The notes beneath the pieces are model-generated. The model was given only the letters and a program-made list of their open reading frames with translations. It was not told where the DNA came from and made no database searches. A DNA stretch of 57,865 nt, from the IMG/VR virus record IMGVR_UViG_3300030101_004515, positions 1 to 57,865 of that record. One strand, 5' to 3'. Position 1 is the first letter of the stretch, and each line of letters opens with the position of its first letter. Origin of the DNA: a virus. Taxonomy: Duplodnaviria; Caudoviricetes. The translations under genes were made by a program, and so were the position numbers. This document shows, in pieces, positions 1 to 57,865 of this stretch.

Positions 1-17
1 ACTATAAATAATACTAA

Positions 18-155
18 ATGGAAAATACAAATATAGTAGTCCACCCTATTTACGGGCCAATAGAATGCGCCGTAAGAGATGGCATGTTCTACGACCCTGA
101 AACAGATACGTGGAATGAGTTATGCGTTGAATCAATTTATAAATTAAATTCATAG
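18..155 (+). CDS. small hypothetical early protein (45 aa, MENTNIVVHP...)
   Basis: Read manually: ATG at 18, TAG at 153-155, AT-rich leader, packed against the next ORF. Confidence 0.55.
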   Translation: MENTNIVVHPIYGPIECAVRDGMFYDPETDTWNELCVESIYKLNS

Positions 156-157
156 CT

Positions 158-301
158 ATGGAATGGTATCAGAATAAAATATCCGGCGAGTGCTGGAATT
201 GCGGACATCATACACTGACATCAATTGTAAGTGATGATATATGTGGCGATATATGCCCAAGATGCGGTGAGGAACAGACCGAACCAGATACGATTGAGTA
301 A
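158..301 (+). CDS. small zinc-ribbon protein (47 aa)
   Basis: Manual translation MEWYQNKISGECWNCGH...ICPRCGEEQTEPDTIE contains two CxxC pairs. Confidence 0.65.
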   Translation: MEWYQNKISGECWNCGHHTLTSIVSDDICGDICPRCGEEQTEPDTIE

Positions 302-312
302 TGATATTAATA
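280..312 (+). promoter_or_regulatory. promoter-like motif copy 1 (CGAACCAGATACG-N10-GATATTAATA)
   Basis: One of five exactly spaced copies; lies just upstream of ATG 315. Confidence 0.7.
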
Positions 313-314
313 AT

Positions 315-683
315 ATGGAAAAAACAAAAAAGTACGAGTGGCTTACTGAAGCAGAACAAACCGCTCACGATTATAGAAAAGACTGTATTGATACAGTAGT
401 TACCGATATTAACTGGGAACTTATGAGTGATGATTATGAGTTCGAGGAGTGGCATATCGGCGACCACATAAACTCTTATGTAGAGAATGCGTGTATATAT
501 TCATGGGACTGCAAAGAAATCTTGAAGAAGCTTAACTACGATATATGGTCTGACGACCCAATGACAGGCGAAAGAGCTAACAGTGAGATGCAAGCAGCGA
601 TATGGGCGCTAGAAGGCGCGTTGTATGACAGCGATATAGAGGGACAAATAAAGAATGAATTAAACCTGAAGAGTGATGGATAG
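315..683 (+). CDS. acidic early protein, possible Ocr-like DNA mimic
   Basis: Likely start is ATG 315 (MEKTKK) downstream of the motif; very D/E rich; HINSYVENACIYSWD resembles the Ocr core. Confidence 0.6.
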   Translation: MEKTKKYEWLTEAEQTAHDYRKDCIDTVVTDINWELMSDDYEFEEWHIGDHINSYVENACIYSWDCKEILKKLNYDIWSDDPMTGERANSEMQAAIWALEGALYDSDIEGQIKNELNLKSDG

Positions 684-906
684 AGAGCTAATAGAAATGG
701 ATATTAAAGAAGCAATCGGAAAGGTTGTAGATACATTAGAAAATCACAATTCTGATGCGTGGAGACCTGAGGGGTTTATGGACGGCAGAATACACGACTT
801 AATACAAGACGCAATAACAAGTGCTATACACTCTATTGCCGACGATTTAGCTTATAAGTTTAAAGTTGGTAATTATGCAAACGAACCTAACACGGAAGAT
901 GAATGA
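676..906 (+). CDS. hypothetical acidic protein
   Basis: ORF track 673..906; ATG at 676 overlaps the end of the upstream gene. Confidence 0.7.
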   Translation: MDRELIEMDIKEAIGKVVDTLENHNSDAWRPEGFMDGRIHDLIQDAITSAIHSIADDLAYKFKVGNYANEPNTEDE

Positions 907-914
907 TATTATAG
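882..914 (+). promoter_or_regulatory. promoter-like motif copy 2 (CGAACCTAACACG-N10-GATATTATAG)
   Basis: Repeat motif located upstream of the tRNA. Confidence 0.7.
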
Positions 915-1020
915 TTGTTAATTAGGTTTATAGTTTAACAATGAGTAATTGTCAGGCGGCATGAAGCAAAACGGCGATATAAAAAGGCAATGCCTGATTC
1001 GCCCTTTACTCTAATAATAT

Positions 1021-1092
1021 AGCGACGTGGAGAAGTGGTATCTTGCTGGGCTCATAACCCAGAGGTCGGCGGTTCGAGTCCGCCCGTCGCAA
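1021..1092 (+). tRNA. initiator tRNA-fMet (anticodon CAT)
   Basis: Full cloverleaf: acceptor AGCGACG/CGTCGCA with 1:72 mismatch, D stem GAGA/TCTT (A11-U24), anticodon arm CTGGG-CTCATAA-CCCAG with three G-C pairs, T arm GGCGG-TTCGAGT-CCGCC; CCA is not encoded. Confidence 0.95.
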
Positions 1093-1094
1093 CT

Positions 1095-1334
1095 ATGAGA
1101 AAAGTAAGCAAAGAAGTTTTACTAATAGATAGTAAAGCAATAAAACAAATCTCGTATGACCGAGAGAAAAGAATACTACTGGTATTGTTTCAGAATGGCA
1201 CTATGTATTCATATTGGAAAGTACATGTGCGTACATTTCAACGGTTGCGTAATAGCTACTCGATAGGAAAGTTTTATAACAGGAATATAAAAAATAAATA
1301 CAGTTATACAAAACAAACAGTAAAAGTAATATAA
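1095..1334 (+). CDS. KTSC-domain protein (79 aa)
   Basis: SKAIKQISYD...LLVLFQNGTMYSYWKV...SIGKFYNRNIKNKY matches the KTSC pattern; start is ATG 1095, after the tRNA. Confidence 0.85.
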   Translation: MRKVSKEVLLIDSKAIKQISYDREKRILLVLFQNGTMYSYWKVHVRTFQRLRNSYSIGKFYNRNIKNKYSYTKQTVKVI

Positions 1335-1618
1335 TGAAAAAAACAGGATTAGTAGATTTTCATGCAAACGACCCCGTTAGTTGTTTTAAAAGAATGATGG
1401 AGTCTTGTTATTGCTATGGAGGTTTAACTAAAAGTAATAAGTATATATTAGAATATAAAGATGAGTTAGGTGAAGACACATGGAATGCGGTTTATAGTGA
1501 CTATAGCAAATGGCTAAAAGATAACTATACCGTAGAACATAATGTTGGCACAGATAATGAAGGATTATCTTATAATAGGTTAATACCAAGACTTGATAAT
1601 ACTAATGATGATATATGA
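1334..1618 (+). CDS. hypothetical protein
   Basis: ORF track; TAATG stop/start coupling with the upstream gene. Confidence 0.7.
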   Translation: MKKTGLVDFHANDPVSCFKRMMESCYCYGGLTKSNKYILEYKDELGEDTWNAVYSDYSKWLKDNYTVEHNVGTDNEGLSYNRLIPRLDNTNDDI

Positions 1619-1920
1619 AAGCAGAAGACTTTGGGTTTTCGCGTGACGAGTTAGACCAAATAGATAACATAGCCGCACAGTTTTTCAAAGAGGAATACTT
1701 CAGAGAAGAGCGTGCTGGTTATACCATGACGATATATGAATTAGTAGACCTGATTCATACTAAGTTACATCAAGATGAAACCACACTTATTAACGAAAAG
1801 CTGGATTTACTTGATAAGTTCCACCAAAATAAGTATATTCGTGCGGTAATCTACACTTCACTAGTACAGATTAGCAAAACAATTTACGAATATTATCTAA
1901 AAGATAAGTATGGAAGATAA
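1615..1920 (+). CDS. hypothetical protein
   Basis: ORF track; ATGA overlap with the upstream gene. Confidence 0.7.
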   Translation: MKAEDFGFSRDELDQIDNIAAQFFKEEYFREERAGYTMTIYELVDLIHTKLHQDETTLINEKLDLLDKFHQNKYIRAVIYTSLVQISKTIYEYYLKDKYGR

Positions 1921-2080
1921 ACCATGTTGCGTTTGCGGCAGACAATATGACGGAGAAGGACACAATCCTGACCCCCTCGTAATGACGGGAAGGTGCTGCA
2001 CTGCGTGTAATGTTACTGTTGTAATTCCTGCTCGTATATCACTTCACTATTTAGGAAAGGGAGATAGGCCGCGTGCCTAA
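1910..2080 (+). CDS. small Cys-rich zinc-binding phage protein (56 aa)
   Basis: Manual translation MEDKPCCVCGRQYDGEGHNPDPLVMTGRCCTACNVTVVIPARI...; the CxxC...GHNPxP...CCxxCN..VIPAR pattern recurs in phages. Confidence 0.7.
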   Translation: MEDKPCCVCGRQYDGEGHNPDPLVMTGRCCTACNVTVVIPARISLHYLGKGDRPRA

Positions 2081-2104
2081 CGTCGCATGACAATAGACTG
2101 CTAA

Positions 2105-2137
2105 CGGACCCGACACGAATGCCAAACGATATAATAG
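2105..2137 (+). promoter_or_regulatory. promoter-like motif copy 3 (CGGACCCGACACG-N10-GATATAATAG)
   Basis: Intergenic repeat motif upstream of ATG 2154. Confidence 0.7.
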
Positions 2138-2153
2138 GCAAATAAGTTTATAT

Positions 2154-2333
2154 ATGAAAAAAAGTAAAAACATAAGCACTACGCTTACAGACGCGCTACT
2201 TAATATAGTAGCTGAAAAACACTTCGATAAGAAGTATGACGAGCTCGATTTGTTCCAAAAGAACCATTGCGCTAAGTATGTATTGAGTTACATAAACGAG
2301 ACTGATGCGCTTAAAACCGAAATAGAGCTATGA
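2154..2333 (+). CDS. hypothetical protein (59 aa, MKKSKNIST...)
   Basis: Manual ORF; ATGA coupling to the next gene. Confidence 0.6.
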   Translation: MKKSKNISTTLTDALLNIVAEKHFDKKYDELDLFQKNHCAKYVLSYINETDALKTEIEL

Positions 2334-2773
2334 GTTACACTAAACACGACTATCCAATCCACAAGCTTCCGCAGCCGGAGGACCATGTGAAGGCGGTAAA
2401 GGAATACTTTGGCGCAACGGTTATTGTTGAAGATGACATATACAATGGCAAGTACAAAAACTGGTGTATATACATATCAGAGGAAACAATGGACGGTACT
2501 CTCTTGCATTATACCACGAGAGATACCTCTAGGTGTACGTATGTAGGTAGCATGACTAACGACGCTACTGATTTGTGGGACGAGTTAGAAGAAGATATAA
2601 GAGGCGGCAACGACGTTGTTGTATATACGTGGTTTGCAGATGAATTACACAACGGCGGCACTGCAGAAGACATATGCCGTGAGGTATGGGACTATGCTTG
2701 CGCGGACTCTCGCGTAGACGAGGAAAAGAACGCTAAGTTAAATTTAAGTAATATTGAAATAGATGAGAATTAA
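2330..2773 (+). CDS. hypothetical acidic protein
   Basis: ORF track, 147 aa. Confidence 0.75.
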   Translation: MSYTKHDYPIHKLPQPEDHVKAVKEYFGATVIVEDDIYNGKYKNWCIYISEETMDGTLLHYTTRDTSRCTYVGSMTNDATDLWDELEEDIRGGNDVVVYTWFADELHNGGTAEDICREVWDYACADSRVDEEKNAKLNLSNIEIDEN

Positions 2774-2996
2774 TATAAAACCAACACCGTCAGCAATGCT
2801 TTTCAACAAACGAAAGGCGTTGCATACGGCGTACGTCGGCAACCGCGTTATGGAATTGCATGACGAGATTAGCCGTATAACATTTAATATCGACCGTAAT
2901 CCGACTGCTGACGCGAATGAAATAATTGATGAAATCAAAAATAAATTGTGGTTTATGAGAAAGTATCAGCGTTATTACAGGCTGCTGAGAACGTGA
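2763..2996 (+). CDS. hypothetical protein
   Basis: ORF track, 77 aa, overlaps the upstream stop. Confidence 0.65.
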   Translation: MRINIKPTPSAMLFNKRKALHTAYVGNRVMELHDEISRITFNIDRNPTADANEIIDEIKNKLWFMRKYQRYYRLLRT

Positions 2997-3030
2997 CAAT
3001 AGGTACAATAATTAATATAGTAGCAGGCTA

Positions 3031-3705
3031 ATGTCGCACGAACGAAAGTTTGAATACTTAACTAATAATAGAATAGTTTATAGGCGTGACCCAGTATCTG
3101 ATAAACCAGATGAAGAAACACCACACTATAAGTTATATAATATTGGTACACACGAGTGTTATGAATTATTTAGAAGTAAAGCAAAGATTACGACGTTTAA
3201 ATCTTTGAAGTGGCATTTGCTTGTATTACTATATTTAAACGATCATCTTACTAAAACTATGTTTTTAAAATTAGGAAAGCACATAACGAACAAATCAAAT
3301 GGTTTTATTACATTCGTAATAGAAGAGAACAGGTTAGTAACAATAGTTGACGACGTATGGGCTCAGGATTTAGATAAACCGCCGAAGAATAGATTAAGAA
3401 AAATTATATTCAAAGACAACTGCGGTTTAAATAGAATTGAAAAGCTTAAGCTTGTAGGAAAAGTATTAGGTCGAGGAAAGAAAGCAAGCGAGAGTGATAT
3501 ATACGAAGCGATGCTATACATGCACGACGTCGGTAAAAAAATTACTGTAAGTTCATTAGCTACTCAACTACAAGTAACTACACGTACTATCTTCAGAAAC
3601 ATGAGTGATTCTTTAAAAGAAGAGAAACACCGAATGAACGATGAAACATTACAGCATACTAAACTACATACGTTACAAAGAAGAATTAACAGAAAGGTTA
3701 TTTGA
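3031..3705 (+). CDS. DNA-binding protein with C-terminal HTH (regulator or replication initiator)
   Basis: ITVSSLATQLQVTTRTIFRNM is a helix-turn-helix signature. Confidence 0.7.
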   Translation: MSHERKFEYLTNNRIVYRRDPVSDKPDEETPHYKLYNIGTHECYELFRSKAKITTFKSLKWHLLVLLYLNDHLTKTMFLKLGKHITNKSNGFITFVIEENRLVTIVDDVWAQDLDKPPKNRLRKIIFKDNCGLNRIEKLKLVGKVLGRGKKASESDIYEAMLYMHDVGKKITVSSLATQLQVTTRTIFRNMSDSLKEEKHRMNDETLQHTKLHTLQRRINRKVI

Positions 3706-4402
3706 AGAATGCTGCAACTCAGAAACATCACGAGAAGACTTAATACTATGCGCAAGACCTCTAGTAGAAGCAGTAGCATGGAAGTTTGTACTGACGTACC
3801 AAGCGTCGGGGGTGATGTCGATACTAGATCTAATACAGGAAGGTACAATAGGTTTGATAAACGCCGTAGACAGAATAGATTGGGACAAAGTTTATGGGAC
3901 AGCGAAACCGGGAGAAGAACCGCTTATGGTAAAAGGGTTCTTAAAAAAAAGAATAAAGGGTTCGATCAGAAGAGCGATAGACATAAACAGGGGAAGCATG
4001 AGAATACCGGAACACAGGTTAAACGAAATCAGAAAGAACAGCAGCAACAAAGAGATGGTAAAAGTTTTCTTCGACAGTATATTTGTAAGCTTAGACGTAA
4101 ACACTTCAACGGACAGCAATATATTACTACAAATACCCGACAGCTCAACCACATACAACATAAATATTCTCAATCAATATTTGATGGGACTGATGAGAAT
4201 GCACCTAACTCAACTAGAATACAACGTATTACGAATGAGTTATGGTTTAGATTGCGACAAACTCAGCGCAAAAGAAATATCAGAAAAGTTGGATATAAAA
4301 GGTTCAGCATCTTACGTAAGAGTATCACAAATAAAAAAAGACGGGATAGACAAGCTTATAAAAAACGTAGAGCCAGAACAAGTTGTAGATTATTTAGGAT
4401 AA
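3641..4402 (+). CDS. phage-encoded sigma70-family RNA polymerase sigma factor
   Basis: Region 2 DLIQEGTIGLINAVDRID and IRRAIDINRGSMRIPEH; region 4 EYNVLRMSYGL...SAKEISEKL...VRVSQIKKDGIDKL. Confidence 0.9.
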   Translation: MKHYSILNYIRYKEELTERLFEECCNSETSREDLILCARPLVEAVAWKFVLTYQASGVMSILDLIQEGTIGLINAVDRIDWDKVYGTAKPGEEPLMVKGFLKKRIKGSIRRAIDINRGSMRIPEHRLNEIRKNSSNKEMVKVFFDSIFVSLDVNTSTDSNILLQIPDSSTTYNINILNQYLMGLMRMHLTQLEYNVLRMSYGLDCDKLSAKEISEKLDIKGSASYVRVSQIKKDGIDKLIKNVEPEQVVDYLG

Positions 4403-4404
4403 CC

Positions 4405-4437
4405 CGAGCCAGACACGAGTAATCATTGATATATATA
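4405..4437 (+). promoter_or_regulatory. promoter-like motif copy 4 (CGAGCCAGACACG-N10-GATATATATA)
   Basis: Directly after the sigma gene stop and upstream of the recombination genes. Confidence 0.7.
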
Positions 4438-4439
4438 AC

Positions 4440-4556
4440 ATGTATGAATACGAAAAAAAAGTGAAAGCTATATTGTTAATCGCTGATACATTAAACGATT
4501 ACGAAATACTTAAGCTTATTAAAAAGTTAAACAAAAGAGTTCAAACAGATGACTAA
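4440..4556 (+). CDS. small hypothetical protein (38 aa)
   Basis: Manual ORF MYEYEKKVKAILLIAD...; fills the gap between motif copy 4 and the next gene. Confidence 0.45.
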   Translation: MYEYEKKVKAILLIADTLNDYEILKLIKKLNKRVQTDD

Positions 4557-4962
4557 ATCAGAATTATTAAATAATTTATATAAAAAGTATGGTCTTGACA
4601 AAGAAGATACTTTTAGAAGTCCACAAGGTTGGACTATAATTACAAGAGCGGGTATTGACAAGATACAAGCTCAAGCGGATATTGATATTACATACGACTG
4701 TATAGAGTATACTCCGGGCGTTTCAGCTGCTGTAAAAGCAAGTGCTGAATGGAACAGTAGAAAATTAGAAACTTATGGTGAAGCTAATGAGAAGAATTGT
4801 AGACAAAGCTACGTGCTAGCAATGGCAGAAAAAAGGGCTATGTCAAGAATTACTCTTAAATTAACGGGATTTTATGCGTTAGGCGCATTTGGGGAAGACG
4901 AGTCAGAAGACTTTAAAAGACCAAAGCAAATAACAGAAGATCATGTTAAAATGACACTATAA
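4549..4962 (+). CDS. putative single-strand annealing/recombination protein
   Basis: AMAEKRAMSR...FGEDESEDF motif; adjacent to an exonuclease and SSB as in phage recombination modules. Confidence 0.6.
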   Translation: MTKSELLNNLYKKYGLDKEDTFRSPQGWTIITRAGIDKIQAQADIDITYDCIEYTPGVSAAVKASAEWNSRKLETYGEANEKNCRQSYVLAMAEKRAMSRITLKLTGFYALGAFGEDESEDFKRPKQITEDHVKMTL

Positions 4963-5693
4963 TGCAAAGAAAAAAAATTCTTGAAATGCTTGAAGACGAC
5001 GACCAATACTATAACGGTATAGGTCGTGAGTTTTTAAGCAACAGTAATATATCTACTTTACAGAACGATCCCACTAAACTGAAAGAGCCTACCCCTAATC
5101 ACATTAATTTTGTTATAGGTAGGTATGTCCACACCGCTATACTTGAACCCAATAAATTAAAAAACTTTAAAATTATTGAGTCAAGCACAAGAAATACAAA
5201 AAAATATAGAGAGCTATCAGAAGGTGAAATATGTTTACTACAACACGAGGTGGACAAGATTGAGAACATGGTAGAGAAGATAGAAAAGAATAAATACTTT
5301 ACTGAGCTAATAGCGGGAATGAACATTGAATATGAAGTTCCTAATATAATGCAGCTAGAGGATTTATGGTGGAAATGCAAGGCTGATATTGTAAACCACG
5401 ACGACAAGCTTATCGTTGATTTAAAAACGACAAGCGATATTAATTTATTCAAATCGAGATGTAGAAAATATAACTACGACAGTCAGGCTTATATATACTC
5501 CTCGATGTTCGGTTACGAATTTATATTTTTAGTAATTGATAAGAATACATTAAAGACAGGTATTTTTGAATGCTCAACCGAATTTTACGAGTCGGGTCAA
5601 CGCAAAGTAAAGGAAGCGTCAGAAATATATAAATTGTTTTATGAAACAGAAAACTTTGACCCAAACCAATATTTTATAACCAAAACATTATAA
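4962..5693 (+). CDS. RecE/exonuclease VIII-like PD-(D/E)XK nuclease
   Basis: LSNSNI, GRYVHTAILEP, KCKADIV...IVDLKTT, YDSQAYIY motifs. Confidence 0.85.
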   Translation: MQRKKILEMLEDDDQYYNGIGREFLSNSNISTLQNDPTKLKEPTPNHINFVIGRYVHTAILEPNKLKNFKIIESSTRNTKKYRELSEGEICLLQHEVDKIENMVEKIEKNKYFTELIAGMNIEYEVPNIMQLEDLWWKCKADIVNHDDKLIVDLKTTSDINLFKSRCRKYNYDSQAYIYSSMFGYEFIFLVIDKNTLKTGIFECSTEFYESGQRKVKEASEIYKLFYETENFDPNQYFITKTL

Positions 5694-5694
5694 T

Positions 5695-6015
5695 ATGGCA
5701 GGAATTTTAAAAGGAAACCTAGATGTTACCAAGATACCAAAGGATAAAATCTATAATGGTAAAAAGGGTAAATACATTCCCGTTGTTATTGCAATCAACA
5801 ACGAAGTGGATCAGTTTGGTCATAACGGTTCAGTAACCGTAGACCAATCAAAAGAAGAGCGCGACGCAAAAGAGCCTAAGGTTTATTTAGGAAACATAAA
5901 AGTCGTATGGACAGACGGTGAAGCAATGCCCGCTGCACAACAGCAGGGACAAGCTCAGCCATCTCCAGTTTCTCAAACGGCTGCTGCGCCGACAGATGAT
6001 GATCTTCCGTTCTAA
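5695..6015 (+). CDS. putative single-stranded DNA-binding protein
   Basis: Q/P/A-rich linker and acidic C-terminal DDDLPF tail; gene context. Confidence 0.7.
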   Translation: MAGILKGNLDVTKIPKDKIYNGKKGKYIPVVIAINNEVDQFGHNGSVTVDQSKEERDAKEPKVYLGNIKVVWTDGEAMPAAQQQGQAQPSPVSQTAAAPTDDDLPF

Positions 6016-6017
6016 TA

Positions 6018-6050
6018 CGAGATCAACACGAAGCAGCTATGATATAACAA
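6018..6050 (+). promoter_or_regulatory. promoter-like motif copy 5 (CGAGATCAACACG-N10-GATATAACAA)
   Basis: Intergenic, upstream of the primase-helicase. Confidence 0.65.
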
Positions 6051-6095
6051 TCGACAAACAATAATGTTAGTCATAATATTTATTTATTCATTTTT

Positions 6096-7820
6096 ATGTT
6101 CAATACGGTAGAGGTTAATGGTTTTTATGTGGATAAGTTCAACCAGTATAATCTACCGGTAGGTAAAGCGGAGAGTGTTTGTCCTCTCTGCTCTCACCTG
6201 CGTAAGCCAGAAAACAGAAAAAAGAAATGTGCAAGCTTAGACTGGGAAAGAGGTTTAGGTACTTGCCATAATTGCAATAAAACATTCCAGCTACATACTT
6301 ACCAAAGAAAAGGTGGTTCGGATATAGAATACAAAAGACCAGCTTACGATACAAAAACGCATAAGCCCGTGCAAAGCAAGGTTCTTAAATGGTTTGAATC
6401 GAGAGGTATATCTAAAAAAACAGTTGAGGATTTAAATATTTCAGAGGGACCAGAGTATATGCCGCAAACTGGAAAGGAAGAGAACACTATTAAGTTTAAT
6501 TATATGATAGGCGACCAGCTTATCAATATTAAATACAGAGACGCGAGAAAAAACTTTAAGCTTTACAAAGGTGCAGAAAAAATATTTTATAATATTAATA
6601 GTATTGTTGGTTACAATTCTTGTATTATAGTTGAAGGCGAAATGGATGTATGTGCTATACACGAAGCCGGTATTTCTAACGTAATATCAGTCCCAAACGG
6701 CGCCACACTAAACACAAACAACCTTGATTACTTAGATAATTGTATAGATTACTTTGCTGATAAAGAAAAAATTATAATAGCTGTTGATAATGATGCAGCT
6801 GGTATAGCCTTAAAACAAGAATTAATAAGAAGATTAGGCTCAGAGGTTTGTTATACTGTTGATTATGAAGAGCATAAAGATGCAAATGACGTATTGTTAG
6901 AAAGCCCTGAAAAGCTGAAATCAATTATCGATAAGGCTTTGCCTGTGCCTTTAGAAAACGTAACGACATTTAAAGACTTAGAAGATGATTTACAAGACTT
7001 TGTTAAAAACGGTTTTAAGCCGGGATTTCAGATTGGGATTAATAACTTTGATAATATCTTCAGCACTTACACTGGTCAGTTTATTACTGTTACTGGTATA
7101 CCTAGCAGCGGTAAAAGTGATTTCGTTGATCAAATGGTAATAGGCTATAATATAGGATATGATTGGAAAATAGGTTTTGCCTCTCCTGAAAACGCCCCCA
7201 CTTATTTACATGCTCATAAAATAATGCGTAAAATATGGGGCGGTATGCCTTCGCATAATGATATTGGTACTGAAAGATGGCAAGAAATATCAAATCATAT
7301 AAACAATAATTATTATTTTATAGATTTAGAAGTTCCATCACTTGAAGCAGTACTACGTAAGGGTGCCGAGCTTGTAAAGCGTAAAGGAATTAAGTGTTTA
7401 GTAATAGATCCTTTTAATAAAATAAGAGACACGAATGCTAATAGTATGGACGTAAACACATATACTTTAGAATATTTAACAAAAATAGAACAGTTTGCCA
7501 AACGTTATGATGTATTGGTAATTATAGTAGCGCATCCTACTAAAATGTATAAAGACAGTTCAGGTAAAATTGAAGAGCCTACAATGTATAACATAAAAGG
7601 AGGAGGCGAGTGGTATGACGCAAGCTATCACGGGCTGCTGGTACATAGAGATTATGAAAATAAAACAACAAAAGTTAAGGTATTAAAAGTAAAGTTTCAA
7701 AATTTAGGAGAAAACGGAGCTGAGTGTTTCTTTACGTGGGAACCGAAAAGTGGTTCTTATATACCATATATCAACGAAGAAGAAGAAGAAGTAGGGCCTT
7801 TACCGTGGGAAAATGGATAG
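6096..7820 (+). CDS. T7 gp4/Twinkle-like DNA primase-helicase
   Basis: Zn finger CPLC...CHNC, Toprim IVEGEMD and DND, Walker A GIPSSGKS, Walker B LVIDP, IVAHP motif. Confidence 0.95.
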   Translation: MFNTVEVNGFYVDKFNQYNLPVGKAESVCPLCSHLRKPENRKKKCASLDWERGLGTCHNCNKTFQLHTYQRKGGSDIEYKRPAYDTKTHKPVQSKVLKWFESRGISKKTVEDLNISEGPEYMPQTGKEENTIKFNYMIGDQLINIKYRDARKNFKLYKGAEKIFYNINSIVGYNSCIIVEGEMDVCAIHEAGISNVISVPNGATLNTNNLDYLDNCIDYFADKEKIIIAVDNDAAGIALKQELIRRLGSEVCYTVDYEEHKDANDVLLESPEKLKSIIDKALPVPLENVTTFKDLEDDLQDFVKNGFKPGFQIGINNFDNIFSTYTGQFITVTGIPSSGKSDFVDQMVIGYNIGYDWKIGFASPENAPTYLHAHKIMRKIWGGMPSHNDIGTERWQEISNHINNNYYFIDLEVPSLEAVLRKGAELVKRKGIKCLVIDPFNKIRDTNANSMDVNTYTLEYLTKIEQFAKRYDVLVIIVAHPTKMYKDSSGKIEEPTMYNIKGGGEWYDASYHGLLVHRDYENKTTKVKVLKVKFQNLGENGAECFFTWEPKSGSYIPYINEEEEEVGPLPWENG

Positions 7821-8265
7821 AGTAAGCAAGGAAACAAGGTCTAAGATTATGCGAAGCATAAAAGGCAAAGACACAAAGATTGAAGCGCGTCTTGCTAAAG
7901 CGCTGTGGCACAAAGGATTACGTTACCGTAAAAACAACAAGAAGATAAAAGGAAAACCTGATATTTGTTTTGCTAGTAAAAAGTTAGCTATATTTGTTGA
8001 TGGTGAGTTTTGGCACGGACACGAATGGGAAGAGAGAAAAAAGAAACTGAAGACGAACAGGGAGTTTTGGATTAGTAAGATAGAAAGAAACATGGAGAGA
8101 GATAAGGAAACAAACCAGCATCTTATAAATGAAGGCTGGTCGGTTATGAGGTTTTGGGGGAAAGATATAAACGAAAGGCTGGATCACTGCGTAGAAAAGA
8201 TTTGCGAAGCGCATGCCGGTATACATAATAAACAGACAATACAAATTCATGATGGGAAGTTATAG
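7813..8265 (+). CDS. vsr: very short patch repair (T:G mismatch) endonuclease
   Basis: MDxxSKETRSKIMRSIKGKDTKIE, GKPDI, FVDGEFWHGH, FWISKIERNMERD, GWSVMRFW are classic Vsr motifs. Confidence 0.9.
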   Translation: MDRVSKETRSKIMRSIKGKDTKIEARLAKALWHKGLRYRKNNKKIKGKPDICFASKKLAIFVDGEFWHGHEWEERKKKLKTNREFWISKIERNMERDKETNQHLINEGWSVMRFWGKDINERLDHCVEKICEAHAGIHNKQTIQIHDGKL

Positions 8266-8509
8266 CCCAACAAGACCAGAAATTAAAGCTAACGATTACT
8301 GTATTAGAAATAATATACGTATCTTTCCTGTGTGCGTACAGAATCACAAGCTTTGGAAGGTTGGCATAAACTTTGGCCCTTACAAAAAAGGCGAGAAACC
8401 TAACTTATCGCCAGACTCGTATGGACCGGGTGAAATACAAAAACAAATTTATAACGCAAGTGTTTATTACTATAATAAATACGGGGTTAATACGAAAGCA
8501 AAAGGATAA
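8213..8509 (+). CDS. hypothetical protein
   Basis: ORF track; true start may be ATG 8249. Confidence 0.6.
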   Translation: MPVYIINRQYKFMMGSYSPTRPEIKANDYCIRNNIRIFPVCVQNHKLWKVGINFGPYKKGEKPNLSPDSYGPGEIQKQIYNASVYYYNKYGVNTKAKG

Positions 8510-8516
8510 TAACAAT

Positions 8517-9320
8517 ATGATTTACGAAAAGAATTATAGAGCGCTTATAACAAGAATTGTTAAAGACGGAAACTATAGAGAAGACAGAACAGGCGTAGGA
8601 ACAAAATCTTTATTTCATCAAAGATTAAATGTTAATATAAGCGCAACAAAAAAATTAGGTCAAGAAAAAATAGAAGGCGATAACTTTCCAATTTTAAACG
8701 GAAAGCATATGAGTCAAAACATATTTGACACAGAGTTTGAGTGGTTTATGAACGGCGAAACAAATATTCAAAGATTTAAAGATAATAATGTAACCATATG
8801 GGACAACTGGGCGACACCTGAGGGCGATTTAGGCCCTGTTTATGGCTATCAACTAAGAAATTTTAATGGACAAGGAATTGATCAATTAAAACAATTAATA
8901 GACGGCATAAATAAAGATAGGCACGGAAGACGTCATATAATTAGTTTGTGGAACCCCGCGATGATACAAGATATGGCATTACCGCCTTGCTATTTATATT
9001 TCCAATTTTATATAAACCACGGAATGATAAGCATGTTTGTGGTTCAGAGATCCGGTGATATGTTTTTAGGTGTTCCATATGATGTTTGTTTGTTTGCTAA
9101 AATATTATTATATGTAGCTTCTGAAACAAATACAGTTCCAAAAAACATTGACATATCTATTATAGACGCGCATATATATTTAAATCATTTTGATGCAGTA
9201 AAAGAATATATGAACAACACGGATTATAAAGATGGGGCAAAGTTTACATATCAAAGCGGAAGGCTTACGTTAAAAAATTATAAGCCGGGACCAAAAATTA
9301 AAGCGCCGGTAGCAGTATGA
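8517..9320 (+). CDS. thyA: thymidylate synthase-family enzyme with dCMP-type specificity residue (candidate dCMP methylase)
   Basis: DRTGVGT, IWDNWA, GDLGPVYG, RR..SLWNP, ALPPC, QRSGDMFLGVPYD, DAHIYLNH, C-terminal KAPVAV; start at ATG 8517. Confidence 0.93.
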   Translation: MIYEKNYRALITRIVKDGNYREDRTGVGTKSLFHQRLNVNISATKKLGQEKIEGDNFPILNGKHMSQNIFDTEFEWFMNGETNIQRFKDNNVTIWDNWATPEGDLGPVYGYQLRNFNGQGIDQLKQLIDGINKDRHGRRHIISLWNPAMIQDMALPPCYLYFQFYINHGMISMFVVQRSGDMFLGVPYDVCLFAKILLYVASETNTVPKNIDISIIDAHIYLNHFDAVKEYMNNTDYKDGAKFTYQSGRLTLKNYKPGPKIKAPVAV

Positions 9321-10072
9321 AATATTACCTGTATCACATTCCCGGTAAAAAAATTGGCGTCACAACCAATGTACTGAAACGCGTAACTAAAGTACAAGGT
9401 TTTAAATCAGGCGAGTATGAGATTCTACTTAGCTCTGACGATATAAACTATATATCAGATAAAGAAAGAGAACTGCAAAAAAAGTTCGGATACAAGGTGG
9501 ACATAACACCATACAATCAATTACTTATGAGAAAAAAAGAAATGAAAATAAACGTTACAGAGCAGACCACTACGTTTCCTTGTCCTCGTGTTCATTTAGC
9601 AGACGCGCTATTAGAAAACGACGGGATGATTTGGGAAACAACTTTAGGTCAGTTTGAAAACACGGAGCTAACAAGAACGTGGATATTAGCTAATGCTAAA
9701 AAGTCTATGTTCAATAACGAAAAATGTTTTATATACAATAAAGCATACTATGAAGAATTTCTATTCCAAACCAACGGAAGAAATATCTTTGATAGAATAC
9801 GCGCGTGGGCAAAAGAAAGAAACATTTACACGCACGGTGATATTAAAACGCAGCTACTTAAACTTTACGAAGAGGCCGGCGAATTGTCTCAGGCTGTTTT
9901 AAAAGAAGACAAGCAGGAAACTGTAGACGCCATAGGCGATTGTGTTGTTGTTTTAACTAACTTATCTGAGCACTTAGGCGTTAATATAGAAGAATGTATT
10001 GAACACGCTTACGATCAGATTAAGGCAAGAAAAGGTAAAATGGTAAACGGAACATTTGTAAAAGATGAGTAA
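9317..10072 (+). CDS. fusion of GIY-YIG-like N-terminus and MazG-like nucleotide pyrophosphohydrolase
   Basis: N-terminal YYLYHIPGKKIGVTTNVLKR...ERELQ; C-terminal IRAWAKERN...KLYEEAGEL...DAIGDCVVVL. Confidence 0.8.
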   Translation: MKYYLYHIPGKKIGVTTNVLKRVTKVQGFKSGEYEILLSSDDINYISDKERELQKKFGYKVDITPYNQLLMRKKEMKINVTEQTTTFPCPRVHLADALLENDGMIWETTLGQFENTELTRTWILANAKKSMFNNEKCFIYNKAYYEEFLFQTNGRNIFDRIRAWAKERNIYTHGDIKTQLLKLYEEAGELSQAVLKEDKQETVDAIGDCVVVLTNLSEHLGVNIEECIEHAYDQIKARKGKMVNGTFVKDE

Positions 10073-10316
10073 AAAAGAATTTGATTTTAGAGACCCTATC
10101 ATACAAAAAGTTGTAGAAAAGTTTATATCAAGATCTGACGTAGGCTATAGCAAATATAAAGTAACGCTAGAACAAGACAGCAAATCTATTAACGAGTGGC
10201 TTAACAATATACAAGAAGAGCTAATGGATGCTGTAAACTATATTGAAAAGCTTAAATCTGTTTTGGCTGACGAGCTTCAAGAAGTTTTGCTTAAGAACTA
10301 TCATGAGAAAGATTAG
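10065..10316 (+). CDS. small all-alpha NTP pyrophosphatase-like protein
   Basis: RSDVGYSKY...WLNNIQEELMDAVNY (EExxD metal-binding helix). Confidence 0.6.
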   Translation: MSKKEFDFRDPIIQKVVEKFISRSDVGYSKYKVTLEQDSKSINEWLNNIQEELMDAVNYIEKLKSVLADELQEVLLKNYHEKD

Positions 10317-10785
10317 ACGCAGCAAGAAGCGCGGCCCCGTAGTATCAAAAAAAGTAACATATGACGGAATTAATTTTGCTTCAGGTTTAGAAAAATATAT
10401 GTATATTGCATTAAAGCAAAACGGTATAAAAGCTGTTTACGAAAACCGAACTTTTGTTTTAATTCCTGGATTTTACTTTGATAGCCAAAGCTATGAAAGA
10501 ACAGCGAACGCTAAGGGCGAATATAAGGATAGGGGTATGAAAAGTATTCAACCGATCAAGTATACGCCTGATTTTGAGGGAGAGGGATTTATAATAGAAT
10601 GTAAGGGTAGAGCTAACGAAACGTTTTCTATGCGGTGGAAATTGTTTAAAAAACACATAACAGAACAACTTCCGGGTATTGTACTTTACAAGCCCCAAAA
10701 CCAAAAAGAATGCGACAAAACAGTGGAGCTAATATTAGAGTCTCAAAAGCGATTGCGAGACAAAAATATAGAGAAAGACAAATAA
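10303..10785 (+). CDS. PD-(D/E)XK endonuclease, T7 endonuclease I/resolvase-like
   Basis: FASGLE...YE...YTPDF...IIECKG; start at ATG 10303. Confidence 0.8.
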   Translation: MRKIRRSKKRGPVVSKKVTYDGINFASGLEKYMYIALKQNGIKAVYENRTFVLIPGFYFDSQSYERTANAKGEYKDRGMKSIQPIKYTPDFEGEGFIIECKGRANETFSMRWKLFKKHITEQLPGIVLYKPQNQKECDKTVELILESQKRLRDKNIEKDK

Positions 10786-10883
10786 ATAAGTACGTTAACT
10801 GGGCGATAGAGAGCAGGGGATATTTAAAATGGAAAGAGATTGAGGCTATTCACGATAAGTATAACGTAAAAGTATATGGCTAG
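10710..10883 (+). CDS. hypothetical protein (57 aa)
   Basis: Manual ORF MRQNSGANIR...KYNVKVYG that fills the gap. Confidence 0.45.
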   Translation: MRQNSGANIRVSKAIARQKYRERQINKYVNWAIESRGYLKWKEIEAIHDKYNVKVYG

Positions 10884-11013
10884 AAGAAACATTACATACA
10901 CATATATAGAGCGACCTAAAAAAAGAAGGCCGGGCGTTCACGCTAAAACAAAAACCAGCGGGCTGAAGTCTAGCAAGTATTACAAGAAAAAATATAGGGG
11001 GCAGGGAAGATGA
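10876..11013 (+). CDS. small basic protein ending YRGQGR (45 aa)
   Basis: Manual ORF MARRNITY...KKKYRGQGR; this ending recurs in phage basic peptides. Confidence 0.6.
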   Translation: MARRNITYTYIERPKKRRPGVHAKTKTSGLKSSKYYKKKYRGQGR

Positions 11014-11165
11014 CAATTAAAAAGAACAACGTACATTGGGAGATTCATATAGGCTATTATCCGGGCATACTGTTTGGGATTAGAAGTTACAAAATGAAAG
11101 GATACGATGATCACGTGTTATATTTGCCTCTTGTAGATTTTTGTTTAACCATATATAAAAAGTAA
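11010..11165 (+). CDS. small hypothetical protein (51 aa)
   Basis: Manual ORF with ATGA coupling, MTIKKNNVHWEIHIGYYPGILFGIRSY... Confidence 0.55.
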   Translation: MTIKKNNVHWEIHIGYYPGILFGIRSYKMKGYDDHVLYLPLVDFCLTIYKK

Positions 11166-11166
11166 C

Positions 11167-11619
11167 ATGGAATTAACCCAAATTAAAAACATTCTAATAG
11201 ATTTATTTGACAATGATTTTAGTAAGCCAAATAGGCAAAGGCACAATGTATATCAGCGCGCGGTTTATTTCAGGCTATGCCGAGATCTTACACCTTATGC
11301 CCTAACAGATATTGGCGCAGTAATTAATAAGGACCACGCCTCCGTACTCCATGGGCTAAAACTGTTTAAAAACTTTAAGATTTGGGGAGAGGATATATAT
11401 CTTTCGATTTATAAGCAGGCTAGACTAAAGCTAAAGCAAAAGTATGGGTTTGCTAACCCGCACGCAAACATGACAGTTGAAGAGAGATACAGGGAACTTC
11501 TTATGCACCATATAATTCTAAAAGAAAAATATCACAAAACAAAGAAAGAGTTAGAAAAAATTCGTAATTTTAATGTATCTGATTTTCAAACAGTTAGTAA
11601 TGGGATATACAATAGATGA
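11167..11619 (+). CDS. DnaA C-terminal (domain IV) HTH-like protein
   Basis: RQRHNVYQRAVYFRLCRDLTPYALTDIGAVINKDHASVLHG resembles DnaA R..R..AM.L..ELT..SL..IG..F..RDHTTV.H. Confidence 0.8.
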   Translation: MELTQIKNILIDLFDNDFSKPNRQRHNVYQRAVYFRLCRDLTPYALTDIGAVINKDHASVLHGLKLFKNFKIWGEDIYLSIYKQARLKLKQKYGFANPHANMTVEERYRELLMHHIILKEKYHKTKKELEKIRNFNVSDFQTVSNGIYNR

Positions 11620-11830
11620 TATAGAAAAGATAGCGGCTTTTAAGTCTTGGTCAAAAAAAAGAAAGATCGATACACTTCTTGAAATAGACGCGGATTTATA
11701 TTGTAACTTAGGGATGGAGTCAAGCAGAAGCGAAGTAGAAGCCATTAAAGTGCAGTCAAGAAAAATATACAGGCTTATAAAAACAATAGACGAATACGAT
11801 GGTAAAATGCTATTAAGAAACGAACGATGA
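11600..11830 (+). CDS. hypothetical protein
   Basis: ORF track 11573..11830; likely start ATG 11600. Confidence 0.65.
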   Translation: MGYTIDDIEKIAAFKSWSKKRKIDTLLEIDADLYCNLGMESSRSEVEAIKVQSRKIYRLIKTIDEYDGKMLLRNER

Positions 11831-12018
11831 AGTTTATTGACTACGTTATGTGTTTTTTTATTATATTGTTGTTTATAACAGTGGCTTCATGCAGTAAGGA
11901 AGAGGATAGGTGTGCACAGTATGACTTACAAGATGAGGAACTTTTAAATGAGTGTGTTGATGGTGTTTGCACACAGATTGTTCAGGTGACAACAACATGT
12001 ATAACTTATGAACAATGA
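11827..12018 (+). CDS. small lipoprotein
   Basis: Hydrophobic signal, VASC lipobox, then SKEED. Confidence 0.7.
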   Translation: MKFIDYVMCFFIILLFITVASCSKEEDRCAQYDLQDEELLNECVDGVCTQIVQVTTTCITYEQ

Positions 12019-12581
12019 TTTATATAAAAGATAATTTTTTACCGTTAAATCTTTATAACCAATTAATTAGCTTTTGTGATAAATTTACAGAGATCAAATA
12101 TCCCGATAAATCTTTTTGGGTTAAAGAATTACCTAAAGAGTTTGAATATTATATGATCAGTGAATTAGAAAAATTAGAAAATAAAAAAATAAATAATATA
12201 TTAGCTTTTGCAAGAGAAGCTAAGCAAAATCAAGATAACGATTGGCGCATACATAATGACACTATAATTGAAGGGCAACAACCTGATAGAGCTGTCGTAT
12301 TGTTTGTAAAAGCAAAAGAGGATAAATTAAACGGAACAGCTTTTTGGGAGCATAAAGAGTATGGGCATACGTATATTAAATCAGATAACGAAGAGTTTAA
12401 TCGTATGCTATTAGAAGACGCAAATGATGAATCAAAATGGAAATTAAATTCTGTAATAGGGTATAAGGACAACAGATTACTGTCTTACCCGTGTAATTAT
12501 TTCCATAGTAAATATCCTAATGAATACATGGACCAAAGAATAGTAGTGGTAATGTTTTATAAAATAGATGAAAGAGAGTAA
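12015..12581 (+). CDS. 2OG-Fe(II) oxygenase-superfamily protein
   Basis: IKDNFL start, HxD (IHND), GTAFW, NRLLSY...FHS facial-triad pattern, terminal R..V.F. Confidence 0.8.
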   Translation: MIYIKDNFLPLNLYNQLISFCDKFTEIKYPDKSFWVKELPKEFEYYMISELEKLENKKINNILAFAREAKQNQDNDWRIHNDTIIEGQQPDRAVVLFVKAKEDKLNGTAFWEHKEYGHTYIKSDNEEFNRMLLEDANDESKWKLNSVIGYKDNRLLSYPCNYFHSKYPNEYMDQRIVVVMFYKIDERE

Positions 12582-12771
12582 ATTAATATTGATGGCAAAA
12601 AACGTTTTGCGCTTAGAAGAAACAGTAGACACGCTCATTAGAGAACTTATGCGCACGCAGAATATACAGATGGGTATTTTAGAGACAATGAAGAGAATGC
12701 CCGACTATCAGGAGGCTTTGGATAAATTGAAAAAAGATAATGCTGAAGCTGAAAAAGAAAAGAATACTTAA
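12568..12771 (+). CDS. hypothetical coiled-coil protein
   Basis: ORF track; last + strand gene, abutting the converging arm. Confidence 0.65.
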   Translation: MKESKLILMAKNVLRLEETVDTLIRELMRTQNIQMGILETMKRMPDYQEALDKLKKDNAEAEKEKNT

Positions 12772-12987
12772 TTAGTTTTTTTTCATATTTGTTTTTAGGG
12801 GTACAGTTTTGTGCCCCTTTTTATTTATACTGTCTTTTAGCGCCTGCTGCTCATACCAATACTTTGATGGCCATTTCTTATCAAGAAAGTCTACAACAGT
12901 GCTTTTTATCGTATAACAAGAAGCAAAGGTTAAAACAAGCAAGGCAAGTAAAAGTCTTTTAGATAATGCTATACACTGCTTTTCCAT
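12772..12987 (-). CDS. lipoprotein adjacent to the endolysin (possible spanin component)
   Basis: KRLLLALLVLTFASC lipobox; overlaps the endolysin 3' end. Confidence 0.55.
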   Translation of the reverse strand: MEKQCIALSKRLLLALLVLTFASCYTIKSTVVDFLDKKWPSKYWYEQQALKDSINKKGHKTVPLKTNMKKN

Positions 12988-13420
12988 TTACTCTTTCTGC
13001 TTTTAAACAACGATTTCTGTTTTGATCATCCGATACGTAACTTACGTGAACCCAATCAGGATTTGCGTCATTACCGAACTCCCATATTAGCTGATCAAAA
13101 TTTAAGTTTTCTTTTATGTAATTATACATTTCGGCGTTTGTTTTATGCCCAAACGTATCGTCAATATCTATGGCTCTGCCTTCGCAGTGTTGAGATTTTG
13201 AACTTCCGCCTATAGCGGTATTTAAATCTGGTGACCTAAAAAATGAATTAATTTTTATTGGTCCATTAACCCATTCACGTAACGGTTCAAATATATTTAA
13301 CGCTACCGCGTTCATATTTGCTAGCTGATAATCATTTGGTATGTTATCTATGTTTCGCCTTGTTGCTGTATTAGAATGAGTCCCTTCTTTATATGATATG
13401 TGATTACTTATATTTTTCAT
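12959..13420 (-). CDS. endolysin, peptidase M15 family
   Basis: SFFRS...N.AIGGSSKSQHCEGRAIDI...WVHVSY zinc motifs. Confidence 0.9.
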   Translation of the reverse strand: MKNISNHISYKEGTHSNTATRRNIDNIPNDYQLANMNAVALNIFEPLREWVNGPIKINSFFRSPDLNTAIGGSSKSQHCEGRAIDIDDTFGHKTNAEMYNYIKENLNFDQLIWEFGNDANPDWVHVSYVSDDQNRNRCLKAERVNGKAVYSII

Positions 13421-13431
13421 GATTAAATTTA

Positions 13432-16400
13432 TTAGTCTTCAATTCCTAGCTCCCAGCCTGACCACCCTAAGAAAAGCGCTATTCTTGTCCAAGCACTTAA
13501 ATCTTCCCGTGATGCGTCTGCTAGGTTTTCTATTTTTCTTTGCAGCCTGTCCGCTGGTATGTTGGCTATGGCAAGCGCGTTTATAGCCGCTTCTACTGAA
13601 GGAGGAATATTGCTTTCGTATTTGCCCGCTTCAATAATCGCCTTCAACTTCCTTACCTTGTGATCTATTGGAGGTGCAATATCTGTAGTAGCTAAAAGAA
13701 CGTTTGACCAGTCTTTGAAAAATTCATTTTCTTTTTGCTGTTCTTTATAGTATGCAATACCAGCATTTTTTAGCATTGAAATAAGAGCTCCCGAATATCC
13801 AAGCCCTCTTAATACAGAGTCAGCCATACCGTTAACTATACGTTCTTCTTTCTTGTCAATTTTACTCTGTCTTATTTCTTTTGCTCTTCTAGTAAGTTTT
13901 CTGCCTTGGTATTCATCTTCCTCGCTAAAGTCTAATGCAAAATACGCGCTTTGTAAAGTATTAAATATTATATTCTGTACAGCCATATAATACGTTATCT
14001 TAGACACATTTGTTTTTACATCTCCCCTGCCATTAACTAAATCACTTATTGCTCGTTTAGTTAATCTTGTATATTGGAAAGGTGTATTAGCGAACGCAAA
14101 TACTACACGGCCAAAATTATTCGCTTGTACGTTTGAAATACGCGCGGGATCTGATGATTGTTGAGACTCATTTGAAATTTGTCTCCAGTCTTCATAAGAT
14201 TTTTTTTCTGCTTGTTCTTGAGTAAATCCTTTTTTAACATAACTATTAATTCTGTTTCTATAAAACGCAGAACCTCCAGAAGCAATAGCAACGCTATCCA
14301 TAATTTGCGTAGGTAAAAACCCAATTTTTAACATGTGCGCAATCACAGCTTTTACAGGATTTTTGCTTTTTGCGGCCTCAGCTATTTCCGCTTCTTGTAC
14401 ATTGATTTTTAATCCTTGTCTTCTATTAGTCAAGTAATCCGAATTCATTAAAAACATAAAGTCTTTTGCAAACTGTTTTGGGTTGGCTAATGCTTTTGCT
14501 ACCATTAAAGGGTTGTTGTCACTCCAATTTAAATAGTTTATAGCAGAAATAGATTGAAGCGTTGCGGAACGCATGTTAAAAGACATTATAGTACCAACCG
14601 AACCATTTATAAAGTCTTGTGTTATATTAGCCGCGTCGCTATTAGTAGGCTTTCTATTTACTCCTGACTTCATTCTACCAATAACCATTTCTAAATTTTT
14701 AACATAACTTGGCCCAAAAGCGGCAGTAAGTTTTGCTTTGTTTTTATCATTAAAAATAAGATCAATATTGTGTTGCCATTTTTTTAAATACTTTGGTCTT
14801 TTGTTTTGATTTAAAGTTTGTGCAAAATCACTTCCTATTTTTCCCGCTTCCCAGTTTTCTTCAGGTTTAGGATAACCATCTGTTTTGTTAGCAGCCATCA
14901 AACCAAAAGCAAAACTTCTAAGCTCTTTGTTGTCTGCTACAATTTTTGATAACTTATCTGCTCTCTTTTTTGTTATACCGGGAATGTCGTAATTTGACTG
15001 TTGCCAAACAAAAACACGAACAGCATCTTCTATTGTAAAGTTTTTCACTCCTTCTTCCGTAAGGTTTTCCCTTAATTTAAAAGGTGCTTTTTTAATTCTA
15101 GCTTTGATTTGTCTGTAAGCATTAAACATAGATCTTCTATCCGTTTCTAAATCGGATATACCTTGTGAATATGTGTCAAGTAGGTTTTCTTTAAGAAACT
15201 TTAAGTCTTTGTTTCCCTGCTCTCCTTTGCCTGCTATTTTTTGTATCAAACCATAAAAATCTTCTGCGCTGTACGGTAAAAATATATTCCAGTCATTGCC
15301 ATAAAAAAACTTTCTTTCTGTTTCTTTTCCTAGCCTTCTTGCTAAAGCTAAATCTTTTGCGCTCTTTATTTCTTTTGCTTTGACATTCTTTCTATCAATC
15401 ATGTCTGCCAGCTCTGCTGGTTTACTTCTTGTTTTTGAAAACTTAATATATAATTTATTATTAGCTTCGTCTATTGCGCTTGCATCAAACACCTGCGCAT
15501 TAAGACCCTTATTTAAATCATAAGTATCACCCTCAGTTAAAGCTATTCCGCTTTCAATAGGAATAATATCACCCTCGTCTAATACATTTTGAAACCTAGA
15601 AGTAACGTAATTTTGATTTGGCAAACCAAATTTTCCATTTATAGCGTCCATACTCGTAGAACTTTTTATATCTCCATGAATTTTATCTACTATAAAAACT
15701 CCATTCGTAGCAAACATTTTGTCTATGGCTCTTTCTAAAATTCTTCTTCCTTTTCTGCCTCCCGTTATATATGCTGCTAAAAAGTTATCGCCATCCTGCT
15801 CTAACATAAAATCATTAGCAAGCTTTTCTATTTGTTTTGCATGCTCAGCATAAGGCTCCGTAATATTTTTTTCTACATGTGTTATAGCTGCAGATTCTCT
15901 CATAGGAGTGTAAGTTGTGCCCCCCTTAAACATCATAGATTGAAACCTGTTTGCAAATTTCATAGCCATTTGTTCATTACCTGTCCCTCTATAGCTTTCT
16001 ACAAAGTCATAAAGCGATAGCATAATTCTTTTATACTGGGGTCTTACTATAGATGTTACTTCATTATTATGAGCATTTATTTCAGTAAGATCGCCGTCAG
16101 TTGCTTTTGCTGCAATTTTGTCTATACCTTTTCTTTTAATTTGTTCCGTGCCAGCAAAGGTTGATAACAATTTTCTTGTTCTTTCAACACCATCAATTTG
16201 TCCAAGATCTGAATTTATATTCAATTTAGTGTTTAAGTTATTATCAAAATCTGAAGCAAGCTCTTCGCCTACCATTTGCTTGAACACATTTTGTCTCAAT
16301 GGGCCCGTACGCAAATCAGCGTCTGTTAAATACGCGTTTGCAAATTCAAATAAAATATTTTCATACTCGTCATTTCTTAATTTTGATTTTTTTGCAGACG

Positions 16401-19400
16401 GTGTAACCCACGATTTAGAAGGCCCGTATTCTCCCGTTAATCTAAACGCCACATATTCATAAGCTTTGTCATTTGCGTTTTCAATAGTAAACAATCCAAG
16501 TTTTAAATCTTTAGGCCCCTCGCCTCTTAGCGTTCCTTTCAAACTAAAAGTTCCTTTAGCATCTACTATTTTTTGTCTCCATAATTTATTTAAATCGTTT
16601 TCAATATCATTTGCATATTTTTTTGGAGGATTAAAATATTTTACAAAAGCGGTACCAAAGTCCATGTCTTCATTATATTTATATTTTCCTGTAGGCTGCA
16701 TGGTTTGTAATACGTCATATATTTCGTTACTTATTTTTCCTATCAAAGAAGTATCACCTGCTTTTGTAGAATCAACGATCCAGTTATCTAATGCTTTTGA
16801 TTTAGAGTATTTTATAAATTGACCTCTTTCAACTTGTCTAGATAACTCTTCTGTAAAGTTATCCATTATATCTTGTGGCTGTGTAGCTGCTATTTTTTCA
16901 AGTACAGCTGAGTCTTTTATTACGTTTAATGCTTCATCAAACGCTATTTCTTTTGCAATAGTATTTATTAAAAATAATCTTCTTGTTTCTCTAGCGTTTC
17001 TTCCTTCAGTAAATTCTGCAATAAAATCTTTTTCTACAGCAGGGGACCATGGTTTCTTTTCAAATACTAAATTACCTGCATATGTTTTTCTTCCGCTAAA
17101 TGTTTCAGATTTTCTAAGTTGTCTTCCTTGTTTATCAACTGGTCTGGTTGTAAATTTTTCTGCAAGAGGTTTGTTTTTAACTAAATCACCAAGAGTTATT
17201 ATATTATAAATTTCTTCTGCATTTGCTTTTATATAATCAAAATATTCTGGCAAGCTGCTACCCCCTAATTCTTTTTTAACAGAATCAAACATAGCGTTTC
17301 TTACATTCTTTTTTAGATTTTCTCTAAACGTGAATCCTTTATTCAATGGTACAATAGCCCCTACAGTTGCTAATCCTTTAGTTACAGCGGTTTTACCAGC
17401 ATCAGCTAATGAAGGTGAAAGGTTTAATCTATCTATAACATTTCTTGTTTGAGGTGTTTCAACAGGCGTAACTTCTATAGGCTCTGCTTCAGGTTGCGCT
17501 ATATCAACTTTTTCTGTAATATCTTCTGTAAATTTAACACCAAATATTTTTGATGCAAATCCATCCATTCTTTTTTCTAATAAACTATTTACATAACCAG
17601 AAAGAGTTCCTGTGCCTTCCTTATAGCTGTTTACAAGATCTATAACGCCTCCTTTTTCTAAAAGAGCACTTTGTATAAAGTCTTCCTTAAAAGTGTTGAA
17701 ATCGGGAACGTTTTGATATTTTTGTGCGCGCTTACTCACTATGCCTTCAAACATCATTGCTATTTCAAAAGGGCTCTTATTTTCTGCATATGCTTTATCA
17801 ATTTTGTTTGAATCGGTTTTTGAAAGCTTTGTTTCTGTTGTTTTTCCTTTTGGCACTAAATCACTTTCTAATTTAACGCCGAGGATAGCATCGGATTTTT
17901 GAATGTTTTTCGTGTAGTTTCTTATAAAGTCGAATACGTCTTTACCGTTATTAAGCTTTACACTTGCAAAACCTAATCCCTGCATAGTATTTGTATAAGC
18001 TTTGGCTAGCTTATTTGCAACACCCTTCGTTTCTACAACATTTATTTTTTCCGTAGCAACAATATCAGAAAACATGTTAAAGTATTCTTCTAATGCTCCT
18101 TTTTTATACTTTCCGTTTTCATCTATGTAGTCATTTTCTTTTAGCCTTTGGTCAATTCTTTTAACAATATTGCTATTTCCAGACTCTACTAAGTATTCTT
18201 TAAATGAATCTACTAAAGGGGCTAAAGAGGCGTTGTCAGTTTTAAAATACTTTGACAATAAAAAATGAAGTTTTTCATGCCCTAATACATTAGTTGCTCC
18301 TTTAAGCGCGGCTACATCTTTGTTGATAAGTATTTTTGCAGGCTCTGTTTTTGTTGCTTTGGGTATAAATATTCCGTCAGCATCTGGATCAAACCCTTTA
18401 TATTTTTCAGCAGCAGCGTCTATCTTTTCTTGAGTATCAAGCATTTCTACTTCAAGTCCAGCTATCTTATTGTTTCTTATCGTTGATTCAATTTTTTTTG
18501 ATCTTTGAAGAACCTGTGTAAACGCGGCTTCCATGTTTGCGTCTATTCCTAATTTTTCATAGGCAAGTATGTCGTCAAGTTTTCTAAAATCTTCTTTAAT
18601 AACATCTGAAACTTCGTCTAATTGTTCTCTTGTTAGATCAGTTCCTTTTTCATAATATAAATCTAAATTGTTTTGAATATTATCAAGAGCATCTGCATAT
18701 GATCTTTTTTCTTCTCTTGTAAGGCCGTTAAACGCCTCTACAACCTGGGCTTTCTTTTCTTCTATTTGTTTCTTTGTTTCTTCCTGCTGCGTTTGAAATT
18801 TTGCTTTATCTTTTTTTCTTTTAGCTTTTTCTATTTGACTATCTAATAAAATGCTTTCTTGTTCTAATTTATATACTTGGTTTTTAAGATAATTTGGAGC
18901 TATATGCATTGCAACATTTTGCTCAGTTGCTCCGTCTTTATTTAAATTTTGAGTTATAATACTTGTTCCTCCCCCTAATACAGCTCCTACTGCAAATTCA
19001 TTTAAAGATTTTGTAAATATACGACCGGCTTCTTGAAGCGTTAATCCATCATCACTATATGCTAACTCTTGTAACGATTCATTTATTATATTCGCGCCGG
19101 CTTCCGTCCCTCCTTCAAAAAGCATACCCGCTCCCGTTTTCTTTGTATATCCAAAGGCTCTTTCTAAAAACTTATCAGATGTTTTTTCAATAAATTCATC
19201 AACCGCTTTTCTGTTGGCTCCTTTTCCAACTTTAGTTAATTTACCTATGCTTTTTAAAAACTTACCTCCAAAATATTCACTTGTAGCTTCTACACCTCCT
19301 TGAATATTAGATATAAAAAAAGCTTTCTGAATACTTTCATCAGGGTTTTCATTCATAGTTCTTTCAAATGAACTACCTGCTGCTGAAACACCTAATGCAG

Positions 19401-20199
19401 CAATTCCTAAAGGCCCACCTGCTATAGACACAGCTAAAGACGGTACTGCTATAAAAGCATCTGAAACTAATTTATCTGAAGCCTCACTTGTTCTACCTTG
19501 CGAAACTAATTCTTGGAAGTCCGCTTCAGTGCCATCATCGTTAAAGTATTTTTTATTTAGTGAAGTAAGTTTTGAATTAAAGTCTCGCCAACCAGAAGTA
19601 TCAATAACACCTTCGTTAGCGGCTTCTTCTAATGAGTCTCCACGCATATTTGAACGGGCTATTTGCATAGCTTGATAATATGCAAGCCCCGCAGGATTAG
19701 TGCTTCCTACACCAGCTTGAATTGAAGCATCAATGTATTCAGGTATACCTCTAGCTAATTCTGAAGCTCCCCCAACAAGTCCTGCTAATTTTTTTGTTTT
19801 ATAGTTTTCGTACCAATCTGGAAGAAGTTTATCTATTACGCCTATTGCAGGCGAAGTTATACCGCCAACCTTTCTTGCTGCAAATAATTTCGCGTCAATT
19901 TCTTGTTGACGTTGTTCTTCTTCTTCTTCTAACTCAGCTCTTGTTTTTGGGGCAGGTTGTGGTTCCAGGTCTTGTAATCCCAATGAAATACCTTCCGGCC
20001 TGTATCCCCCAGCGACTGCTCTTTGTAGCGGTGTCGCACTTGCAGTCTCGTTTGCAACACCCGGTTGATTTCCCAGGTCTGACGGCTTTATACTGGGATT
20101 TTTTTGTAAAAGCTCTTCAAAAGTATAGCCTTTTCTTTCGGCTACACCTTCTAAATCTTCTCTTGTGTAAAGTTTATTATTAAATATATATGTTTCCAT
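13432..20199 (-). CDS. very large internal virion/ejection protein (2255 aa) with zincin-like HExxH
   Basis: Position after the tail genes, size, Gly/Ala hydrophobic helices, VLGHEKLH motif. Confidence 0.7.
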   Translation of the reverse strand: METYIFNNKLYTREDLEGVAERKGYTFEELLQKNPSIKPSDLGNQPGVANETASATPLQRAVAGGYRPEGISLGLQDLEPQPAPKTRAELEEEEEQRQQEIDAKLFAARKVGGITSPAIGVIDKLLPDWYENYKTKKLAGLVGGASELARGIPEYIDASIQAGVGSTNPAGLAYYQAMQIARSNMRGDSLEEAANEGVIDTSGWRDFNSKLTSLNKKYFNDDGTEADFQELVSQGRTSEASDKLVSDAFIAVPSLAVSIAGGPLGIAALGVSAAGSSFERTMNENPDESIQKAFFISNIQGGVEATSEYFGGKFLKSIGKLTKVGKGANRKAVDEFIEKTSDKFLERAFGYTKKTGAGMLFEGGTEAGANIINESLQELAYSDDGLTLQEAGRIFTKSLNEFAVGAVLGGGTSIITQNLNKDGATEQNVAMHIAPNYLKNQVYKLEQESILLDSQIEKAKRKKDKAKFQTQQEETKKQIEEKKAQVVEAFNGLTREEKRSYADALDNIQNNLDLYYEKGTDLTREQLDEVSDVIKEDFRKLDDILAYEKLGIDANMEAAFTQVLQRSKKIESTIRNNKIAGLEVEMLDTQEKIDAAAEKYKGFDPDADGIFIPKATKTEPAKILINKDVAALKGATNVLGHEKLHFLLSKYFKTDNASLAPLVDSFKEYLVESGNSNIVKRIDQRLKENDYIDENGKYKKGALEEYFNMFSDIVATEKINVVETKGVANKLAKAYTNTMQGLGFASVKLNNGKDVFDFIRNYTKNIQKSDAILGVKLESDLVPKGKTTETKLSKTDSNKIDKAYAENKSPFEIAMMFEGIVSKRAQKYQNVPDFNTFKEDFIQSALLEKGGVIDLVNSYKEGTGTLSGYVNSLLEKRMDGFASKIFGVKFTEDITEKVDIAQPEAEPIEVTPVETPQTRNVIDRLNLSPSLADAGKTAVTKGLATVGAIVPLNKGFTFRENLKKNVRNAMFDSVKKELGGSSLPEYFDYIKANAEEIYNIITLGDLVKNKPLAEKFTTRPVDKQGRQLRKSETFSGRKTYAGNLVFEKKPWSPAVEKDFIAEFTEGRNARETRRLFLINTIAKEIAFDEALNVIKDSAVLEKIAATQPQDIMDNFTEELSRQVERGQFIKYSKSKALDNWIVDSTKAGDTSLIGKISNEIYDVLQTMQPTGKYKYNEDMDFGTAFVKYFNPPKKYANDIENDLNKLWRQKIVDAKGTFSLKGTLRGEGPKDLKLGLFTIENANDKAYEYVAFRLTGEYGPSKSWVTPSAKKSKLRNDEYENILFEFANAYLTDADLRTGPLRQNVFKQMVGEELASDFDNNLNTKLNINSDLGQIDGVERTRKLLSTFAGTEQIKRKGIDKIAAKATDGDLTEINAHNNEVTSIVRPQYKRIMLSLYDFVESYRGTGNEQMAMKFANRFQSMMFKGGTTYTPMRESAAITHVEKNITEPYAEHAKQIEKLANDFMLEQDGDNFLAAYITGGRKGRRILERAIDKMFATNGVFIVDKIHGDIKSSTSMDAINGKFGLPNQNYVTSRFQNVLDEGDIIPIESGIALTEGDTYDLNKGLNAQVFDASAIDEANNKLYIKFSKTRSKPAELADMIDRKNVKAKEIKSAKDLALARRLGKETERKFFYGNDWNIFLPYSAEDFYGLIQKIAGKGEQGNKDLKFLKENLLDTYSQGISDLETDRRSMFNAYRQIKARIKKAPFKLRENLTEEGVKNFTIEDAVRVFVWQQSNYDIPGITKKRADKLSKIVADNKELRSFAFGLMAANKTDGYPKPEENWEAGKIGSDFAQTLNQNKRPKYLKKWQHNIDLIFNDKNKAKLTAAFGPSYVKNLEMVIGRMKSGVNRKPTNSDAANITQDFINGSVGTIMSFNMRSATLQSISAINYLNWSDNNPLMVAKALANPKQFAKDFMFLMNSDYLTNRRQGLKINVQEAEIAEAAKSKNPVKAVIAHMLKIGFLPTQIMDSVAIASGGSAFYRNRINSYVKKGFTQEQAEKKSYEDWRQISNESQQSSDPARISNVQANNFGRVVFAFANTPFQYTRLTKRAISDLVNGRGDVKTNVSKITYYMAVQNIIFNTLQSAYFALDFSEEDEYQGRKLTRRAKEIRQSKIDKKEERIVNGMADSVLRGLGYSGALISMLKNAGIAYYKEQQKENEFFKDWSNVLLATTDIAPPIDHKVRKLKAIIEAGKYESNIPPSVEAAINALAIANIPADRLQRKIENLADASREDLSAWTRIALFLGWSGWELGIED

Positions 20200-20204
20200 G
20201 CTGT

Positions 20205-21971
20205 TTAATTAAAGTCTTCGTCTCCTGGCCTATAGCCTATTCTTTTGAGCTCTGTTTGGTATTTCGTAGATTGCTCTTCGACCCACGTATAGAACGGGTT
20301 TTCTTTGCCGGTCCAAGCTGAGCTTCCTCTATTTGTCCAGAAATTGTAAATATCTGCTGCATTTCCGTCAAAGTCGTTAACAGCCCATAAAAGCTCTGCT
20401 AAATAACTTGAGGGGGTATTATTATCAATCTTTATTTTCAGGTCTTTACTTCTTCCTATAGCGTCTTTGCCAAGAGTAAACTCTATATATCCAGGCCCCT
20501 CTGTTTCGTTAGCTGTACCCTCGTCTACTATGTCCGCTTTATTTTCTATGTTTGTTACCGCCGCACCGAACAATGCATATATGTTTCGCATAGCTGTTCT
20601 TCCTTCATCCGTAGGCAACCCGCTCTCATCAACATCAAAATTAGCATTATTAATACTGTTAATTACGCCAAACTTGCTTTCTACCTGATCAACGAAGTTT
20701 TTGTCATTAACTAGTTTAGCCGCACGCTTTTGATTATCTGTTATAGTTTTAACTATCGTTTGCGTAGGCTTTTCGTCTTGCGCGAACCTTTCATTGAATA
20801 GCTTGTTAGCAATATCCTTTTTAACCATTTCTTTTTGAGCCGATCTAATAGACCCTATAAAGCTATCTTCTTTTGCAAAGTCATCATCCTCATTGTATGA
20901 AGTTATAATTCGCATGATTGCGTCTTTTTTGTCTGAATAGTCTTCGCCTTCTGCAACTTTCAAGTAACTAATAATATCGTTAGCTTGAACATTAAGATTG
21001 TGTAAAAACGAGCCTTTAGTTGGATTTAACATTTCGTCTTGATAGTGCCTTGCTCTATAGCTCTCTCCTAAAGCTTCAAGTATATCGGAATTTTGTGCAG
21101 TACGTATTATATACTGGGTGTCTTTATAAGCGGTAGAAGTAGTGTCTACTTGCTGATTACCCCTTGCGTTTATAACGCTAAACACCTTTGTTTGTACCCC
21201 TTCGAATCCTTCTGAGTTTCTAATACTATTTTCAAGAGCGTCAAGTAAAGTTTTTCCCTCTCCGCCGTCGGTATTGTAATCAATCTTTAGATTTAAAGCA
21301 TTTTCAGTTTCTCCGAACATAAGCTCATTAACCTCGTCTAGCGTAAAAGATTGCTCTACACCAGCATTGTCTATGTAACTATATATAGTGTTTCCTAATT
21401 CATTTCTACCTATTTCAATATTTCTTCCTCCACTTTCAAAAGCTTCAAACAAACCAAATAGTTTACTATTTTGGTATAAGGACATGTTGTCTTTATTAGC
21501 ACTAAAAAACTCTAATCCTTTTCGCATTGTTTGTGCAGCCTTTTCTGTATCATTTAATTCAGCAAATAATTTTTTCTTAGTAGCGGCATACATGTCGTAT
21601 GTAATTTTACCATTTGCATGATCTAGTTCATTTTGTGTAAATGCATCCGCGTTTTTAGATAAATGAGCTTCAAACTTATCTTCAAATTTTCCAGCAAGCT
21701 TTTCATCTATCCCTGTATATATTGCATTTTGATATGTTAGCCCCGCTTCACCTGCTTTTTTTACTCTTAACTCCTTTTCCTTTTTTTCTTTTTCTATATC
21801 GATGTTTATTTTATCGATAGCCTGTAATACCGGTTGATATAAACGTGAGTAAGCGTTTACTGTATTAGCATAGCTTCTTGCGTATATATCTGCATAATTA
21901 GGCTGTCTAACTATTCTTTGCTGCTGATACGCGGGAGTTGCTGCTTTAAATTGTGGTAATTGTTTTGCCAT
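20205..21971 (-). CDS. putative internal virion/ejection protein
   Basis: 588 aa, located between other ejection-type genes. Confidence 0.6.
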   Translation of the reverse strand: MAKQLPQFKAATPAYQQQRIVRQPNYADIYARSYANTVNAYSRLYQPVLQAIDKINIDIEKEKKEKELRVKKAGEAGLTYQNAIYTGIDEKLAGKFEDKFEAHLSKNADAFTQNELDHANGKITYDMYAATKKKLFAELNDTEKAAQTMRKGLEFFSANKDNMSLYQNSKLFGLFEAFESGGRNIEIGRNELGNTIYSYIDNAGVEQSFTLDEVNELMFGETENALNLKIDYNTDGGEGKTLLDALENSIRNSEGFEGVQTKVFSVINARGNQQVDTTSTAYKDTQYIIRTAQNSDILEALGESYRARHYQDEMLNPTKGSFLHNLNVQANDIISYLKVAEGEDYSDKKDAIMRIITSYNEDDDFAKEDSFIGSIRSAQKEMVKKDIANKLFNERFAQDEKPTQTIVKTITDNQKRAAKLVNDKNFVDQVESKFGVINSINNANFDVDESGLPTDEGRTAMRNIYALFGAAVTNIENKADIVDEGTANETEGPGYIEFTLGKDAIGRSKDLKIKIDNNTPSSYLAELLWAVNDFDGNAADIYNFWTNRGSSAWTGKENPFYTWVEEQSTKYQTELKRIGYRPGDEDFN

Positions 21972-21984
21972 TGTTAAATTTATT

Positions 21985-24081
21985 TTATCCGCCTTGTGCT
22001 GTTAATAAAGGCATGTTTCCTCCTCCGTAATTTATTGGGTTTTGCGGAATGCTTTGTTGGCCATAAATATTAGGATTAAAACTATCCGCTCGACCAAAAC
22101 CTTGTCTTGGGGTTGGAGGAACTGTTAAGGTGCCTGTTCTTTGTTGTGATGCTCCTATGCTTGCTGTAGAATCAAAAGAAGACTGAAAAGCTTTCTGTGA
22201 TTTAGTAGGTACTGAGCCTACTATATTAGCAGCAGTTGCCGCAAGCCCTAATCCCCCTTGTACTATAGCTGCCGTACTAGCTGCTTTTGCCGCCGCCGCG
22301 TTTGCTTCCGCTGCCATTGCGTTTGCTTGTAGGTCGGCTGAAGTTTGCATAGCCTGCGTTTCAAGACCTGCTTGTCTATTAAGTCTATTTTGCTCTCTTC
22401 TCTCTGCTGTAGAGAATTGGTATTCTCTTGCTAGAGCGTCTGCGTTTTGCAGTCTTTGCTGCTCGGCAAGCCTGATTTGTTGAAGCCTTAACGCTTCTGA
22501 AACCTGAGCCGATTGTATTCTTCCTGCTTCATCAAATCTTATTCTATCTCTTTCTCTAGCAGTTTCAAAATCTGCAGTTTGAAGTCTTAATGCTTCTTCA
22601 AACGTTAGCCCTTGCTCTCTCATTCTTTCTGCAATCGAAAGCTGTTGCAATCTTCTTCCTTCATCTACTCCAATACCCTGCAGCCTTCTTCCTTCAGCTA
22701 ATCTTGTATCATCAATTCTTAATCCCTCACTTTGTCTTAATCCTTCTAATCTTAGTCTTTCACTTAAAGAAATATCCTGAATCCTTTTACTTTCAGACAT
22801 TCTTATTTGCTCTATTTGCTGTTGTCCTTGCGCTCTTAGCTCTACGTTTCGAGCCTCTTGTTGCTCTATTGTAGCAGCAATACCTAGTTTACTTTGAAGT
22901 GCTGCTTGTGCAATTGCTGTTGCTCCCCCTGCTCCAGCTCCTGTTGCTCTTATTGTTGACAATGTATTTGCTAAAGCTTGATCCGACTGTTGCGCTTTTA
23001 AGTCTGCGGCCTGTGTGGCTACCTGTAGGTTTGCAAAAGGATTTGATGCCAATATACTTGTGTCTGAAGCTAAACCTGAAAAATCTTGTGCGCCCGGTCT
23101 TAGATCTGTAACTCTATCTGCTAAGTCTTCTAGGCCTACAGATAAATCTTCACCTAAATCGGCAGCTGATTCAAATAAACTAGTTCTGTCCGCTAATAAA
23201 TCTGTTCTATCTGCAATCAAATCGCTTCTGTCTCTAACTAAATCGCTTACATCTTCAGCAATACCGCTTAAATCTGAAATATTTGCATAAGGGTTTACTA
23301 TATTACTGCCTTTATACATTTGAGCCATTCTCGGGTCATTAGCCATATTTGAAATAGATTTAGGTAATGACGCGTAAAATCTTTGACCCTCTGATGTTTC
23401 TGGGTCTGGGAATATAGGCTTTCCTTCGGCTGTTTTTGGCAATCCTCTTGTCACCTCATTAAACCTTCTTCTTAATAATTCCTCGCCTAAAGCTCGTTGT
23501 CTGTTTCGACTTGTAACACTAACACCGGAAACTCTACCGTTGTCGTACCTTATTAGCTTTCTTATTTCATCTTCAACGCCGTCCCTACGTTCCATTGGGT
23601 TACCCTGATTATCAATAACAGTTCTCGATGCTCTATCTCCCACGTCATCATCTCCAAACGGTTCAAAAACAGGTCTATCTCGGCCGCTTCCTAGTTGTTG
23701 AGGTATTGGTCTTCCTAAAGCTCTGTCTCTTCTGTCTAAATTACTGCTTGAAGTAGGAAACATACTTCCCATAGCAATACCATCGGGGCTATATATAGTA
23801 GGGTTGCCTAAAGAAAATATAGAGCTACCTTGATTGCTAAAAGACGATGAGCTTCCTTTGTATCCGGGAATATAATTACTATCCCCAAATCCAGGGACCA
23901 TACTTTCTGCTTCCATTGCTGCTAATGCCGCGGATGCTGCTCTTTGATTTGCTATTGCTTGTTGCGCTGCTGCTTTTGCGTCCTTTTCTTGACCTTTTGC
24001 TTTTTTCTTAGCTTTTTCAGCGGACGCTATTCCATAAGCCGCTGACCCTACTGCTGCTACTGCGCCTGTTACTACTGCCAT
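21985..24081 (-). CDS. putative ejection/pilot protein with coiled-coil repeats
   Basis: Ala/Gly-rich hydrophobic N-terminus, GAGAGGATAIAQAA, 7-aa and 11-aa periodic repeats. Confidence 0.65.
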   Translation of the reverse strand: MAVVTGAVAAVGSAAYGIASAEKAKKKAKGQEKDAKAAAQQAIANQRAASAALAAMEAESMVPGFGDSNYIPGYKGSSSSFSNQGSSIFSLGNPTIYSPDGIAMGSMFPTSSSNLDRRDRALGRPIPQQLGSGRDRPVFEPFGDDDVGDRASRTVIDNQGNPMERRDGVEDEIRKLIRYDNGRVSGVSVTSRNRQRALGEELLRRRFNEVTRGLPKTAEGKPIFPDPETSEGQRFYASLPKSISNMANDPRMAQMYKGSNIVNPYANISDLSGIAEDVSDLVRDRSDLIADRTDLLADRTSLFESAADLGEDLSVGLEDLADRVTDLRPGAQDFSGLASDTSILASNPFANLQVATQAADLKAQQSDQALANTLSTIRATGAGAGGATAIAQAALQSKLGIAATIEQQEARNVELRAQGQQQIEQIRMSESKRIQDISLSERLRLEGLRQSEGLRIDDTRLAEGRRLQGIGVDEGRRLQQLSIAERMREQGLTFEEALRLQTADFETARERDRIRFDEAGRIQSAQVSEALRLQQIRLAEQQRLQNADALAREYQFSTAERREQNRLNRQAGLETQAMQTSADLQANAMAAEANAAAAKAASTAAIVQGGLGLAATAANIVGSVPTKSQKAFQSSFDSTASIGASQQRTGTLTVPPTPRQGFGRADSFNPNIYGQQSIPQNPINYGGGNMPLLTAQGG

Positions 24082-24082
24082 A

Positions 24083-24493
24083 TTATAAATGTTTTATTAA
24101 TTCTTGATTGTAGTTATCTGCTTTTATATAACCTAAATCTTCGTATGTTTTTATTAATCCGTCATGTTTTACTAATGCATAACAATAAGCATACCCTAAT
24201 TGTTTGCATATTTCTGTTAAAGCTTGAATAAGATATATTATTCCTTCTTTTCTTGATTCTTTATCCTTGTAGTTTTTATCGGATATAATCCAATCAACCC
24301 AAGCAACTTTAGAATTTGATTTATATATGTACCCAGCACATATTGGAATATCCTTATTGTATACCATAAATCCGCCGGTTCCATTGTCAGGTAAAAAATC
24401 TTTAGGAGGGGCTTGCCACTCCCAATCTTTCCACCAGTTAACTAAAAGCTTTTCGTAATCATCTTCTTTTAGCTTTTGTATATTTAATTCCAT
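24083..24493 (-). CDS. GNAT-like protein of the tail/ejection module
   Basis: GGFMVY...PICAGYIY...AWVDWIISD...LIKTYEDLGY; usual podovirus position. Confidence 0.6.
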   Translation of the reverse strand: MELNIQKLKEDDYEKLLVNWWKDWEWQAPPKDFLPDNGTGGFMVYNKDIPICAGYIYKSNSKVAWVDWIISDKNYKDKESRKEGIIYLIQALTEICKQLGYAYCYALVKHDGLIKTYEDLGYIKADNYNQELIKHL

Positions 24494-26215
24494 TTAATTT
24501 GTTAATAACTCGTATTCACCTGATACCGCAAATAATTCTTTTTGTGAAGTGTCAGAAACACTTAATTGTACTTTATTAAAGAAACCTTTAACTCCCGATA
24601 TATCACCGCCAAACAGCACCTCGTTTCTTTGCGGTAAGGTTTCATTTACAATATACGAGTAATATTTGTTATCTTTCTTCTTGAATCCTGAAACTACCAA
24701 ATCTTGCCATGTGCTTTCCGCTGAAGCGCTTGTCGATACGTAAGCTGGTATTGGCGAACCTGTATCGCTGTCTGTTTGTATTGACTCAACCGACCATCCG
24801 GTGTTTCCTTCATAATTTATTGTTTTGAAGTATTTCAGTATTGAAGGAGGCCTGTTAAATATTACATCGACTGTAGAGGCTATAGTAGATGCTCCGTAGA
24901 ATGAACCTCTATTGGCATCTAGATCATAGTGTTTATACAGATCGTTCACCCCGTATGTATAATAATCTGCGTCTATGCTTCCGCCAAACGCTGGTTTATA
25001 TCCATAAAATGATGACCACCCGTTTATATCTTCATCAAATGTAACAGTTTGAAACCCGCTTGTAAAATCTCTTAAATGAACAGTTACAGTATCCCCTACC
25101 GGAGGAGCAGACGTCATAGTTACTATTCCTGTTGATGTATTATAAGTATAATCAGTTCCTGCAACTAAAGCTGTTGAACCCCTACTCGTTTGAAAAACTT
25201 CTATTTGAGATATATTTGTCGGATCGGGTAAGTTTACTGTAGCAAAGTCTTTATCAATTATACTAAACGCTAAAGAAAAAGTTGTATCACTTCCGTCCCC
25301 TATAAAGGTGTTCTTAACCAAGTCTTCTTGCAAAGACAATACGTATTTTTTTCTGTTATTGTCCCATATACCTATTATAGAGTCGGCTAATTTAAGATTT
25401 GTTTTAAAATAATCACGCATACCAAATCCTGATATTTCAGTTATACCATCTCTTGATAATCTTAATACAACACCGTTGTTTTTATCTACAAAGTATTTTC
25501 TTCCTGCGTTAAACGCGAAGCTTTCAGGATTTTTACTAATTCCATAGTTTCCTGCATAGGCAACAACCTGACCTAATACTTGATCAGATGAGGTAACCTG
25601 CGGATCACCCTCAGCTGTAAATATTATATCTTTGTCTATCAATATGTTATGCACCTTGTTTTCCTGAAATACATTTAGGTTGTTGTCCTCAGCAAATAGT
25701 TTTTGTATAGACCCAAAAGCAGAGTCTATTGATTTTGTGTTTGGAATAGCAGGATTGAACTGATTTATCTCGTTCGTTCTCGTTCTTCCGTTGTATATTC
25801 CAGAATATATAAGCGAAGCTTCTCTTGTTTCGGGGGCATACTCATTATCAGTTATTGCCGCTCTTACACCAAAGTCTACTGTTTTTCCGTTAAAAGCTCC
25901 TCTTATTCTTGATTCCTCAACATGCCAGTTTTTTACTACAACCAATATGGAGACGCCGTTGCTAGGCGCAGACGTAAACGTGATTATTCTGGTTTTGTTT
26001 GCGTAAACGTATCCGGTTGCAGCCTGTAGAACGTCATCGAAATACACCTGAAACTCAGACTCAGAGTTAGGAACCGCATATACGGTATTTCCGCTGCTTT
26101 CAGCAATGGTAAACGTAGTGTCGCTTCCATCTCCGGTTCCAACGATCTGATGAGTTACCTCCGAGCTCTTTATGACAAAGGTATTGTAGTATTTCACTTC
26201 TAACGTTACACTCAT
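24494..26215 (-). CDS. tail tubular/stabilisation protein, C-terminal part
   Basis: GSIQKL, YGISKNPESFA, YFVDKNNGVVLRLSRDGITEIS, GWSSFY, FKTINYEG. Confidence 0.75.
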   Translation of the reverse strand: MSVTLEVKYYNTFVIKSSEVTHQIVGTGDGSDTTFTIAESSGNTVYAVPNSESEFQVYFDDVLQAATGYVYANKTRIITFTSAPSNGVSILVVVKNWHVEESRIRGAFNGKTVDFGVRAAITDNEYAPETREASLIYSGIYNGRTRTNEINQFNPAIPNTKSIDSAFGSIQKLFAEDNNLNVFQENKVHNILIDKDIIFTAEGDPQVTSSDQVLGQVVAYAGNYGISKNPESFAFNAGRKYFVDKNNGVVLRLSRDGITEISGFGMRDYFKTNLKLADSIIGIWDNNRKKYVLSLQEDLVKNTFIGDGSDTTFSLAFSIIDKDFATVNLPDPTNISQIEVFQTSRGSTALVAGTDYTYNTSTGIVTMTSAPPVGDTVTVHLRDFTSGFQTVTFDEDINGWSSFYGYKPAFGGSIDADYYTYGVNDLYKHYDLDANRGSFYGASTIASTVDVIFNRPPSILKYFKTINYEGNTGWSVESIQTDSDTGSPIPAYVSTSASAESTWQDLVVSGFKKKDNKYYSYIVNETLPQRNEVLFGGDISGVKGFFNKVQLSVSDTSQKELFAVSGEYELLTN

Positions 26216-26245
26216 AGTTTTATTATTACGCTAATTTATTTATTA

Positions 26246-29200
26246 TTAAGAACACAATGCGCTGGATATTATCTTGCCGTCGTTGTCTATCTGTATCGCA
26301 TACCTGTTCGATGACGAAGACGTTACGTAGGCCGTACCGTTATAGAAACCTATTCTTGCCTTGTAGTACAGGTTTGATCCCGCAAAGACGGAGGTCTGCG
26401 TATAGTTCGTGTTAGCCGCCCCTGTTCCGTTCATGACGGCTGATTCGTCTGTTATGTGCAGATAGCTTCCGACCGCATATACAGTTGACGATGAGTACGC
26501 ACCATATACTTTGGCTGATGTAGGATCTGACTCGTTACAGGCATCAGTTGCGTTATTCTGCCCAGTCGATATGAATAACGCGGTAACACCTTCGTTCAAT
26601 CCCATAGTGCTTTGCTGTAAAGTTATACTTTCACTTAAAGTGGCACCATTTTCATCAGTTGCCGTTAAAGTCAACGATCCTGCTGCATTAGACCCCGAAA
26701 GATTTATGTTTACGCTAAAGTTTCCGTTTCCGCTAGATGCAGATAAAGCAGCACTATTGTTACCGGAACTTGCTAAGGACAGAGATATATTACCTTCCCC
26801 AGCTATTGCCACAGATATAGGGGTAACTACTCCGTTTATACTATAATGAGTCGATTGCCCACCGTTAAACTGTATACTATCAATACTGGCGTTAGTCGTT
26901 GTAGTAGGCGATAGATACACATTTGCAGAGCCACTTGTATCGCTGCTTAATATTTTAGTCGTACCTGTGATTGTAAAGCTATTATTTCCTTGAGCGCTCG
27001 GCTGTGTTATAACAAACGGCTCACCCGAAGTATGAGAAGTAACATGTATATAGTTATTTCCACTAGGCGTTTGGTCGCTATAGTATATTGTTGGGTTTGC
27101 TGTAAATGTACCGCTATTGCTAGCTGTAATAGTTTTGCTGTCCATACTAGCCTGACTATTGCTTGGTGTGCCTGATAGGCTTAATATACCGTTTCCTGAT
27201 ACTGTATAACCCGCGTTTGTCATATTAAGCTGTATTGCCGATGTATAAGTAGCAGTCGTGCTTATATTTAAATTAAAGGAATAATTTATGTTTCCATTTA
27301 CAGCCTGATTAGGATATGTACCAGAAAAGCCTACTGTTATTGTGTCACCGTTATCTGTAAGAACTGCGCTAAAACCTGAGCTTGAAGAAACATTAATCAT
27401 GTTAGTTGCAAGATTGGTACTTGATTTAGCAATTGTAAACTGCATTTTATTTGTAAAGCTAGATCCTATAGAACCTACAGCGTATGTTTCCGTTTCGGAA
27501 GTATTGCTCGTTCCTCCGTCTACCGTACAGCCGTCTAATGTTGAGCCAGATGCATTAAAGGTCATCGTAAGAGTTGCGTTTTGCGCACACGCAGTTACGT
27601 TTAGAGCTACTGTCGCTGATACAGAGGCGTTGCCTTTTTCAACCACCGACGTCGATGCGGTGCTTCCCGCTACGCTTCCGTCAACCGTTGCTTTTTCGTT
27701 GAATGCCGCGACGACTATACTTCCTGCTGAAGTTGTACCGGTTATATCGTTACATGATCCCTGCCCTGTAAGTCTTAGTATATATCCGCTTACTATTGCC
27801 GCGCTTATCTTAGATGCGGTAGTAGAATCGTTTGTGATTTCAAAAAACTTACCGTTTGTAAAATAGTTTCTTAAGTCTATATCCGTTGAGCCGGTAATCA
27901 GTGTGGATTGCGTAGGTATACTACCGGTAGTCAGAGTTGGTTGTATACTTGGCTGAACAATATCATAAGTAAAGTCTGCTGCGTTTGGATTTGTAAAAGT
28001 AACTCCTGGAGTTATATTCAATGTTAATGTCCTTAATGTAGCGTTTGTAACCGTTGTTAAGTTTGTTGACGCGCCGTTTGTAAGAGCATTTCCTGAGAGT
28101 GCAACACTATTCAAAGTTCCCTGAGCAATAGTTCCTTGCGTAAATACAGCATCGTCCGCTATAGAAAATCCTGAAGGTATCGCATGCAACGGCACCGTAT
28201 ATGTGACTGAAGCTGGCGCTGCTGGCTGCGTTACGGTTCTTACAGCTGTATATAAATATGCTGTTGAAGCTGAATTGCTGAAACCGCTTGTCGGTATCTG
28301 TATTCTTATAGTATTGTTGTTATTAGAATAAGTCGTAGCCGTACCTGTAGCCTGGCCTAAAGTTACTGATACTGTCTCTGTATTGCTGCTGTTTGCAGCT
28401 ACTCCTCCTGAAGGAGCGTATAAAACTTCTGGTGAATTTCCCGCGACCGTTGTAACAGCTCCTGTATGAGCAACGCTTATACTACCTGTCCAGTCAGAAA
28501 CCTGGAATAATCCTAGAGCAGGTGATGTTACCTGTATCGGTCCCTGTACATTTGTTCCTACTGAGTTTGTTGCAAAAGCCCACACGTAAAATAAAGTGTT
28601 CAATGCCGCATCTGTTTTAGTATGCGTGTAAGTTGATGCACCGCTTCCAACAGATACAGAAACATTTGTAGCATTCGCAAAAACATTTGTAGTACCTATT
28701 TTGAATCCTGCTGCTGAAACAGCCGCTCCACCGTTATTGCTTATTGTTGCAGAAACAGTAAACGAAGAAGCAGTACTTGATGTTGCTACGGTCGAAGTCA
28801 ATGATAAATCTGAAAATAAAGGTTCAGTAGTGCTTAAGCCTCCTGTTGCAGCTTGAGTTGCAGTTGTGCTCATTATTATATTTTGTCCTGCATTTGTATA
28901 TCCGCCTGGTGCAGTTATTGTTAATTGAGCTGTTCTTGTAGTATTTGCGCTTACCGGATTATAATCAAATCCAACAGTTTCACCGGCATCTGTTGTTGCG
29001 TTAACATATACTACTGATTGTAATGAACCAACATCAATGGTTGGCGCAGTTATAGTTCCGTCTGCAGCAACTGCAAAATTCGATACAGTTACATTTGCCG
29101 AAGTAAAAGCACCTGTTTCAAGCGCATTTAGCTCATTTATTTTTCCGGTTGTAGAAGTTTCAAAATATATATTTATTTCGCTTTCTATAGGTTTTGTTTC

Positions 29201-31843
29201 AAATACAGCTAAATCGATATACTTACCTCTTTTAATATAAGATGTAACCCCTAACGCAGGAAAAGCTGTATTGTCTGAGGCTGTATCATCTGTAAACAGC
29301 ATTCTTACTCCATGCAAATCTGAATCACTTGATGTTTCACCAAAAGGTGGAAGTTGAGCTATTAAATGATTGTTTTCTCTTTGATAAAAAGGCCCTCCAG
29401 CGTCATCGGTAAGAGACGAAGACCTGCTATATTCTTGTATTGTATTTACGCTTATAGAGCTAAAATCTGACAACTTACCGATACCTGTTATAGGTATTTC
29501 ATCTTCAGCTGATAAGGCTTGAATTCTTTTTTCAGCGTTGTATGCAATGGTTTTTGCTATTTGTCCAGAAGAAGCGTCCGTAACCTCTGCAGCTCCAAAA
29601 CCTGTATTACTATTCGTATCCGAAACAGAATTAAAACTTAATTGTGTTACCTCAACAAAACCTACATCAGCATTTGCTGTTAAGTCCGGGAATGTTAAGG
29701 ACCATACTACTTGTTTTTTTCTTGCTCCCAACGTAACTGTAGTTGCAGCATTAGTTAGATCTGTTTGATTTGATATAGAGCTCGTACAAGGAGTGTATTT
29801 AAAATCTTTACTAGAGCTTTGATGCCTATTAAATATTTGATATTGGTTACATGCAAATACCATTGCAGCCGAAGTAATAGTTTTTCCTCCGGTTGTCGCG
29901 CTTCTTGTTCCCGTTGTTGTTGTTGTAGTTGTATAAAAAGCTGTATTAATTACCTTAGGAAACAATATGGTATTAGATCTTGCTATAGCATTATCAGCAG
30001 AAATGGTTTCCATTAATCTTGGTATCTTGTTTATATTATCCCCAAATAATGTTATATATGAATTATTATCAACAACTGTTGCTCCCGGTGTATATACATT
30101 ATAATACTCTTGCTCTAATTGTTTTACAACTATTCTATAGGAATACCAACCATATGGATTGTATGTAGCATATACGCCGCTATCTAATTCATTTGAATAA
30201 ACATTACTATCAGGTATTAACTTACCGCTTTGAGCATTAAACGTAATTTTTAAATTATCGCCAACCCAACTGTTAAATTCTGCCGCTGTTGTTCTTGCCG
30301 GTACTGTTATAATAGAGTTTGAAGCAGTAGTTGGTAATAATACCGGTGATTGTCTACCGAATATGTCCGCTAAAACAACTCCCACTTGATAGGTTCTTCT
30401 TTGTTTTAATGAACTATCTGGATATTCTTGATTTACTAAAACCACTGTTATATTTGCACCATTAGCAGGAGCGGTATTAAAAGTAATTACACCCGTAGTT
30501 CCATCATATGCATAATTTGTGGAAGCTAATAAAACATCGTTTATATATACCGTAAATTGATTTGTATTTGTAGGGGCAATACTTGAAGCTGCAGTAGTTG
30601 GAGATTTTAATGTTAATGTAAAGGTTGTATCGCTTCCATCTCCTGTAAAAGTTTGAGTTGCTTTTGCGCCAAAAGACACTGTATAATCTAATGTAGGAAC
30701 TGTTATATTTTGAGAATAGTTACCAAACACTAATCTATTTCCAACAATATCTAAGGCTTTTGCTTTTGTAGGAACATTATCAAAAACTCTTGTTATTTGA
30801 TCTTCAGGCAAAGTTTCTTGTGGCGTATCAGATTTATAAGTATAAGTATAAAAAGTTGAAGTAATGCTAGCATCAGTTAAAGTTTTAGTTTCAACTATTC
30901 TTGCAACGGTGCTATCAGACTCTTTTATTATAATTTCAACTTCTTTTATTTCAAAATCAGCATTAGGGTTAATACTTGGTAGTTCAATACCTAAAACAGC
31001 TGTATTCACATGGTTTATCATACCATCTAATTCTGTAGATTGATATGCTCTTGCTTCTGCCGCTTCGTTAAATGTTCCGTATTCTGCTCCTGATTTATAT
31101 GAATGCTGAAAAGCTATTTGAGTAAAAGGGGCTAATACCGAGTATTCATTGTCATTAAATTTGTATCTATATGAAAACCTAACGAACTCTTCTTCTATGT
31201 AATCATTTTCAAGCGTAGCGTCATTGCTCATGGTCGATGTTCCTGCTATATCATTTTCTGTCATAAATACAACAGGCGTATACGGCGCGTACTTGGCTAA
31301 ACTTATTTTCAGTTCATTGTTGTAAAAATCTACATCTCCTATTGCTTTTACAACATTTATTCTTCGTGGTTGATTTTTATTGTCTGTCCAAAACAATAAA
31401 TCATCTATCATAGCAACTCCTGTTATTTTATATTTTTTGCTAAATTTTAAAAATCTTCCTGTAACAATTGCTTTTGCAGTTTTAAATGTTGCACTAGAAG
31501 GATTAGCATCATAATAATAAATAGCATGAAATCTAGGCTGAGTTAGCCCTGAATCTATATACCAATCAGTTGCGGATAAATCATTATTATCAGTAACAAA
31601 CCAATATATACGTTTATTTTTTTCATCAAAATACGTTCCTATTACATCTACATCTGAAGATAAACCAAGTGTTGTATGAGCTATTGTATTACCTGCAGCA
31701 TTTTGTATAACACCAACATTAGACCCGTCAGGCTTTAATACCTCTATATTTTGTGCATCTCTATATTCTCCCTCTGGCAGCAGTCTATCATCCAGGTCCT
31801 TGTTCATTTTCCCACGAAGGAAAGTATTTTTGATTTCTGGCAT
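26246..31843 (-). CDS. tail stabilisation-protein N-terminal part fused to a long Ser/Thr-rich beta extension
   Basis: MPEIKNTFLRGKMNKDLDDRLLPEGEYRDAQNI, LFWTDNKNQPRRINV, FSYRYKF, GNRLVFGNY, YQVGVVLADIFGR. Confidence 0.75.
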   Translation of the reverse strand: MPEIKNTFLRGKMNKDLDDRLLPEGEYRDAQNIEVLKPDGSNVGVIQNAAGNTIAHTTLGLSSDVDVIGTYFDEKNKRIYWFVTDNNDLSATDWYIDSGLTQPRFHAIYYYDANPSSATFKTAKAIVTGRFLKFSKKYKITGVAMIDDLLFWTDNKNQPRRINVVKAIGDVDFYNNELKISLAKYAPYTPVVFMTENDIAGTSTMSNDATLENDYIEEEFVRFSYRYKFNDNEYSVLAPFTQIAFQHSYKSGAEYGTFNEAAEARAYQSTELDGMINHVNTAVLGIELPSINPNADFEIKEVEIIIKESDSTVARIVETKTLTDASITSTFYTYTYKSDTPQETLPEDQITRVFDNVPTKAKALDIVGNRLVFGNYSQNITVPTLDYTVSFGAKATQTFTGDGSDTTFTLTLKSPTTAASSIAPTNTNQFTVYINDVLLASTNYAYDGTTGVITFNTAPANGANITVVLVNQEYPDSSLKQRRTYQVGVVLADIFGRQSPVLLPTTASNSIITVPARTTAAEFNSWVGDNLKITFNAQSGKLIPDSNVYSNELDSGVYATYNPYGWYSYRIVVKQLEQEYYNVYTPGATVVDNNSYITLFGDNINKIPRLMETISADNAIARSNTILFPKVINTAFYTTTTTTTGTRSATTGGKTITSAAMVFACNQYQIFNRHQSSSKDFKYTPCTSSISNQTDLTNAATTVTLGARKKQVVWSLTFPDLTANADVGFVEVTQLSFNSVSDTNSNTGFGAAEVTDASSGQIAKTIAYNAEKRIQALSAEDEIPITGIGKLSDFSSISVNTIQEYSRSSSLTDDAGGPFYQRENNHLIAQLPPFGETSSDSDLHGVRMLFTDDTASDNTAFPALGVTSYIKRGKYIDLAVFETKPIESEINIYFETSTTGKINELNALETGAFTSANVTVSNFAVAADGTITAPTIDVGSLQSVVYVNATTDAGETVGFDYNPVSANTTRTAQLTITAPGGYTNAGQNIIMSTTATQAATGGLSTTEPLFSDLSLTSTVATSSTASSFTVSATISNNGGAAVSAAGFKIGTTNVFANATNVSVSVGSGASTYTHTKTDAALNTLFYVWAFATNSVGTNVQGPIQVTSPALGLFQVSDWTGSISVAHTGAVTTVAGNSPEVLYAPSGGVAANSSNTETVSVTLGQATGTATTYSNNNNTIRIQIPTSGFSNSASTAYLYTAVRTVTQPAAPASVTYTVPLHAIPSGFSIADDAVFTQGTIAQGTLNSVALSGNALTNGASTNLTTVTNATLRTLTLNITPGVTFTNPNAADFTYDIVQPSIQPTLTTGSIPTQSTLITGSTDIDLRNYFTNGKFFEITNDSTTASKISAAIVSGYILRLTGQGSCNDITGTTSAGSIVVAAFNEKATVDGSVAGSTASTSVVEKGNASVSATVALNVTACAQNATLTMTFNASGSTLDGCTVDGGTSNTSETETYAVGSIGSSFTNKMQFTIAKSSTNLATNMINVSSSSGFSAVLTDNGDTITVGFSGTYPNQAVNGNINYSFNLNISTTATYTSAIQLNMTNAGYTVSGNGILSLSGTPSNSQASMDSKTITASNSGTFTANPTIYYSDQTPSGNNYIHVTSHTSGEPFVITQPSAQGNNSFTITGTTKILSSDTSGSANVYLSPTTTTNASIDSIQFNGGQSTHYSINGVVTPISVAIAGEGNISLSLASSGNNSAALSASSGNGNFSVNINLSGSNAAGSLTLTATDENGATLSESITLQQSTMGLNEGVTALFISTGQNNATDACNESDPTSAKVYGAYSSSTVYAVGSYLHITDESAVMNGTGAANTNYTQTSVFAGSNLYYKARIGFYNGTAYVTSSSSNRYAIQIDNDGKIISSALCS

Positions 31844-31847
31844 TTAT

Positions 31848-32951
31848 CTAGTGTTTAATCTGTTTAGATTTGTTTCTCATTGTAGCGGCGATTTCAGCAA
31901 GCTTAACATTCGAAAGCCTTAGCTTAGCGTTTCTCATTGCCGCTCTACGTTCTCTTCTAAATCTATTTACTATAAACTCTGGAACGTTTTGTTTTGATGA
32001 TAGAATAGCATAAGCAACGTGTTTATATAAAGCTTCTTCTGCCATTTTGTGTATCTGCATTTCTGCATCAGTTCCTAAACCATCGGATATGTAATGCAGA
32101 GTTAATATTTTTTCTGATAAATTACTGCTAAATCCAAACTGACCGTTAGCTTCATCATGTACGAAAACCCCATTAACTTGTAAATGTTCAGGCGTACTTC
32201 CATATCTTCTACCGTAACCTATAATACTATCGCTGTAATCGGAATTGTGTGTAAAATAATCGTTTGCACTTGATGAACCTAATGCCGCGTTTGTTTCAAT
32301 ACCTTCAAATAAAGGAGTTGTTTCATCATCTGTTAATAATAAAGAATCATCAGTATCAAATAAATAGTTTCCGTCTGTATCTTGTAATACTGCTTGTGAA
32401 GGTCTTGATGTTTGATTTGTTGGATATATACGTCTTTCTAAACCATTATCATCTATCCATGATAACTTTACGTAATTAACATAATCTTGGGGCATTGGCA
32501 CTATTAATGTTGAGGGTATTGTAACCTCAAATATTTTTTCAACTCTTGAAACATCATAGCTGAATTCTTGAATTGCTCTTTTCGCATGAAACACTATGTC
32601 TTGTTTAGTAGCATGATCAATTATTTTTCCGTCTCCTACATAGGCCACTAAAAAGTTGTTTACTATGTCTGCTAATGATATATATCTATAGTTACCTGTA
32701 TTTTGATCTTGTAATAAAACTTTTATTACAGCTCCGTTTGCAGGCGCTGATGTAAAAGTAATAACTCCTGAACTGCTATTATAACTATGTAAATCATCAT
32801 CAACTTCATCTCCTGCTATAAATACTCTAAATACAGACTCAGCTGTTGGTAATGGAGTAAAAGTTAATGTAAAGGTTGTAGTAGTTCCGTCCCCTGTAAA
32901 TAATTGTGAGCCTTCAAAATACTCTCTAGCTGATTGTGTAATTAGTCCCAT
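31848..32951 (-). CDS. virion structural protein (head-tail connector/ring)
   Basis: Context between capsid and tail genes; MPQDYVNYVKLSW; N-terminal GDG adaptor module. Confidence 0.65.
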   Translation of the reverse strand: MGLITQSAREYFEGSQLFTGDGTTTTFTLTFTPLPTAESVFRVFIAGDEVDDDLHSYNSSSGVITFTSAPANGAVIKVLLQDQNTGNYRYISLADIVNNFLVAYVGDGKIIDHATKQDIVFHAKRAIQEFSYDVSRVEKIFEVTIPSTLIVPMPQDYVNYVKLSWIDDNGLERRIYPTNQTSRPSQAVLQDTDGNYLFDTDDSLLLTDDETTPLFEGIETNAALGSSSANDYFTHNSDYSDSIIGYGRRYGSTPEHLQVNGVFVHDEANGQFGFSSNLSEKILTLHYISDGLGTDAEMQIHKMAEEALYKHVAYAILSSKQNVPEFIVNRFRRERRAAMRNAKLRLSNVKLAEIAATMRNKSKQIKH

Positions 32952-32954
32952 TTA

Positions 32955-33656
32955 TTATGTATTTTCTTGATTAATTTTTTGCACTTCTTCTTGCTTAGCA
33001 ACTTGCACAACACTCGGGTCTTTTATTGTTACTCCCGCAAAAGCTAATATTTTTATTATTAGTGGTACCTCTTCCGAATCATGCAGTTGAAAGTTAATTG
33101 AATTGCTACTTGAATACGCCATATCCCCATACGTTGCGCCTGAAGTAAATGCCCAGTTAGGGTCAGTTGGCTTGAATATATAGTCTAACGTAGCTGAAGA
33201 TATACTATCTGGCAATATATATATGCTTGAACCCTCCTTATAGTATATAGGATATGTAGTACTCGGTGCTGTTAATTTTGAAGCTGTAATTTGAGGTAAA
33301 TCTGATTTTTGTATCTCTTGTACGGCGGTTGCTCTTGAGCTTGTGCTTATCATTAAGCATTTGTATAGGTTAGCCGGAGTTGTGGCTATTCCGCTGGTGA
33401 ATGTTAAAGTTGAAGACGTTGAGAATAAATCTATTTTTTCTTTTGTGCTTTTAGCAAGATTCGCGTATTCGTCATTTATAGTTCCCGTTTCTTTTCTTGT
33501 TAGGTACCTGTTGTAATCTGAAAAAGATTTTTCAAATAAATCAAGCTGTGCCATTCTGGCAAACCTATTGTATTGATCAGGTGTCATGAATCCTCGTTGC
33601 TCTCTATTAAGAAGAGATAGCACGGTTCTATATACTGTATTTACATTTATGGCCAT
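32955..33656 (-). CDS. virion structural protein (tail adaptor/ring)
   Basis: VYRTVLSLLNREQRGFMTPDQYNRFA; gene context. Confidence 0.65.
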   Translation of the reverse strand: MAINVNTVYRTVLSLLNREQRGFMTPDQYNRFARMAQLDLFEKSFSDYNRYLTRKETGTINDEYANLAKSTKEKIDLFSTSSTLTFTSGIATTPANLYKCLMISTSSRATAVQEIQKSDLPQITASKLTAPSTTYPIYYKEGSSIYILPDSISSATLDYIFKPTDPNWAFTSGATYGDMAYSSSNSINFQLHDSEEVPLIIKILAFAGVTIKDPSVVQVAKQEEVQKINQENT

Positions 33657-33669
33657 ATTATTATTTATT

Positions 33670-33701
33670 ATAGCCTTTGGCCCAGTTAAGGGCCGTGACT
33701 A
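33670..33701 (-). other. intergenic hairpin
   Basis: GGCCC-TTAACT-GGGCC core with flanking TAGTC/GGCTA pairing; no U tract. Confidence 0.4.
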
Positions 33702-33708
33702 TTATTGA

Positions 33709-34527
33709 CTATTTTAATCTTTTTTCAACAGCCGTGTATATTTCAACCCCTTCATCGGTTTTGAAGAATGCTGTTAAAGCTGAATATGGGTTTTCTTCAT
33801 AAGGAACAGTAACTAATTTTTTATTATTTGATCCCCATGTAAAGGTTCTTTGGTCAGCTGAAAGTTTTATGATACCCGCTTCAACTGCTCTGATTCCCAT
33901 ATTTCTAATTTTTATGTTTTCGTCAGAGGCGAGTTCTATGAACATTCTAGGATCTCTCTTGGCTAGATTAATCAAATCGCGTTTAAGTTCCTTAGAAGTC
34001 ATCTGAGATGCCTTATTTCCGACCTCTGTACGCACTATAGCCTCAATCTGGTCAATTTCCATGTCCATTGCTATGTTTAAGGCGTCGACTTCCATTTCTA
34101 TAAAGTCCAGATCGTCTTCTGCCTGCGCAGCCGGATCAAATTCAAAAAACAAATTATCTCTTTGCGGATGATAAAGCGATAATAGTTTCTGTAAAGTTTG
34201 TTTAGATTTAGGAACTGTAAGTTGCCCGTCTTCAAAAGTTATGTGTTCCAACTTGGAGTCTCCTATAAACTCATCTACAAAAGGTGTTTTTTGATTTGCT
34301 GTATATTTTAGTTCTCTTTCATATCCCTTTTCTTCGTCGAAGTAATATATGTTAGAGCTTTTTATTGTATAAGTAAGCGGTGATAAACCGTCTTTTAAGA
34401 CATATATTCTGTCTTTTATTTGCCATGTAGGTTTTGATGCTACCGGCTCTTGTTGAATTATTTCTTTAACCGGTGCTTCTGCAACGATTGTTTCTTCGCT
34501 CTTTTGAGCTTTTGCTTTTTTTGCCAT
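33709..34527 (-). CDS. conserved phage protein downstream of the capsid gene
   Basis: 272 aa ORF; gene context. Confidence 0.7.
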   Translation of the reverse strand: MAKKAKAQKSEETIVAEAPVKEIIQQEPVASKPTWQIKDRIYVLKDGLSPLTYTIKSSNIYYFDEEKGYERELKYTANQKTPFVDEFIGDSKLEHITFEDGQLTVPKSKQTLQKLLSLYHPQRDNLFFEFDPAAQAEDDLDFIEMEVDALNIAMDMEIDQIEAIVRTEVGNKASQMTSKELKRDLINLAKRDPRMFIELASDENIKIRNMGIRAVEAGIIKLSADQRTFTWGSNNKKLVTVPYEENPYSALTAFFKTDEGVEIYTAVEKRLK

Positions 34528-34550
34528 GATATAATATAATATAAGTTAAT

Positions 34551-34597
34551 AAAAAGTAAAGCTAGGGTGTTAATCCAATTGATCACACCCTGCTCTA
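34551..34597 (-). terminator. rho-independent terminator after the major capsid gene
   Basis: Minus strand AGGGTGT...ACACCCT stem followed by TTTACTTTTT. Confidence 0.7.
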
Positions 34598-34608
34598 CTA
34601 TGAAAAAT

Positions 34609-36057
34609 TTAAGAAGTTAATAACATAAAGTTGTTAGCACCTTGTGTAATTAAACATCTTTCTGATAGGTAGTGAACCTCCATTGCATCTAGATCAGAAC
34701 TGAAGTTTCCTCCAACTGAACCAGTTGTCCAAGATTTCATTTTTCTATCATCAGTTTGAGAAGCTCTATATCTTACGTGTAAGAAAGGTCTCTTAATGTT
34801 TTTACCAAGAATTTGGTCATAAACAGTAGACGTACCTGCTGGTACGATAATACCTCTAATATCGTTTTCGATAATACCTCTTGTTGAACCGTCATTTAAG
34901 TATTTCCAGTCAGTTTTGTAGAAGTCATAAGAACCTCTTCTGAAACCAGAGAAACCTAAGTTAAGCGCCATATCTTCGCTGTTTGAGAATACACCGTAAG
35001 ATGTACCACCCGCACCGTAAGAATTTTGCGTAGCTAGCATGTCATCAATCGCTAGAGATACGTCTCTGTTGATGAATAGCATGTTTTCTTCGATCGCACC
35101 TTGAGCGTCAAATTTCTTAAGAATGTTATCAAACGAACCTAAGTCATCTGTTGGAGATGTACCAGCGATACCTGTTGTGATGTGACCTCTTGCAGTTACT
35201 GCTGCAAAAAGACCTTCAGTCCCAGCTGTATCGTTAGCCGCTGCAGTACCAAGTAGTGAGTCAACACCACCGTTTGCTTTAGCGAATTCACCTTCAATCA
35301 TTGCCATCTCAATGTTGTCTTCGAATCTTTGTCTTGTGTCACCTTCAGCTTTTAAGTACCATAGGTAACCTGATTGTCCTTGCTCACCAGTTACTTCAAC
35401 CCATCCAATTTGAGAAGCGTCAGATCCTGAAACTTCGTACTTATCTTTGATGATAATAGGCTTGTTAGTTAAAGAAGCGAACTGTGGCTGTACCGCGTTG
35501 CTCATTCCTGAAGTTCCTTTCTTAAATTCAGAACCAAATACGAATAAGTCACACGTTGCTGTTCCGTCGTCGTCAGTTGTTACGAAACCTGATACAGCAC
35601 CAACTGTTGCACCTCCTGAATAAGGAATTGCAGTTAATGTTGTATTGTCAGCTGCTACTGCAGAAACGTAAGCTTTGATTACTGTAGGAGATGTTTGGTT
35701 ATCGCTTAATACGATAGTTTGACCAACTCTTACTGCGTGAGTTCCTGAAGAAGCAATTGTGATTACACCTGTGTTAGCTACCGCCGCACCTGTGTATGAT
35801 AAATGTAGTCTACCTTGCTCAGACCAAACTACTTGGTCAGAAGTCATAGGCATTTCAGCGCTTACCATTCTTAAGAAAGAAGCTATAGATCTGTTTCCAA
35901 ATACTTCAACTTCTTGCTCGTATAAGTCTGGTAAATACTGCTGAGACCAGTCGTTTGAACCACCTGTAAATGATAGGTAGTTTGACGATAATGTCTGTTT
36001 AGCCGGTGCAGGAGTTGAATTCAACGAGGCACCAGCGCTTGGAGTTATTGCTGCCAT
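34609..36057 (-). CDS. major capsid protein
   Basis: 482 aa; follows portal and scaffold; WSEQGRLH, GTEGLFAAV, GFSGFRRG; high-expression codon usage; downstream terminator. Confidence 0.85.
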   Translation of the reverse strand: MAAITPSAGASLNSTPAPAKQTLSSNYLSFTGGSNDWSQQYLPDLYEQEVEVFGNRSIASFLRMVSAEMPMTSDQVVWSEQGRLHLSYTGAAVANTGVITIASSGTHAVRVGQTIVLSDNQTSPTVIKAYVSAVAADNTTLTAIPYSGGATVGAVSGFVTTDDDGTATCDLFVFGSEFKKGTSGMSNAVQPQFASLTNKPIIIKDKYEVSGSDASQIGWVEVTGEQGQSGYLWYLKAEGDTRQRFEDNIEMAMIEGEFAKANGGVDSLLGTAAANDTAGTEGLFAAVTARGHITTGIAGTSPTDDLGSFDNILKKFDAQGAIEENMLFINRDVSLAIDDMLATQNSYGAGGTSYGVFSNSEDMALNLGFSGFRRGSYDFYKTDWKYLNDGSTRGIIENDIRGIIVPAGTSTVYDQILGKNIKRPFLHVRYRASQTDDRKMKSWTTGSVGGNFSSDLDAMEVHYLSERCLITQGANNFMLLTS

Positions 36058-36076
36058 TTTATATTTTAATTAATGA

Positions 36077-37291
36077 TTATTTTTTTAATTTAATTCGTAG
36101 CTTACTGCTATCATCGCCTGATATTGCTCTTACTTTGATTCCTCCTGATTCAACAACTCCTGAACTAGTTTGTCGCGGGTCCATATTTATGTTTTTGGAC
36201 TCGGCTGCGATTTCCTTTACAGCTTCTGTTTTACCAAGTTGATAAAAGTGATTAGCAATGCTATCGGCGTTTTTAGCGGCAAATAATGCTTTATGATAAC
36301 CATATCCATCTTTAAGAGTTCTGTTCTCGTCTAGGTAACTACCAATAACGTTCATAACATCCATTTGGGTATTTTTAACATTGTCAACATCTTTCAATTT
36401 ATATCTGAATGTTTTATTGTCAATATTGAAATCAAAACCTTTGAATTCCTGATTGAAAACTTCATTCGTTTTTAGTTTAAATTGATTTGTCGCTTTTTCT
36501 TGTTGTTGAGCAATTTCTTGTTGCTCAGTATTGTATCTATTAAAAAAGTCTACAGCCTTCTGCTGTTCTCTGCTTAGGCCTCCCGTATTTTTAACTTCTT
36601 TATAGTATTGGTTTTTCTGACTTTCTAGATATTGTTTTGCTTTTGCAACTTCTTCTTTGTAAGCAAGCTCTTTTCTTTTAATATCTATAGGGTCGTCTAT
36701 TTCTTTGTCGAATGAATAATTATCTTCTATTAAGAAGTTAGCTTCGTCCGATGTCAAGTGAGGTTTAGTTATCGAATAATATTCTTTAATTAAATCTTTA
36801 TTATCTAAATCCCCATAATTTTTGTTTAGCCTTATGTAATCCTCCATGGACCCTCCTGTCTCATTCATAAAGTTGACAAGTTCTAAAACACCCTCAGGTA
36901 CGTTTATTTCAGGCTGTTCGACCGGTGGCGATTGCTGAATAGGTTGTTCTTCCTTAACCGGCTCCTCTTGAGTTTGTTCGGTTTTTTCAACTTCTTCTAC
37001 TATCGCTTCTTCTTTTTCTTCTTCTTTTTGACTTTCTCCGGCAGGCTCTTCAGGCTGCGTTTCGTCTTCTTTACGTACTTCTTCGCTAGCTTCGGATCCG
37101 TCGCGAACAGGAACCTCATCTGCGCTTTGCTCTTCAGTGGCATCTTTTTCTTCTTTAGGTTTTCTTAAATCTACTTTGGCTATCTCTTCGACGCCAGTAT
37201 CAAATCCCATTTTTTTCAGGGCTTTGGTTTCTTTTTCAGCTGCAGATGGGTTTTCTTCCTCTACAACTTTTGCTTTTGTTTCTTCTGACAT
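36077..37291 (-). CDS. capsid scaffolding protein
   Basis: Highly acidic disordered N-terminus plus helical region, directly upstream of the capsid gene. Confidence 0.7.
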   Translation of the reverse strand: MSEETKAKVVEEENPSAAEKETKALKKMGFDTGVEEIAKVDLRKPKEEKDATEEQSADEVPVRDGSEASEEVRKEDETQPEEPAGESQKEEEKEEAIVEEVEKTEQTQEEPVKEEQPIQQSPPVEQPEINVPEGVLELVNFMNETGGSMEDYIRLNKNYGDLDNKDLIKEYYSITKPHLTSDEANFLIEDNYSFDKEIDDPIDIKRKELAYKEEVAKAKQYLESQKNQYYKEVKNTGGLSREQQKAVDFFNRYNTEQQEIAQQQEKATNQFKLKTNEVFNQEFKGFDFNIDNKTFRYKLKDVDNVKNTQMDVMNVIGSYLDENRTLKDGYGYHKALFAAKNADSIANHFYQLGKTEAVKEIAAESKNINMDPRQTSSGVVESGGIKVRAISGDDSSKLRIKLKK

Positions 37292-37340
37292 AATATAATA
37301 TAATAATTTATTCTTTTACTAAAGGTAAGAATAATTAACC

Positions 37341-37658
37341 TTATGATCCTTGATACGCAACTATTGTTCCCGAGTTTACGTCTATTTCAGTCCATCGACC
37401 GTAAATAGTGCATCCTTTAGGGAACGTAACGCTATCAACGACTATTCCGTTTGATCCAGCTCCAATGCCTTCAGTGTTAACGTACGCTGTAGCACTTTCC
37501 GCTACAAGCCCGCTTGCGCTGTCAAATACAGTATCAGTTAGCATTGTTATAGCTACAAAAACATTTCCTGAATCAGGTGTTATTGCAGATGAACTTGCTG
37601 TTGTGTAAGTTGAACCGTTTATACTTCCGGTCCAATCATTTCTTGGTACTTTGCTCAT
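37341..37658 (-). CDS. small beta-rich virion protein
   Basis: ORF track; FPKGCTIYGRWTEIDVNSGTIVAY. Confidence 0.6.
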   Translation of the reverse strand: MSKVPRNDWTGSINGSTYTTASSSAITPDSGNVFVAITMLTDTVFDSASGLVAESATAYVNTEGIGAGSNGIVVDSVTFPKGCTIYGRWTEIDVNSGTIVAYQGS

Positions 37659-37676
37659 GTTTTATTTATTTAATTG

Positions 37677-40100
37677 TTATCTAGGTTCAAATTGTTCTAA
37701 ACCAAATCCTCCTAAATTATCAAACCCACTTGATTCAAAATTTTTCGGAGGCGTGTTATTTTTTCTTTGCTCTATCAATTCAGACTGTTGAGTTGCCTGT
37801 ATTTTAGTTCTTTCGTCTTTTCTATCTTCACGGAACTTGTCTTTATCATTAATCACTCGTAAATCCATTTCTTTAAGCTTCACGTTTAACTGAAACTCGT
37901 GTAGCATAAGCTCTTTCTTAATAGCCGCCTCTCTTTCTAATTTTTTAATATCAAACTCTGTTTGAGCTTGATTCATTTTTACTTTATTTTCAGTCATTAC
38001 TTGATTCTTTTGAATATCTACAGCGGCAGCAGCTTCAGCAGCTTTTGCATTCGACTCAGACTGCAATTCTATATTTCTTCTTGAAACAGCTTGATCTCTT
38101 TCCTGCTTTTTTCTTTTTCTTAATTTTAATAGCTCATTAGCAAGCTTTAAATTTTTGATATTTCTTACATCAATTGCGTCTTCAAGATTAATCTGTTCTT
38201 TTTGCAATGAGACTTGTATGTTATTTTCTAATAGCTGCTTTTCTTCTTCGTCAGGTGTTAATTCTAAAAATATTCCAAAATCATGCAAATGCAATTCTTG
38301 TACTTCCTCTAAATTAGCAACATTAAATCTTCCTAAAGAATTTATAAAAGAATTTTTTGTATTAGCAAATTCTAAAACATCCGAAATACGCAAACTAATA
38401 GCTTCCGCTGTTTTTAAAGAAAGATATAATCCTGATTGTAATACGTGCCTTGTTGCCGTATTAGAATTAGCAGCAGCTAATTTTTGCAATCCAACTAAAG
38501 AGTTTTTATCAGGTAATGATCCGTCTCTTGCTTCATTCAACCCTGTTACATCTCTCATATTTTGTAAATAGTAATTATATGCTGTAATAAGAGATTGAAT
38601 TTTACCCCCACCATTTCCGCTTTGTAATTCCTGTATTGGAACTCTTCCGTTATTAAACTCTCCATCTTGTGTCATTGATCTTCCAATAACAGACCCTGTT
38701 TGAAAAAACATATTCAAAGCTTCTTGAGGATTATAATTAGTTCCATTCCCTAAATCAACTTCAGCAATACCATCTGCATCTAAGAATACTCCATCTGGCA
38801 CCATTCTTGATAAAACTTGCTGTAACTTTAAATGTGTTAATTGAATCATGTCTGCGAATGTTGTCATTCTACTAACAAGTGATTCTAATCTACCCTTATA
38901 CATTCTGGGCGCTACGATATTATAAGACATTTGAACTTTTGTAGTATCAGACTTAGGCCTTGTCATATTTTCCGCCATTTGCCAACTTAAAATATTTTCA
39001 CTACCAATTATTTTTGCCCCACAATATAAAACCTCAATAGCCCTATCTACTTTTTCAAATCTTGATCTTTGATCAGCAGGAGGGTTAAAGGTGTCATCTT
39101 TTTTAATTGCTTTTTTACCGCCAGAAACAGTTTCTTTAATTTTATAAGTCTGGCTTCTATATGTTTTATACTCAAAGTATAACACATAAACGTATCCATC
39201 GTCGTCTCCGTCTAACGCTCCGTATGATTTATTATATAGAAGAGCTCCTGAGCCTAACCCGTTATCTTCTATATTTTTTATCTCTTCATCAGTTATTTCT
39301 GGAAATTGTTTTTTAAGCTCTACTATGCTCAGTTTTTTTATTTCTCCCACATAATATAAATCATCAAAGTAAGGTGATTCCGTAAAGGAATAAACTATAT
39401 CAGCTGGATCAACGTAATTTATAGTTATTCCTTCTGCTTTGTTAAATCCATTTTTTGCACAAGCCATTCCTATAACCGCTATATCATAATCAAGTCGCTT
39501 CTTTGTTAACTCATATTTATTTTTATCCATAACATTATTTATGGCTTCTTCTTGCGCTATTTCAATTCCTTGCTTATATTCAAGTTGCATATGAACACTA
39601 AGTTCATTTTCATCATAAGGAAGTTTTGTGGGATCTGTTTTATAAATATCTACGCCTAATCTGGTTTGTACCGCATCAATATACTCTTTTGATTTCATGT
39701 CTCTGAGTATATTTGACATATAGTTATTTCTTTTTTCGATTGAACTTGGATCTTGTGAATACGCCTTTATATCATAAGTTCTTTCTGCAATACCATTTAC
39801 TACTATGTCTACAAACTTTGGAATGATAGGTACAGGTTTCCAATCTAAATTTAAATAAGATAAATCTCCATTTATTGAAAGTTCATCTTTATACTTTTGT
39901 ATTGATTGCTCTCCCCTTGCATACAATCTTAATCTATGAAAGTTTTCACGATTAGACTGATACCTTGAAGTACCGGAATCCTTTTTAAACCATTCCGATT
40001 CAATAGCTCTCCCTATCTTCTTACCATACTCTATGCTAGCTTTTTCTGCGTCAGATACTGACATACTCGGAAATAATCCTGTTGGGTGTGACTTTGCCAT
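37677..40100 (-). CDS. portal protein
   Basis: 807 aa, directly after the terminase; LDWKPVPIIPKFVDIVVNG, RDVTGLNEARDG, coiled-coil C-terminus. Confidence 0.85.
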   Translation of the reverse strand: MAKSHPTGLFPSMSVSDAEKASIEYGKKIGRAIESEWFKKDSGTSRYQSNRENFHRLRLYARGEQSIQKYKDELSINGDLSYLNLDWKPVPIIPKFVDIVVNGIAERTYDIKAYSQDPSSIEKRNNYMSNILRDMKSKEYIDAVQTRLGVDIYKTDPTKLPYDENELSVHMQLEYKQGIEIAQEEAINNVMDKNKYELTKKRLDYDIAVIGMACAKNGFNKAEGITINYVDPADIVYSFTESPYFDDLYYVGEIKKLSIVELKKQFPEITDEEIKNIEDNGLGSGALLYNKSYGALDGDDDGYVYVLYFEYKTYRSQTYKIKETVSGGKKAIKKDDTFNPPADQRSRFEKVDRAIEVLYCGAKIIGSENILSWQMAENMTRPKSDTTKVQMSYNIVAPRMYKGRLESLVSRMTTFADMIQLTHLKLQQVLSRMVPDGVFLDADGIAEVDLGNGTNYNPQEALNMFFQTGSVIGRSMTQDGEFNNGRVPIQELQSGNGGGKIQSLITAYNYYLQNMRDVTGLNEARDGSLPDKNSLVGLQKLAAANSNTATRHVLQSGLYLSLKTAEAISLRISDVLEFANTKNSFINSLGRFNVANLEEVQELHLHDFGIFLELTPDEEEKQLLENNIQVSLQKEQINLEDAIDVRNIKNLKLANELLKLRKRKKQERDQAVSRRNIELQSESNAKAAEAAAAVDIQKNQVMTENKVKMNQAQTEFDIKKLEREAAIKKELMLHEFQLNVKLKEMDLRVINDKDKFREDRKDERTKIQATQQSELIEQRKNNTPPKNFESSGFDNLGGFGLEQFEPR

Positions 40101-42317
40101 TTACTTTAATATTTTTGATAAACTACCTTGATTATTATATTTTTTAAATTCAAACTCTAATTTTCTTTTTGTTCTTATTGCGGCGGGAGCATACATGTTT
40201 TTATTACATGCCATGATTGCGAGCCCTGAGCTTATTGCCGCATCAAACTTTGTTCTTTTATTTATATCAAACAAAGCCCAGTCATTAAGCGTGCGATCGA
40301 AATACAGATCCCCATAGTTATTGTCTTCTTTCAATCCTACGTGCTTGTCTATATATGATTCTATAGCCGCTGCGTGAGCTTGTCTAATATCTTCTGAGGA
40401 GTTTGGTATACCTCCTATTTCTTTTTCGGCAACCGATAATTTATTATAATTCTTATCGGGCCTGTTCATTGAATATCCTCTATAGCCTCTTCTTTTCAAA
40501 TAATACAGAAGTCTCGGCTTGTTGTTTTCTGCTAACAAAGGCATTCCGTAAAATACCAGCGCCATCAACACATCTTCGAAAAACATTTCTGCTGTTGGCG
40601 GTCTTGATACATATTCAAGAAAAAAACTATTAGAGGGGGCCTCATCTAAGCTAAACTTAGTTAATCCATGTAAAGCTCCTTTAGATCCTTGACCATCAGT
40701 CGTGCCGGATATATCGTAGCTATCACATCCAAAAGCCCCCAAGTGTTCATTTCCGGGATACTTTCGTCCGCTTCTATTAATTACAATGTTCTGCATATGT
40801 ACAGGTGGAATCCAGGAAACATTAAATCTTCCATTCAAATCGGGCATAAATATAACTTTGCTGTCTTTTATACCGTTTTCCCATTGAAAGTTTCCTTTCG
40901 ACACCAAGCCTGAGCCTTTCAAGTCGCCATTGTAATCTATTTGTTCGTATATCTTTTGTAGGTTAAATATACTGTTTTTTGTTTCGTCTCTAAACGCATG
41001 CTCTTCTGTACGCGGAAATTGACGATAAAATTCGTTTAAAGCGTCTTGATCGTTTTTAAGACCATCTGCTTCGTTTTGCCAGTGCTCAATAACTCCTGTT
41101 CCAATTGTTTCTCCAAAATTGTCGCGAGCGCTAACATCTCCAGATTCAAAGACAGGCAATCCGCAATCGTCGATAAATCCTTCGTAGTTCCATTCCATAG
41201 GTATGAATAAGCTATATAATCCAGAGCTTGTTTGTCCATTCCTGTTTCTCTTAGTAACGTCTGATGCATAGTATAATTTTTTAAAGTTATCACCACCCTT
41301 ATCTAAAGAGTTTGATGTTGAACCCATCATACACTTTCCTATAATCCTGCTTCCTAGCCTCAGGGTTGTTTTTGTTACACGCCAGTTGTTCAATATGTTA
41401 TCGGGTCTTTCCCATTTACCGGACTCATCGTGAACCAACAGCTTTAGCTTTTCACCGTCATATGAGTTGTCTCCCGTGTTCTTCCAGTCTATTGTTGTAT
41501 CGAGCCCTTCGAGCGCTTCGGGCTTGGCGGCGCCGGTTGCACTGATGGACTTCCTAGTGAGCTTGGAGGCTGGTACCCTGAATGCGAGCTCGGTCTTGGG
41601 CCTATCCATTCCGTCTTGTATGGGCTTGAAGAAAAAGGGGTAGTGTACTGATATTGGTACCACCTTGTCGGTAAACATCTTCTTTGCATCTCCACCAGTT
41701 TTAGATAAGATCCCGAATCTAGAATCAGACGATATGGTAGCCTGGTTAACCGTTTCAGCGCTTGACATGAATGAAAATCCACTACGCCTGTTCTTAAGAT
41801 AGCAAATTCCATAGCATCTATCGTCTGCCTTGCAAGCTTCCCAGAATATGAAGAATAATCTGTTTGCTTCTCTAAACTCTGGCTTCCCAACATCAATCTT
41901 GGACCACTGCAGGTAGACATAGTGAGAACCAGTAATGTAAGTGCTACGACCTTTGTTGCGAAACCAAAAGCCTTCTTCGCGCCTAGTAAATTCTCTATCG
42001 ATGTACCCATACCAATTTTCTTTTAAGTTATCAGGATATTCTTTCCAATCGAATATCGTTTTGAGACGCCTGAGCTGCTCGGGGTATTCATGCGCAACCC
42101 ATTTGTCGTTTTCTTTATCAACATCTTTTTCAGCAGGCAAAGCTATTCTAAGGTTCTGTATTTCGTATATCTCTCCTATCTTGCCTGTTTTGCTTATGAC
42201 TACTACGTCATGTTCTTCGTTATAACCGTACTTCCATTTCTTCCCTTTGTTTAGCCTGCTTATGGTCGTCTTCTTTATAGGCTCGATGATCTTGTATAAT
42301 GTTTGCTGATACGCCAT
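40101..42317 (-). CDS. terminase large subunit
   Basis: LKNRRSGFS Walker A variant, LLVHDESGKW Walker B, GCDSYD nuclease motif, AENNKP, FDAAISSG. Confidence 0.9.
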   Translation of the reverse strand: MAYQQTLYKIIEPIKKTTISRLNKGKKWKYGYNEEHDVVVISKTGKIGEIYEIQNLRIALPAEKDVDKENDKWVAHEYPEQLRRLKTIFDWKEYPDNLKENWYGYIDREFTRREEGFWFRNKGRSTYITGSHYVYLQWSKIDVGKPEFREANRLFFIFWEACKADDRCYGICYLKNRRSGFSFMSSAETVNQATISSDSRFGILSKTGGDAKKMFTDKVVPISVHYPFFFKPIQDGMDRPKTELAFRVPASKLTRKSISATGAAKPEALEGLDTTIDWKNTGDNSYDGEKLKLLVHDESGKWERPDNILNNWRVTKTTLRLGSRIIGKCMMGSTSNSLDKGGDNFKKLYYASDVTKRNRNGQTSSGLYSLFIPMEWNYEGFIDDCGLPVFESGDVSARDNFGETIGTGVIEHWQNEADGLKNDQDALNEFYRQFPRTEEHAFRDETKNSIFNLQKIYEQIDYNGDLKGSGLVSKGNFQWENGIKDSKVIFMPDLNGRFNVSWIPPVHMQNIVINRSGRKYPGNEHLGAFGCDSYDISGTTDGQGSKGALHGLTKFSLDEAPSNSFFLEYVSRPPTAEMFFEDVLMALVFYGMPLLAENNKPRLLYYLKRRGYRGYSMNRPDKNYNKLSVAEKEIGGIPNSSEDIRQAHAAAIESYIDKHVGLKEDNNYGDLYFDRTLNDWALFDINKRTKFDAAISSGLAIMACNKNMYAPAAIRTKRKLEFEFKKYNNQGSLSKILK

Positions 42318-42589
42318 TACTTAGATTTTTTTTCTGCAAAGCCCGAAAACGAGTTCTCTTTTGCTTGCACCGGCTTGTTTTCAAGCAAGCTCTTTTCGGT
42401 TTCAATTCTGTTAAGAATCTCGAAAGCGTCGAATATTGCAAGCTTCTTTGTAGCGGCCGCGTTCTTTAATCTATCAGCGGAAACGTCGTCTTCTGTTTGC
42501 ACTATAGCCTCTTTGGCGACCTTTACTAACTCGTCAACGGCTCTATAGCCAGCTTGGATTATACTCTCTTTCTTTTTCTTTATATCCAT
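42317..42589 (-). CDS. putative terminase small subunit
   Basis: Small helical ORF coupled directly upstream of the large subunit. Confidence 0.5.
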   Translation of the reverse strand: MDIKKKKESIIQAGYRAVDELVKVAKEAIVQTEDDVSADRLKNAAATKKLAIFDAFEILNRIETEKSLLENKPVQAKENSFSGFAEKKSK

Positions 42590-43130
42590 AACGTATAGAT
42601 ATTTCGTTGTTAATTACCCTGTACAGCCTTTCGCCTTCTATAATAAACTCGTATTCGCTGTCCGGAGTAAAGCCTATTTTTTCATTTACCTTAAAATCAC
42701 CAGTATCGTCTACGTACTTAATAATTCCTATCAATGACATCTCCTTGCTTGTTGAAAACTCATTATCGTTGACCAGCGGTTTTACGAAACTGAACCCGCG
42801 ATTCGCCTTCCATACGCCATCGCGCTTGTAAAGAAATATTTGCTCAAGCTCGCAGAAGTACAGATTATCTTTGAAATAACTTTTACTATTGCGCTCAATG
42901 CCTCTAACGTCATGCCAACGACGAAATATATTATGATGCACATAAAGAACATCACCTCTGTTAATATGTGTATCACGTGCTATAGGTGTTTCGTAAACTA
43001 TTGCTTCACGACTTACAAACTTGTGATCGGATATATCGGTGTTTAATATCAGCTCCTTGTCTCCGACCTTTTTAGTATTGTCGTATCTTTCTTTTTTAGG
43101 TTTGATTAAAAAGGAATATATCGGTTTCAT
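42543..43130 (-). CDS. GroES-like protein (apparently two tandem GroES-like units)
   Basis: MKPIYSFLIKP...ELIL...AIV..TP...GDVLYV, then FVKP...GIIKY...EKIGF...EFIIEGERLYRV. Confidence 0.5.
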   Translation of the reverse strand: MKPIYSFLIKPKKERYDNTKKVGDKELILNTDISDHKFVSREAIVYETPIARDTHINRGDVLYVHHNIFRRWHDVRGIERNSKSYFKDNLYFCELEQIFLYKRDGVWKANRGFSFVKPLVNDNEFSTSKEMSLIGIIKYVDDTGDFKVNEKIGFTPDSEYEFIIEGERLYRVINNEISIRYGYKEKEREYNPSWL

Positions 43131-43351
43131 TAATACTGTAAGTTATACTCGACGGATATTGCCATGTTCTTGTTAAAGCTTTTCCAGGGTAATACGTCGG
43201 TGCCCTTCTTTATGTAAATAGAGTACTTGTCCTTTTCCTCTATTATGTCACATATTGTATGACCCCCGTAAACGTCCTGCCCTACGGCGTAATGCATCGC
43301 ATCTGTCTTGTAGTTTTTTCCAATACTAATCTTTCTTATCAGCTTGCTCAT
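43130..43351 (-). CDS. hypothetical protein
   Basis: MSKLIRKISIGKNYK...; start at 43351. Confidence 0.65.
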   Translation of the reverse strand: MSKLIRKISIGKNYKTDAMHYAVGQDVYGGHTICDIIEEKDKYSIYIKKGTDVLPWKSFNKNMAISVEYNLQY

Positions 43352-43586
43352 CTGTTTCTTCTGTTTCAGTGAGGCTACCATCTTCTACGTTAATGCTAAC
43401 ATTACCGTATGTTTCTTTCAATTCCATCTGCATCGTTCTGAGTTCCTCGCGAACCGTATCGAATGCTTTTAAGACTTTATTATGATCTACAGCTAAAGCT
43501 CCTAGCTTATACTGAAGATTGTTTAAAACTGATATTTTAGCCTGAAGTTGCTCAAGCTCCTCTTTTGTTATTTTATTTTTTGACAT
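43326..43586 (-). CDS. small coiled-coil protein
   Basis: ORF track; ends YGNVSINVEDG. Confidence 0.65.
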   Translation of the reverse strand: MSKNKITKEELEQLQAKISVLNNLQYKLGALAVDHNKVLKAFDTVREELRTMQMELKETYGNVSINVEDGSLTETEETDEQADKKD

Positions 43587-43629
43587 TTTATTTAATTTAA
43601 TTTGATTACACTATATACGAATATAGTGC

Positions 43630-43845
43630 TTATTCCTTTATCTTACGCGTCCACACCACACTGAGAGTGATAACCCCTAACGCGCATTGAAGCGTCGTAT
43701 CATATGTACCATCGTCAAATTCTTGGTGGCTGTAAAGAAAGCCCACCATAAATCCTATTATGGGTCCGATGGTTATTTCAGCGTTTTTTATCTGCCCTAT
43801 TATTAATAGCAGCGTGAATATTCCTAATAATATATAAACTATCAT
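43630..43845 (-). CDS. small membrane protein
   Basis: Two to three hydrophobic segments. Confidence 0.6.
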   Translation of the reverse strand: MIVYILLGIFTLLLIIGQIKNAEITIGPIIGFMVGFLYSHQEFDDGTYDTTLQCALGVITLSVVWTRKIKE

Positions 43846-43846
43846 T

Positions 43847-45040
43847 TTACGTTTGCGATGTATCGTAATATATTAAATCACCCCCTATTGCGAATATGGA
43901 ATAAACCCTTCCGCTATAATTGAACGGCGATTCAGTACAGTTAAGTTGAAATGTATTAGAGCTATGATTTGCGCGCATTGACTCGCTTCCTAAACTACCC
44001 CCTGTTGGTGTACCTGGACTGTCATCTGTTAAACTATTAATCCCCTGTTCCTTATCGTTATTATGCTCCGCGTCGGTCCATACTATAGATCCCGTTACGG
44101 GGGTTCCTGAGTTACGCCTGTATGCGTGCGCCATTGACATATCATTCGGTGACCCAATAAATGCTACCAGCGGGTCAAAATCCGCGGTTAATACAGTTCT
44201 TCCTGAAGATGAACTATTTCCGGTATAGCCCGCATGAGCCATAAACCCTGACTTAGGCGCAAAGGCATATATTACGTAGTCTCCGCCACTCGTTCCCCCT
44301 AAGTTGTCAGAGGAATGTACTGAAATTGTCGAACTGGTTGCTGTAAGGTGGCTGGAACTACTGTCAAGTGGCCTGTCGAACATATGCGAACTATACCCAG
44401 CATCTCCTTTATATTCTGAATTTACGAAATCATACATTGTGCTTCCTTGCTTGCCTTCATATTTTAGAGTAGGATATGATGTTGGATCTAAAGAAGAGTC
44501 TATTCTCATACACGTCATAAACGTAGGGGCTGCGCTAAGCCCATGCCCTATGGTAGTAGAAGAGCCTCCCGAGGTAAAAAATATTTTAGAATAATTTCCA
44601 TCCGCGTTCGCGTAAACGGTAGCTGTTGTATTGCCGTCGTTATTTGTTGCTCCCGAAGCGGCTGTCTGAAAAGCTATCCCAACGTAATCTGAATTTCCAT
44701 CAAAATACGTCGCTTCCGGTTTTTCATAATTTTGATAATCATTTCTTGCTTTTAACGTGAATCCATCAGAGTTCCATGTGATAATGCTTTTGTCCTGCCT
44801 AAACATTCCTTTCTGGCTTGCGAACACGAATGTTTCATCTGAACCAGGATATGCTTTATCAATTATATAAGTATAGTTTTTGGCTCCACTATTATTTTTA
44901 TTTGGAAATATCCATATCAAATCTGGCTCCATATTGGTTACAATGGTACGGTCATTAGATGTTTCTCCTCCTGTATAAAGAAAAAGACCCGCTATAAAGT
45001 TTGCGGATGATGTATTAAACGTTTTTTTATTCAAACTCAT
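43847..45040 (-). CDS. virion/tail-associated beta-rich protein
   Basis: YTGG...EPDLIWI, SDGFTL, TIGHGLSAAP, YTGNSSS motifs typical of marine phage virion proteins. Confidence 0.6.
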   Translation of the reverse strand: MSLNKKTFNTSSANFIAGLFLYTGGETSNDRTIVTNMEPDLIWIFPNKNNSGAKNYTYIIDKAYPGSDETFVFASQKGMFRQDKSIITWNSDGFTLKARNDYQNYEKPEATYFDGNSDYVGIAFQTAASGATNNDGNTTATVYANADGNYSKIFFTSGGSSTTIGHGLSAAPTFMTCMRIDSSLDPTSYPTLKYEGKQGSTMYDFVNSEYKGDAGYSSHMFDRPLDSSSSHLTATSSTISVHSSDNLGGTSGGDYVIYAFAPKSGFMAHAGYTGNSSSSGRTVLTADFDPLVAFIGSPNDMSMAHAYRRNSGTPVTGSIVWTDAEHNNDKEQGINSLTDDSPGTPTGGSLGSESMRANHSSNTFQLNCTESPFNYSGRVYSIFAIGGDLIYYDTSQT

Positions 45041-45482
45041 AGCTTACTACGCTCCCTTTAGTTGTTAGCCCATTTATTTCAGACTCTTTAGTATTATGAT
45101 GATTCAAAATTTCTGATCTTTCACTTTGAATGCTTTCAGGTATATCGATACTTCTTTCAAATTTTCTTGTGACATACCAGTCAGTATCAGATAATTTATA
45201 ATTTGTATACTCCCTAAGCGCTTTCATTTTATTTTCTTTTAACTCTTCTAAGGTTTCAACAAACTCAATATCGTTTACCTCGTAAGTAAAATTATTTGTA
45301 TCAAAATAAATGCTGCCTAAATTTTGGGTTGAAGAATCGTATTCAGGTTTTACTACGGTATAAAAGCCATAAGCCTCAGCCTCTTCGGCTGATAAAGTAT
45401 TGAAGCCTCCAATAACGTTACCCCACGATTTCGGTAGCTCGTTATATACTTTTATTTCTCCGTTTATTTCTATTGCGTACAT
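45027..45482 (-). CDS. putative tail fibre assembly chaperone
   Basis: LSDTDWYVTRKFE motif; lies next to fibre genes. Confidence 0.55.
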   Translation of the reverse strand: MYAIEINGEIKVYNELPKSWGNVIGGFNTLSAEEAEAYGFYTVVKPEYDSSTQNLGSIYFDTNNFTYEVNDIEFVETLEELKENKMKALREYTNYKLSDTDWYVTRKFERSIDIPESIQSERSEILNHHNTKESEINGLTTKGSVVSYEFE

Positions 45483-45499
45483 ATTTTTTTATTTATCTA

Positions 45500-46798
45500 T
45501 TAACTTGGTGTAGTGTCTGATGCATAAGTTGCTACCACATAATTAAATATAGCGTTGGCAGAATCGTCTATACATTCAACATGTATCATATTAGTTGTGC
45601 TGCCGTCGTAATCAACTCCCCCTACTTTATTAAATGTTTCACTTGTACCGGCGTCACTATCGAAAGTAATTGTTTGACTTCCTGTTAAGTTATAGAAAGT
45701 AATTACTTGTCCTTGCTTATAGTTTGTAAAATCAAACTCTATACCTCCCGATAAACTTGAGCCCATCTTGAATGTAGTACCAGCTGACCAGTCAATAGAA
45801 ACAGCGCCTGAATAAGTTGTAACATCCACTTTAGCCGTGTATCTATTCTCTATCTTCGCGTGTGTTACTTGATCATCTGCTATGTGTGCAGTATCTATTG
45901 AGCCATCAGTATAGTGTTCTGAGTTTACAGCATCATCCGCTAATTTAGCGCCAGTTATTGCGTCAGCTGCTATTTTAGCTGTAGTAACCTGCAAGTCTGC
46001 AATATGAGCCGTGTCAATTGAACCGTCTGTATAGTGTTCTGAGTCAACGGCATCATCAGCTATTTTCGATCCATCAATAGCATCACCTGCTATCATAGAA
46101 GAAGCTATAACTCCAGAACCTATAACAAAGTCTAAGGTGTTGTCAGAATCATCATAGGTAACAGCTATTCCAGTTTCCGTGTTGCTGCCGACCATAGCGC
46201 CAACCGTATCTGAAATCGTTTCGGCAAGCGTAGCGCCGTTAACTGTTATAGCGTCTGCTTCCAGTGTACCGTCTATATCTACATCGCCTGAAATATCGAG
46301 ACTCGAAGCTTCTATCTCTCCTGATGTTTTAAAAATAACATTATCACCACCATCAACTTCAAAGATAATTTGATTATCAGTACCGAACTTTATTTGGTTA
46401 TCAGCATCTCTTCCAAGTACAAGCGATGTGTTTAATACTGAAGTTATATTTGTTTGTGCTGCTGCAAGTGTTGCTGCACCTCCTGCCGCTAAAGTAACAT
46501 CACCGCTTATATTACCAAATATTGCATCTTCAAAATTTGATGTTGTTATTTTTGCAAGATTACCTGAATCAGATGTATCTGATAATATTACAAGATCATC
46601 TTGTGCGAAATCAGTTATAGCGTTTGCAAGTGAATCACCGTCAAGCTTATCCATATCTATAGCCGCGCCTGATGCAATTGACGCGTTTACTACGGCGTTT
46701 GCCGCTAACTCATCTGCACCTACCGCGTCGTCTGCAAGCTTTGCTTGTGTTACTGAATTGTCCGCTAATACGTTAGCTGTTACCTTTGTTGTTGCCAT
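45500..46798 (-). CDS. tail fibre protein
   Basis: ADDAV/TAKI pentapeptide-type repeats; shares a ~110-aa block with the long fibre. Confidence 0.75.
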   Translation of the reverse strand: MATTKVTANVLADNSVTQAKLADDAVGADELAANAVVNASIASGAAIDMDKLDGDSLANAITDFAQDDLVILSDTSDSGNLAKITTSNFEDAIFGNISGDVTLAAGGAATLAAAQTNITSVLNTSLVLGRDADNQIKFGTDNQIIFEVDGGDNVIFKTSGEIEASSLDISGDVDIDGTLEADAITVNGATLAETISDTVGAMVGSNTETGIAVTYDDSDNTLDFVIGSGVIASSMIAGDAIDGSKIADDAVDSEHYTDGSIDTAHIADLQVTTAKIAADAITGAKLADDAVNSEHYTDGSIDTAHIADDQVTHAKIENRYTAKVDVTTYSGAVSIDWSAGTTFKMGSSLSGGIEFDFTNYKQGQVITFYNLTGSQTITFDSDAGTSETFNKVGGVDYDGSTTNMIHVECIDDSANAIFNYVVATYASDTTPS

Positions 46799-46815
46799 TT
46801 ATTGTTTATTTATTT

Positions 46816-47943
46816 TTAACTCCATGTTAATGTTCCTGTTATGGTTGCCGTTATATTGCTTGCTCCTGTTTGAGACATAGCGTAAAACGCGTGCCCACTA
46901 TAGTTTGATTTAGTGCCCGGGCCCGGACTATAAAACCCTGATATACTACCCACGTTAGTTGGATATATATTAGTTGGCGATGAAACAGCATTATAATTTG
47001 TATATTCGTAAGTCTCATAGTCCGGACTCATACCAAACGACTGGAATATAGTACCGTTGTGCTGCCATCCAGCCGCGTCATTATATCCTGATCCTGAATT
47101 ATTACCATAGAGCATGTTAAATATTGTTCTTTGGTTAAATCTTGATCCCGAACTCAAACTACTAGGGTAAATGTTTTTAAAGTACGCATGACTCGAGCTA
47201 CCAGCAGAATATGCAAATACACCGCTACTTTGAAGGTTTGGAACGTTTTGCTCTATAGTATAATCCCCTTTGTTTCCGTTTATTCTTCTATTCATCTTAT
47301 GAGTAGTGAAATAACCTAACTGAGGGTGATTGTGCTGGCTTTGCATGTATGAACCCACTTTACCTGTTGATAAAAAGTCATTCCCATATTCTCTCCACCC
47401 GTGCGTAGTACCATGAGTCTGCATAACTGACCACTGATATTGAGTAGCCTGAGTAACGCTAACCGCTCTCTTGCCGCTTGCAGGCTCAGACGTCGTGCCC
47501 TCGCTATTTTGTGCTTTAACTATAACCTGATAGTCTTGATCGTCGTCGCCGTATTGGCTTGGAGGAGTTATAGTAATATTAGTGCTTTGGTTTCCGCTTG
47601 GCGGATTGCTCGCGCTTGTTATTGTTACCGTTTCATATAAGCTCCCCCCTAAAGCTGAGCTTTCATAAATTTCAACTTTTAAATTATAAGAACCGCTTGC
47701 GCCTCCCCAATTTATAGTATAGTTCATTGTTATATCGGTATAATCGCTACTTACACTATTGAATGACAAAGTAGGAGCTGTTACAGAACTATACCCGTAA
47801 AATTCAGATAACGCATCAGGTTGATCTTTTCCTGCGCTATTTGAAAGAGCCCTTAGGCTAACGTTACTGTCTGAGTCGTTTCCGTTGATTTCTTGGTTGA
47901 CATCTGCGCGTAATTGTATTTCACCTGATCCTGTAACTGGCAT
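46816..47943 (-). CDS. tail fibre-associated/receptor-binding protein
   Basis: MPVTGSGEIQL...LSEFYGYS N-terminal module followed by an Ig/FN3-like region. Confidence 0.6.
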   Translation of the reverse strand: MPVTGSGEIQLRADVNQEINGNDSDSNVSLRALSNSAGKDQPDALSEFYGYSSVTAPTLSFNSVSSDYTDITMNYTINWGGASGSYNLKVEIYESSALGGSLYETVTITSASNPPSGNQSTNITITPPSQYGDDDQDYQVIVKAQNSEGTTSEPASGKRAVSVTQATQYQWSVMQTHGTTHGWREYGNDFLSTGKVGSYMQSQHNHPQLGYFTTHKMNRRINGNKGDYTIEQNVPNLQSSGVFAYSAGSSSHAYFKNIYPSSLSSGSRFNQRTIFNMLYGNNSGSGYNDAAGWQHNGTIFQSFGMSPDYETYEYTNYNAVSSPTNIYPTNVGSISGFYSPGPGTKSNYSGHAFYAMSQTGASNITATITGTLTWS

Positions 47944-47946
47944 AAC

Positions 47947-48393
47947 TTATATATCTTCTGATTCTCTAACGAAATCTTTATTAGCTTTCATGTAATTGTA
48001 GCAAAACTCGTAAACGTCTCCCGCTTCTTTTAACTCTTCAAAATCAAACCCGCTCCAGTCTGTAAAGTCCCCTTGATAAACCGGTGGCTTATTATTTGCT
48101 CTATCTTCTTCTGATTGGTATATCGCAAATAGTACGGCTACGTTCCATATCTTATGATCGCTTCTCGGTCTTTCGCTATGTATACCGCAGCTTTGAATAG
48201 CCAACACGTGATTTTCGTATGTCTGATCTGGATTATCTTGCCATTCTCCCTTATCTCTTGTAACGGTCACCTCTTTTCCTCTGTTTTCATAATGTGGGTC
48301 AGATTCATCAATATCTTCAGGAACCATAAAGCTTACTTCTTGCGTTCCTGTTTTAACCCAATGTTTAAATACAAATTTTCCTTTTAACGCCAT
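47947..48393 (-). CDS. hypothetical protein (fibre-associated)
   Basis: ORF track, 148 aa. Confidence 0.6.
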   Translation of the reverse strand: MALKGKFVFKHWVKTGTQEVSFMVPEDIDESDPHYENRGKEVTVTRDKGEWQDNPDQTYENHVLAIQSCGIHSERPRSDHKIWNVAVLFAIYQSEEDRANNKPPVYQGDFTDWSGFDFEELKEAGDVYEFCYNYMKANKDFVRESEDI

Positions 48394-48394
48394 G

Positions 48395-51300
48395 TTATTT
48401 ACAATTACAATTATTTAATTTTTCTTCTAATTCCTTAACTGATTCAATAAGCAATCCGATTACAGCATTATAATCAACAGTCTTATATTCTTCTGAACCG
48501 TTTAGACTTTGTTGCGTACCAACAACTGAAGGTAATACTTTTTCTAATTCTTGTGCAATAACACCTCCAGATGGCTTATCGTTTCTTTTATAATTAAACG
48601 TTACTCCGTTTATTTGTTTTAGCTTATCTAAAGCGTTGTCAATAACTTTAACGTCTGTTTTTAATTTTTCATCAGAAGCTACGGTAGTTGAATAACCGAT
48701 AACATCACCGTCAACATGTAAATCCCCATCAGCTTCTAGTCTCATTTCATTGTTACCGTTTACGTAAAAATCTGTTTGAGTATCAGCTGTAAAATGAATG
48801 TAATCTCCAGTGTCAATTCCAAACTTACCGCCTGCTGCATATGCACTACCTGCAATACTTAATGTTGAACTTGATCCAGCTCCTATTGTAACATCAACCT
48901 CTCCGTCAGTTGCGTGTTCGCCTTCTAAAACAAGACCAGCTGTTAACGCTGTGTTTGTTCCGTCACTTTCTGCAACAAAGAATGAAAGCTTACCTGCTTC
49001 ATCTGAATCGTCTGCCTCTGAAACTTCAGCTACTATTTTTGCAAAACTTGTTTGTGTTTGTGCCGCGTCATCTGCAATAAACTCGATTACTCCAATATCA
49101 TCTCCGTCAGCTCCAGCTGCACCTTTATCTTTTACAAAATGCAGTCTTGCTCCGTTTGCATCGTTTGTGGTGTTTTTAATTTCTATTAACGGGTCTTGTG
49201 AATTTGCTGATGTAAATGTTACAGTATCTTGTGTTATAGTTCCAAGTGATGTTATAGAGCCTAATACAAAATCTAGTGTATTATCACTGTCGTCATATGT
49301 TACACTAATACCTGTTTCAGTATTACTTCCAACCATTGCCCCTACAGTATCAGATATAGTTTCCGCAAGAGTAACGCCGTCTATAGTTATTGCATCGGCC
49401 TCTAATGTTCCGTCAACATCTACGTCTCCAGATATGTCAAGACTTGTTGCTTCAATTTCACCAGAAGCTTTTAAAGTTACGCCGTCTCCTCCTGCAACTC
49501 TAAATATTATTTGATCGTCAGTGCTAAATTTGATTTGATTGTCAGCGTCTCTACCAACAACTAAACTTGTGTTTAACATCGATGTTTGAGAAGTAAGCGC
49601 CGCTGCTAGCATTCCTGTTGAAACAGTTCCTGTATCTCCTGTACCTATTAAAGTACCTGATGCAGTTGGTAAAACTAATGCTGCTGAACTCGCCGCACTA
49701 TGTGGCGCTGCTTTTAATGTTTGATAATGCGCATTACTAACTTCACAATAAAATCTTATTTCTGCAACATTACCAGTACCTGTTCTAATTTGTACAGAAC
49801 CATCATTTATCGTAACCCCTCCTGATGAACCATTACCTCCTATAATCGCATTTCCAGTTGTTGTTACCGTATCTATATAAGCATCTTTCCATCTTGCGCC
49901 TGTTGTTCCTAAATCAACATCGCTATCGGATTGAGGCCCAAATATGTTATCAGCTAAATATACCTGTTCTACATTTGCTGCGTAAAAATGTATTTCATCA
50001 GCTGTTTCAAAATCTATTTTAGTTTGATCGTCCTCACCGATTTTTATATCAGTTGCTAATAAAGATGTGATGCCTGTTTGCGCAGCATCTATATTTATTA
50101 CTGAGTTAGATGCAGTTAATCCTGTTCCTGCAAATAAAGTCGCAACATCCGCAATAGCTTCTTTAGCGTGAGTTCCTGTTGCCCCACCATCTAGGAATAA
50201 TATATAATCTCCGTTTGCGATTGCAGCCTCTGAAGCCTCCGTTAAATCTACATTGAATGTTACATTACCCGTTGAACCACTAACATCCATTAAAGTACCA
50301 GCTACTGCTGATTGAACCATGTTACTAACATTAACAGATCTCATATGATAAACTTCTACTTTAGCTCCGTTAGGAACATTAGTATCAAAAGTTAGTGTAG
50401 TTCCTGATACAGCATACGTGTTATGATGCTGATAAACACCATCCATATAAACCATTAATTCATTTTCAGATGCTGCTGATGAACTTAAAGTATAAGCTGC
50501 TGTGCTTCCGTTACCCGTATATTCGTTTATTTCTACAGTGTTTGCACCAGCGGCTATCGTTATTGTATCAGTAGAAGCGTTTGTTGTTATTACAGTTCCT
50601 GTACCTGCTGCAAAGGTTAATGTGTCCGCCGTGCCATCTGCAACTATATTATCTTCCCCAGATACTGCTATTGTTTTAAATGCATCACCCGCTGCAGAAA
50701 CATCGAGTGTAATTGAATTATCTGCATTTGTAATTGTTACGTTGGTACCTGCTGTTAAAGTTGCCGCTGCTGGCCCACTTGTACCACCTATTAATAGCTG
50801 ACCGTTAGTGGTCATTGTTTCAGCTGCTAATGTATCAGTTCCGCTGTCTTGCGTTATAATAACTGCTTTGTCTGCAAAAGAAGTTGCATTTGTACCTCCT
50901 GATGATACTGCTAGTGTAGATGATAATCCGCTTGCATTACCTGTAACTGTTCCTTCTAAGTTTGCAACTAAAGTTCCAACCGCATAACCAGTTCCTCCTG
51001 TATTTACAGTTGTTGTTGGTGCTGTTTGTAAATCTTTAAATAATTTCCATTTACCGCTATCGCTTGCGTCTCTAAAAAACCCTGAATATAAATCTTGTGA
51101 ACCAGAAGTATCATATAAACCGTATATCCCTAAATCAACACTGTCTGAAGAGTTATTACCGCTACCTAAAATTATAAGTGGGTCTTCAACACTAAGGGTA
51201 GCTGTGTTTACCGTTGTAGTGTCACCCTGTACTGTTAAATCACCTGTTACCGTTAAATTATCACCTATAGTTACTTCTGATGTACCATGCCCTATAGTAA

Positions 51301-52591
51301 TTGCTGTTCCGCTCAATCCTGTACCAAGTGATATTGATTCACTTGAATTACCAGTATCAAATATCATATAAGCGTCACTGCCTTGCTTTATAGTCAATGC
51401 GTTTGCTCTATTATCAGTTAAAGCTATGTTTATGTCATTAGTTGCCGCTGATATACTATCCAGTCCTATATCTGCTACATTTGAAAAGTTATTACCAGAA
51501 ACGCTTAAGGTTCCACCTATGCTCACATTACCTGTTGTGGTAATGGAATCTATATAAGCGTCCTTAAAGTACAAACTAGACGTCCCTAAATCAACGTCGG
51601 AGTCTGTTGTTGGCTTAAGTACCCCGTCATCCAATTGAACTTGCGAAGTTCCGTCAATATCAAATATTATGCTATTGTCAGTACCGAAGTCTATATTGGC
51701 GTGAGAAGCGCCGTGTCCTACAGCTAAAGATGAATTGTAAACACTTGTTATAGCTGTTTGAGCGGGTGTAATTGCAATATCATTTGTATTTACTGTAATA
51801 CCTGTACCTGCCCCTGCTGATAAAACTGAACTTGAAGCTGTTAAACCGTTGCCTGCTAATAAAGCTACTAAATCAGATAATGATTCTTTTTTGGTAACTG
51901 AAGAGTCTGTTGCATCTAAGAATAAAATTAAATCTCCATTTGCTATAGCTGTTTCTGTAACAGAAAAAGTTGGAGCATCCAGTGAGGGCGACGTTAATGT
52001 TTTATTTGTAAGTGTATCTGTAGTAGCTAAACCAACAAGTGTATCTGTTGCGGCCGGCAGGGTTAATGTAACGTCTGCTGTTGATGCTGGTCCAATTAAT
52101 GTTACTTTATTAGTTCCATTATCGCTGTCTTCGAAAAATTCTAAAAATCCTGCGCTTGTTGAACCATTTTTTAATTGTGCCCCTGCGTTTATAATAGGTG
52201 TTGTAAGTGTTGGTGTTGTAAGCGTTTTGTTTGTCAAGGTATCAGTTGTTGCTCGACCAACAAGTGTATCTGTAGATGTAGGTAAAGTTATGGTACCTGA
52301 GTTTGATATTGTTGAAATTACAGGACTCGTAAGAGTTTTGTTTGTTAAAGTTTGTGTGCCTGTTAAAGTAACAACCGTATTATCTATAGTAAGAGTCGCT
52401 TCACCTGATGTTGCTCCACCACTTAATCCAGTTCCGGCTATTACCGCAGTAATATCAGCTCCTTCAAGTAAAGCGGCTTTTATACTAGACATAGTAAACC
52501 TTTTAGTTGCACCGCTTGCTGAGTCTATTCCTAGTACGCTATCGTTATCTGTTATACTGCTGTCTAATGAATACGAATCTATTTTTGCCAT
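48395..52591 (-). CDS. long tail fibre with C-terminal intramolecular chaperone (peptidase S74)
   Basis: SDEKLKTDVKVIDNALDKLKQINGVTF...GVIAQELE...VDYNAVIGLLIESVKEL; TDTLTNKTLT repeats. Confidence 0.9.
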   Translation of the reverse strand: MAKIDSYSLDSSITDNDSVLGIDSASGATKRFTMSSIKAALLEGADITAVIAGTGLSGGATSGEATLTIDNTVVTLTGTQTLTNKTLTSPVISTISNSGTITLPTSTDTLVGRATTDTLTNKTLTTPTLTTPIINAGAQLKNGSTSAGFLEFFEDSDNGTNKVTLIGPASTADVTLTLPAATDTLVGLATTDTLTNKTLTSPSLDAPTFSVTETAIANGDLILFLDATDSSVTKKESLSDLVALLAGNGLTASSSVLSAGAGTGITVNTNDIAITPAQTAITSVYNSSLAVGHGASHANIDFGTDNSIIFDIDGTSQVQLDDGVLKPTTDSDVDLGTSSLYFKDAYIDSITTTGNVSIGGTLSVSGNNFSNVADIGLDSISAATNDINIALTDNRANALTIKQGSDAYMIFDTGNSSESISLGTGLSGTAITIGHGTSEVTIGDNLTVTGDLTVQGDTTTVNTATLSVEDPLIILGSGNNSSDSVDLGIYGLYDTSGSQDLYSGFFRDASDSGKWKLFKDLQTAPTTTVNTGGTGYAVGTLVANLEGTVTGNASGLSSTLAVSSGGTNATSFADKAVIITQDSGTDTLAAETMTTNGQLLIGGTSGPAAATLTAGTNVTITNADNSITLDVSAAGDAFKTIAVSGEDNIVADGTADTLTFAAGTGTVITTNASTDTITIAAGANTVEINEYTGNGSTAAYTLSSSAASENELMVYMDGVYQHHNTYAVSGTTLTFDTNVPNGAKVEVYHMRSVNVSNMVQSAVAGTLMDVSGSTGNVTFNVDLTEASEAAIANGDYILFLDGGATGTHAKEAIADVATLFAGTGLTASNSVINIDAAQTGITSLLATDIKIGEDDQTKIDFETADEIHFYAANVEQVYLADNIFGPQSDSDVDLGTTGARWKDAYIDTVTTTGNAIIGGNGSSGGVTINDGSVQIRTGTGNVAEIRFYCEVSNAHYQTLKAAPHSAASSAALVLPTASGTLIGTGDTGTVSTGMLAAALTSQTSMLNTSLVVGRDADNQIKFSTDDQIIFRVAGGDGVTLKASGEIEATSLDISGDVDVDGTLEADAITIDGVTLAETISDTVGAMVGSNTETGISVTYDDSDNTLDFVLGSITSLGTITQDTVTFTSANSQDPLIEIKNTTNDANGARLHFVKDKGAAGADGDDIGVIEFIADDAAQTQTSFAKIVAEVSEADDSDEAGKLSFFVAESDGTNTALTAGLVLEGEHATDGEVDVTIGAGSSSTLSIAGSAYAAGGKFGIDTGDYIHFTADTQTDFYVNGNNEMRLEADGDLHVDGDVIGYSTTVASDEKLKTDVKVIDNALDKLKQINGVTFNYKRNDKPSGGVIAQELEKVLPSVVGTQQSLNGSEEYKTVDYNAVIGLLIESVKELEEKLNNCNCK

Positions 52592-52594
52592 TTT

Positions 52595-53053
52595 TTATTT
52601 GTTTTGTATTGTTTTAAACTTCTCTGCACCACGTGAACCGAAATATGCTACATATACCGTTATGAGAAGTGATTTTAAAAGATCAACCCAGCCACTATCG
52701 ACTTCAAAGTCTAATCCAGTTGAGTCTATAAATATTAATAAAACCATTGCAACAGTTAAAAAAACTAATGTCAATGGTCGTGTATTTTTTGAAAGCCATG
52801 AATCTGACTTCATATCCGCTTGCCATCTCTTCGATACCTCTTGCATTTCTACGGTGTCCTGATTTAGCAACGCTAATGCTTTTTCTTTGTCTTCTGCCGG
52901 TAACTCAGGATCTTTTTTAATTAGGTTTTTAACTAAACCAAAAACTCCTTTGTCCGGTAGTACTTCGCCTAAGCTTCCTATTATGTTAGATCCGGCGCCG
53001 GCTAAAAATTTACCGACGGCGGTATCTTTAAGTTTCTTCCTGTCTTTAGACAT
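52595..53053 (-). CDS. holin (3TM/GTA-type)
   Basis: RWQADMKSDSWLSKNTRPL, transmembrane segments, AYFGSRGAEK. Confidence 0.75.
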   Translation of the reverse strand: MSKDRKKLKDTAVGKFLAGAGSNIIGSLGEVLPDKGVFGLVKNLIKKDPELPAEDKEKALALLNQDTVEMQEVSKRWQADMKSDSWLSKNTRPLTLVFLTVAMVLLIFIDSTGLDFEVDSGWVDLLKSLLITVYVAYFGSRGAEKFKTIQNK

Positions 53054-53247
53054 TACTTTTTGCTTTTAACTATGTTCTTAACTTGTTTGACTTTAGTTTT
53101 AACATTCTTTACTTTGTCTTCAAGAACATCTGGTATATAATTGTCGTTGTCGTCTTTAGTAATTCCTTTTTTATTTAACCAAATCGATAGCGCTATTAAA
53201 GCGCCTCCAACAATTATTGCTGCTAGTACTATTAATATAAAATTCAT
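53053..53247 (-). CDS. small membrane protein
   Basis: N-terminal TM segment followed by DDNDNYIPD. Confidence 0.6.
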   Translation of the reverse strand: MNFILIVLAAIIVGGALIALSIWLNKKGITKDDNDNYIPDVLEDKVKNVKTKVKQVKNIVKSKK

Positions 53248-53251
53248 AAAT

Positions 53252-53407
53252 TTACTTTTTATAAGGGAATATTTTATTTAAGGCATCGCGTCTTCCCTCA
53301 CATCCGCATGGCACATTTAATCCTTTTGAGATTATATCTGTCATTGTTTTAATGCCCGTTGCTTTCGTGACTTTTTCTATTGAGTCACCTAATCCTCTTG
53401 ATTTCAT
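53252..53407 (-). CDS. small protein with CGC motif (51 aa)
   Basis: Manual ORF MKSRGLGDSIEKVTKATGIK...PCGCEGRRDALN. Confidence 0.65.
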   Translation of the reverse strand: MKSRGLGDSIEKVTKATGIKTMTDIISKGLNVPCGCEGRRDALNKIFPYKK

Positions 53408-53679
53408 TTTTTTCTACGTATTGATTTAACTCTTCTTGGCTTGCCTGCTGGTTGCCCTAGTCTTTTCTTTTCAGCTATCTTCTTTCTTTTTTCAGCCGCT
53501 GACATTTCCGAAGCCGTTTTTACAGTCTTGCTTGAAATTCTTTTGCTTGGCCTACAGTATGGCACTCCTCTCTTTTCGCCTTTACGTCTACCGCAAGGCT
53601 TGCCGGTACGCACGTCTATCCATTTTTCTTTAAACCAACGCTTAAGAGCAGCTCCTTCTTTTGTTTTACGTACAGCCAT
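53404..53679 (-). CDS. small basic protein
   Basis: LKRWFKEKWIDV...CGR...YCRPSKR. Confidence 0.7.
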   Translation of the reverse strand: MAVRKTKEGAALKRWFKEKWIDVRTGKPCGRRKGEKRGVPYCRPSKRISSKTVKTASEMSAAEKRKKIAEKKRLGQPAGKPRRVKSIRRKK

Positions 53680-53804
53680 TATTTTTTAGGTTTTGTGTGA
53701 CCACAGCCTTTTTTCTTTAAGGCTAAATGTTGTTTATATGTGTTTGCTTTATAGCCTTTGCCATTTTTGCAATACATCATATGAGGTTCAAAATTATTTT
53801 TCAT
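53679..53804 (-). CDS. small basic protein (41 aa)
   Basis: Manual ORF MKNNFEPHMMYCK...GHTKPKK, coupled to its neighbours. Confidence 0.5.
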   Translation of the reverse strand: MKNNFEPHMMYCKNGKGYKANTYKQHLALKKKGCGHTKPKK

Positions 53805-53917
53805 TTTTTCTTTTTCATAGATTTGATTAGCCTGTCTATTTTATTAGCTTGCATTTTATGCATGTTAGAAGCTTTTTTTAGTTGAGAAGATATTTCTCTT
53901 AATTTTTTTGCGTCCAT
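53801..53917 (-). CDS. small basic protein (38 aa)
   Basis: Manual ORF MDAKKLREISSQLKKASNMHK..., coupled to its neighbours. Confidence 0.5.
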   Translation of the reverse strand: MDAKKLREISSQLKKASNMHKMQANKIDRLIKSMKKKK

Positions 53918-54153
53918 TACTTTTTATCTAAAATTTTATTTACTCTGTTTCTAGTGCAAACCATTTTTTTTGCGTACGAAGGGTTCTTTTTTCTGTTGAA
54001 TACGTACTGCTGGTTTAACGAGCCTATAATAGCTCTCTTGTTTCCTTTACGGCTACTTATCATATATCTAGCAAGCTTTTCGCATGATAGCTCCTTAAAC
54101 TTTCCTTTAGCGTCAGGGTACTTGCTTTCTTTAAATTCAGGTCTTTTTGCCAT
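53917..54153 (-). CDS. small basic protein
   Basis: ORF track. Confidence 0.6.
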   Translation of the reverse strand: MAKRPEFKESKYPDAKGKFKELSCEKLARYMISSRKGNKRAIIGSLNQQYVFNRKKNPSYAKKMVCTRNRVNKILDKK

Positions 54154-54421
54154 GTTTTCTTCTTATAGCGTTTTTACATGATTTTGCGTAGGCTGCTTGC
54201 TGTGGTTTCTTTCCAAACCTAGATCGCTGCTCCATAACGGTTAGAATCTGTATTTTACGCGCAAAGGGCTTCCCGCTCTTTTTTACTTTAGCACACGTGG
54301 CTCTTGCGTCAGCCATAGTTGCGTATTTGATTCTAACAGTGTCTTTGGGGTTCTCATCCGTATACAATCTACGGCTAGAGCCTTTAGGCTTTTTGCCCGT
54401 ACCCGTTTTCGGATCAGCCAT
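54137..54421 (-). CDS. small basic protein
   Basis: RRLYTDENPKDTVRIKYAT motif. Confidence 0.65.
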   Translation of the reverse strand: MADPKTGTGKKPKGSSRRLYTDENPKDTVRIKYATMADARATCAKVKKSGKPFARKIQILTVMEQRSRFGKKPQQAAYAKSCKNAIRRKHGKKT

Positions 54422-54558
54422 TATTTCTTTTTCTTAGATGATTTTCCGTAATTAGCGGCTCCAACTTTTCTACACTTAGCTATAGCCCCACTCGCGTATG
54501 CGCTTGGAAATACCTTATATCTAGCTTTTACCTTATAATAACAAGCGTCTTTCGGCAT
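54421..54558 (-). CDS. small basic protein (45 aa)
   Basis: Manual ORF MPKDACYYKVKARYKVFPSAYASGAIAKCRK... Confidence 0.6.
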   Translation of the reverse strand: MPKDACYYKVKARYKVFPSAYASGAIAKCRKVGAANYGKSSKKKK

Positions 54559-54563
54559 AATAT

Positions 54564-54884
54564 TTATTGATCTTTTAATTTATTTAGCAAAGCCTGTACC
54601 TCTTCAAGCTTAGCCGTAATTTTCATTTGAAGGCCAGCTTCGAATTTTCCAGCCGGCTTTCCGTCTTTATATATCACAATCGTGGGAACGGATTTTATGG
54701 AAGTTTGCACCGCCTCAGACTGGTCTTCAACATAAGCATACTGTACTTTTACATTTCTTAATCTATCTAATCCTTTGTAGGCATTAGTAGAGTTCCATTT
54801 GTAATTAAAATGTACAACAGTCAAGTCTTGGCTAAACGCGCTGAATGATAACAATAGAGATAAAATTAAAATTATATTTTTCAT
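54564..54884 (-). CDS. exported thioredoxin-fold protein lacking CxxC
   Basis: Signal peptide (...FSAFS-Q), VVHFNYKWN, IKSVPTIVIYKDG. Confidence 0.65.
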   Translation of the reverse strand: MKNIILILSLLLSFSAFSQDLTVVHFNYKWNSTNAYKGLDRLRNVKVQYAYVEDQSEAVQTSIKSVPTIVIYKDGKPAGKFEAGLQMKITAKLEEVQALLNKLKDQ

Positions 54885-54888
54885 GATT

Positions 54889-55179
54889 TTAGTCTTTAAT
54901 TATTTCGAAAAGTTTTTCGTCTATCTTTTTTACTGTTTCGTCTATTTCCTCAACCTTTTCTTGTGTATTTATAATTGTTTCTCGAATTAACTGATCTTTT
55001 AGATCGTATTCGGTTCTTGAAACAGGCGGTTCTGGTAATTCTTTAGCTAACTGGATTTCTCCTTGCAGACTGTACCACATACCTGTTACAGTTACAATCA
55101 CCATACCGATTGTTATTAAATTCTCTACGCTAATATTGAATTTTTTCTTTTTGATTTCTTCTATATCTAGATCGGCCAT
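54889..55179 (-). CDS. membrane-anchored coiled-coil protein
   Basis: One TM segment followed by a coiled coil. Confidence 0.6.
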   Translation of the reverse strand: MADLDIEEIKKKKFNISVENLITIGMVIVTVTGMWYSLQGEIQLAKELPEPPVSRTEYDLKDQLIRETIINTQEKVEEIDETVKKIDEKLFEIIKD

Positions 55180-55183
55180 TTTT

Positions 55184-55327
55184 TTATTTATTTTTTTGTT
55201 GTCTTAGCATTTTAAAATCAGCTCCAGTTATTTGGTTAAAAGGAGGTGCCATTGCAGCTATTCTCTTCTGCTTCGGCGAAAGGACTTGAGATCCGTCTAA
55301 GTCCATGTTTTCTTTTTTTTCTTTCAT
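55184..55327 (-). CDS. small hypothetical protein
   Basis: LSPKQKRIAAMAPPFNQITGADFKML; likely start at 55327. Confidence 0.55.
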   Translation of the reverse strand: MKEKKENMDLDGSQVLSPKQKRIAAMAPPFNQITGADFKMLRQQKNK

Positions 55328-55337
55328 TTTAAATTTG

Positions 55338-55625
55338 TTAACAGTTCCACTTTCTTCTTGCAGCTTTGCCTCTTTCTGAAGTCCAGCTTCGAGATCTAGC
55401 ACAAAATGCTTTTCTACGCTTATAAGCTTTACTTCCCTTCTTAAGTTTAGAAGGAGGAGTAGTTACTGCGGTTTTGAGTTTACTTCCTGGGTTATCGCGT
55501 CTGTACTTAGCGACACCCTTAGCGGTCATACCACCTCCGGCTTTTTTACCTCTGCCTTTGCCTTTTTTGACTTTAGCGTAATATCCGAGTGATTTCTTTC
55601 TAGAGGGCGCGTTTTTTCTAGCCAT
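55338..55625 (-). CDS. highly basic protein
   Basis: GGMTAKGVAKYRRDNPGSKLKTAVT...RRKAFCARS...RKWNC; start at 55625. Confidence 0.7.
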   Translation of the reverse strand: MARKNAPSRKKSLGYYAKVKKGKGRGKKAGGGMTAKGVAKYRRDNPGSKLKTAVTTPPSKLKKGSKAYKRRKAFCARSRSWTSERGKAARRKWNC

Positions 55626-55801
55626 TATTTTCTTTTGCCCATGCAAATGCTCATGGCTCTTTTGTTGCCCTTATCAGATTTTCCTATATTCAAGTGCATA
55701 ACCTTATTTTTTCTTTTTCTTTTTCATGGTTTTTTTAGTAAGTTTTTTCATTTTCTTACCTTTAGTACCATAACCGTATTTTCCTGGCATAATTTTAAAA
55801 T

Positions 55802-56242
55802 TTATCTGTTATTATCCTTTATCATATCGTCTATGGACTTGTTGTATACTTTGTCCCGATACGATTTGTTTTTGTAGAATATACTTTTGCTTCCCGTCGG
55901 CAGATCTTCTTCGCCTAATAGTACTTTATATATTCTGGTAATTAGCTGTTTACATTTAAATGAAGTAGTGTATATGGCATATTTTTGCTGAGAACCAGCG
56001 CGTTGTCTCCATACATCTATCCATCCCTCTCTTCTTAATCGCTCCCACCTGTCTTTATCCCAAGACATTGTATATACGCCATTAATAAAATCATTACGCG
56101 TAAATCGTGTTTTGCAATCTAAATATATCAATAATTCTAAATCGGCGTCGCTCAAACTGTATGTCTTGCACGCCCATTTTCTAACTAACCTATAGTATTT
56201 TAATATATTTAATTCTCTTAAATCGTTAGGTGTTAGCCTCAT
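55802..56242 (-). CDS. winged-helix (MarR-like) DNA-binding protein
   Basis: YSLSDADLELLIYL...RLRREGWIDVW...IYTTSFKCKQLI. Confidence 0.55.
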   Translation of the reverse strand: MRLTPNDLRELNILKYYRLVRKWACKTYSLSDADLELLIYLDCKTRFTRNDFINGVYTMSWDKDRWERLRREGWIDVWRQRAGSQQKYAIYTTSFKCKQLITRIYKVLLGEEDLPTGSKSIFYKNKSYRDKVYNKSIDDMIKDNNR

Positions 56243-56244
56243 AT

Positions 56245-56288
56245 AAAAAAAGACCTACAGGCCCAGCTCGTGAGCCCGTCTGTGGTCT
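56245..56288 (-). terminator. rho-independent terminator-like hairpin
   Basis: Minus strand AGACCACAG...CTGTAGGTCT stem followed by T7. Confidence 0.7.
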
Positions 56289-56297
56289 TATTGATTA

Positions 56298-56648
56298 TTA
56301 AGCGTCAAGCGCAATTGCACATGCAGTTATGTTAGAATTTGCATAAATGCTGTTTACGTCGTCAGCTATTACTGTATAGTTTAAAGTATTCTTAGGATAC
56401 TTAGTAGCTTGGTTGATTGCGTCAGCAATCGCGATCATTACTGTTTTCTCAGTGTCAGCAGTAACAGTTAACGTTACAACATCTACAGAGGCAGCCTGAC
56501 CGTCACCTAAACTACCTGGTGCAAACTTTACAAGTACTGCTCCATCAGAAGCACAAGTTACAGACTGTAGCTTGCTTACCGGGAACATCCCCGCGTCATC
56601 AGCCGCGTCGATGAATACTAAAAAGTGTTCGTGGTTATTTAAAGCCAT
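56298..56648 (-). CDS. hypothetical protein, possibly structural
   Basis: ORF track, Ala/Asp/Val rich, followed by a terminator. Confidence 0.65.
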   Translation of the reverse strand: MALNNHEHFLVFIDAADDAGMFPVSKLQSVTCASDGAVLVKFAPGSLGDGQAASVDVVTLTVTADTEKTVMIAIADAINQATKYPKNTLNYTVIADDVNSIYANSNITACAIALDA

Positions 56649-56739
56649 GATGTATAAATTTGAAAGTTAAACAAAATTGTTTGGTTAGTTTTTCAGTAAC
56701 CGTCTTAAGTTTTTAGTTTATGGTATGTGGCCTAAGGTA

Positions 56740-56997
56740 TTAACCGACTAACACAACATCTTGTTGTCTTATAACTTGGTATAAGTTATTGTCGTATTCT
56801 ATTCCGTGTCCCGCTCTCCTGTCGTAATAAATTATGTCATTTTCCTTGACTCCTTCTGTCATATTGCCTACAGATACAATTTTCGCCTTTAAGTACCTAA
56901 CGTCATCTACGTGTTGGTCCATTATAAGTAAACCCTCTTCTTTCTTAGGTTCTTCTTTGATCGGCTCAATTATAATAAAGTTATTGATTGCCTTCAT
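56740..56997 (-). CDS. groES: co-chaperonin GroES
   Basis: MKAINNFIIIEP...GLLI...AKIVSVG...VKENDIIYY...VIRQQDVV; adjacent to groEL. Confidence 0.85.
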   Translation of the reverse strand: MKAINNFIIIEPIKEEPKKEEGLLIMDQHVDDVRYLKAKIVSVGNMTEGVKENDIIYYDRRAGHGIEYDNNLYQVIRQQDVVLVG

Positions 56998-57865
56998 AAT
57001 CTCTTACATTTGAAATTATACAATCTGCAGATATAATTGTTGTAGCCACGCTAACTGCATTTACCAATGCTTTCTTAGTTACCATTACCGGATCTATAAT
57101 ACCGGCCTTTATCATATTTACCTCTTTTCCCGTTATAACATTTATACCGTGTCCTTTTTTACGTGTGTCATTAAAGTCTATGGGATTTACGGTATTATGT
57201 TCTATTCCGGCGTTTTTTAATATCGTACTATAAGGAGATTCAACCGCTTTTAATAATATTAGCTCGGCTTCGGTATCCATCTTTACTTTTTGACTTGCGT
57301 CTAATAAAGCTATTCCTCCACCCGGCACTATGCCTTCTTTAATTGCGGCTTTAACCGCATAGATAGCGTCTTCAACTCTATCCTTTTTTTCTTTTAACTC
57401 GATTTTACTATTTGCGCCAACTTTCAGTATTGCTACAGCGCCAGATAACATGGCCAGTCTTTGTTCGAGCTTGGATTTTATAAACGGGTTTTTCTCCGTT
57501 TTAATTTTTTTATTTACTAGGTCTATTCTTTCTTTTGCTTCATCTGGCATTTTATCTATAGTAATTACCGTTGATGTTGCATCTGTTACTGCTTTTTCAG
57601 CTTGACCTAAAACATCGGGATTGATTAAATCTAAATCGTCTCCCAATTCTTCATTGATAACTTTCGCTCCGGTTATTGTGGCTAGATCCTGCATCGTATC
57701 CATTTTGGTAGCCCCAAAACCAGGTGTATCAATAATGTTCACTTTAATGTTACCTTTTACCTTGTTCATTAAAAGTGCAGCCATCGGTTGCTGATCCATG
57801 CCGGCCACAATCAAAAGACTGCGCTTTTCCCTGATAACATGCTCAAGTACACTTTGTATTTTTCT
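56981..57865 (-). CDS. groEL: chaperonin GroEL (5' truncated by the window edge)
   Basis: PGFG, LEQRLAMLSGAVAILKVGA, ELKEKKDRVEDA, EGIVPGGG, GIIDP..VTK.AL.NAVSVA; frame stays open to the window end. Confidence 0.95.
   Translation of the reverse strand, partial: RKIQSVLEHVIREKRSLLIVAGMDQQPMAALLMNKVKGNIKVNIIDTPGFGATKMDTMQDLATITGAKVINEELGDDLDLINPDVLGQAEKAVTDATSTVITIDKMPDEAKERIDLVNKKIKTEKNPFIKSKLEQRLAMLSGAVAILKVGANSKIELKEKKDRVEDAIYAVKAAIKEGIVPGGGIALLDASQKVKMDTEAELILLKAVESPYSTILKNAGIEHNTVNPIDFNDTRKKGHGINVITGKEVNMIKAGIIDPVMVTKKALVNAVSVATTIISADCIISNVRDYEGNQ

Follow-up and report, generated by a model that had tools for sequence, protein, structure and literature searches.

A conserved phage replication module with a predicted 5-methyl-dCMP synthase and a lineage-specific vsr insertion

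Introduction

Phage DNA that carries 5-methylcytosine (5mC) independently of a C5-methyltransferase, by way of a thymidylate synthase (TS) homologue, is documented for Xp12 in bioRxiv 10.1101/2024.12.05.627091. In the same source, 5 of the 7 tested Asp-type TS homologues, as well as the Xp12 enzyme, are reported to make 5mdC in vivo, and PRA-PH ranks in the top five of the domains that accompany TS and deaminase on modified contigs. The residues that direct such enzymes have been formulated as rules for phage TS: an Asp at position 177 specifies dCMP as the substrate, a hydrophobic residue at position 143 goes with a methyl product and an acidic one with a hydroxymethyl product, and D169N leads to a 5-hydroxy product (PMC13326640). 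Moreover, positions 177 and 147 gave the strongest residue associations with cytosine-modified contigs in MetaGPA (PMC8670742). The published E. coli assays relied on co-expression of a phage kinase to bring the modified dCMP into DNA (PMC13326640; bioRxiv 10.1101/2024.12.05.627091). The T4 set of dCMP hydroxymethylase gp42, dCTPase gp56 and dNMP kinase gp1, whose logic the module described here would share, depletes dCTP, modifies dCMP with a TS homologue and incorporates the modified triphosphate.

An earlier note on the present DNA had proposed that vsr, a ThyA homologue with the dCMP-type Asp and two MazG-like genes make up one system that produces 5mC DNA and repairs it. We compare this locus with the systems above and with its own relatives. 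The observation is partly confirmed and the interpretation partly supported; the novelty was overstated, because the TS route to 5mC is established for Xp12 and Asp177 TS from modified metavirome contigs make 5mdCMP, as the bioRxiv source reports.

Results

The stretch of DNA analysed, called the window below, is the whole viral record IMGVR_UViG_3300030101_004515 (57,865 bp, linear, CheckV completeness 91%, GC about 36%, range 0.32-0.42), a podovirus-like, almost complete genome from a marine phage infecting Flavobacteriia (Flavobacterium-like hosts). It was compared with 40 TS loci, 27 related viral loci and 24 related records (25 with the window). The vsr, TS and MazG-fusion genes lie on the same strand, head to tail and overlapping, directly 3' of the primase-helicase gene (Table 1), and the closely packed run described earlier was thus found again. 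The order primase-helicase, orf98, TS, MazG fusion, orf83 is kept across the 27 related viral loci. The primase-helicase, found in 26/27 of them with 56-97% identity, anchors a conserved replication and nucleotide module, and the DUF1064 gene (26/27) closes the conserved run downstream. Homologues of orf98 occupy the same position in 25/27 loci (32-75% identity); the protein had no match in Pfam, PHROG or NCBIfam, and the Met pair at about 8246-8249 probably marks its conserved start. A sporadic DUF6445 protein is encoded at 12015-12581, with several ORFs of no assigned function nearby.

Table 1. Features of the replication and nucleotide module, with positions in the window
Feature	Position	Strand	Length (aa)	Family matches
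Primase-helicase (Toprim + DnaB-like)	6096..7820	+		Pfam Toprim_2 1.6e-12, DnaB_C 2.1e-06; PHROG 239 4.4e-80
vsr, very-short-patch-repair-type T:G mismatch endonuclease	7813..8265	+	150	Pfam Vsr 1.1e-31
orf98, small conserved protein without assigned function, directly upstream of TS	8213..8509	+		
ThyA-family enzyme (TS), Asp at the Asn177 position	8517..9320	+	267	Pfam Thymidylat_synt 1.8e-70
Three-part protein with MazG-fold C-terminal domain (MazG fusion)	9317..10072	+	251	Pfam PRA-PH, MazG; PHROG 1992 4.7e-37
orf83, conserved two-helix protein without assigned function	10065..10316	+	83	
DUF1064 / Holliday-junction-resolvase-like nuclease	10243..10785	+		Pfam DUF1064 2.2e-09; PHROG 190

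The residues of the window TS were read from alignments to E. coli ThyA, the Xp12 TS, T4 gp42 and 150 cluster representatives. The ORF spans 8373-9320, with the conserved start (MIYEK...) at 8517, and the protein is 36% identical to E. coli ThyA. In the numbering of the latter it carries the signature E58, W80, Y94, L143, C146, Y147, R166, D169, Y176, D177, H207 and Y209, which recurs in the 4 best 50%-cluster representatives. The dCMP-type Asp at the E. coli Asn177 position, to which the earlier note had drawn attention, is present in 118/118 homologues covering the site; two more of the 120 listed are incomplete. Judged from its sequence, the catalytic apparatus of a thymidylate synthase is complete in this enzyme, as is the C-terminal segment that folds over the folate, here of ThyA type (KAPVAV). 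Since Asp177, Leu143, Asp169, Cys146 and the ThyA-type C-terminus fit the published rules, the homologue is predicted to be a 5-methyl-dCMP synthase (dCMP C5-methyltransferase). The strict conservation of the Asp, Tyr147 and Tyr176 across a large clade points to selection acting on the dCMP reaction itself.

The enzyme of Xp12 (GenBank MT664984) is likewise a ThyA-family protein with Asp177, Cys146 and Asp169, and, as predicted for the window, a DNA C5-methyltransferase is unnecessary. However, the Xp12 TS is more divergent (30% identity to E. coli ThyA) and lacks the ThyA C-terminus, and its gene neighbours a dCMP-deaminase-family gene, DHFR and a HAD hydrolase, whereas the window clade has the MazG fusion at this place and a dCMP deaminase in 0/25 records. 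Xp12 is also devoid of the Vsr that the window phage carries. The MetaGPA contigs (PMC8670742) resemble the window in being changed at both diagnostic positions, 177 and 147, and the TS genes of modified contigs have a PRA-PH/MazG-type domain among their commonest neighbours, according to bioRxiv 10.1101/2024.12.05.627091. These contigs were picked for a linked deaminase, and a family-A polymerase is found on many of them, in contrast to the window clade, in which neither was detected. The engineered dCMP methylases ThyA N177D (E. coli) and N229D (L. casei) share with the window enzyme a canonical scaffold and a single specificity switch; in the window clade, a large one, the change is natural and fixed, and H147Y and F176Y go with it. 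The sequence matches of the window TS included PDB entries for the L. casei TS. T4 gp42, by comparison, is 23% identical to E. coli ThyA, has no ThyA C-terminus and bears an acidic residue at 143, where the window TS has Leu. T4 has its own kinase and polymerase, and none was found in the window clade.

A C5-methyltransferase (PF00145) was searched for in six frames and none was detected in the window at E <= 10, as the earlier note had stated, nor in any of the 25 records (0/25), 11 of which are at least 90% complete. Kinase and polymerase had also been described as missing: no ORF of the window other than the primase-helicase has a P-loop that could indicate a dNMP kinase, no phage DNA polymerase was found in the 25 records, window included, and 0/25 contain a PF02223 kinase or, in a search run without a positive control, a T4 gp1-like kinase. 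Pfam and PHROG scans returned no glycosyltransferase, carbamoyltransferase or similar.

Of the two MazG-like genes originally proposed, the MazG fusion stood and orf83 did not. The fusion adjoins TS in 27/27 related loci, scores 27.1 bits for Pfam PRA-PH (cut-off 21.3) and 25.4 bits for MazG (cut-off 22), and its AF2 model has a pLDDT of 86. Residues 152-251 match 13 MazG/HisE-type chains (Z 8.3-10.8, VIA), the Foldseek matches include DCTPP1 and S-2L MazZ, and the acidic motif E185, E186, E189, D204 and D208 is invariant in 20 sequences. We therefore regard the C-terminal domain (about 152-251) as an NTP pyrophosphatase of the MazG fold and possibly a dCTPase, its specificity for dCTP being purely conjectural. 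The domain most resembles the generic small MazG, widespread among phages, of Staphylococcus, Brochothrix and Bacillus phages (47-54% identity), carriers for which we found no reason to suppose cytosine modification. In Cellulophaga phage phi10:1, a small MazG lies in the same module, with DNA methyltransferases replacing TS. Fold matches of DCTPP1 type bind 5-methyl-dC nucleotides (entries 6sqw, 2oig), and a MazG domain acting on these as DCTPP1 does would counter the scheme proposed below. For the N-terminal ~70 residues, a likeness to T5orf172/GIY-YIG, with an Atlas match to T5orf172 for residues 1-150, is no more than a lead. The protein's central part is a conserved domain without assigned function.

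The orf83 gene is present in 26/27 related loci and its product has invariant residues (R9, D10, R23, S24, G27, K30, Y31, W45, Q50-A56, Y59). AF2 models it as a hairpin of two helices (pLDDT 70.9). It had no match to Pfam, NCBIfam or any named PHROG, 0 Foldseek matches and nothing relevant by phmmer against the PDB; hhalign against the MazG alignment gave a probability of 0.5%, and the MazG-like assignment is left without support.

The identity of vsr was borne out: the protein scores 161.5 bits with NCBIfam TIGR00632 (cut-off 97.85) and matches the E. coli Vsr structure 1CW0 over residues 5-120 (E 3e-20). It keeps the residues aligned to E. coli D51, F67, W68, H69, W86 and D97, which we take to be the catalytic and intercalating ones, and thereby resembles bacterial Vsr such as E. 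coli V.EcoKDcm and Neisseria V.NgoAXIII, to whose family the HMM assigns it. It differs from them in being phage-borne, in a genome without C5-methyltransferase, and in having E and W in place of C66 and C73. These two zinc ligands of the E. coli protein are missing from 120/120 nearest homologues as well. DNA alignment of the window with relatives L001, L003 and L005 revealed vsr as an insertion of ~400 bp at the primase-helicase stop codon, which forms its left edge; about 7816-8190 is missing from the relatives, and the last ~30 vsr codons run into ancestral intergenic and orf98-upstream sequence. The left junction is spanned, with 0 differences over 524 nt, by a contig obtained in a separate run (X4 record 5), which shows it to be real.

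The nearest relatives of this Vsr are a 93%-identity cluster and then chromosomal Flavobacterium/Chryseobacterium Vsr at 60-63%. The 93% cluster holds 61 member sequences, and the vsr-bearing lineage therefore recurs. No vsr was found in the 40 TS loci, the 24 related records, or the 5 records of Xp12 and four other TS phages, and it occurs in 1/25 related genomes. In the three further viral records that contain a Vsr homologue, C5-methyltransferases are present and TS is not. By a crude tblastn, 27/51 loci with Vsr homologues have no C5-methyltransferase in their flanks, so an "orphan" vsr is not unusual. By these comparisons, vsr is a recent insertion, in one lineage only, from a cellular Flavobacterium-type Vsr. 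It is a lineage-specific accessory outside the conserved module.

Discussion

We consider it rather probable that these phages carry a conserved pre-replicative cytosine-methylation module in their replication operon, with vsr as a separate accessory. The core module represents a new clade within a known type of system, the pre-replicative 5mC systems of Xp12 and the MetaGPA contigs, and it is unusually minimal, with neither kinase nor polymerase nor deaminase detected among the 25 records. In the proposed scheme, the TS would take dCMP instead of dUMP, and would transfer the methylene group of CH2-THF and reduce it, so that 5-methyl-dCMP and not 5-hydroxymethyl- or 5-hydroxy-dCMP results. The MazG-fold domain would hydrolyse dCTP, perhaps dUTP too, to the monophosphate, thereby supplying the methylase with substrate and draining the competing dCTP pool. 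As no phage kinase, polymerase or deaminase was detected in the related records, host enzymes would phosphorylate 5mdCMP and incorporate the 5mdC nucleotide, and the outcome would be phage DNA with C partly or wholly exchanged for 5mC and restriction blunted.

That these three genes were not found also favours a different use of the module, as a nucleotide supply: MazG would convert dCTP to dCMP, TS would make 5mdCMP and a host dCMP deaminase would turn it into dTMP for an AT-rich genome (GC 0.32-0.42), little or no 5mC reaching DNA for want of a kinase accepting 5mdCMP. Xp12 deaminates part of its 5-methyl-dC nucleotide pool to thymidine nucleotides, according to bioRxiv 10.1101/2024.12.05.627091. 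This account seems improbable to us, however, since a canonical ThyA would be the more direct route, the Asp, Tyr147 and Tyr176 are strictly conserved, contigs selected for modified cytosine show an enrichment of Asp177 TS genes (PMC8670742), and the account presupposes a Flavobacteriia host able to deaminate 5mdCMP. That the TS makes a 5-hydroxymethyl or 5-hydroxy adduct as the first step of a hypermodification is highly improbable. Asp177 is indeed common to T4 gp42 and the 5hodCMP synthases, and the DUF6445 protein and unassigned ORFs lie nearby, but Leu143, Asp169 and the ThyA C-terminus are all kept and the scans gave no glycosyltransferase, carbamoyltransferase or similar.

With regard to Vsr, the original view was that it had co-evolved with TS and two MazG as a dedicated repair arm for 5mC DNA. 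The genes are adjacent, overlapping and on one strand, the Vsr catalytic residues are intact, the genome has no C5-methyltransferase and the vsr lineage recurs. Against this, the gene is missing from the TS loci, the related records and Xp12 with its four companions, the three other viral records pair it with C5-methyltransferases and no TS, the insertion is recent and the second MazG lacks support; we hold such an integrated system to be quite unlikely, and Vsr did not prove to be part of the module. It is possible, if still doubtful, that Vsr is a passenger whose presence is not linked to 5mC, either a moron or a selfish free-standing endonuclease that was captured from an R-M/Dcm locus of the host, or else that its targets are competing DNA or mismatches in the Dcm context of the host. 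A precise insertion between two conserved genes, like those of free-standing phage endonuclease genes, its confinement to one lineage and the cellular Vsr as closest relatives point this way, and a Vsr-like homing endonuclease family exists (I-Bth0305I, PMC3239194). Yet this is an ordinary Vsr, 60-63% identical to chromosomal ones and passing TIGR00632, not a member of the divergent homing family; its ORF is intact and coupled to the primase-helicase stop, and it was found again in other samples.

Under the preferred reading, of a methylation module with vsr as an accessory, repair of 5mC deamination by Vsr is plausible, if less secure than the dCMP-methylating role of TS. V.NgoAXIII offers a bacterial Vsr acting independently of context, as reported in PMC6116569. 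If every C were 5mC, each deamination would yield a T:G mismatch invisible to uracil glycosylase; an early-expressed T:G nickase would then help, a possible reason why the insertion was kept. If this is true, a captured host Vsr could mend damage to which 5mC DNA is prone.

A ThyA homologue with the residues of a 5-methyl-dCMP synthase

The thymidylate synthase (TS) homologue has a conserved start at 8517, is 267 amino acids long and belongs to the ThyA family (Pfam Thymidylat_synt, 1.8e-70). Residues were numbered by alignment to E. coli ThyA from NC_000913, to which the protein is 36% identical. It has a C-terminus of the ThyA type (KAPVAV) and retains E58, W80, Y94, C146, R166, D169, H207 and Y209, including all four residues of the catalytic set Cys146, Arg166, Tyr94 and Glu58. 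The active site carries the changes N177D, H147Y and F176Y, and Leu143 is the same as in E. coli. Since the 143-147 region aligns without gaps (MALPPCY vs MALAPCH), these assignments are robust. The dCMP-type Asp that the earlier note had read in this protein is therefore borne out by alignment; moreover, Asp177 is found in 118 of the 120 best homologues, the other two being truncated at that column, which indicates that the Asp is no accident. Among the best 150 representatives of 50%-identity clusters, position 177 is Asn in 118, Asp in 28, a gap in two, and Pro and Ser in one each, and the complete L143/Y147/D169/Y176/D177 set occurs in the four closest representatives. Against NCBIfam, the protein scores below the cut-off of the PRK01827 equivalogs (229.9 vs 327) and above that of TIGR03284 (201.7 vs 108.35).

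These residues bear directly on the product. As reported in PMC8670742, replacing Asn177 of ThyA by Asp changes the substrate from dUMP to dCMP and the product to 5-methyl-dCMP (5mdCMP), and positions 177 and 147 gave the strongest residue associations in cytosine-modified metavirome contigs. PMC13326640 relates a bulky hydrophobic residue 143 to a methyl product and Asp or Glu to a hydroxymethyl product, and describes D169N as a marker of 5-hydroxy-dCMP synthases. According to a 2024 preprint (bioRxiv 10.1101/2024.12.05.627091), five of seven Asp-type TS homologues and the enzyme of Xp12, a Xanthomonas phage with 5-methylcytosine (5mC) DNA, formed 5mdC in vivo. The residues do not fit a canonical thymidylate synthase converting dUMP to dTMP, which needs Asn177 and His147 where this protein has Asp and Tyr; a T4-type dCMP hydroxymethylase, which needs an acidic residue at the position of Leu143; and a 5-hydroxy-dCMP synthase of the RB69 gp48 type, which needs Asn169 where Asp169 is present. 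By all the published residue criteria applied, the protein is predicted to be a 5-methyl-dCMP synthase. The Xp12 enzyme is only 30% identical to E. coli ThyA and, unlike the present protein, lacks the ThyA C-terminus; this greater divergence indicates that, among Asp-type enzymes, the TS described here forms a ThyA-like lineage of its own.

Features of the viral record discussed in the text
Feature	Coordinates	Strand	Remarks
Replication and nucleotide operon	231-12771	+	sigma-like factor, exonuclease, SSB-like ORF, primase-helicase, module genes, DUF1064 nuclease, DnaA-C-like HTH
Sigma-70-like protein	3641-4402	+	
Primase-helicase	6096-7820	+	
vsr	7813-8265	+	
orf98	8213-8509	+	
TS homologue	8517-9320	+	
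MazG fusion	9317-10072	+	N-terminal GIY-YIG-like motif at 9317-9530
orf83	10065-10316	+	
DUF1064 nuclease	10243-10785	+	
DUF6445 protein	12015-12581	+	Pfam 22.7 bits, just below cut-off 24; PHROG label 'minor coat protein'
2255-aa ORF	13432-20199	-	
588- and 698-aa ORFs	20205-24081	-	neighbours of the 2255-aa ORF
Second GroES-like ORF	42543-43130	-	PHROG match, near terminase
Cpn10/GroES ORF	56740-56997	-	adjoins GroEL-like ORF
GroEL-like ORF	56981-57814	-	Cpn60 positions 279-488 only

A conserved module, apparently with few phage-encoded steps

A query of IMG/VR with the TS returned 40 loci, 27 of which (TS identity 48-97%) share the module, the remaining 13 having a distant TS only. The TS and the MazG fusion are present in all 27; the primase-helicase, orf83 and the DUF1064 nuclease in 26 each; and orf98 in 25. 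The locus with most genes missing is a 4.4-kb contig.

Absences were counted over the window and 24 related records (25 in all; completeness is at least 90% for 11, and two have terminal repeats). The earlier note had seen no C5-cytosine methyltransferase in the window, and indeed PF00145 gave no match there in six frames at E <= 10. A cognate enzyme that could explain vsr was likewise found in none of the 25 records. The same records contain no gene of the dCMP-deaminase family, no family-A or family-B DNA polymerase and no thymidylate-kinase-like gene (PF02223); a T4 gp1-like kinase was also found in 0/25, by a weak search with a protein query and no positive control. A Walker-A scan of the window left the primase-helicase as the only plausible ORF with the motif. 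Any 5mC that enters the DNA would have to be carried there by the kinases and the replicase of the host.

This architecture differs from those described previously. In Xp12 the TS adjoins a deaminase-family gene, a DHFR and a HAD hydrolase, and the published modified contigs, as presented in the preprint (bioRxiv 10.1101/2024.12.05.627091), often carry a deaminase together with Pol A, whereas neither a dCMP-deaminase-family gene nor Pol A was found in the 25 records. A cultured relative, Cellulophaga phage phi10:1 (L099, NC_021802 4461-20197), has the most similar primase-helicase (40%) and the same module order. In the place taken by the Asp-type TS in the clade of the window, it has a small MazG together with two DNA methyltransferases (Dam-like PF02086, PF01555). 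Phi10:1 and this clade would counter restriction in different ways within the same module frame.

A MazG domain fused to a GIY-YIG-like motif

The earlier note had counted two MazG-like pyrophosphatases, of which only the larger is supported. The C-terminal domain of this 251-residue protein passes the cut-offs of PRA-PH (27.1 bits vs 21.3) and MazG (25.4 vs 22). Its AF2 model (pLDDT 86) matches MazG, HisE, DCTPP1 and S-2L MazZ, with a four-helix MazG fold over residues 152-251 (VIA Z 8.3-10.8 to 13 MazG/HisE chains). MazG proteins bind metal through an acidic motif, E-x2-E ... (E/D)-x2-D, which the protein fits; E185/E186, E189, D204 and D208 do not vary among 20 sequences, and to judge from these residues the domain is probably catalytically active. 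The second candidate, orf83, is a conserved protein of 83 residues that no test linked to MazG: it matched nothing in Pfam or NCBIfam, no named PHROG, and nothing relevant in the PDB by phmmer; hhalign against a MazG alignment returned a probability of 0.5%; and its two-helix AF2 model had no Foldseek matches. A lone EExxD-like stretch (E51, E52, D55) was seen in it by eye.

In the preprint, a PRA-PH/MazG-type domain ranks in the top five of the domains that accompany TS and deaminase on modified contigs (bioRxiv 10.1101/2024.12.05.627091), which fits a dCTPase role like that of T4 gp56. The domain is also 47-54% identical to the small MazG of Staphylococcus, Brochothrix, Bacillus and other phages, and the equivalent module of phi10:1 has a MazG next to its methyltransferases and no TS. 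Given this generic likeness, dCTP specificity is a matter of inference only.

The N-terminal ~70 residues of the fusion resemble the GIY-YIG/T5orf172 motif, with a conserved Y-x2-Y ... KKIGVT ... R ... E pattern, and their Atlas neighbours carry T5orf172, MUG113 and SegE_GIY-YIG. As to the N-terminal 150 residues, the matches listed by Foldseek and VIA all fell to the MazG domain, and a PDB profile search returned MazG only, which leaves the Atlas neighbours as the sole lead. The motif suggests fusion of MazG to a domain of the GIY-YIG superfamily, which, were it a nuclease, would be comparable to the degradation of cytosine DNA by T4. In one of the 27 loci, a 4.1-kb contig (L026:686-2245, + strand), the TS and the homologue of this protein form a single in-frame fusion (519 aa), from which the C-terminal residues of the TS are missing, as are the first ~25 of the GIY-YIG-like motif; it may be a natural deletion and fusion, a defective copy or an assembly error.

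A recently inserted host-type vsr in a single lineage is not shared by its relatives

The presence of vsr in the gene run after the primase-helicase, as earlier described, was upheld by Pfam (E 1.1e-31; 108.9 bits, cut-off 27), by TIGR00632 (161.5 bits, cut-off 97.85) and by comparison with E. coli Vsr (1CW0, E 3e-20). D51, F67, W68, H69, W86 and D97 are all matched; we take Asp51, His69 and Asp97 (E. coli numbering) to be catalytic and Phe67, Trp68 and Trp86 to be intercalating. By sequence, assignment to the Vsr endonuclease family (PF03852/TIGR00632) is solid. At two of the E. coli zinc-ligand positions, the protein shares Glu and Trp with all 120 nearest homologues, which makes this a subfamily trait. 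A 93%-identical protein cluster has 61 members; chromosomal Vsr from Flavobacterium and Chryseobacterium come next (60-63% identity). Membership of the divergent Vsr-like homing endonucleases was set aside on this identity and because the protein passes a cellular Vsr equivalog-type model.

In a DNA alignment of the three closest relatives, the primase-helicase stop is followed after ~20 nt by orf98, and the window is ~400 bases longer at this place. The vsr ATG lies inside the last codons of the primase-helicase, and beyond about residue 125 the tail of Vsr is encoded by ancestral sequence. A 524-nt contig from another study's run spans 7644-8167 with no differences from the window; together with the 61-member cluster, it shows that the insertion is no assembly artefact. 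In runs X7 and X8 the flanks are covered and vsr is not, which is not evidence of absence.

The co-occurrence of vsr with Asp-type TS that the earlier note proposed to look for did not appear: Vsr is found in none of the 40 TS loci and, over cut-off, in none of the 24 related records. A trace in the record G001 (12.5 bits, three stops) was dismissed as noise and could not be recovered by tblastn at E <= 20. With 24 sister genomes lacking it, vsr is an add-on, accessory at best.

A Dcm-type C5-methyltransferase partner is the usual context of Vsr and does not define the family. Phage Vsr elsewhere is usually accompanied by such an enzyme, as in two of three named phage loci inspected and in three of three other IMG/VR loci, whose records have no TS (0/3). 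A crude tblastn found a methyltransferase in the flank of 24 of 51 Vsr homologue loci, so that a vsr without a partner of this kind is not unusual. Vsr is absent from Xp12, and among the matches listed by one literature search we found no published link between Vsr and phages with nucleotide-level 5mC.

Genome and habitat

The window is a complete IMG/VR record of 57,865 bp, linear, 91% complete by CheckV and without a terminal repeat. PHROGs of Cellulophaga/Flavobacterium-type phages were matched by the terminase, the portal and virion proteins. For the terminase, identity is 61% with an uncultured Caudoviricetes record and 44% with phages of the Flavobacterium phage elemo type and of Cellulophaga, Tenacibaculum and Maribacter. 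The nearest cellular relatives of Vsr also point to this host group. None of the named phages resembles the window closely in DNA sequence (blastn of 7000-11000 gave six tiny matches only), no phage in INPHARED has a TS above 39% identity, and a cultured representative of the Asp-TS clade did not turn up. Marine metagenome runs from a second study contain 0.84-0.92 of the sampled words of region 6100-10800, and several more marine and seawater studies have runs with part of it, which indicates a phage lineage recurrent in seawater.

The phage carries a chaperonin set (GroEL-like and Cpn10/GroES). The GroEL-like match is partial because the right end of the window cuts through the gene, and this truncation shows which genome end is missing. 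The sigma-70-like protein is 50-98% identical in relatives, with region 2 and region 4 scores just under the Pfam cut-offs. Among the virion genes, the 2255-aa ORF and its two neighbours had no PHROG match at 1e-4. The DUF6445 protein is sporadic among relatives (L001, L009 and L013 only). It shows by eye an H-x-D ... H pattern reminiscent of 2OG/Fe oxygenases, had no PDB match by phmmer, and in the Atlas falls among DUF6445 clusters only, large and virus-only. Any action as a dioxygenase on 5mC is speculation.

Discussion

Gene content, residue signature, conservation and insertion are the observed part of our account. Building on established enzymology, we propose that the TS homologue would methylate dCMP to 5mdCMP; from its context, the MazG domain would hydrolyse dCTP to dCMP. 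Host kinases and a host polymerase would then complete the route to 5mC DNA, which is the weakest link, and the modified DNA would be expected to resist restriction. Systems of this kind are already known from Xp12, the MetaGPA contigs of cytosine-modified metaviromes and the 2024 preprint (bioRxiv 10.1101/2024.12.05.627091). What is new here is the ThyA-like clade, its minimal host-dependent architecture, the MazG fusion and the one lineage with a host Vsr.

The TS/MazG module may instead be a shunt for dTMP supply; if the DNA is unmodified, the module becomes an odd dTMP-salvage route and the finding ordinary. The TS may also make another C5 adduct, although Leu143 and Asp169 speak against this. 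As for Vsr, a T:G nickase would be a sensible gain where every genomic C is 5mC, and enzymes of this family that act independently of context exist, V.NgoAXIII being the example given in PMC6116569. One can thus imagine a phage with all its C as nucleotide-level 5mC that captured a host Vsr, expressed it early and coupled to the primase-helicase, and used T:G nicking in any context to repair virion deamination damage before replication; we consider this full scenario rather unlikely. Vsr may simply be a passenger, an explanation that the insertion pattern keeps alive.

The TS is a near-canonical ThyA with a natural counterpart of the classic N177D switch, which makes it a clean model for specificity and a possible reagent for 5mdCMP production. 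If the clade packages 5mC DNA, pre-replicative methylation of C would get by with just two phage functions, a dCMP methylase of the ThyA type and possibly a dCTPase, and the kinases and replicase of the host would supply the rest. Such a kit would be far smaller than that of Xp12 or T4, and the 5mC trait would extend to abundant marine phages of Flavobacteriia. The vsr insertion offers a directly testable idea on how modified genomes handle 5mC deamination, with the vsr-minus sister genomes as built-in controls. If the repair reading of Vsr is true, the enzyme would be the first known to serve specifically in the repair of a viral genome with modified bases, and the vsr-plus and vsr-minus sister lineages (~97% protein identity) would constitute a natural experiment on the mutational cost of 5mC DNA.

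Follow-up and report, generated by a model that had tools for sequence, protein, structure and literature searches.

The window analysed here, a stretch of 57,865 nucleotides of viral DNA (IMG/VR record IMGVR_UViG_3300030101_004515), carries a gene of the thymidylate synthase (TS) superfamily which is followed directly by a gene for a three-domain fusion protein and preceded by a small ORF, a Vsr-type endonuclease gene and a primase-helicase gene (see Table 1). The product of ORF 8517–9320 is the sole TS homologue within the record. It was matched by Pfam profile PF00303 with an E value of 1e-70, with residues 5–267 corresponding to profile positions 1–266 of 266, that is, to its full length.

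Table 1. Genes and diagnostic codons of the locus, with the evidence or remark attached to each
Feature	Coordinates	Strand	Basis or remark
Primase-helicase gene, conserved upstream anchor of the cassette	6096..7820	+	Profile matches; locus comparison
Vsr-type T:G mismatch endonuclease gene	7813..8265	+	PF03852, E 1e-31; TIGR00632, 161.5 bits
Small ORF (98 aa) between the primase-helicase and TS genes	8213..8509	+	tblastn match in 25/27 related loci
ThyA-superfamily gene (267 aa), predicted 5-methyl-dCMP synthase (dCMP methyltransferase)	8517..9320	+	PF00303; alignments with E. coli ThyA, Xp12 TS and T4 gp42
Leu155 codon TTA (E. coli Leu143)	8979..8981	+	Hydrophobic here, acidic in hydroxymethylases; rule from PMC6400193 and PMC13326640
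Catalytic Cys158 codon TGC (E. coli Cys146)	8988..8990	+	Invariant column of alignments A1 and A4
Tyr159 codon TAT (E. coli His147 position)	8991..8993	+	Alignments; kept in 27/27 related loci
Asp189 codon GAT (E. coli Asn177 position, pyrimidine specificity)	9081..9083	+	Alignments; 27/27 related loci
Gene for a 251-aa fusion protein, start overlapping the TS stop codon (ATGA)	9317..10072	+	Residues 1–64 GIY-YIG/T5orf172-like; 73–150 domain without recognised fold; 154–251 MazG-type NTP pyrophosphatase

Residue equivalence to His147 and Asn177 of E. coli ThyA was established using HMMER against solved thymidylate synthases and MAFFT with E. coli ThyA, and E. coli numbering is used below except where stated. 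The translation contains ALPPCY...QRSGDMFLGVPYD, IWDNWA and DAHIYLNH and ends in KIKAPVAV; translation and codon reading thus confirmed the ThyA motifs and the TAT and GAT codons reported in an earlier note on this DNA. An alignment with E. coli ThyA and T4 gp42 placed Tyr at position 147 and Asp at position 177, the latter being also the residue of gp42. The catalytic Cys (C146), E58, Y94, R126, R166, S167, D169, H207 and Y209 all fall in columns that do not vary in alignments A1 and A4, and W80 is conserved as well. Trp80/Trp83 and Val93-Tyr94 are kept, and the C-terminus is an active-site-closing tail of the KAPVAI type found in ThyA. The canonical ThyA marks missing from the protein are Asn177 and His147, replaced by Asp and Tyr, respectively. 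A third difference is Gly in place of Cys168, a position at which other thymidylate synthases have Ala. The marks of the hydroxymethylases are missing also: the residue three before the catalytic Cys is Leu and not Asp/Glu, the Ser/Thr expected two before the conserved Tyr is absent (Pro-Val-Tyr, against Ser-Asn-Tyr in T4 and its gp42-like relatives) and the tail is present. Asp169 is retained (QRSGD), where 5-hydroxy-dCMP synthases have Asn.

These positions have been used to distinguish the product classes of the superfamily. Mutagenesis cited in PMC8670742 and PMC13326640 is reported to show that Asn-to-Asp mutants switch their preference to dCMP, so that Asp177 selects dCMP. Hydroxymethylases are described in PMC6400193 as acidic at the third residue ahead of the Cys, as carrying a Ser-x-Tyr motif and as having lost the tail. 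PMC13326640 separates methyl from hydroxymethyl transfer by L143 versus D/E and associates D169N with the 5-hydroxy-dCMP synthases. Leu143, Trp80/Trp83 and the KAPVAV tail therefore point to methyl transfer rather than hydroxymethylation, and the retained Asp169 argues that the protein is not a 5-hydroxy-dCMP synthase. Every test at sequence level that separates the product classes points to a dCMP methylase, and it is considered probable (roughly 0.7) that ORF 8517–9320 encodes a folate-dependent deoxycytidylate C5-methyltransferase (5-methyl-dCMP synthase) with a thymidylate-synthase fold. The suggestion of a natural dCMP methylase made in the earlier note is supported in this respect by Asp177, Leu143, Asp169, Trp80/Trp83, Val93-Tyr94 and the tail. 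The most likely role of the enzyme would be to provide 5-methyl-dCMP for methylated phage DNA. The note's concern that such a gene would be mis-annotated as thyA was borne out by its relatives, which are named 'thymidylate synthase' by JGI, and by NCBIfam TIGR03284, which scored 201.7 against a cut-off of 108.35; standard pipelines would thus give the label 'thymidylate synthase' to a predicted cytosine-modifying enzyme.

The residue pattern is conserved and not due to chance. In a motif scan of 121 proteins, made up of the query and the 120 homologues matching it best, 119 showed Cys-Tyr and 119 showed Asp; Asn was seen in none, and the rest comprised one Cys-His row and three scan misses. 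Leu, Tyr and Asp are present in all 27 related viral loci with synonymous variation in their codons (TAT/TAC, GAT/GAC), and Asp177 is strictly kept among the related loci over a range of 49–97% identity.

In all 27 related loci the fusion gene follows the TS gene directly. MazG proteins are all-alpha NTP pyrophosphatases defined by a four-helix fold and an acidic EExxE...D motif, and the motifs EE.GEL and DAIGD of the fusion protein were invariant in 23 sequences. The MazG assignment was made by Pfam (PRA-PH/MazG) and PHROG (MazG-like), with PF01503 at 27.1 bits and PF03819 at 25.4 bits, both above their cut-offs. Predicted structure models of the fusion protein had pLDDT values of 86 and 91, and in a VIA comparison the model of residues 154–251 matched MazG structures with Z scores of 9.4–9.7, which are modest for a helical domain. 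The domain resembles the MazG of cyanophage S-2L (7ody, Z 9.5) and mouse dCTPase, and it may act as a dCTPase.

The N-terminus of the fusion protein gave a weak T5orf172 profile match below cut-off (E 0.015), and its best VIA rows were the GIY-YIG domains of I-TevI, UvrC and T4 EndoII, with weak Z scores of 5.4, 4.5 and 3.9, respectively. The Tyr, Arg22 and Glu50 are invariant in this domain, but the second motif reads KIG. No significant match to the N-terminal 150 residues was obtained using Foldseek, and phmmer of the partner against the PDB had a best E value of 0.13. Fusions of TS with DHFR and with other proteins were found among 120 listed of 142 longer TS proteins, with no TS-MazG fusion among those 120. 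The single fused TS-partner ORF, seen in one related locus, has lost the tail of the TS along with some 25 residues at the start of the partner and was taken to be a deletion or an artefact.

Upstream, the Vsr gene is carried on a 392-bp insertion (7822–8213) specific to this strain, its boundaries being set by comparison with a related locus and its junctions being bridged by contigs of two marine metagenome runs (X4 and X5). The Vsr gene is a strain-specific insertion of host origin. It was rejected as a part of the module, as it was present in none of 40 TS loci and in none of 29 whole records including Xp12, and a TS gene was nearby in none of three viral relatives of the Vsr gene. The small ORF 8213–8509 had no Pfam, PHROG or NCBIfam match. 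An ORF resembling 2OG-Fe(II) oxygenases (12015–12581) was also considered as a TS-linked 5mC oxidase, a reading that is not supported: it was found in three of 27 loci, was not in relative G001 and was present in a contig without TS.

Of the 80 loci with the best resemblance to the MazG fusion, 76 had a TS homologue directly upstream, with Asp177 in 75 of these, Asn in none and one scan miss. By type, four of these 76 homologues are like that of the window (Leu143/Tyr147), 44 combine Leu143 with His147, and 28 bear the complete hydroxymethylase signature of T4. That the slot is common to hydroxymethylases argues for a role in DNA-precursor modification. A conserved GIY-YIG-like/MazG partner accompanied by interchangeable methyl or hydroxymethyl synthases is the new context found here.

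The earlier note had raised an alternative in which 5-methyl-dCMP is deaminated to dTMP, giving a dUMP-independent thymidylate route. Deamination could also act on the triphosphate and give dTTP, and the module would then feed thymidine to an AT-rich phage and not serve cytosine modification. Such a route is published for Xp12-like phages, where TS-adjacent deaminases convert 5mdCTP to dTTP (10.1101/2024.12.05.627091); the window is AT-rich (GC 0.34–0.39), and the Xp12 deaminase has a weak match in one relative, whose TS is of the hydroxymethylase type. However, PF00383 had no match in the window or in five relatives that are 99–100% complete, tblastn with the Xp12 deaminase gave no match in 40 TS loci, and the route requires a host deaminase. 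Moreover, the same slot in relatives holds hydroxymethylase types, the product of which cannot become dTMP. The failure to detect a deaminase, a dNMP kinase, a DHFR or a DNA polymerase of the phage argues further against this alternative, for which no support was found and which is unlikely.

Less likely still is that dCMP is used for another C5 product, either 5-hydroxymethyl-dCMP as with T4 gp42 or 5-hydroxy-dCMP as with RB69 gp48. Asp177 is common to both classes, and the product rules are drawn from few enzymes and may fail in a new clade. Nevertheless, Leu rather than Asp/Glu stands three before the Cys and the Ser/Thr-x-Tyr motif is missing, while Trp83, the C-terminal tail and Asp169 are all present, and a separate, clearly T4-like type occupies the same slot in relatives.

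A little less probable again is that the protein has kept thymidylate synthase activity (dUMP to dTMP) and tolerates Asp177 and Tyr147, or that it accepts both substrates. The protein shows 37% identity to E. coli ThyA against 30% for the Xp12 TS, ten of the 12 residues within 6 Å of C5 (list from PMC13326640, read from alignment A1) are conserved, and the record contains no other TS homologue. Against this stand the preference for dCMP of the Asn-to-Asp mutants reported in cited mutagenesis work, the strict conservation of Asp over 49–97% identity and the link to a MazG module that is common to hydroxymethylase types. In addition, Tyr147 was found in 13 of 154 aligned rows, of which 12 have Asp177, one is truncated and none has Asn177, while all 119 rows with Asn177 have His147. 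A FastTree analysis was done with 114 of these rows, 40 being left out for length or gaps; its support was weak, with 13 of 111 branches starred and Xp12 and T4 on long branches, and no conclusion was drawn on the number of origins of Asp177. Finally, an assembly or sequencing error at the GAT or TAT codon of an ordinary thyA gene, including the misreading of AAT as GAT considered in the earlier note, is refuted, as contigs of the independent runs X4 and X5 span both codons without a difference and the same residues occur in 27 of 27 related loci and in 119 of the 121 scanned proteins.

If the protein is a dCMP methylase as preferred here, Cys158 would attack dCMP at C6 and Asp189 (E. coli 177) would pair with cytosine N3/N4 and exclude dUMP. 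The one-carbon unit of methylene-THF would be transferred and then reduced by a hydride from THF, giving 5-methyl-dCMP and dihydrofolate, with Leu155 (E. coli 143), Trp80/Trp83 and the KAPVAV tail expected to seal the active site against water. The translationally coupled downstream pyrophosphatase could turn dCTP into dCMP, which would remove the canonical competitor and feed the methylase. Kinases of the host would then phosphorylate 5m-dCMP to give 5m-dCTP. With priming by the primase-helicase of the phage, the replicase of the host would insert 5-methylcytosine into the phage DNA as a protection against restriction.

A search for a dNMP kinase with PF02223 gave no match in the window and nine near-complete relatives, and both the window and relative G001 have the primase-helicase as their sole classical Walker A protein. 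Searches for a phage DNA polymerase of type A or B gave no match and no DHFR was found in the window, so that several steps must come from the host. Phage Xp12 induces its own 5-methyl-dCMP kinase. T4 gp1 was co-expressed in the published assays (10.1101/2024.12.05.627091) yet no dNMP kinase was found here, which leaves the triphosphate step unexplained; together with the lack of a phage polymerase, this prompts one to ask by what route modified dCMP is converted to the triphosphate during infection. As a tentative proposal, more doubtful than the methylase assignment itself, the locus could represent a host-leaning cytosine-replacement cassette common in marine Flavobacteriia-type podophages. 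Such a cassette, with no deaminase in the methylase-type members of the lineage, would combine the three-domain protein with an exchangeable C5-pyrimidine synthase. It would rely on host enzymes or on a kinase hidden among the conserved unknowns, for which the 98-aa ORF and the fusion's middle domain are candidates, and in this strain the captured host Vsr would mend T:G mismatches that arise from deaminated 5mC in a fully methylated genome.

The assignment would place a predicted 5-methylcytosine pathway in an abundant and uncultured group of marine phages, with podoviruses of Flavobacterium and Cellulophaga as relatives. Methylation of phage DNA bears on restriction, on host-range prediction and on how well some library preparations recover the genomes. 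For the mining of DNA-modification enzymes the comparison may be of help, and it offers a matched natural enzyme set for the study of hydride transfer versus hydration.

No close relative was found in the cultured-phage collection searched, and megablast of positions 6000–12000 against cultured phages gave no match. The best TS matches from cultured phages had at most 39% identity, and those of Triscuit gp67, RHph_X3_15, Pseudomonas Y10 and BF695P3 are all ordinary His147/Asn177 enzymes. By terminase, the closest records are an uncultured phage genome from a metagenome, MW202828, at 61%, and Flavobacterium Elemovirus, which is cultured, at 44%, with no TS homologue in either.

With regard to known systems, the finding of a dCMP methylase is not new in kind and its core will be unsurprising to specialists, since assays of natural Asp177 TS homologues producing 5mdCMP have been published and MetaGPA singled out positions 177 and 147 in 2021 as those best separating the TS genes of modified and unmodified contigs (eLife 2021, PMC8670742). 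In the 2024 preprint, the Xp12 TS and five of seven metagenomic Asp177 homologues gave 5mdC in E. coli, two of the seven predicted methylases gave none, and PRA-PH ranks with the domains that co-localise most with the deaminases adjoining such TS genes (bioRxiv 10.1101/2024.12.05.627091). The Asp177 homologues of MetaGPA 'modified' contigs share with the protein described here the 177/147 residue logic, an origin in viral metagenomes, PRA-PH/MazG neighbours and annotation as thymidylate synthase, but the assayed homologues were picked for an adjacent dCMP-deaminase gene, which is missing here. The TS homologue of Xp12, a Xanthomonas phage with a genome fully of 5mC, is alike in its ThyA fold, Asp177, a residue other than His at 147 and its product of 5mdCMP, assayed in Xp12 and predicted here. 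It is, however, 28% identical over 183 aa and has Pro147, Phe83 and Asn143 and no KAPVAI-type tail, and the deaminase and DHFR genes beside it have no counterpart in this phage. Given this low identity, the missing tail and Pro147, the transfer of function rests on the signature residues.

E. coli ThyA, at 37% identity, shares the full catalytic set, Leu143, Trp80/83 and the C-terminal tail, and its N177D mutant and the N229D mutant of L. casei TS show, as cited in the literature, the same switch to dCMP methylation. The wild-type enzymes of both species are dUMP-specific, whereas the switch is natural here and is accompanied by Tyr147 and Gly168. The earlier note also took it as established that exchange of the His beside the catalytic Cys favours dCMP use. 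A 1997 paper in Biochemistry reportedly dealt with H199/N229D of L. casei TS; a literature search for the His199/N229D work found nothing relevant to this statement. T4 gp42 dCMP hydroxymethylase has Asp at the specificity position, dCMP as substrate and a role in phage DNA modification, as predicted here, but it is set apart from the protein of the window by Asp145 three before the Cys, by Ser94-x-Tyr96, by Val in place of Trp83 and by the lack of a tail. With regard to the partner, the C-terminal domain has the MazG fold as in S-2L, and S-2L MazG and the T4 gp56 dCTPase, the latter of a different fold from MazG, likewise represent pyrophosphatases that remove the canonical dNTP and are coupled to base replacement, whereas the predicted MazG domain described here shares its polypeptide with a GIY-YIG-like domain and another of unrecognised fold.

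The IMG/VR record, with a length of 57,865 bp and an estimated completeness of 91%, has a GC content of 0.34–0.39 across the window and carries early and replication genes, identified by profile matches, on the plus strand from position 1 to about 12.6 kb (see table below). Its sequence recurs across marine metagenomes of several studies. Comparison of the terminase found the closest public record to be an uncultured podovirus (61% identity), followed by phages of Flavobacterium, Cellulophaga, Tenacibaculum and Maribacter at 44% and below. From these terminase relatives, a marine bacterium of the Flavobacteriia is the probable host. No cultured relative was found in the phage collection searched. 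The GroES/GroEL-like cargo, with two GroES-like genes, is unusual for a podovirus of roughly 60 kb and is common to the Elemovirus relatives. It should also be noted that an ORF near the end of the early block, with an HxD...H pattern, probably encodes a 2OG-Fe(II) oxygenase. It is accessory, being present in three of 27 related loci with the thymidylate synthase (TS) homologue and on one contig of Elemovirus length lacking it, and a tie to the methylase is not supported.

Features of the window. Residues of the TS homologue are given with their E. coli ThyA equivalents.
Feature	Position	Strand	Match or remark
PDDEXK exonuclease	within 1 to about 12.6 kb	+	profile matches
DUF1064 resolvase-like protein	within 1 to about 12.6 kb	+	profile matches
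Sigma-70 family factor, regions 2 and 4	3641-4402	+	TIGR02937, just above cut-off
Lys/Arg-rich ORF	3709-4422		alternative frame, overlaps sigma-70 factor gene; probably no real gene
Primase-helicase	6096-7820	+	profile matches
Vsr	7813-8265	+	PF03852 E 1e-31; TIGR00632 161.5 bits
Insertion bearing Vsr	7822-8213		392 bp
TS homologue	8517-9320	+	267 aa; Pfam Thymidylat_synt end to end, E 1e-70
Leu155	8979-8981	+	TTA; Leu143
Tyr159	8991-8993	+	TAT; His147
Asp189	9081-9083	+	GAT; Asn177
Overlap of TS stop and partner ATG	9317-9320	+	ATGA
MazG fusion partner	9317-10072	+	251 aa
Oxygenase-like ORF	12015-12581		188 aa; weak DUF6445 match
GroES-like	42543-43130
GroES-like	56740-56997
GroEL-like chaperonin	56981-57814		truncated by contig end
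Structural genes, terminase, portal, GroES-/GroEL-like chaperonins, lysis genes		-

The earlier note had described the TS homologue as an otherwise classic ThyA with Tyr and Asp at positions 147 and 177 (E. coli numbering), and both residues were confirmed at those codons by translation and by alignment to solved thymidylate synthases and E. coli ThyA (K-12 record). The translation includes ALPPCY, QRSGDMFLGVPYD, IWDNWA, DAHIYLNH and a C-terminal KIKAPVAV. Among the 12 residues lying within 6 Å of C5 according to PMC13326640, three differ from E. coli ThyA, namely H147Y, C168G and N177D (alignment A1 of the TS homologues). A sequence error at either codon is contradicted by contigs from two runs of a separate study (X4 record 2; X5 records 12 and 13), which span both codons with zero differences, and by 27 of 27 related viral loci (TS identity 49–97%), which keep Leu-x-x-Cys-Tyr and Asp with synonymous codons (Tyr: TAT 26, TAC 1; Asp: GAT 22, GAC 5). 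No variant at either codon was seen among the four metagenome runs compared. A motif scan of 121 proteins, the query plus the 120 top-scoring homologues from the database, found Cys-Tyr in 119/121 and Asp in 119/121, the leftover rows being one Cys-His and three scan misses, with Asn at position 177 in none.

Replacement of Asn177 by Asp is described as shifting the substrate from dUMP to dCMP (eLife PMC8670742; NAR 2026 PMC13326640). In hydroxymethylases of the T4 gp42 type, Asp or Glu takes the place of Leu143 of TS, three positions ahead of the catalytic Cys; Ser or Thr stands two positions ahead of a conserved Tyr, the residue at Trp83 is small and the C-terminal tail is missing, features which combine to let in and activate water in place of hydride transfer (IUCrJ PMC6400193; PMC13326640). 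In the 5-hydroxy-dCMP synthases, Asn replaces Asp169 (PMC13326640). In contrast to T4 gp42, the window protein has Leu155, Pro-Val-Tyr, Trp80 and Trp83 and the tail, and unlike the 5-hydroxy-dCMP synthases it retains Asp169. Since these residues and Asp177 agree with each of these rules, the sequence points to reductive methylation of dCMP, with 5-methyl-dCMP and dihydrofolate as the predicted products, in agreement with the natural dCMP methylase proposed in the earlier note. The risk of mis-annotation is real, as JGI names the relatives 'thymidylate synthase' and the NCBIfam model TIGR03284, with its cut-off at 108.35, gives 201.7 bits.

In phage Xp12, which has 5-methylcytosine in place of all cytosine, 5mdCMP is produced by a TS homologue, and a 2024 preprint, which used Asp177 as a filter for mining IMG/VR, showed that the Xp12 enzyme and five of seven metagenomic Asp177 homologues formed 5mdC in E. 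coli (10.1101/2024.12.05.627091). Positions 177 and 147 were the top two separating TS genes of cytosine-modified from those of unmodified contigs in MetaGPA (2021; PMC8670742). For the view that replacement of His147 favours dCMP, the literature search found no relevant paper. A 1997 paper reportedly dealt with L. casei H199/N229D. As enzymes of this class, the logic of their residues and the alternative by deamination have all been published before, the window TS is a further member of a known enzyme type, in a clade distinct from Xp12, and assays of an enzyme from that very clade may already exist elsewhere. What is added here is how the cassette is built, that methyl and hydroxymethyl types replace each other in it, and that a kinase is missing.

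Identity to E. coli ThyA is 37% for the window TS, 30% for Xp12 TS and 24% for T4 gp42, and the window and Xp12 proteins share 28% over 183 residues. From 1.84 billion representatives, searched exhaustively, the 150 best matches were aligned with the query and three references. At positions 147/177, these 154 rows showed His/Asn (119, including E. coli), Tyr/Asp (12, including the query), His/Asp (11), Pro/Asp (6, including Xp12), Val/Asp (1) and Thr/Asp (1, T4 gp42), with four other or truncated; Tyr147 was never paired with Asn177. In a FastTree of 114 rows (40 left out for length or gaps), of weak overall support, the query fell in a group of 18 rows with support of 90, 16 of them with Asp177. 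In Microbacterium phage Triscuit, two neighbouring genes named 'thymidylate synthase' lie next to MazG-like and deoxycytidylate deaminase genes; gp67 is canonical (His147/Asn177) and gp66 (L166:1593-2501) is divergent, with a Cys-Thr motif and position 177 missed by the motif scan.

The alternative raised by the earlier note, deamination of 5-methyl-dC to a thymidine nucleotide as a route to dTMP, has a published counterpart, at the triphosphate level, in Xp12-like phages (10.1101/2024.12.05.627091), but the window and five relatives 99–100% complete gave no match to the dCMP deaminase family, and the route is therefore disfavoured for this phage. G029, a complete genome of type C, matches the Xp12 deaminase weakly and shows no obvious P-loop NMP kinase. 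The window yielded no DHFR, and no C5 DNA methyltransferase was detected.

For the preferred reading, 5-methyl-dCMP as a DNA precursor, the chief gap is the absent kinase: searches of the window and of nine near-complete relatives (types A, B and C) gave no protein of the thymidylate-kinase family. In both the window and the colinear relative G001 (99% complete), the primase-helicase alone carries a classical Walker A, and the roughly 4.5 kb by which G001 extends past the window ends hold only the GroEL N-terminus and ORFs of <125 aa. Xp12 is said to induce its own 5-methyl-dCMP kinase. In the published assays, T4 gp1 was co-expressed. The modified dCMP could be phosphorylated by host kinases or by an unrecognised kinase among the conserved unknowns. 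Across the window, G001 and G029, the lineage carries its nucleotide-modification cassette with neither a P-loop dNMP kinase nor a DNA polymerase of families A and B detected.

The intact Vsr T:G mismatch endonuclease gene lies on an insertion for which the closest relative has 17 bp, both junctions being bridged by X4 and X5 contigs. Vsr was found in 0/40 TS loci and 0/29 whole records, Xp12 included, which rules it out as a cassette member. Given this confinement, and nearest named relatives that are chromosomal Vsr of Flavobacterium and Chryseobacterium (60–62% identity), it is a host gene that this strain acquired recently. As deamination of 5-methylcytosine creates what Vsr repairs, its placement beside a predicted dCMP methylase is suggestive of a functional link; it could supply host-derived repair of deaminated 5-methylcytosine or simply be a mobile gene placed there by coincidence.

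In all 27 close loci the TS gene is directly followed by a gene for a protein of 247–309 aa; upstream lie the primase-helicase (26/27) and, between the two, a small ORF of unknown function (25/27). On one single 4.1-kb contig (L030:686-2245) TS and the downstream partner are joined in a 519-aa ORF, probably a deletion variant or assembly artefact since the TS tail and the first ~25 partner residues are missing. Residues 154–251 of the window partner form a MazG/PRA-PH domain (Pfam; model pLDDT 86), with VIA Z of 9.7–9.4 to MazG structures, that of cyanophage S-2L included, and mouse dCTPase among the Foldseek matches (E 0.027). Residues 73–150 gave no convincing match.

This fusion is widespread (at least 581 IMG/VR loci). 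In the best 80, selected by similarity so that type proportions do not stand for population frequencies, a TS homologue lies immediately upstream in 76; two loci have too short an upstream stretch and two have no such homologue. Four of the 76 are of the window's type A (Leu143, Tyr147, Asp177, TS tail), 44 of type B (Leu143, His147, Asp177, no Trp83, modified tail) and 28 of type C, short proteins of about 215–255 aa with the T4 hydroxymethylase signature. This signature (Asp three before Cys, Thr after Cys, Ser-Asn-Tyr, no tail) was found in 26/28 by motif scan and complete in all three type C sequences of alignment A4. Asp177 is present in 75/76, the remaining one being a scan miss, and Asn177 in none. 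Examples in the same slot are L055:4485-5144, L061:2252-2899 and L085:4252-4896 for type C, and L056:999-1835 and L073:1056-1898 for the type lacking Trp83.

Because the slot alternates between methylase and hydroxymethylase types, with cytosine specificity and the same neighbouring pyrophosphatase throughout, the preferred interpretation of the pair is a cassette for modifying DNA precursors. The N-terminal residues 1–64 of the partner are weakly GIY-YIG-like (I-TevI Z 5.4, UvrC 4.5, T4 EndoII 3.9; T5orf172 E 0.015) and recall, at these weak scores, T4 EndoII, an enzyme directed against DNA that contains cytosine. The MazG domain would, like T4 gp56 and S-2L MazG, act on a canonical dNTP, here presumably dCTP, removing it and supplying dCMP.
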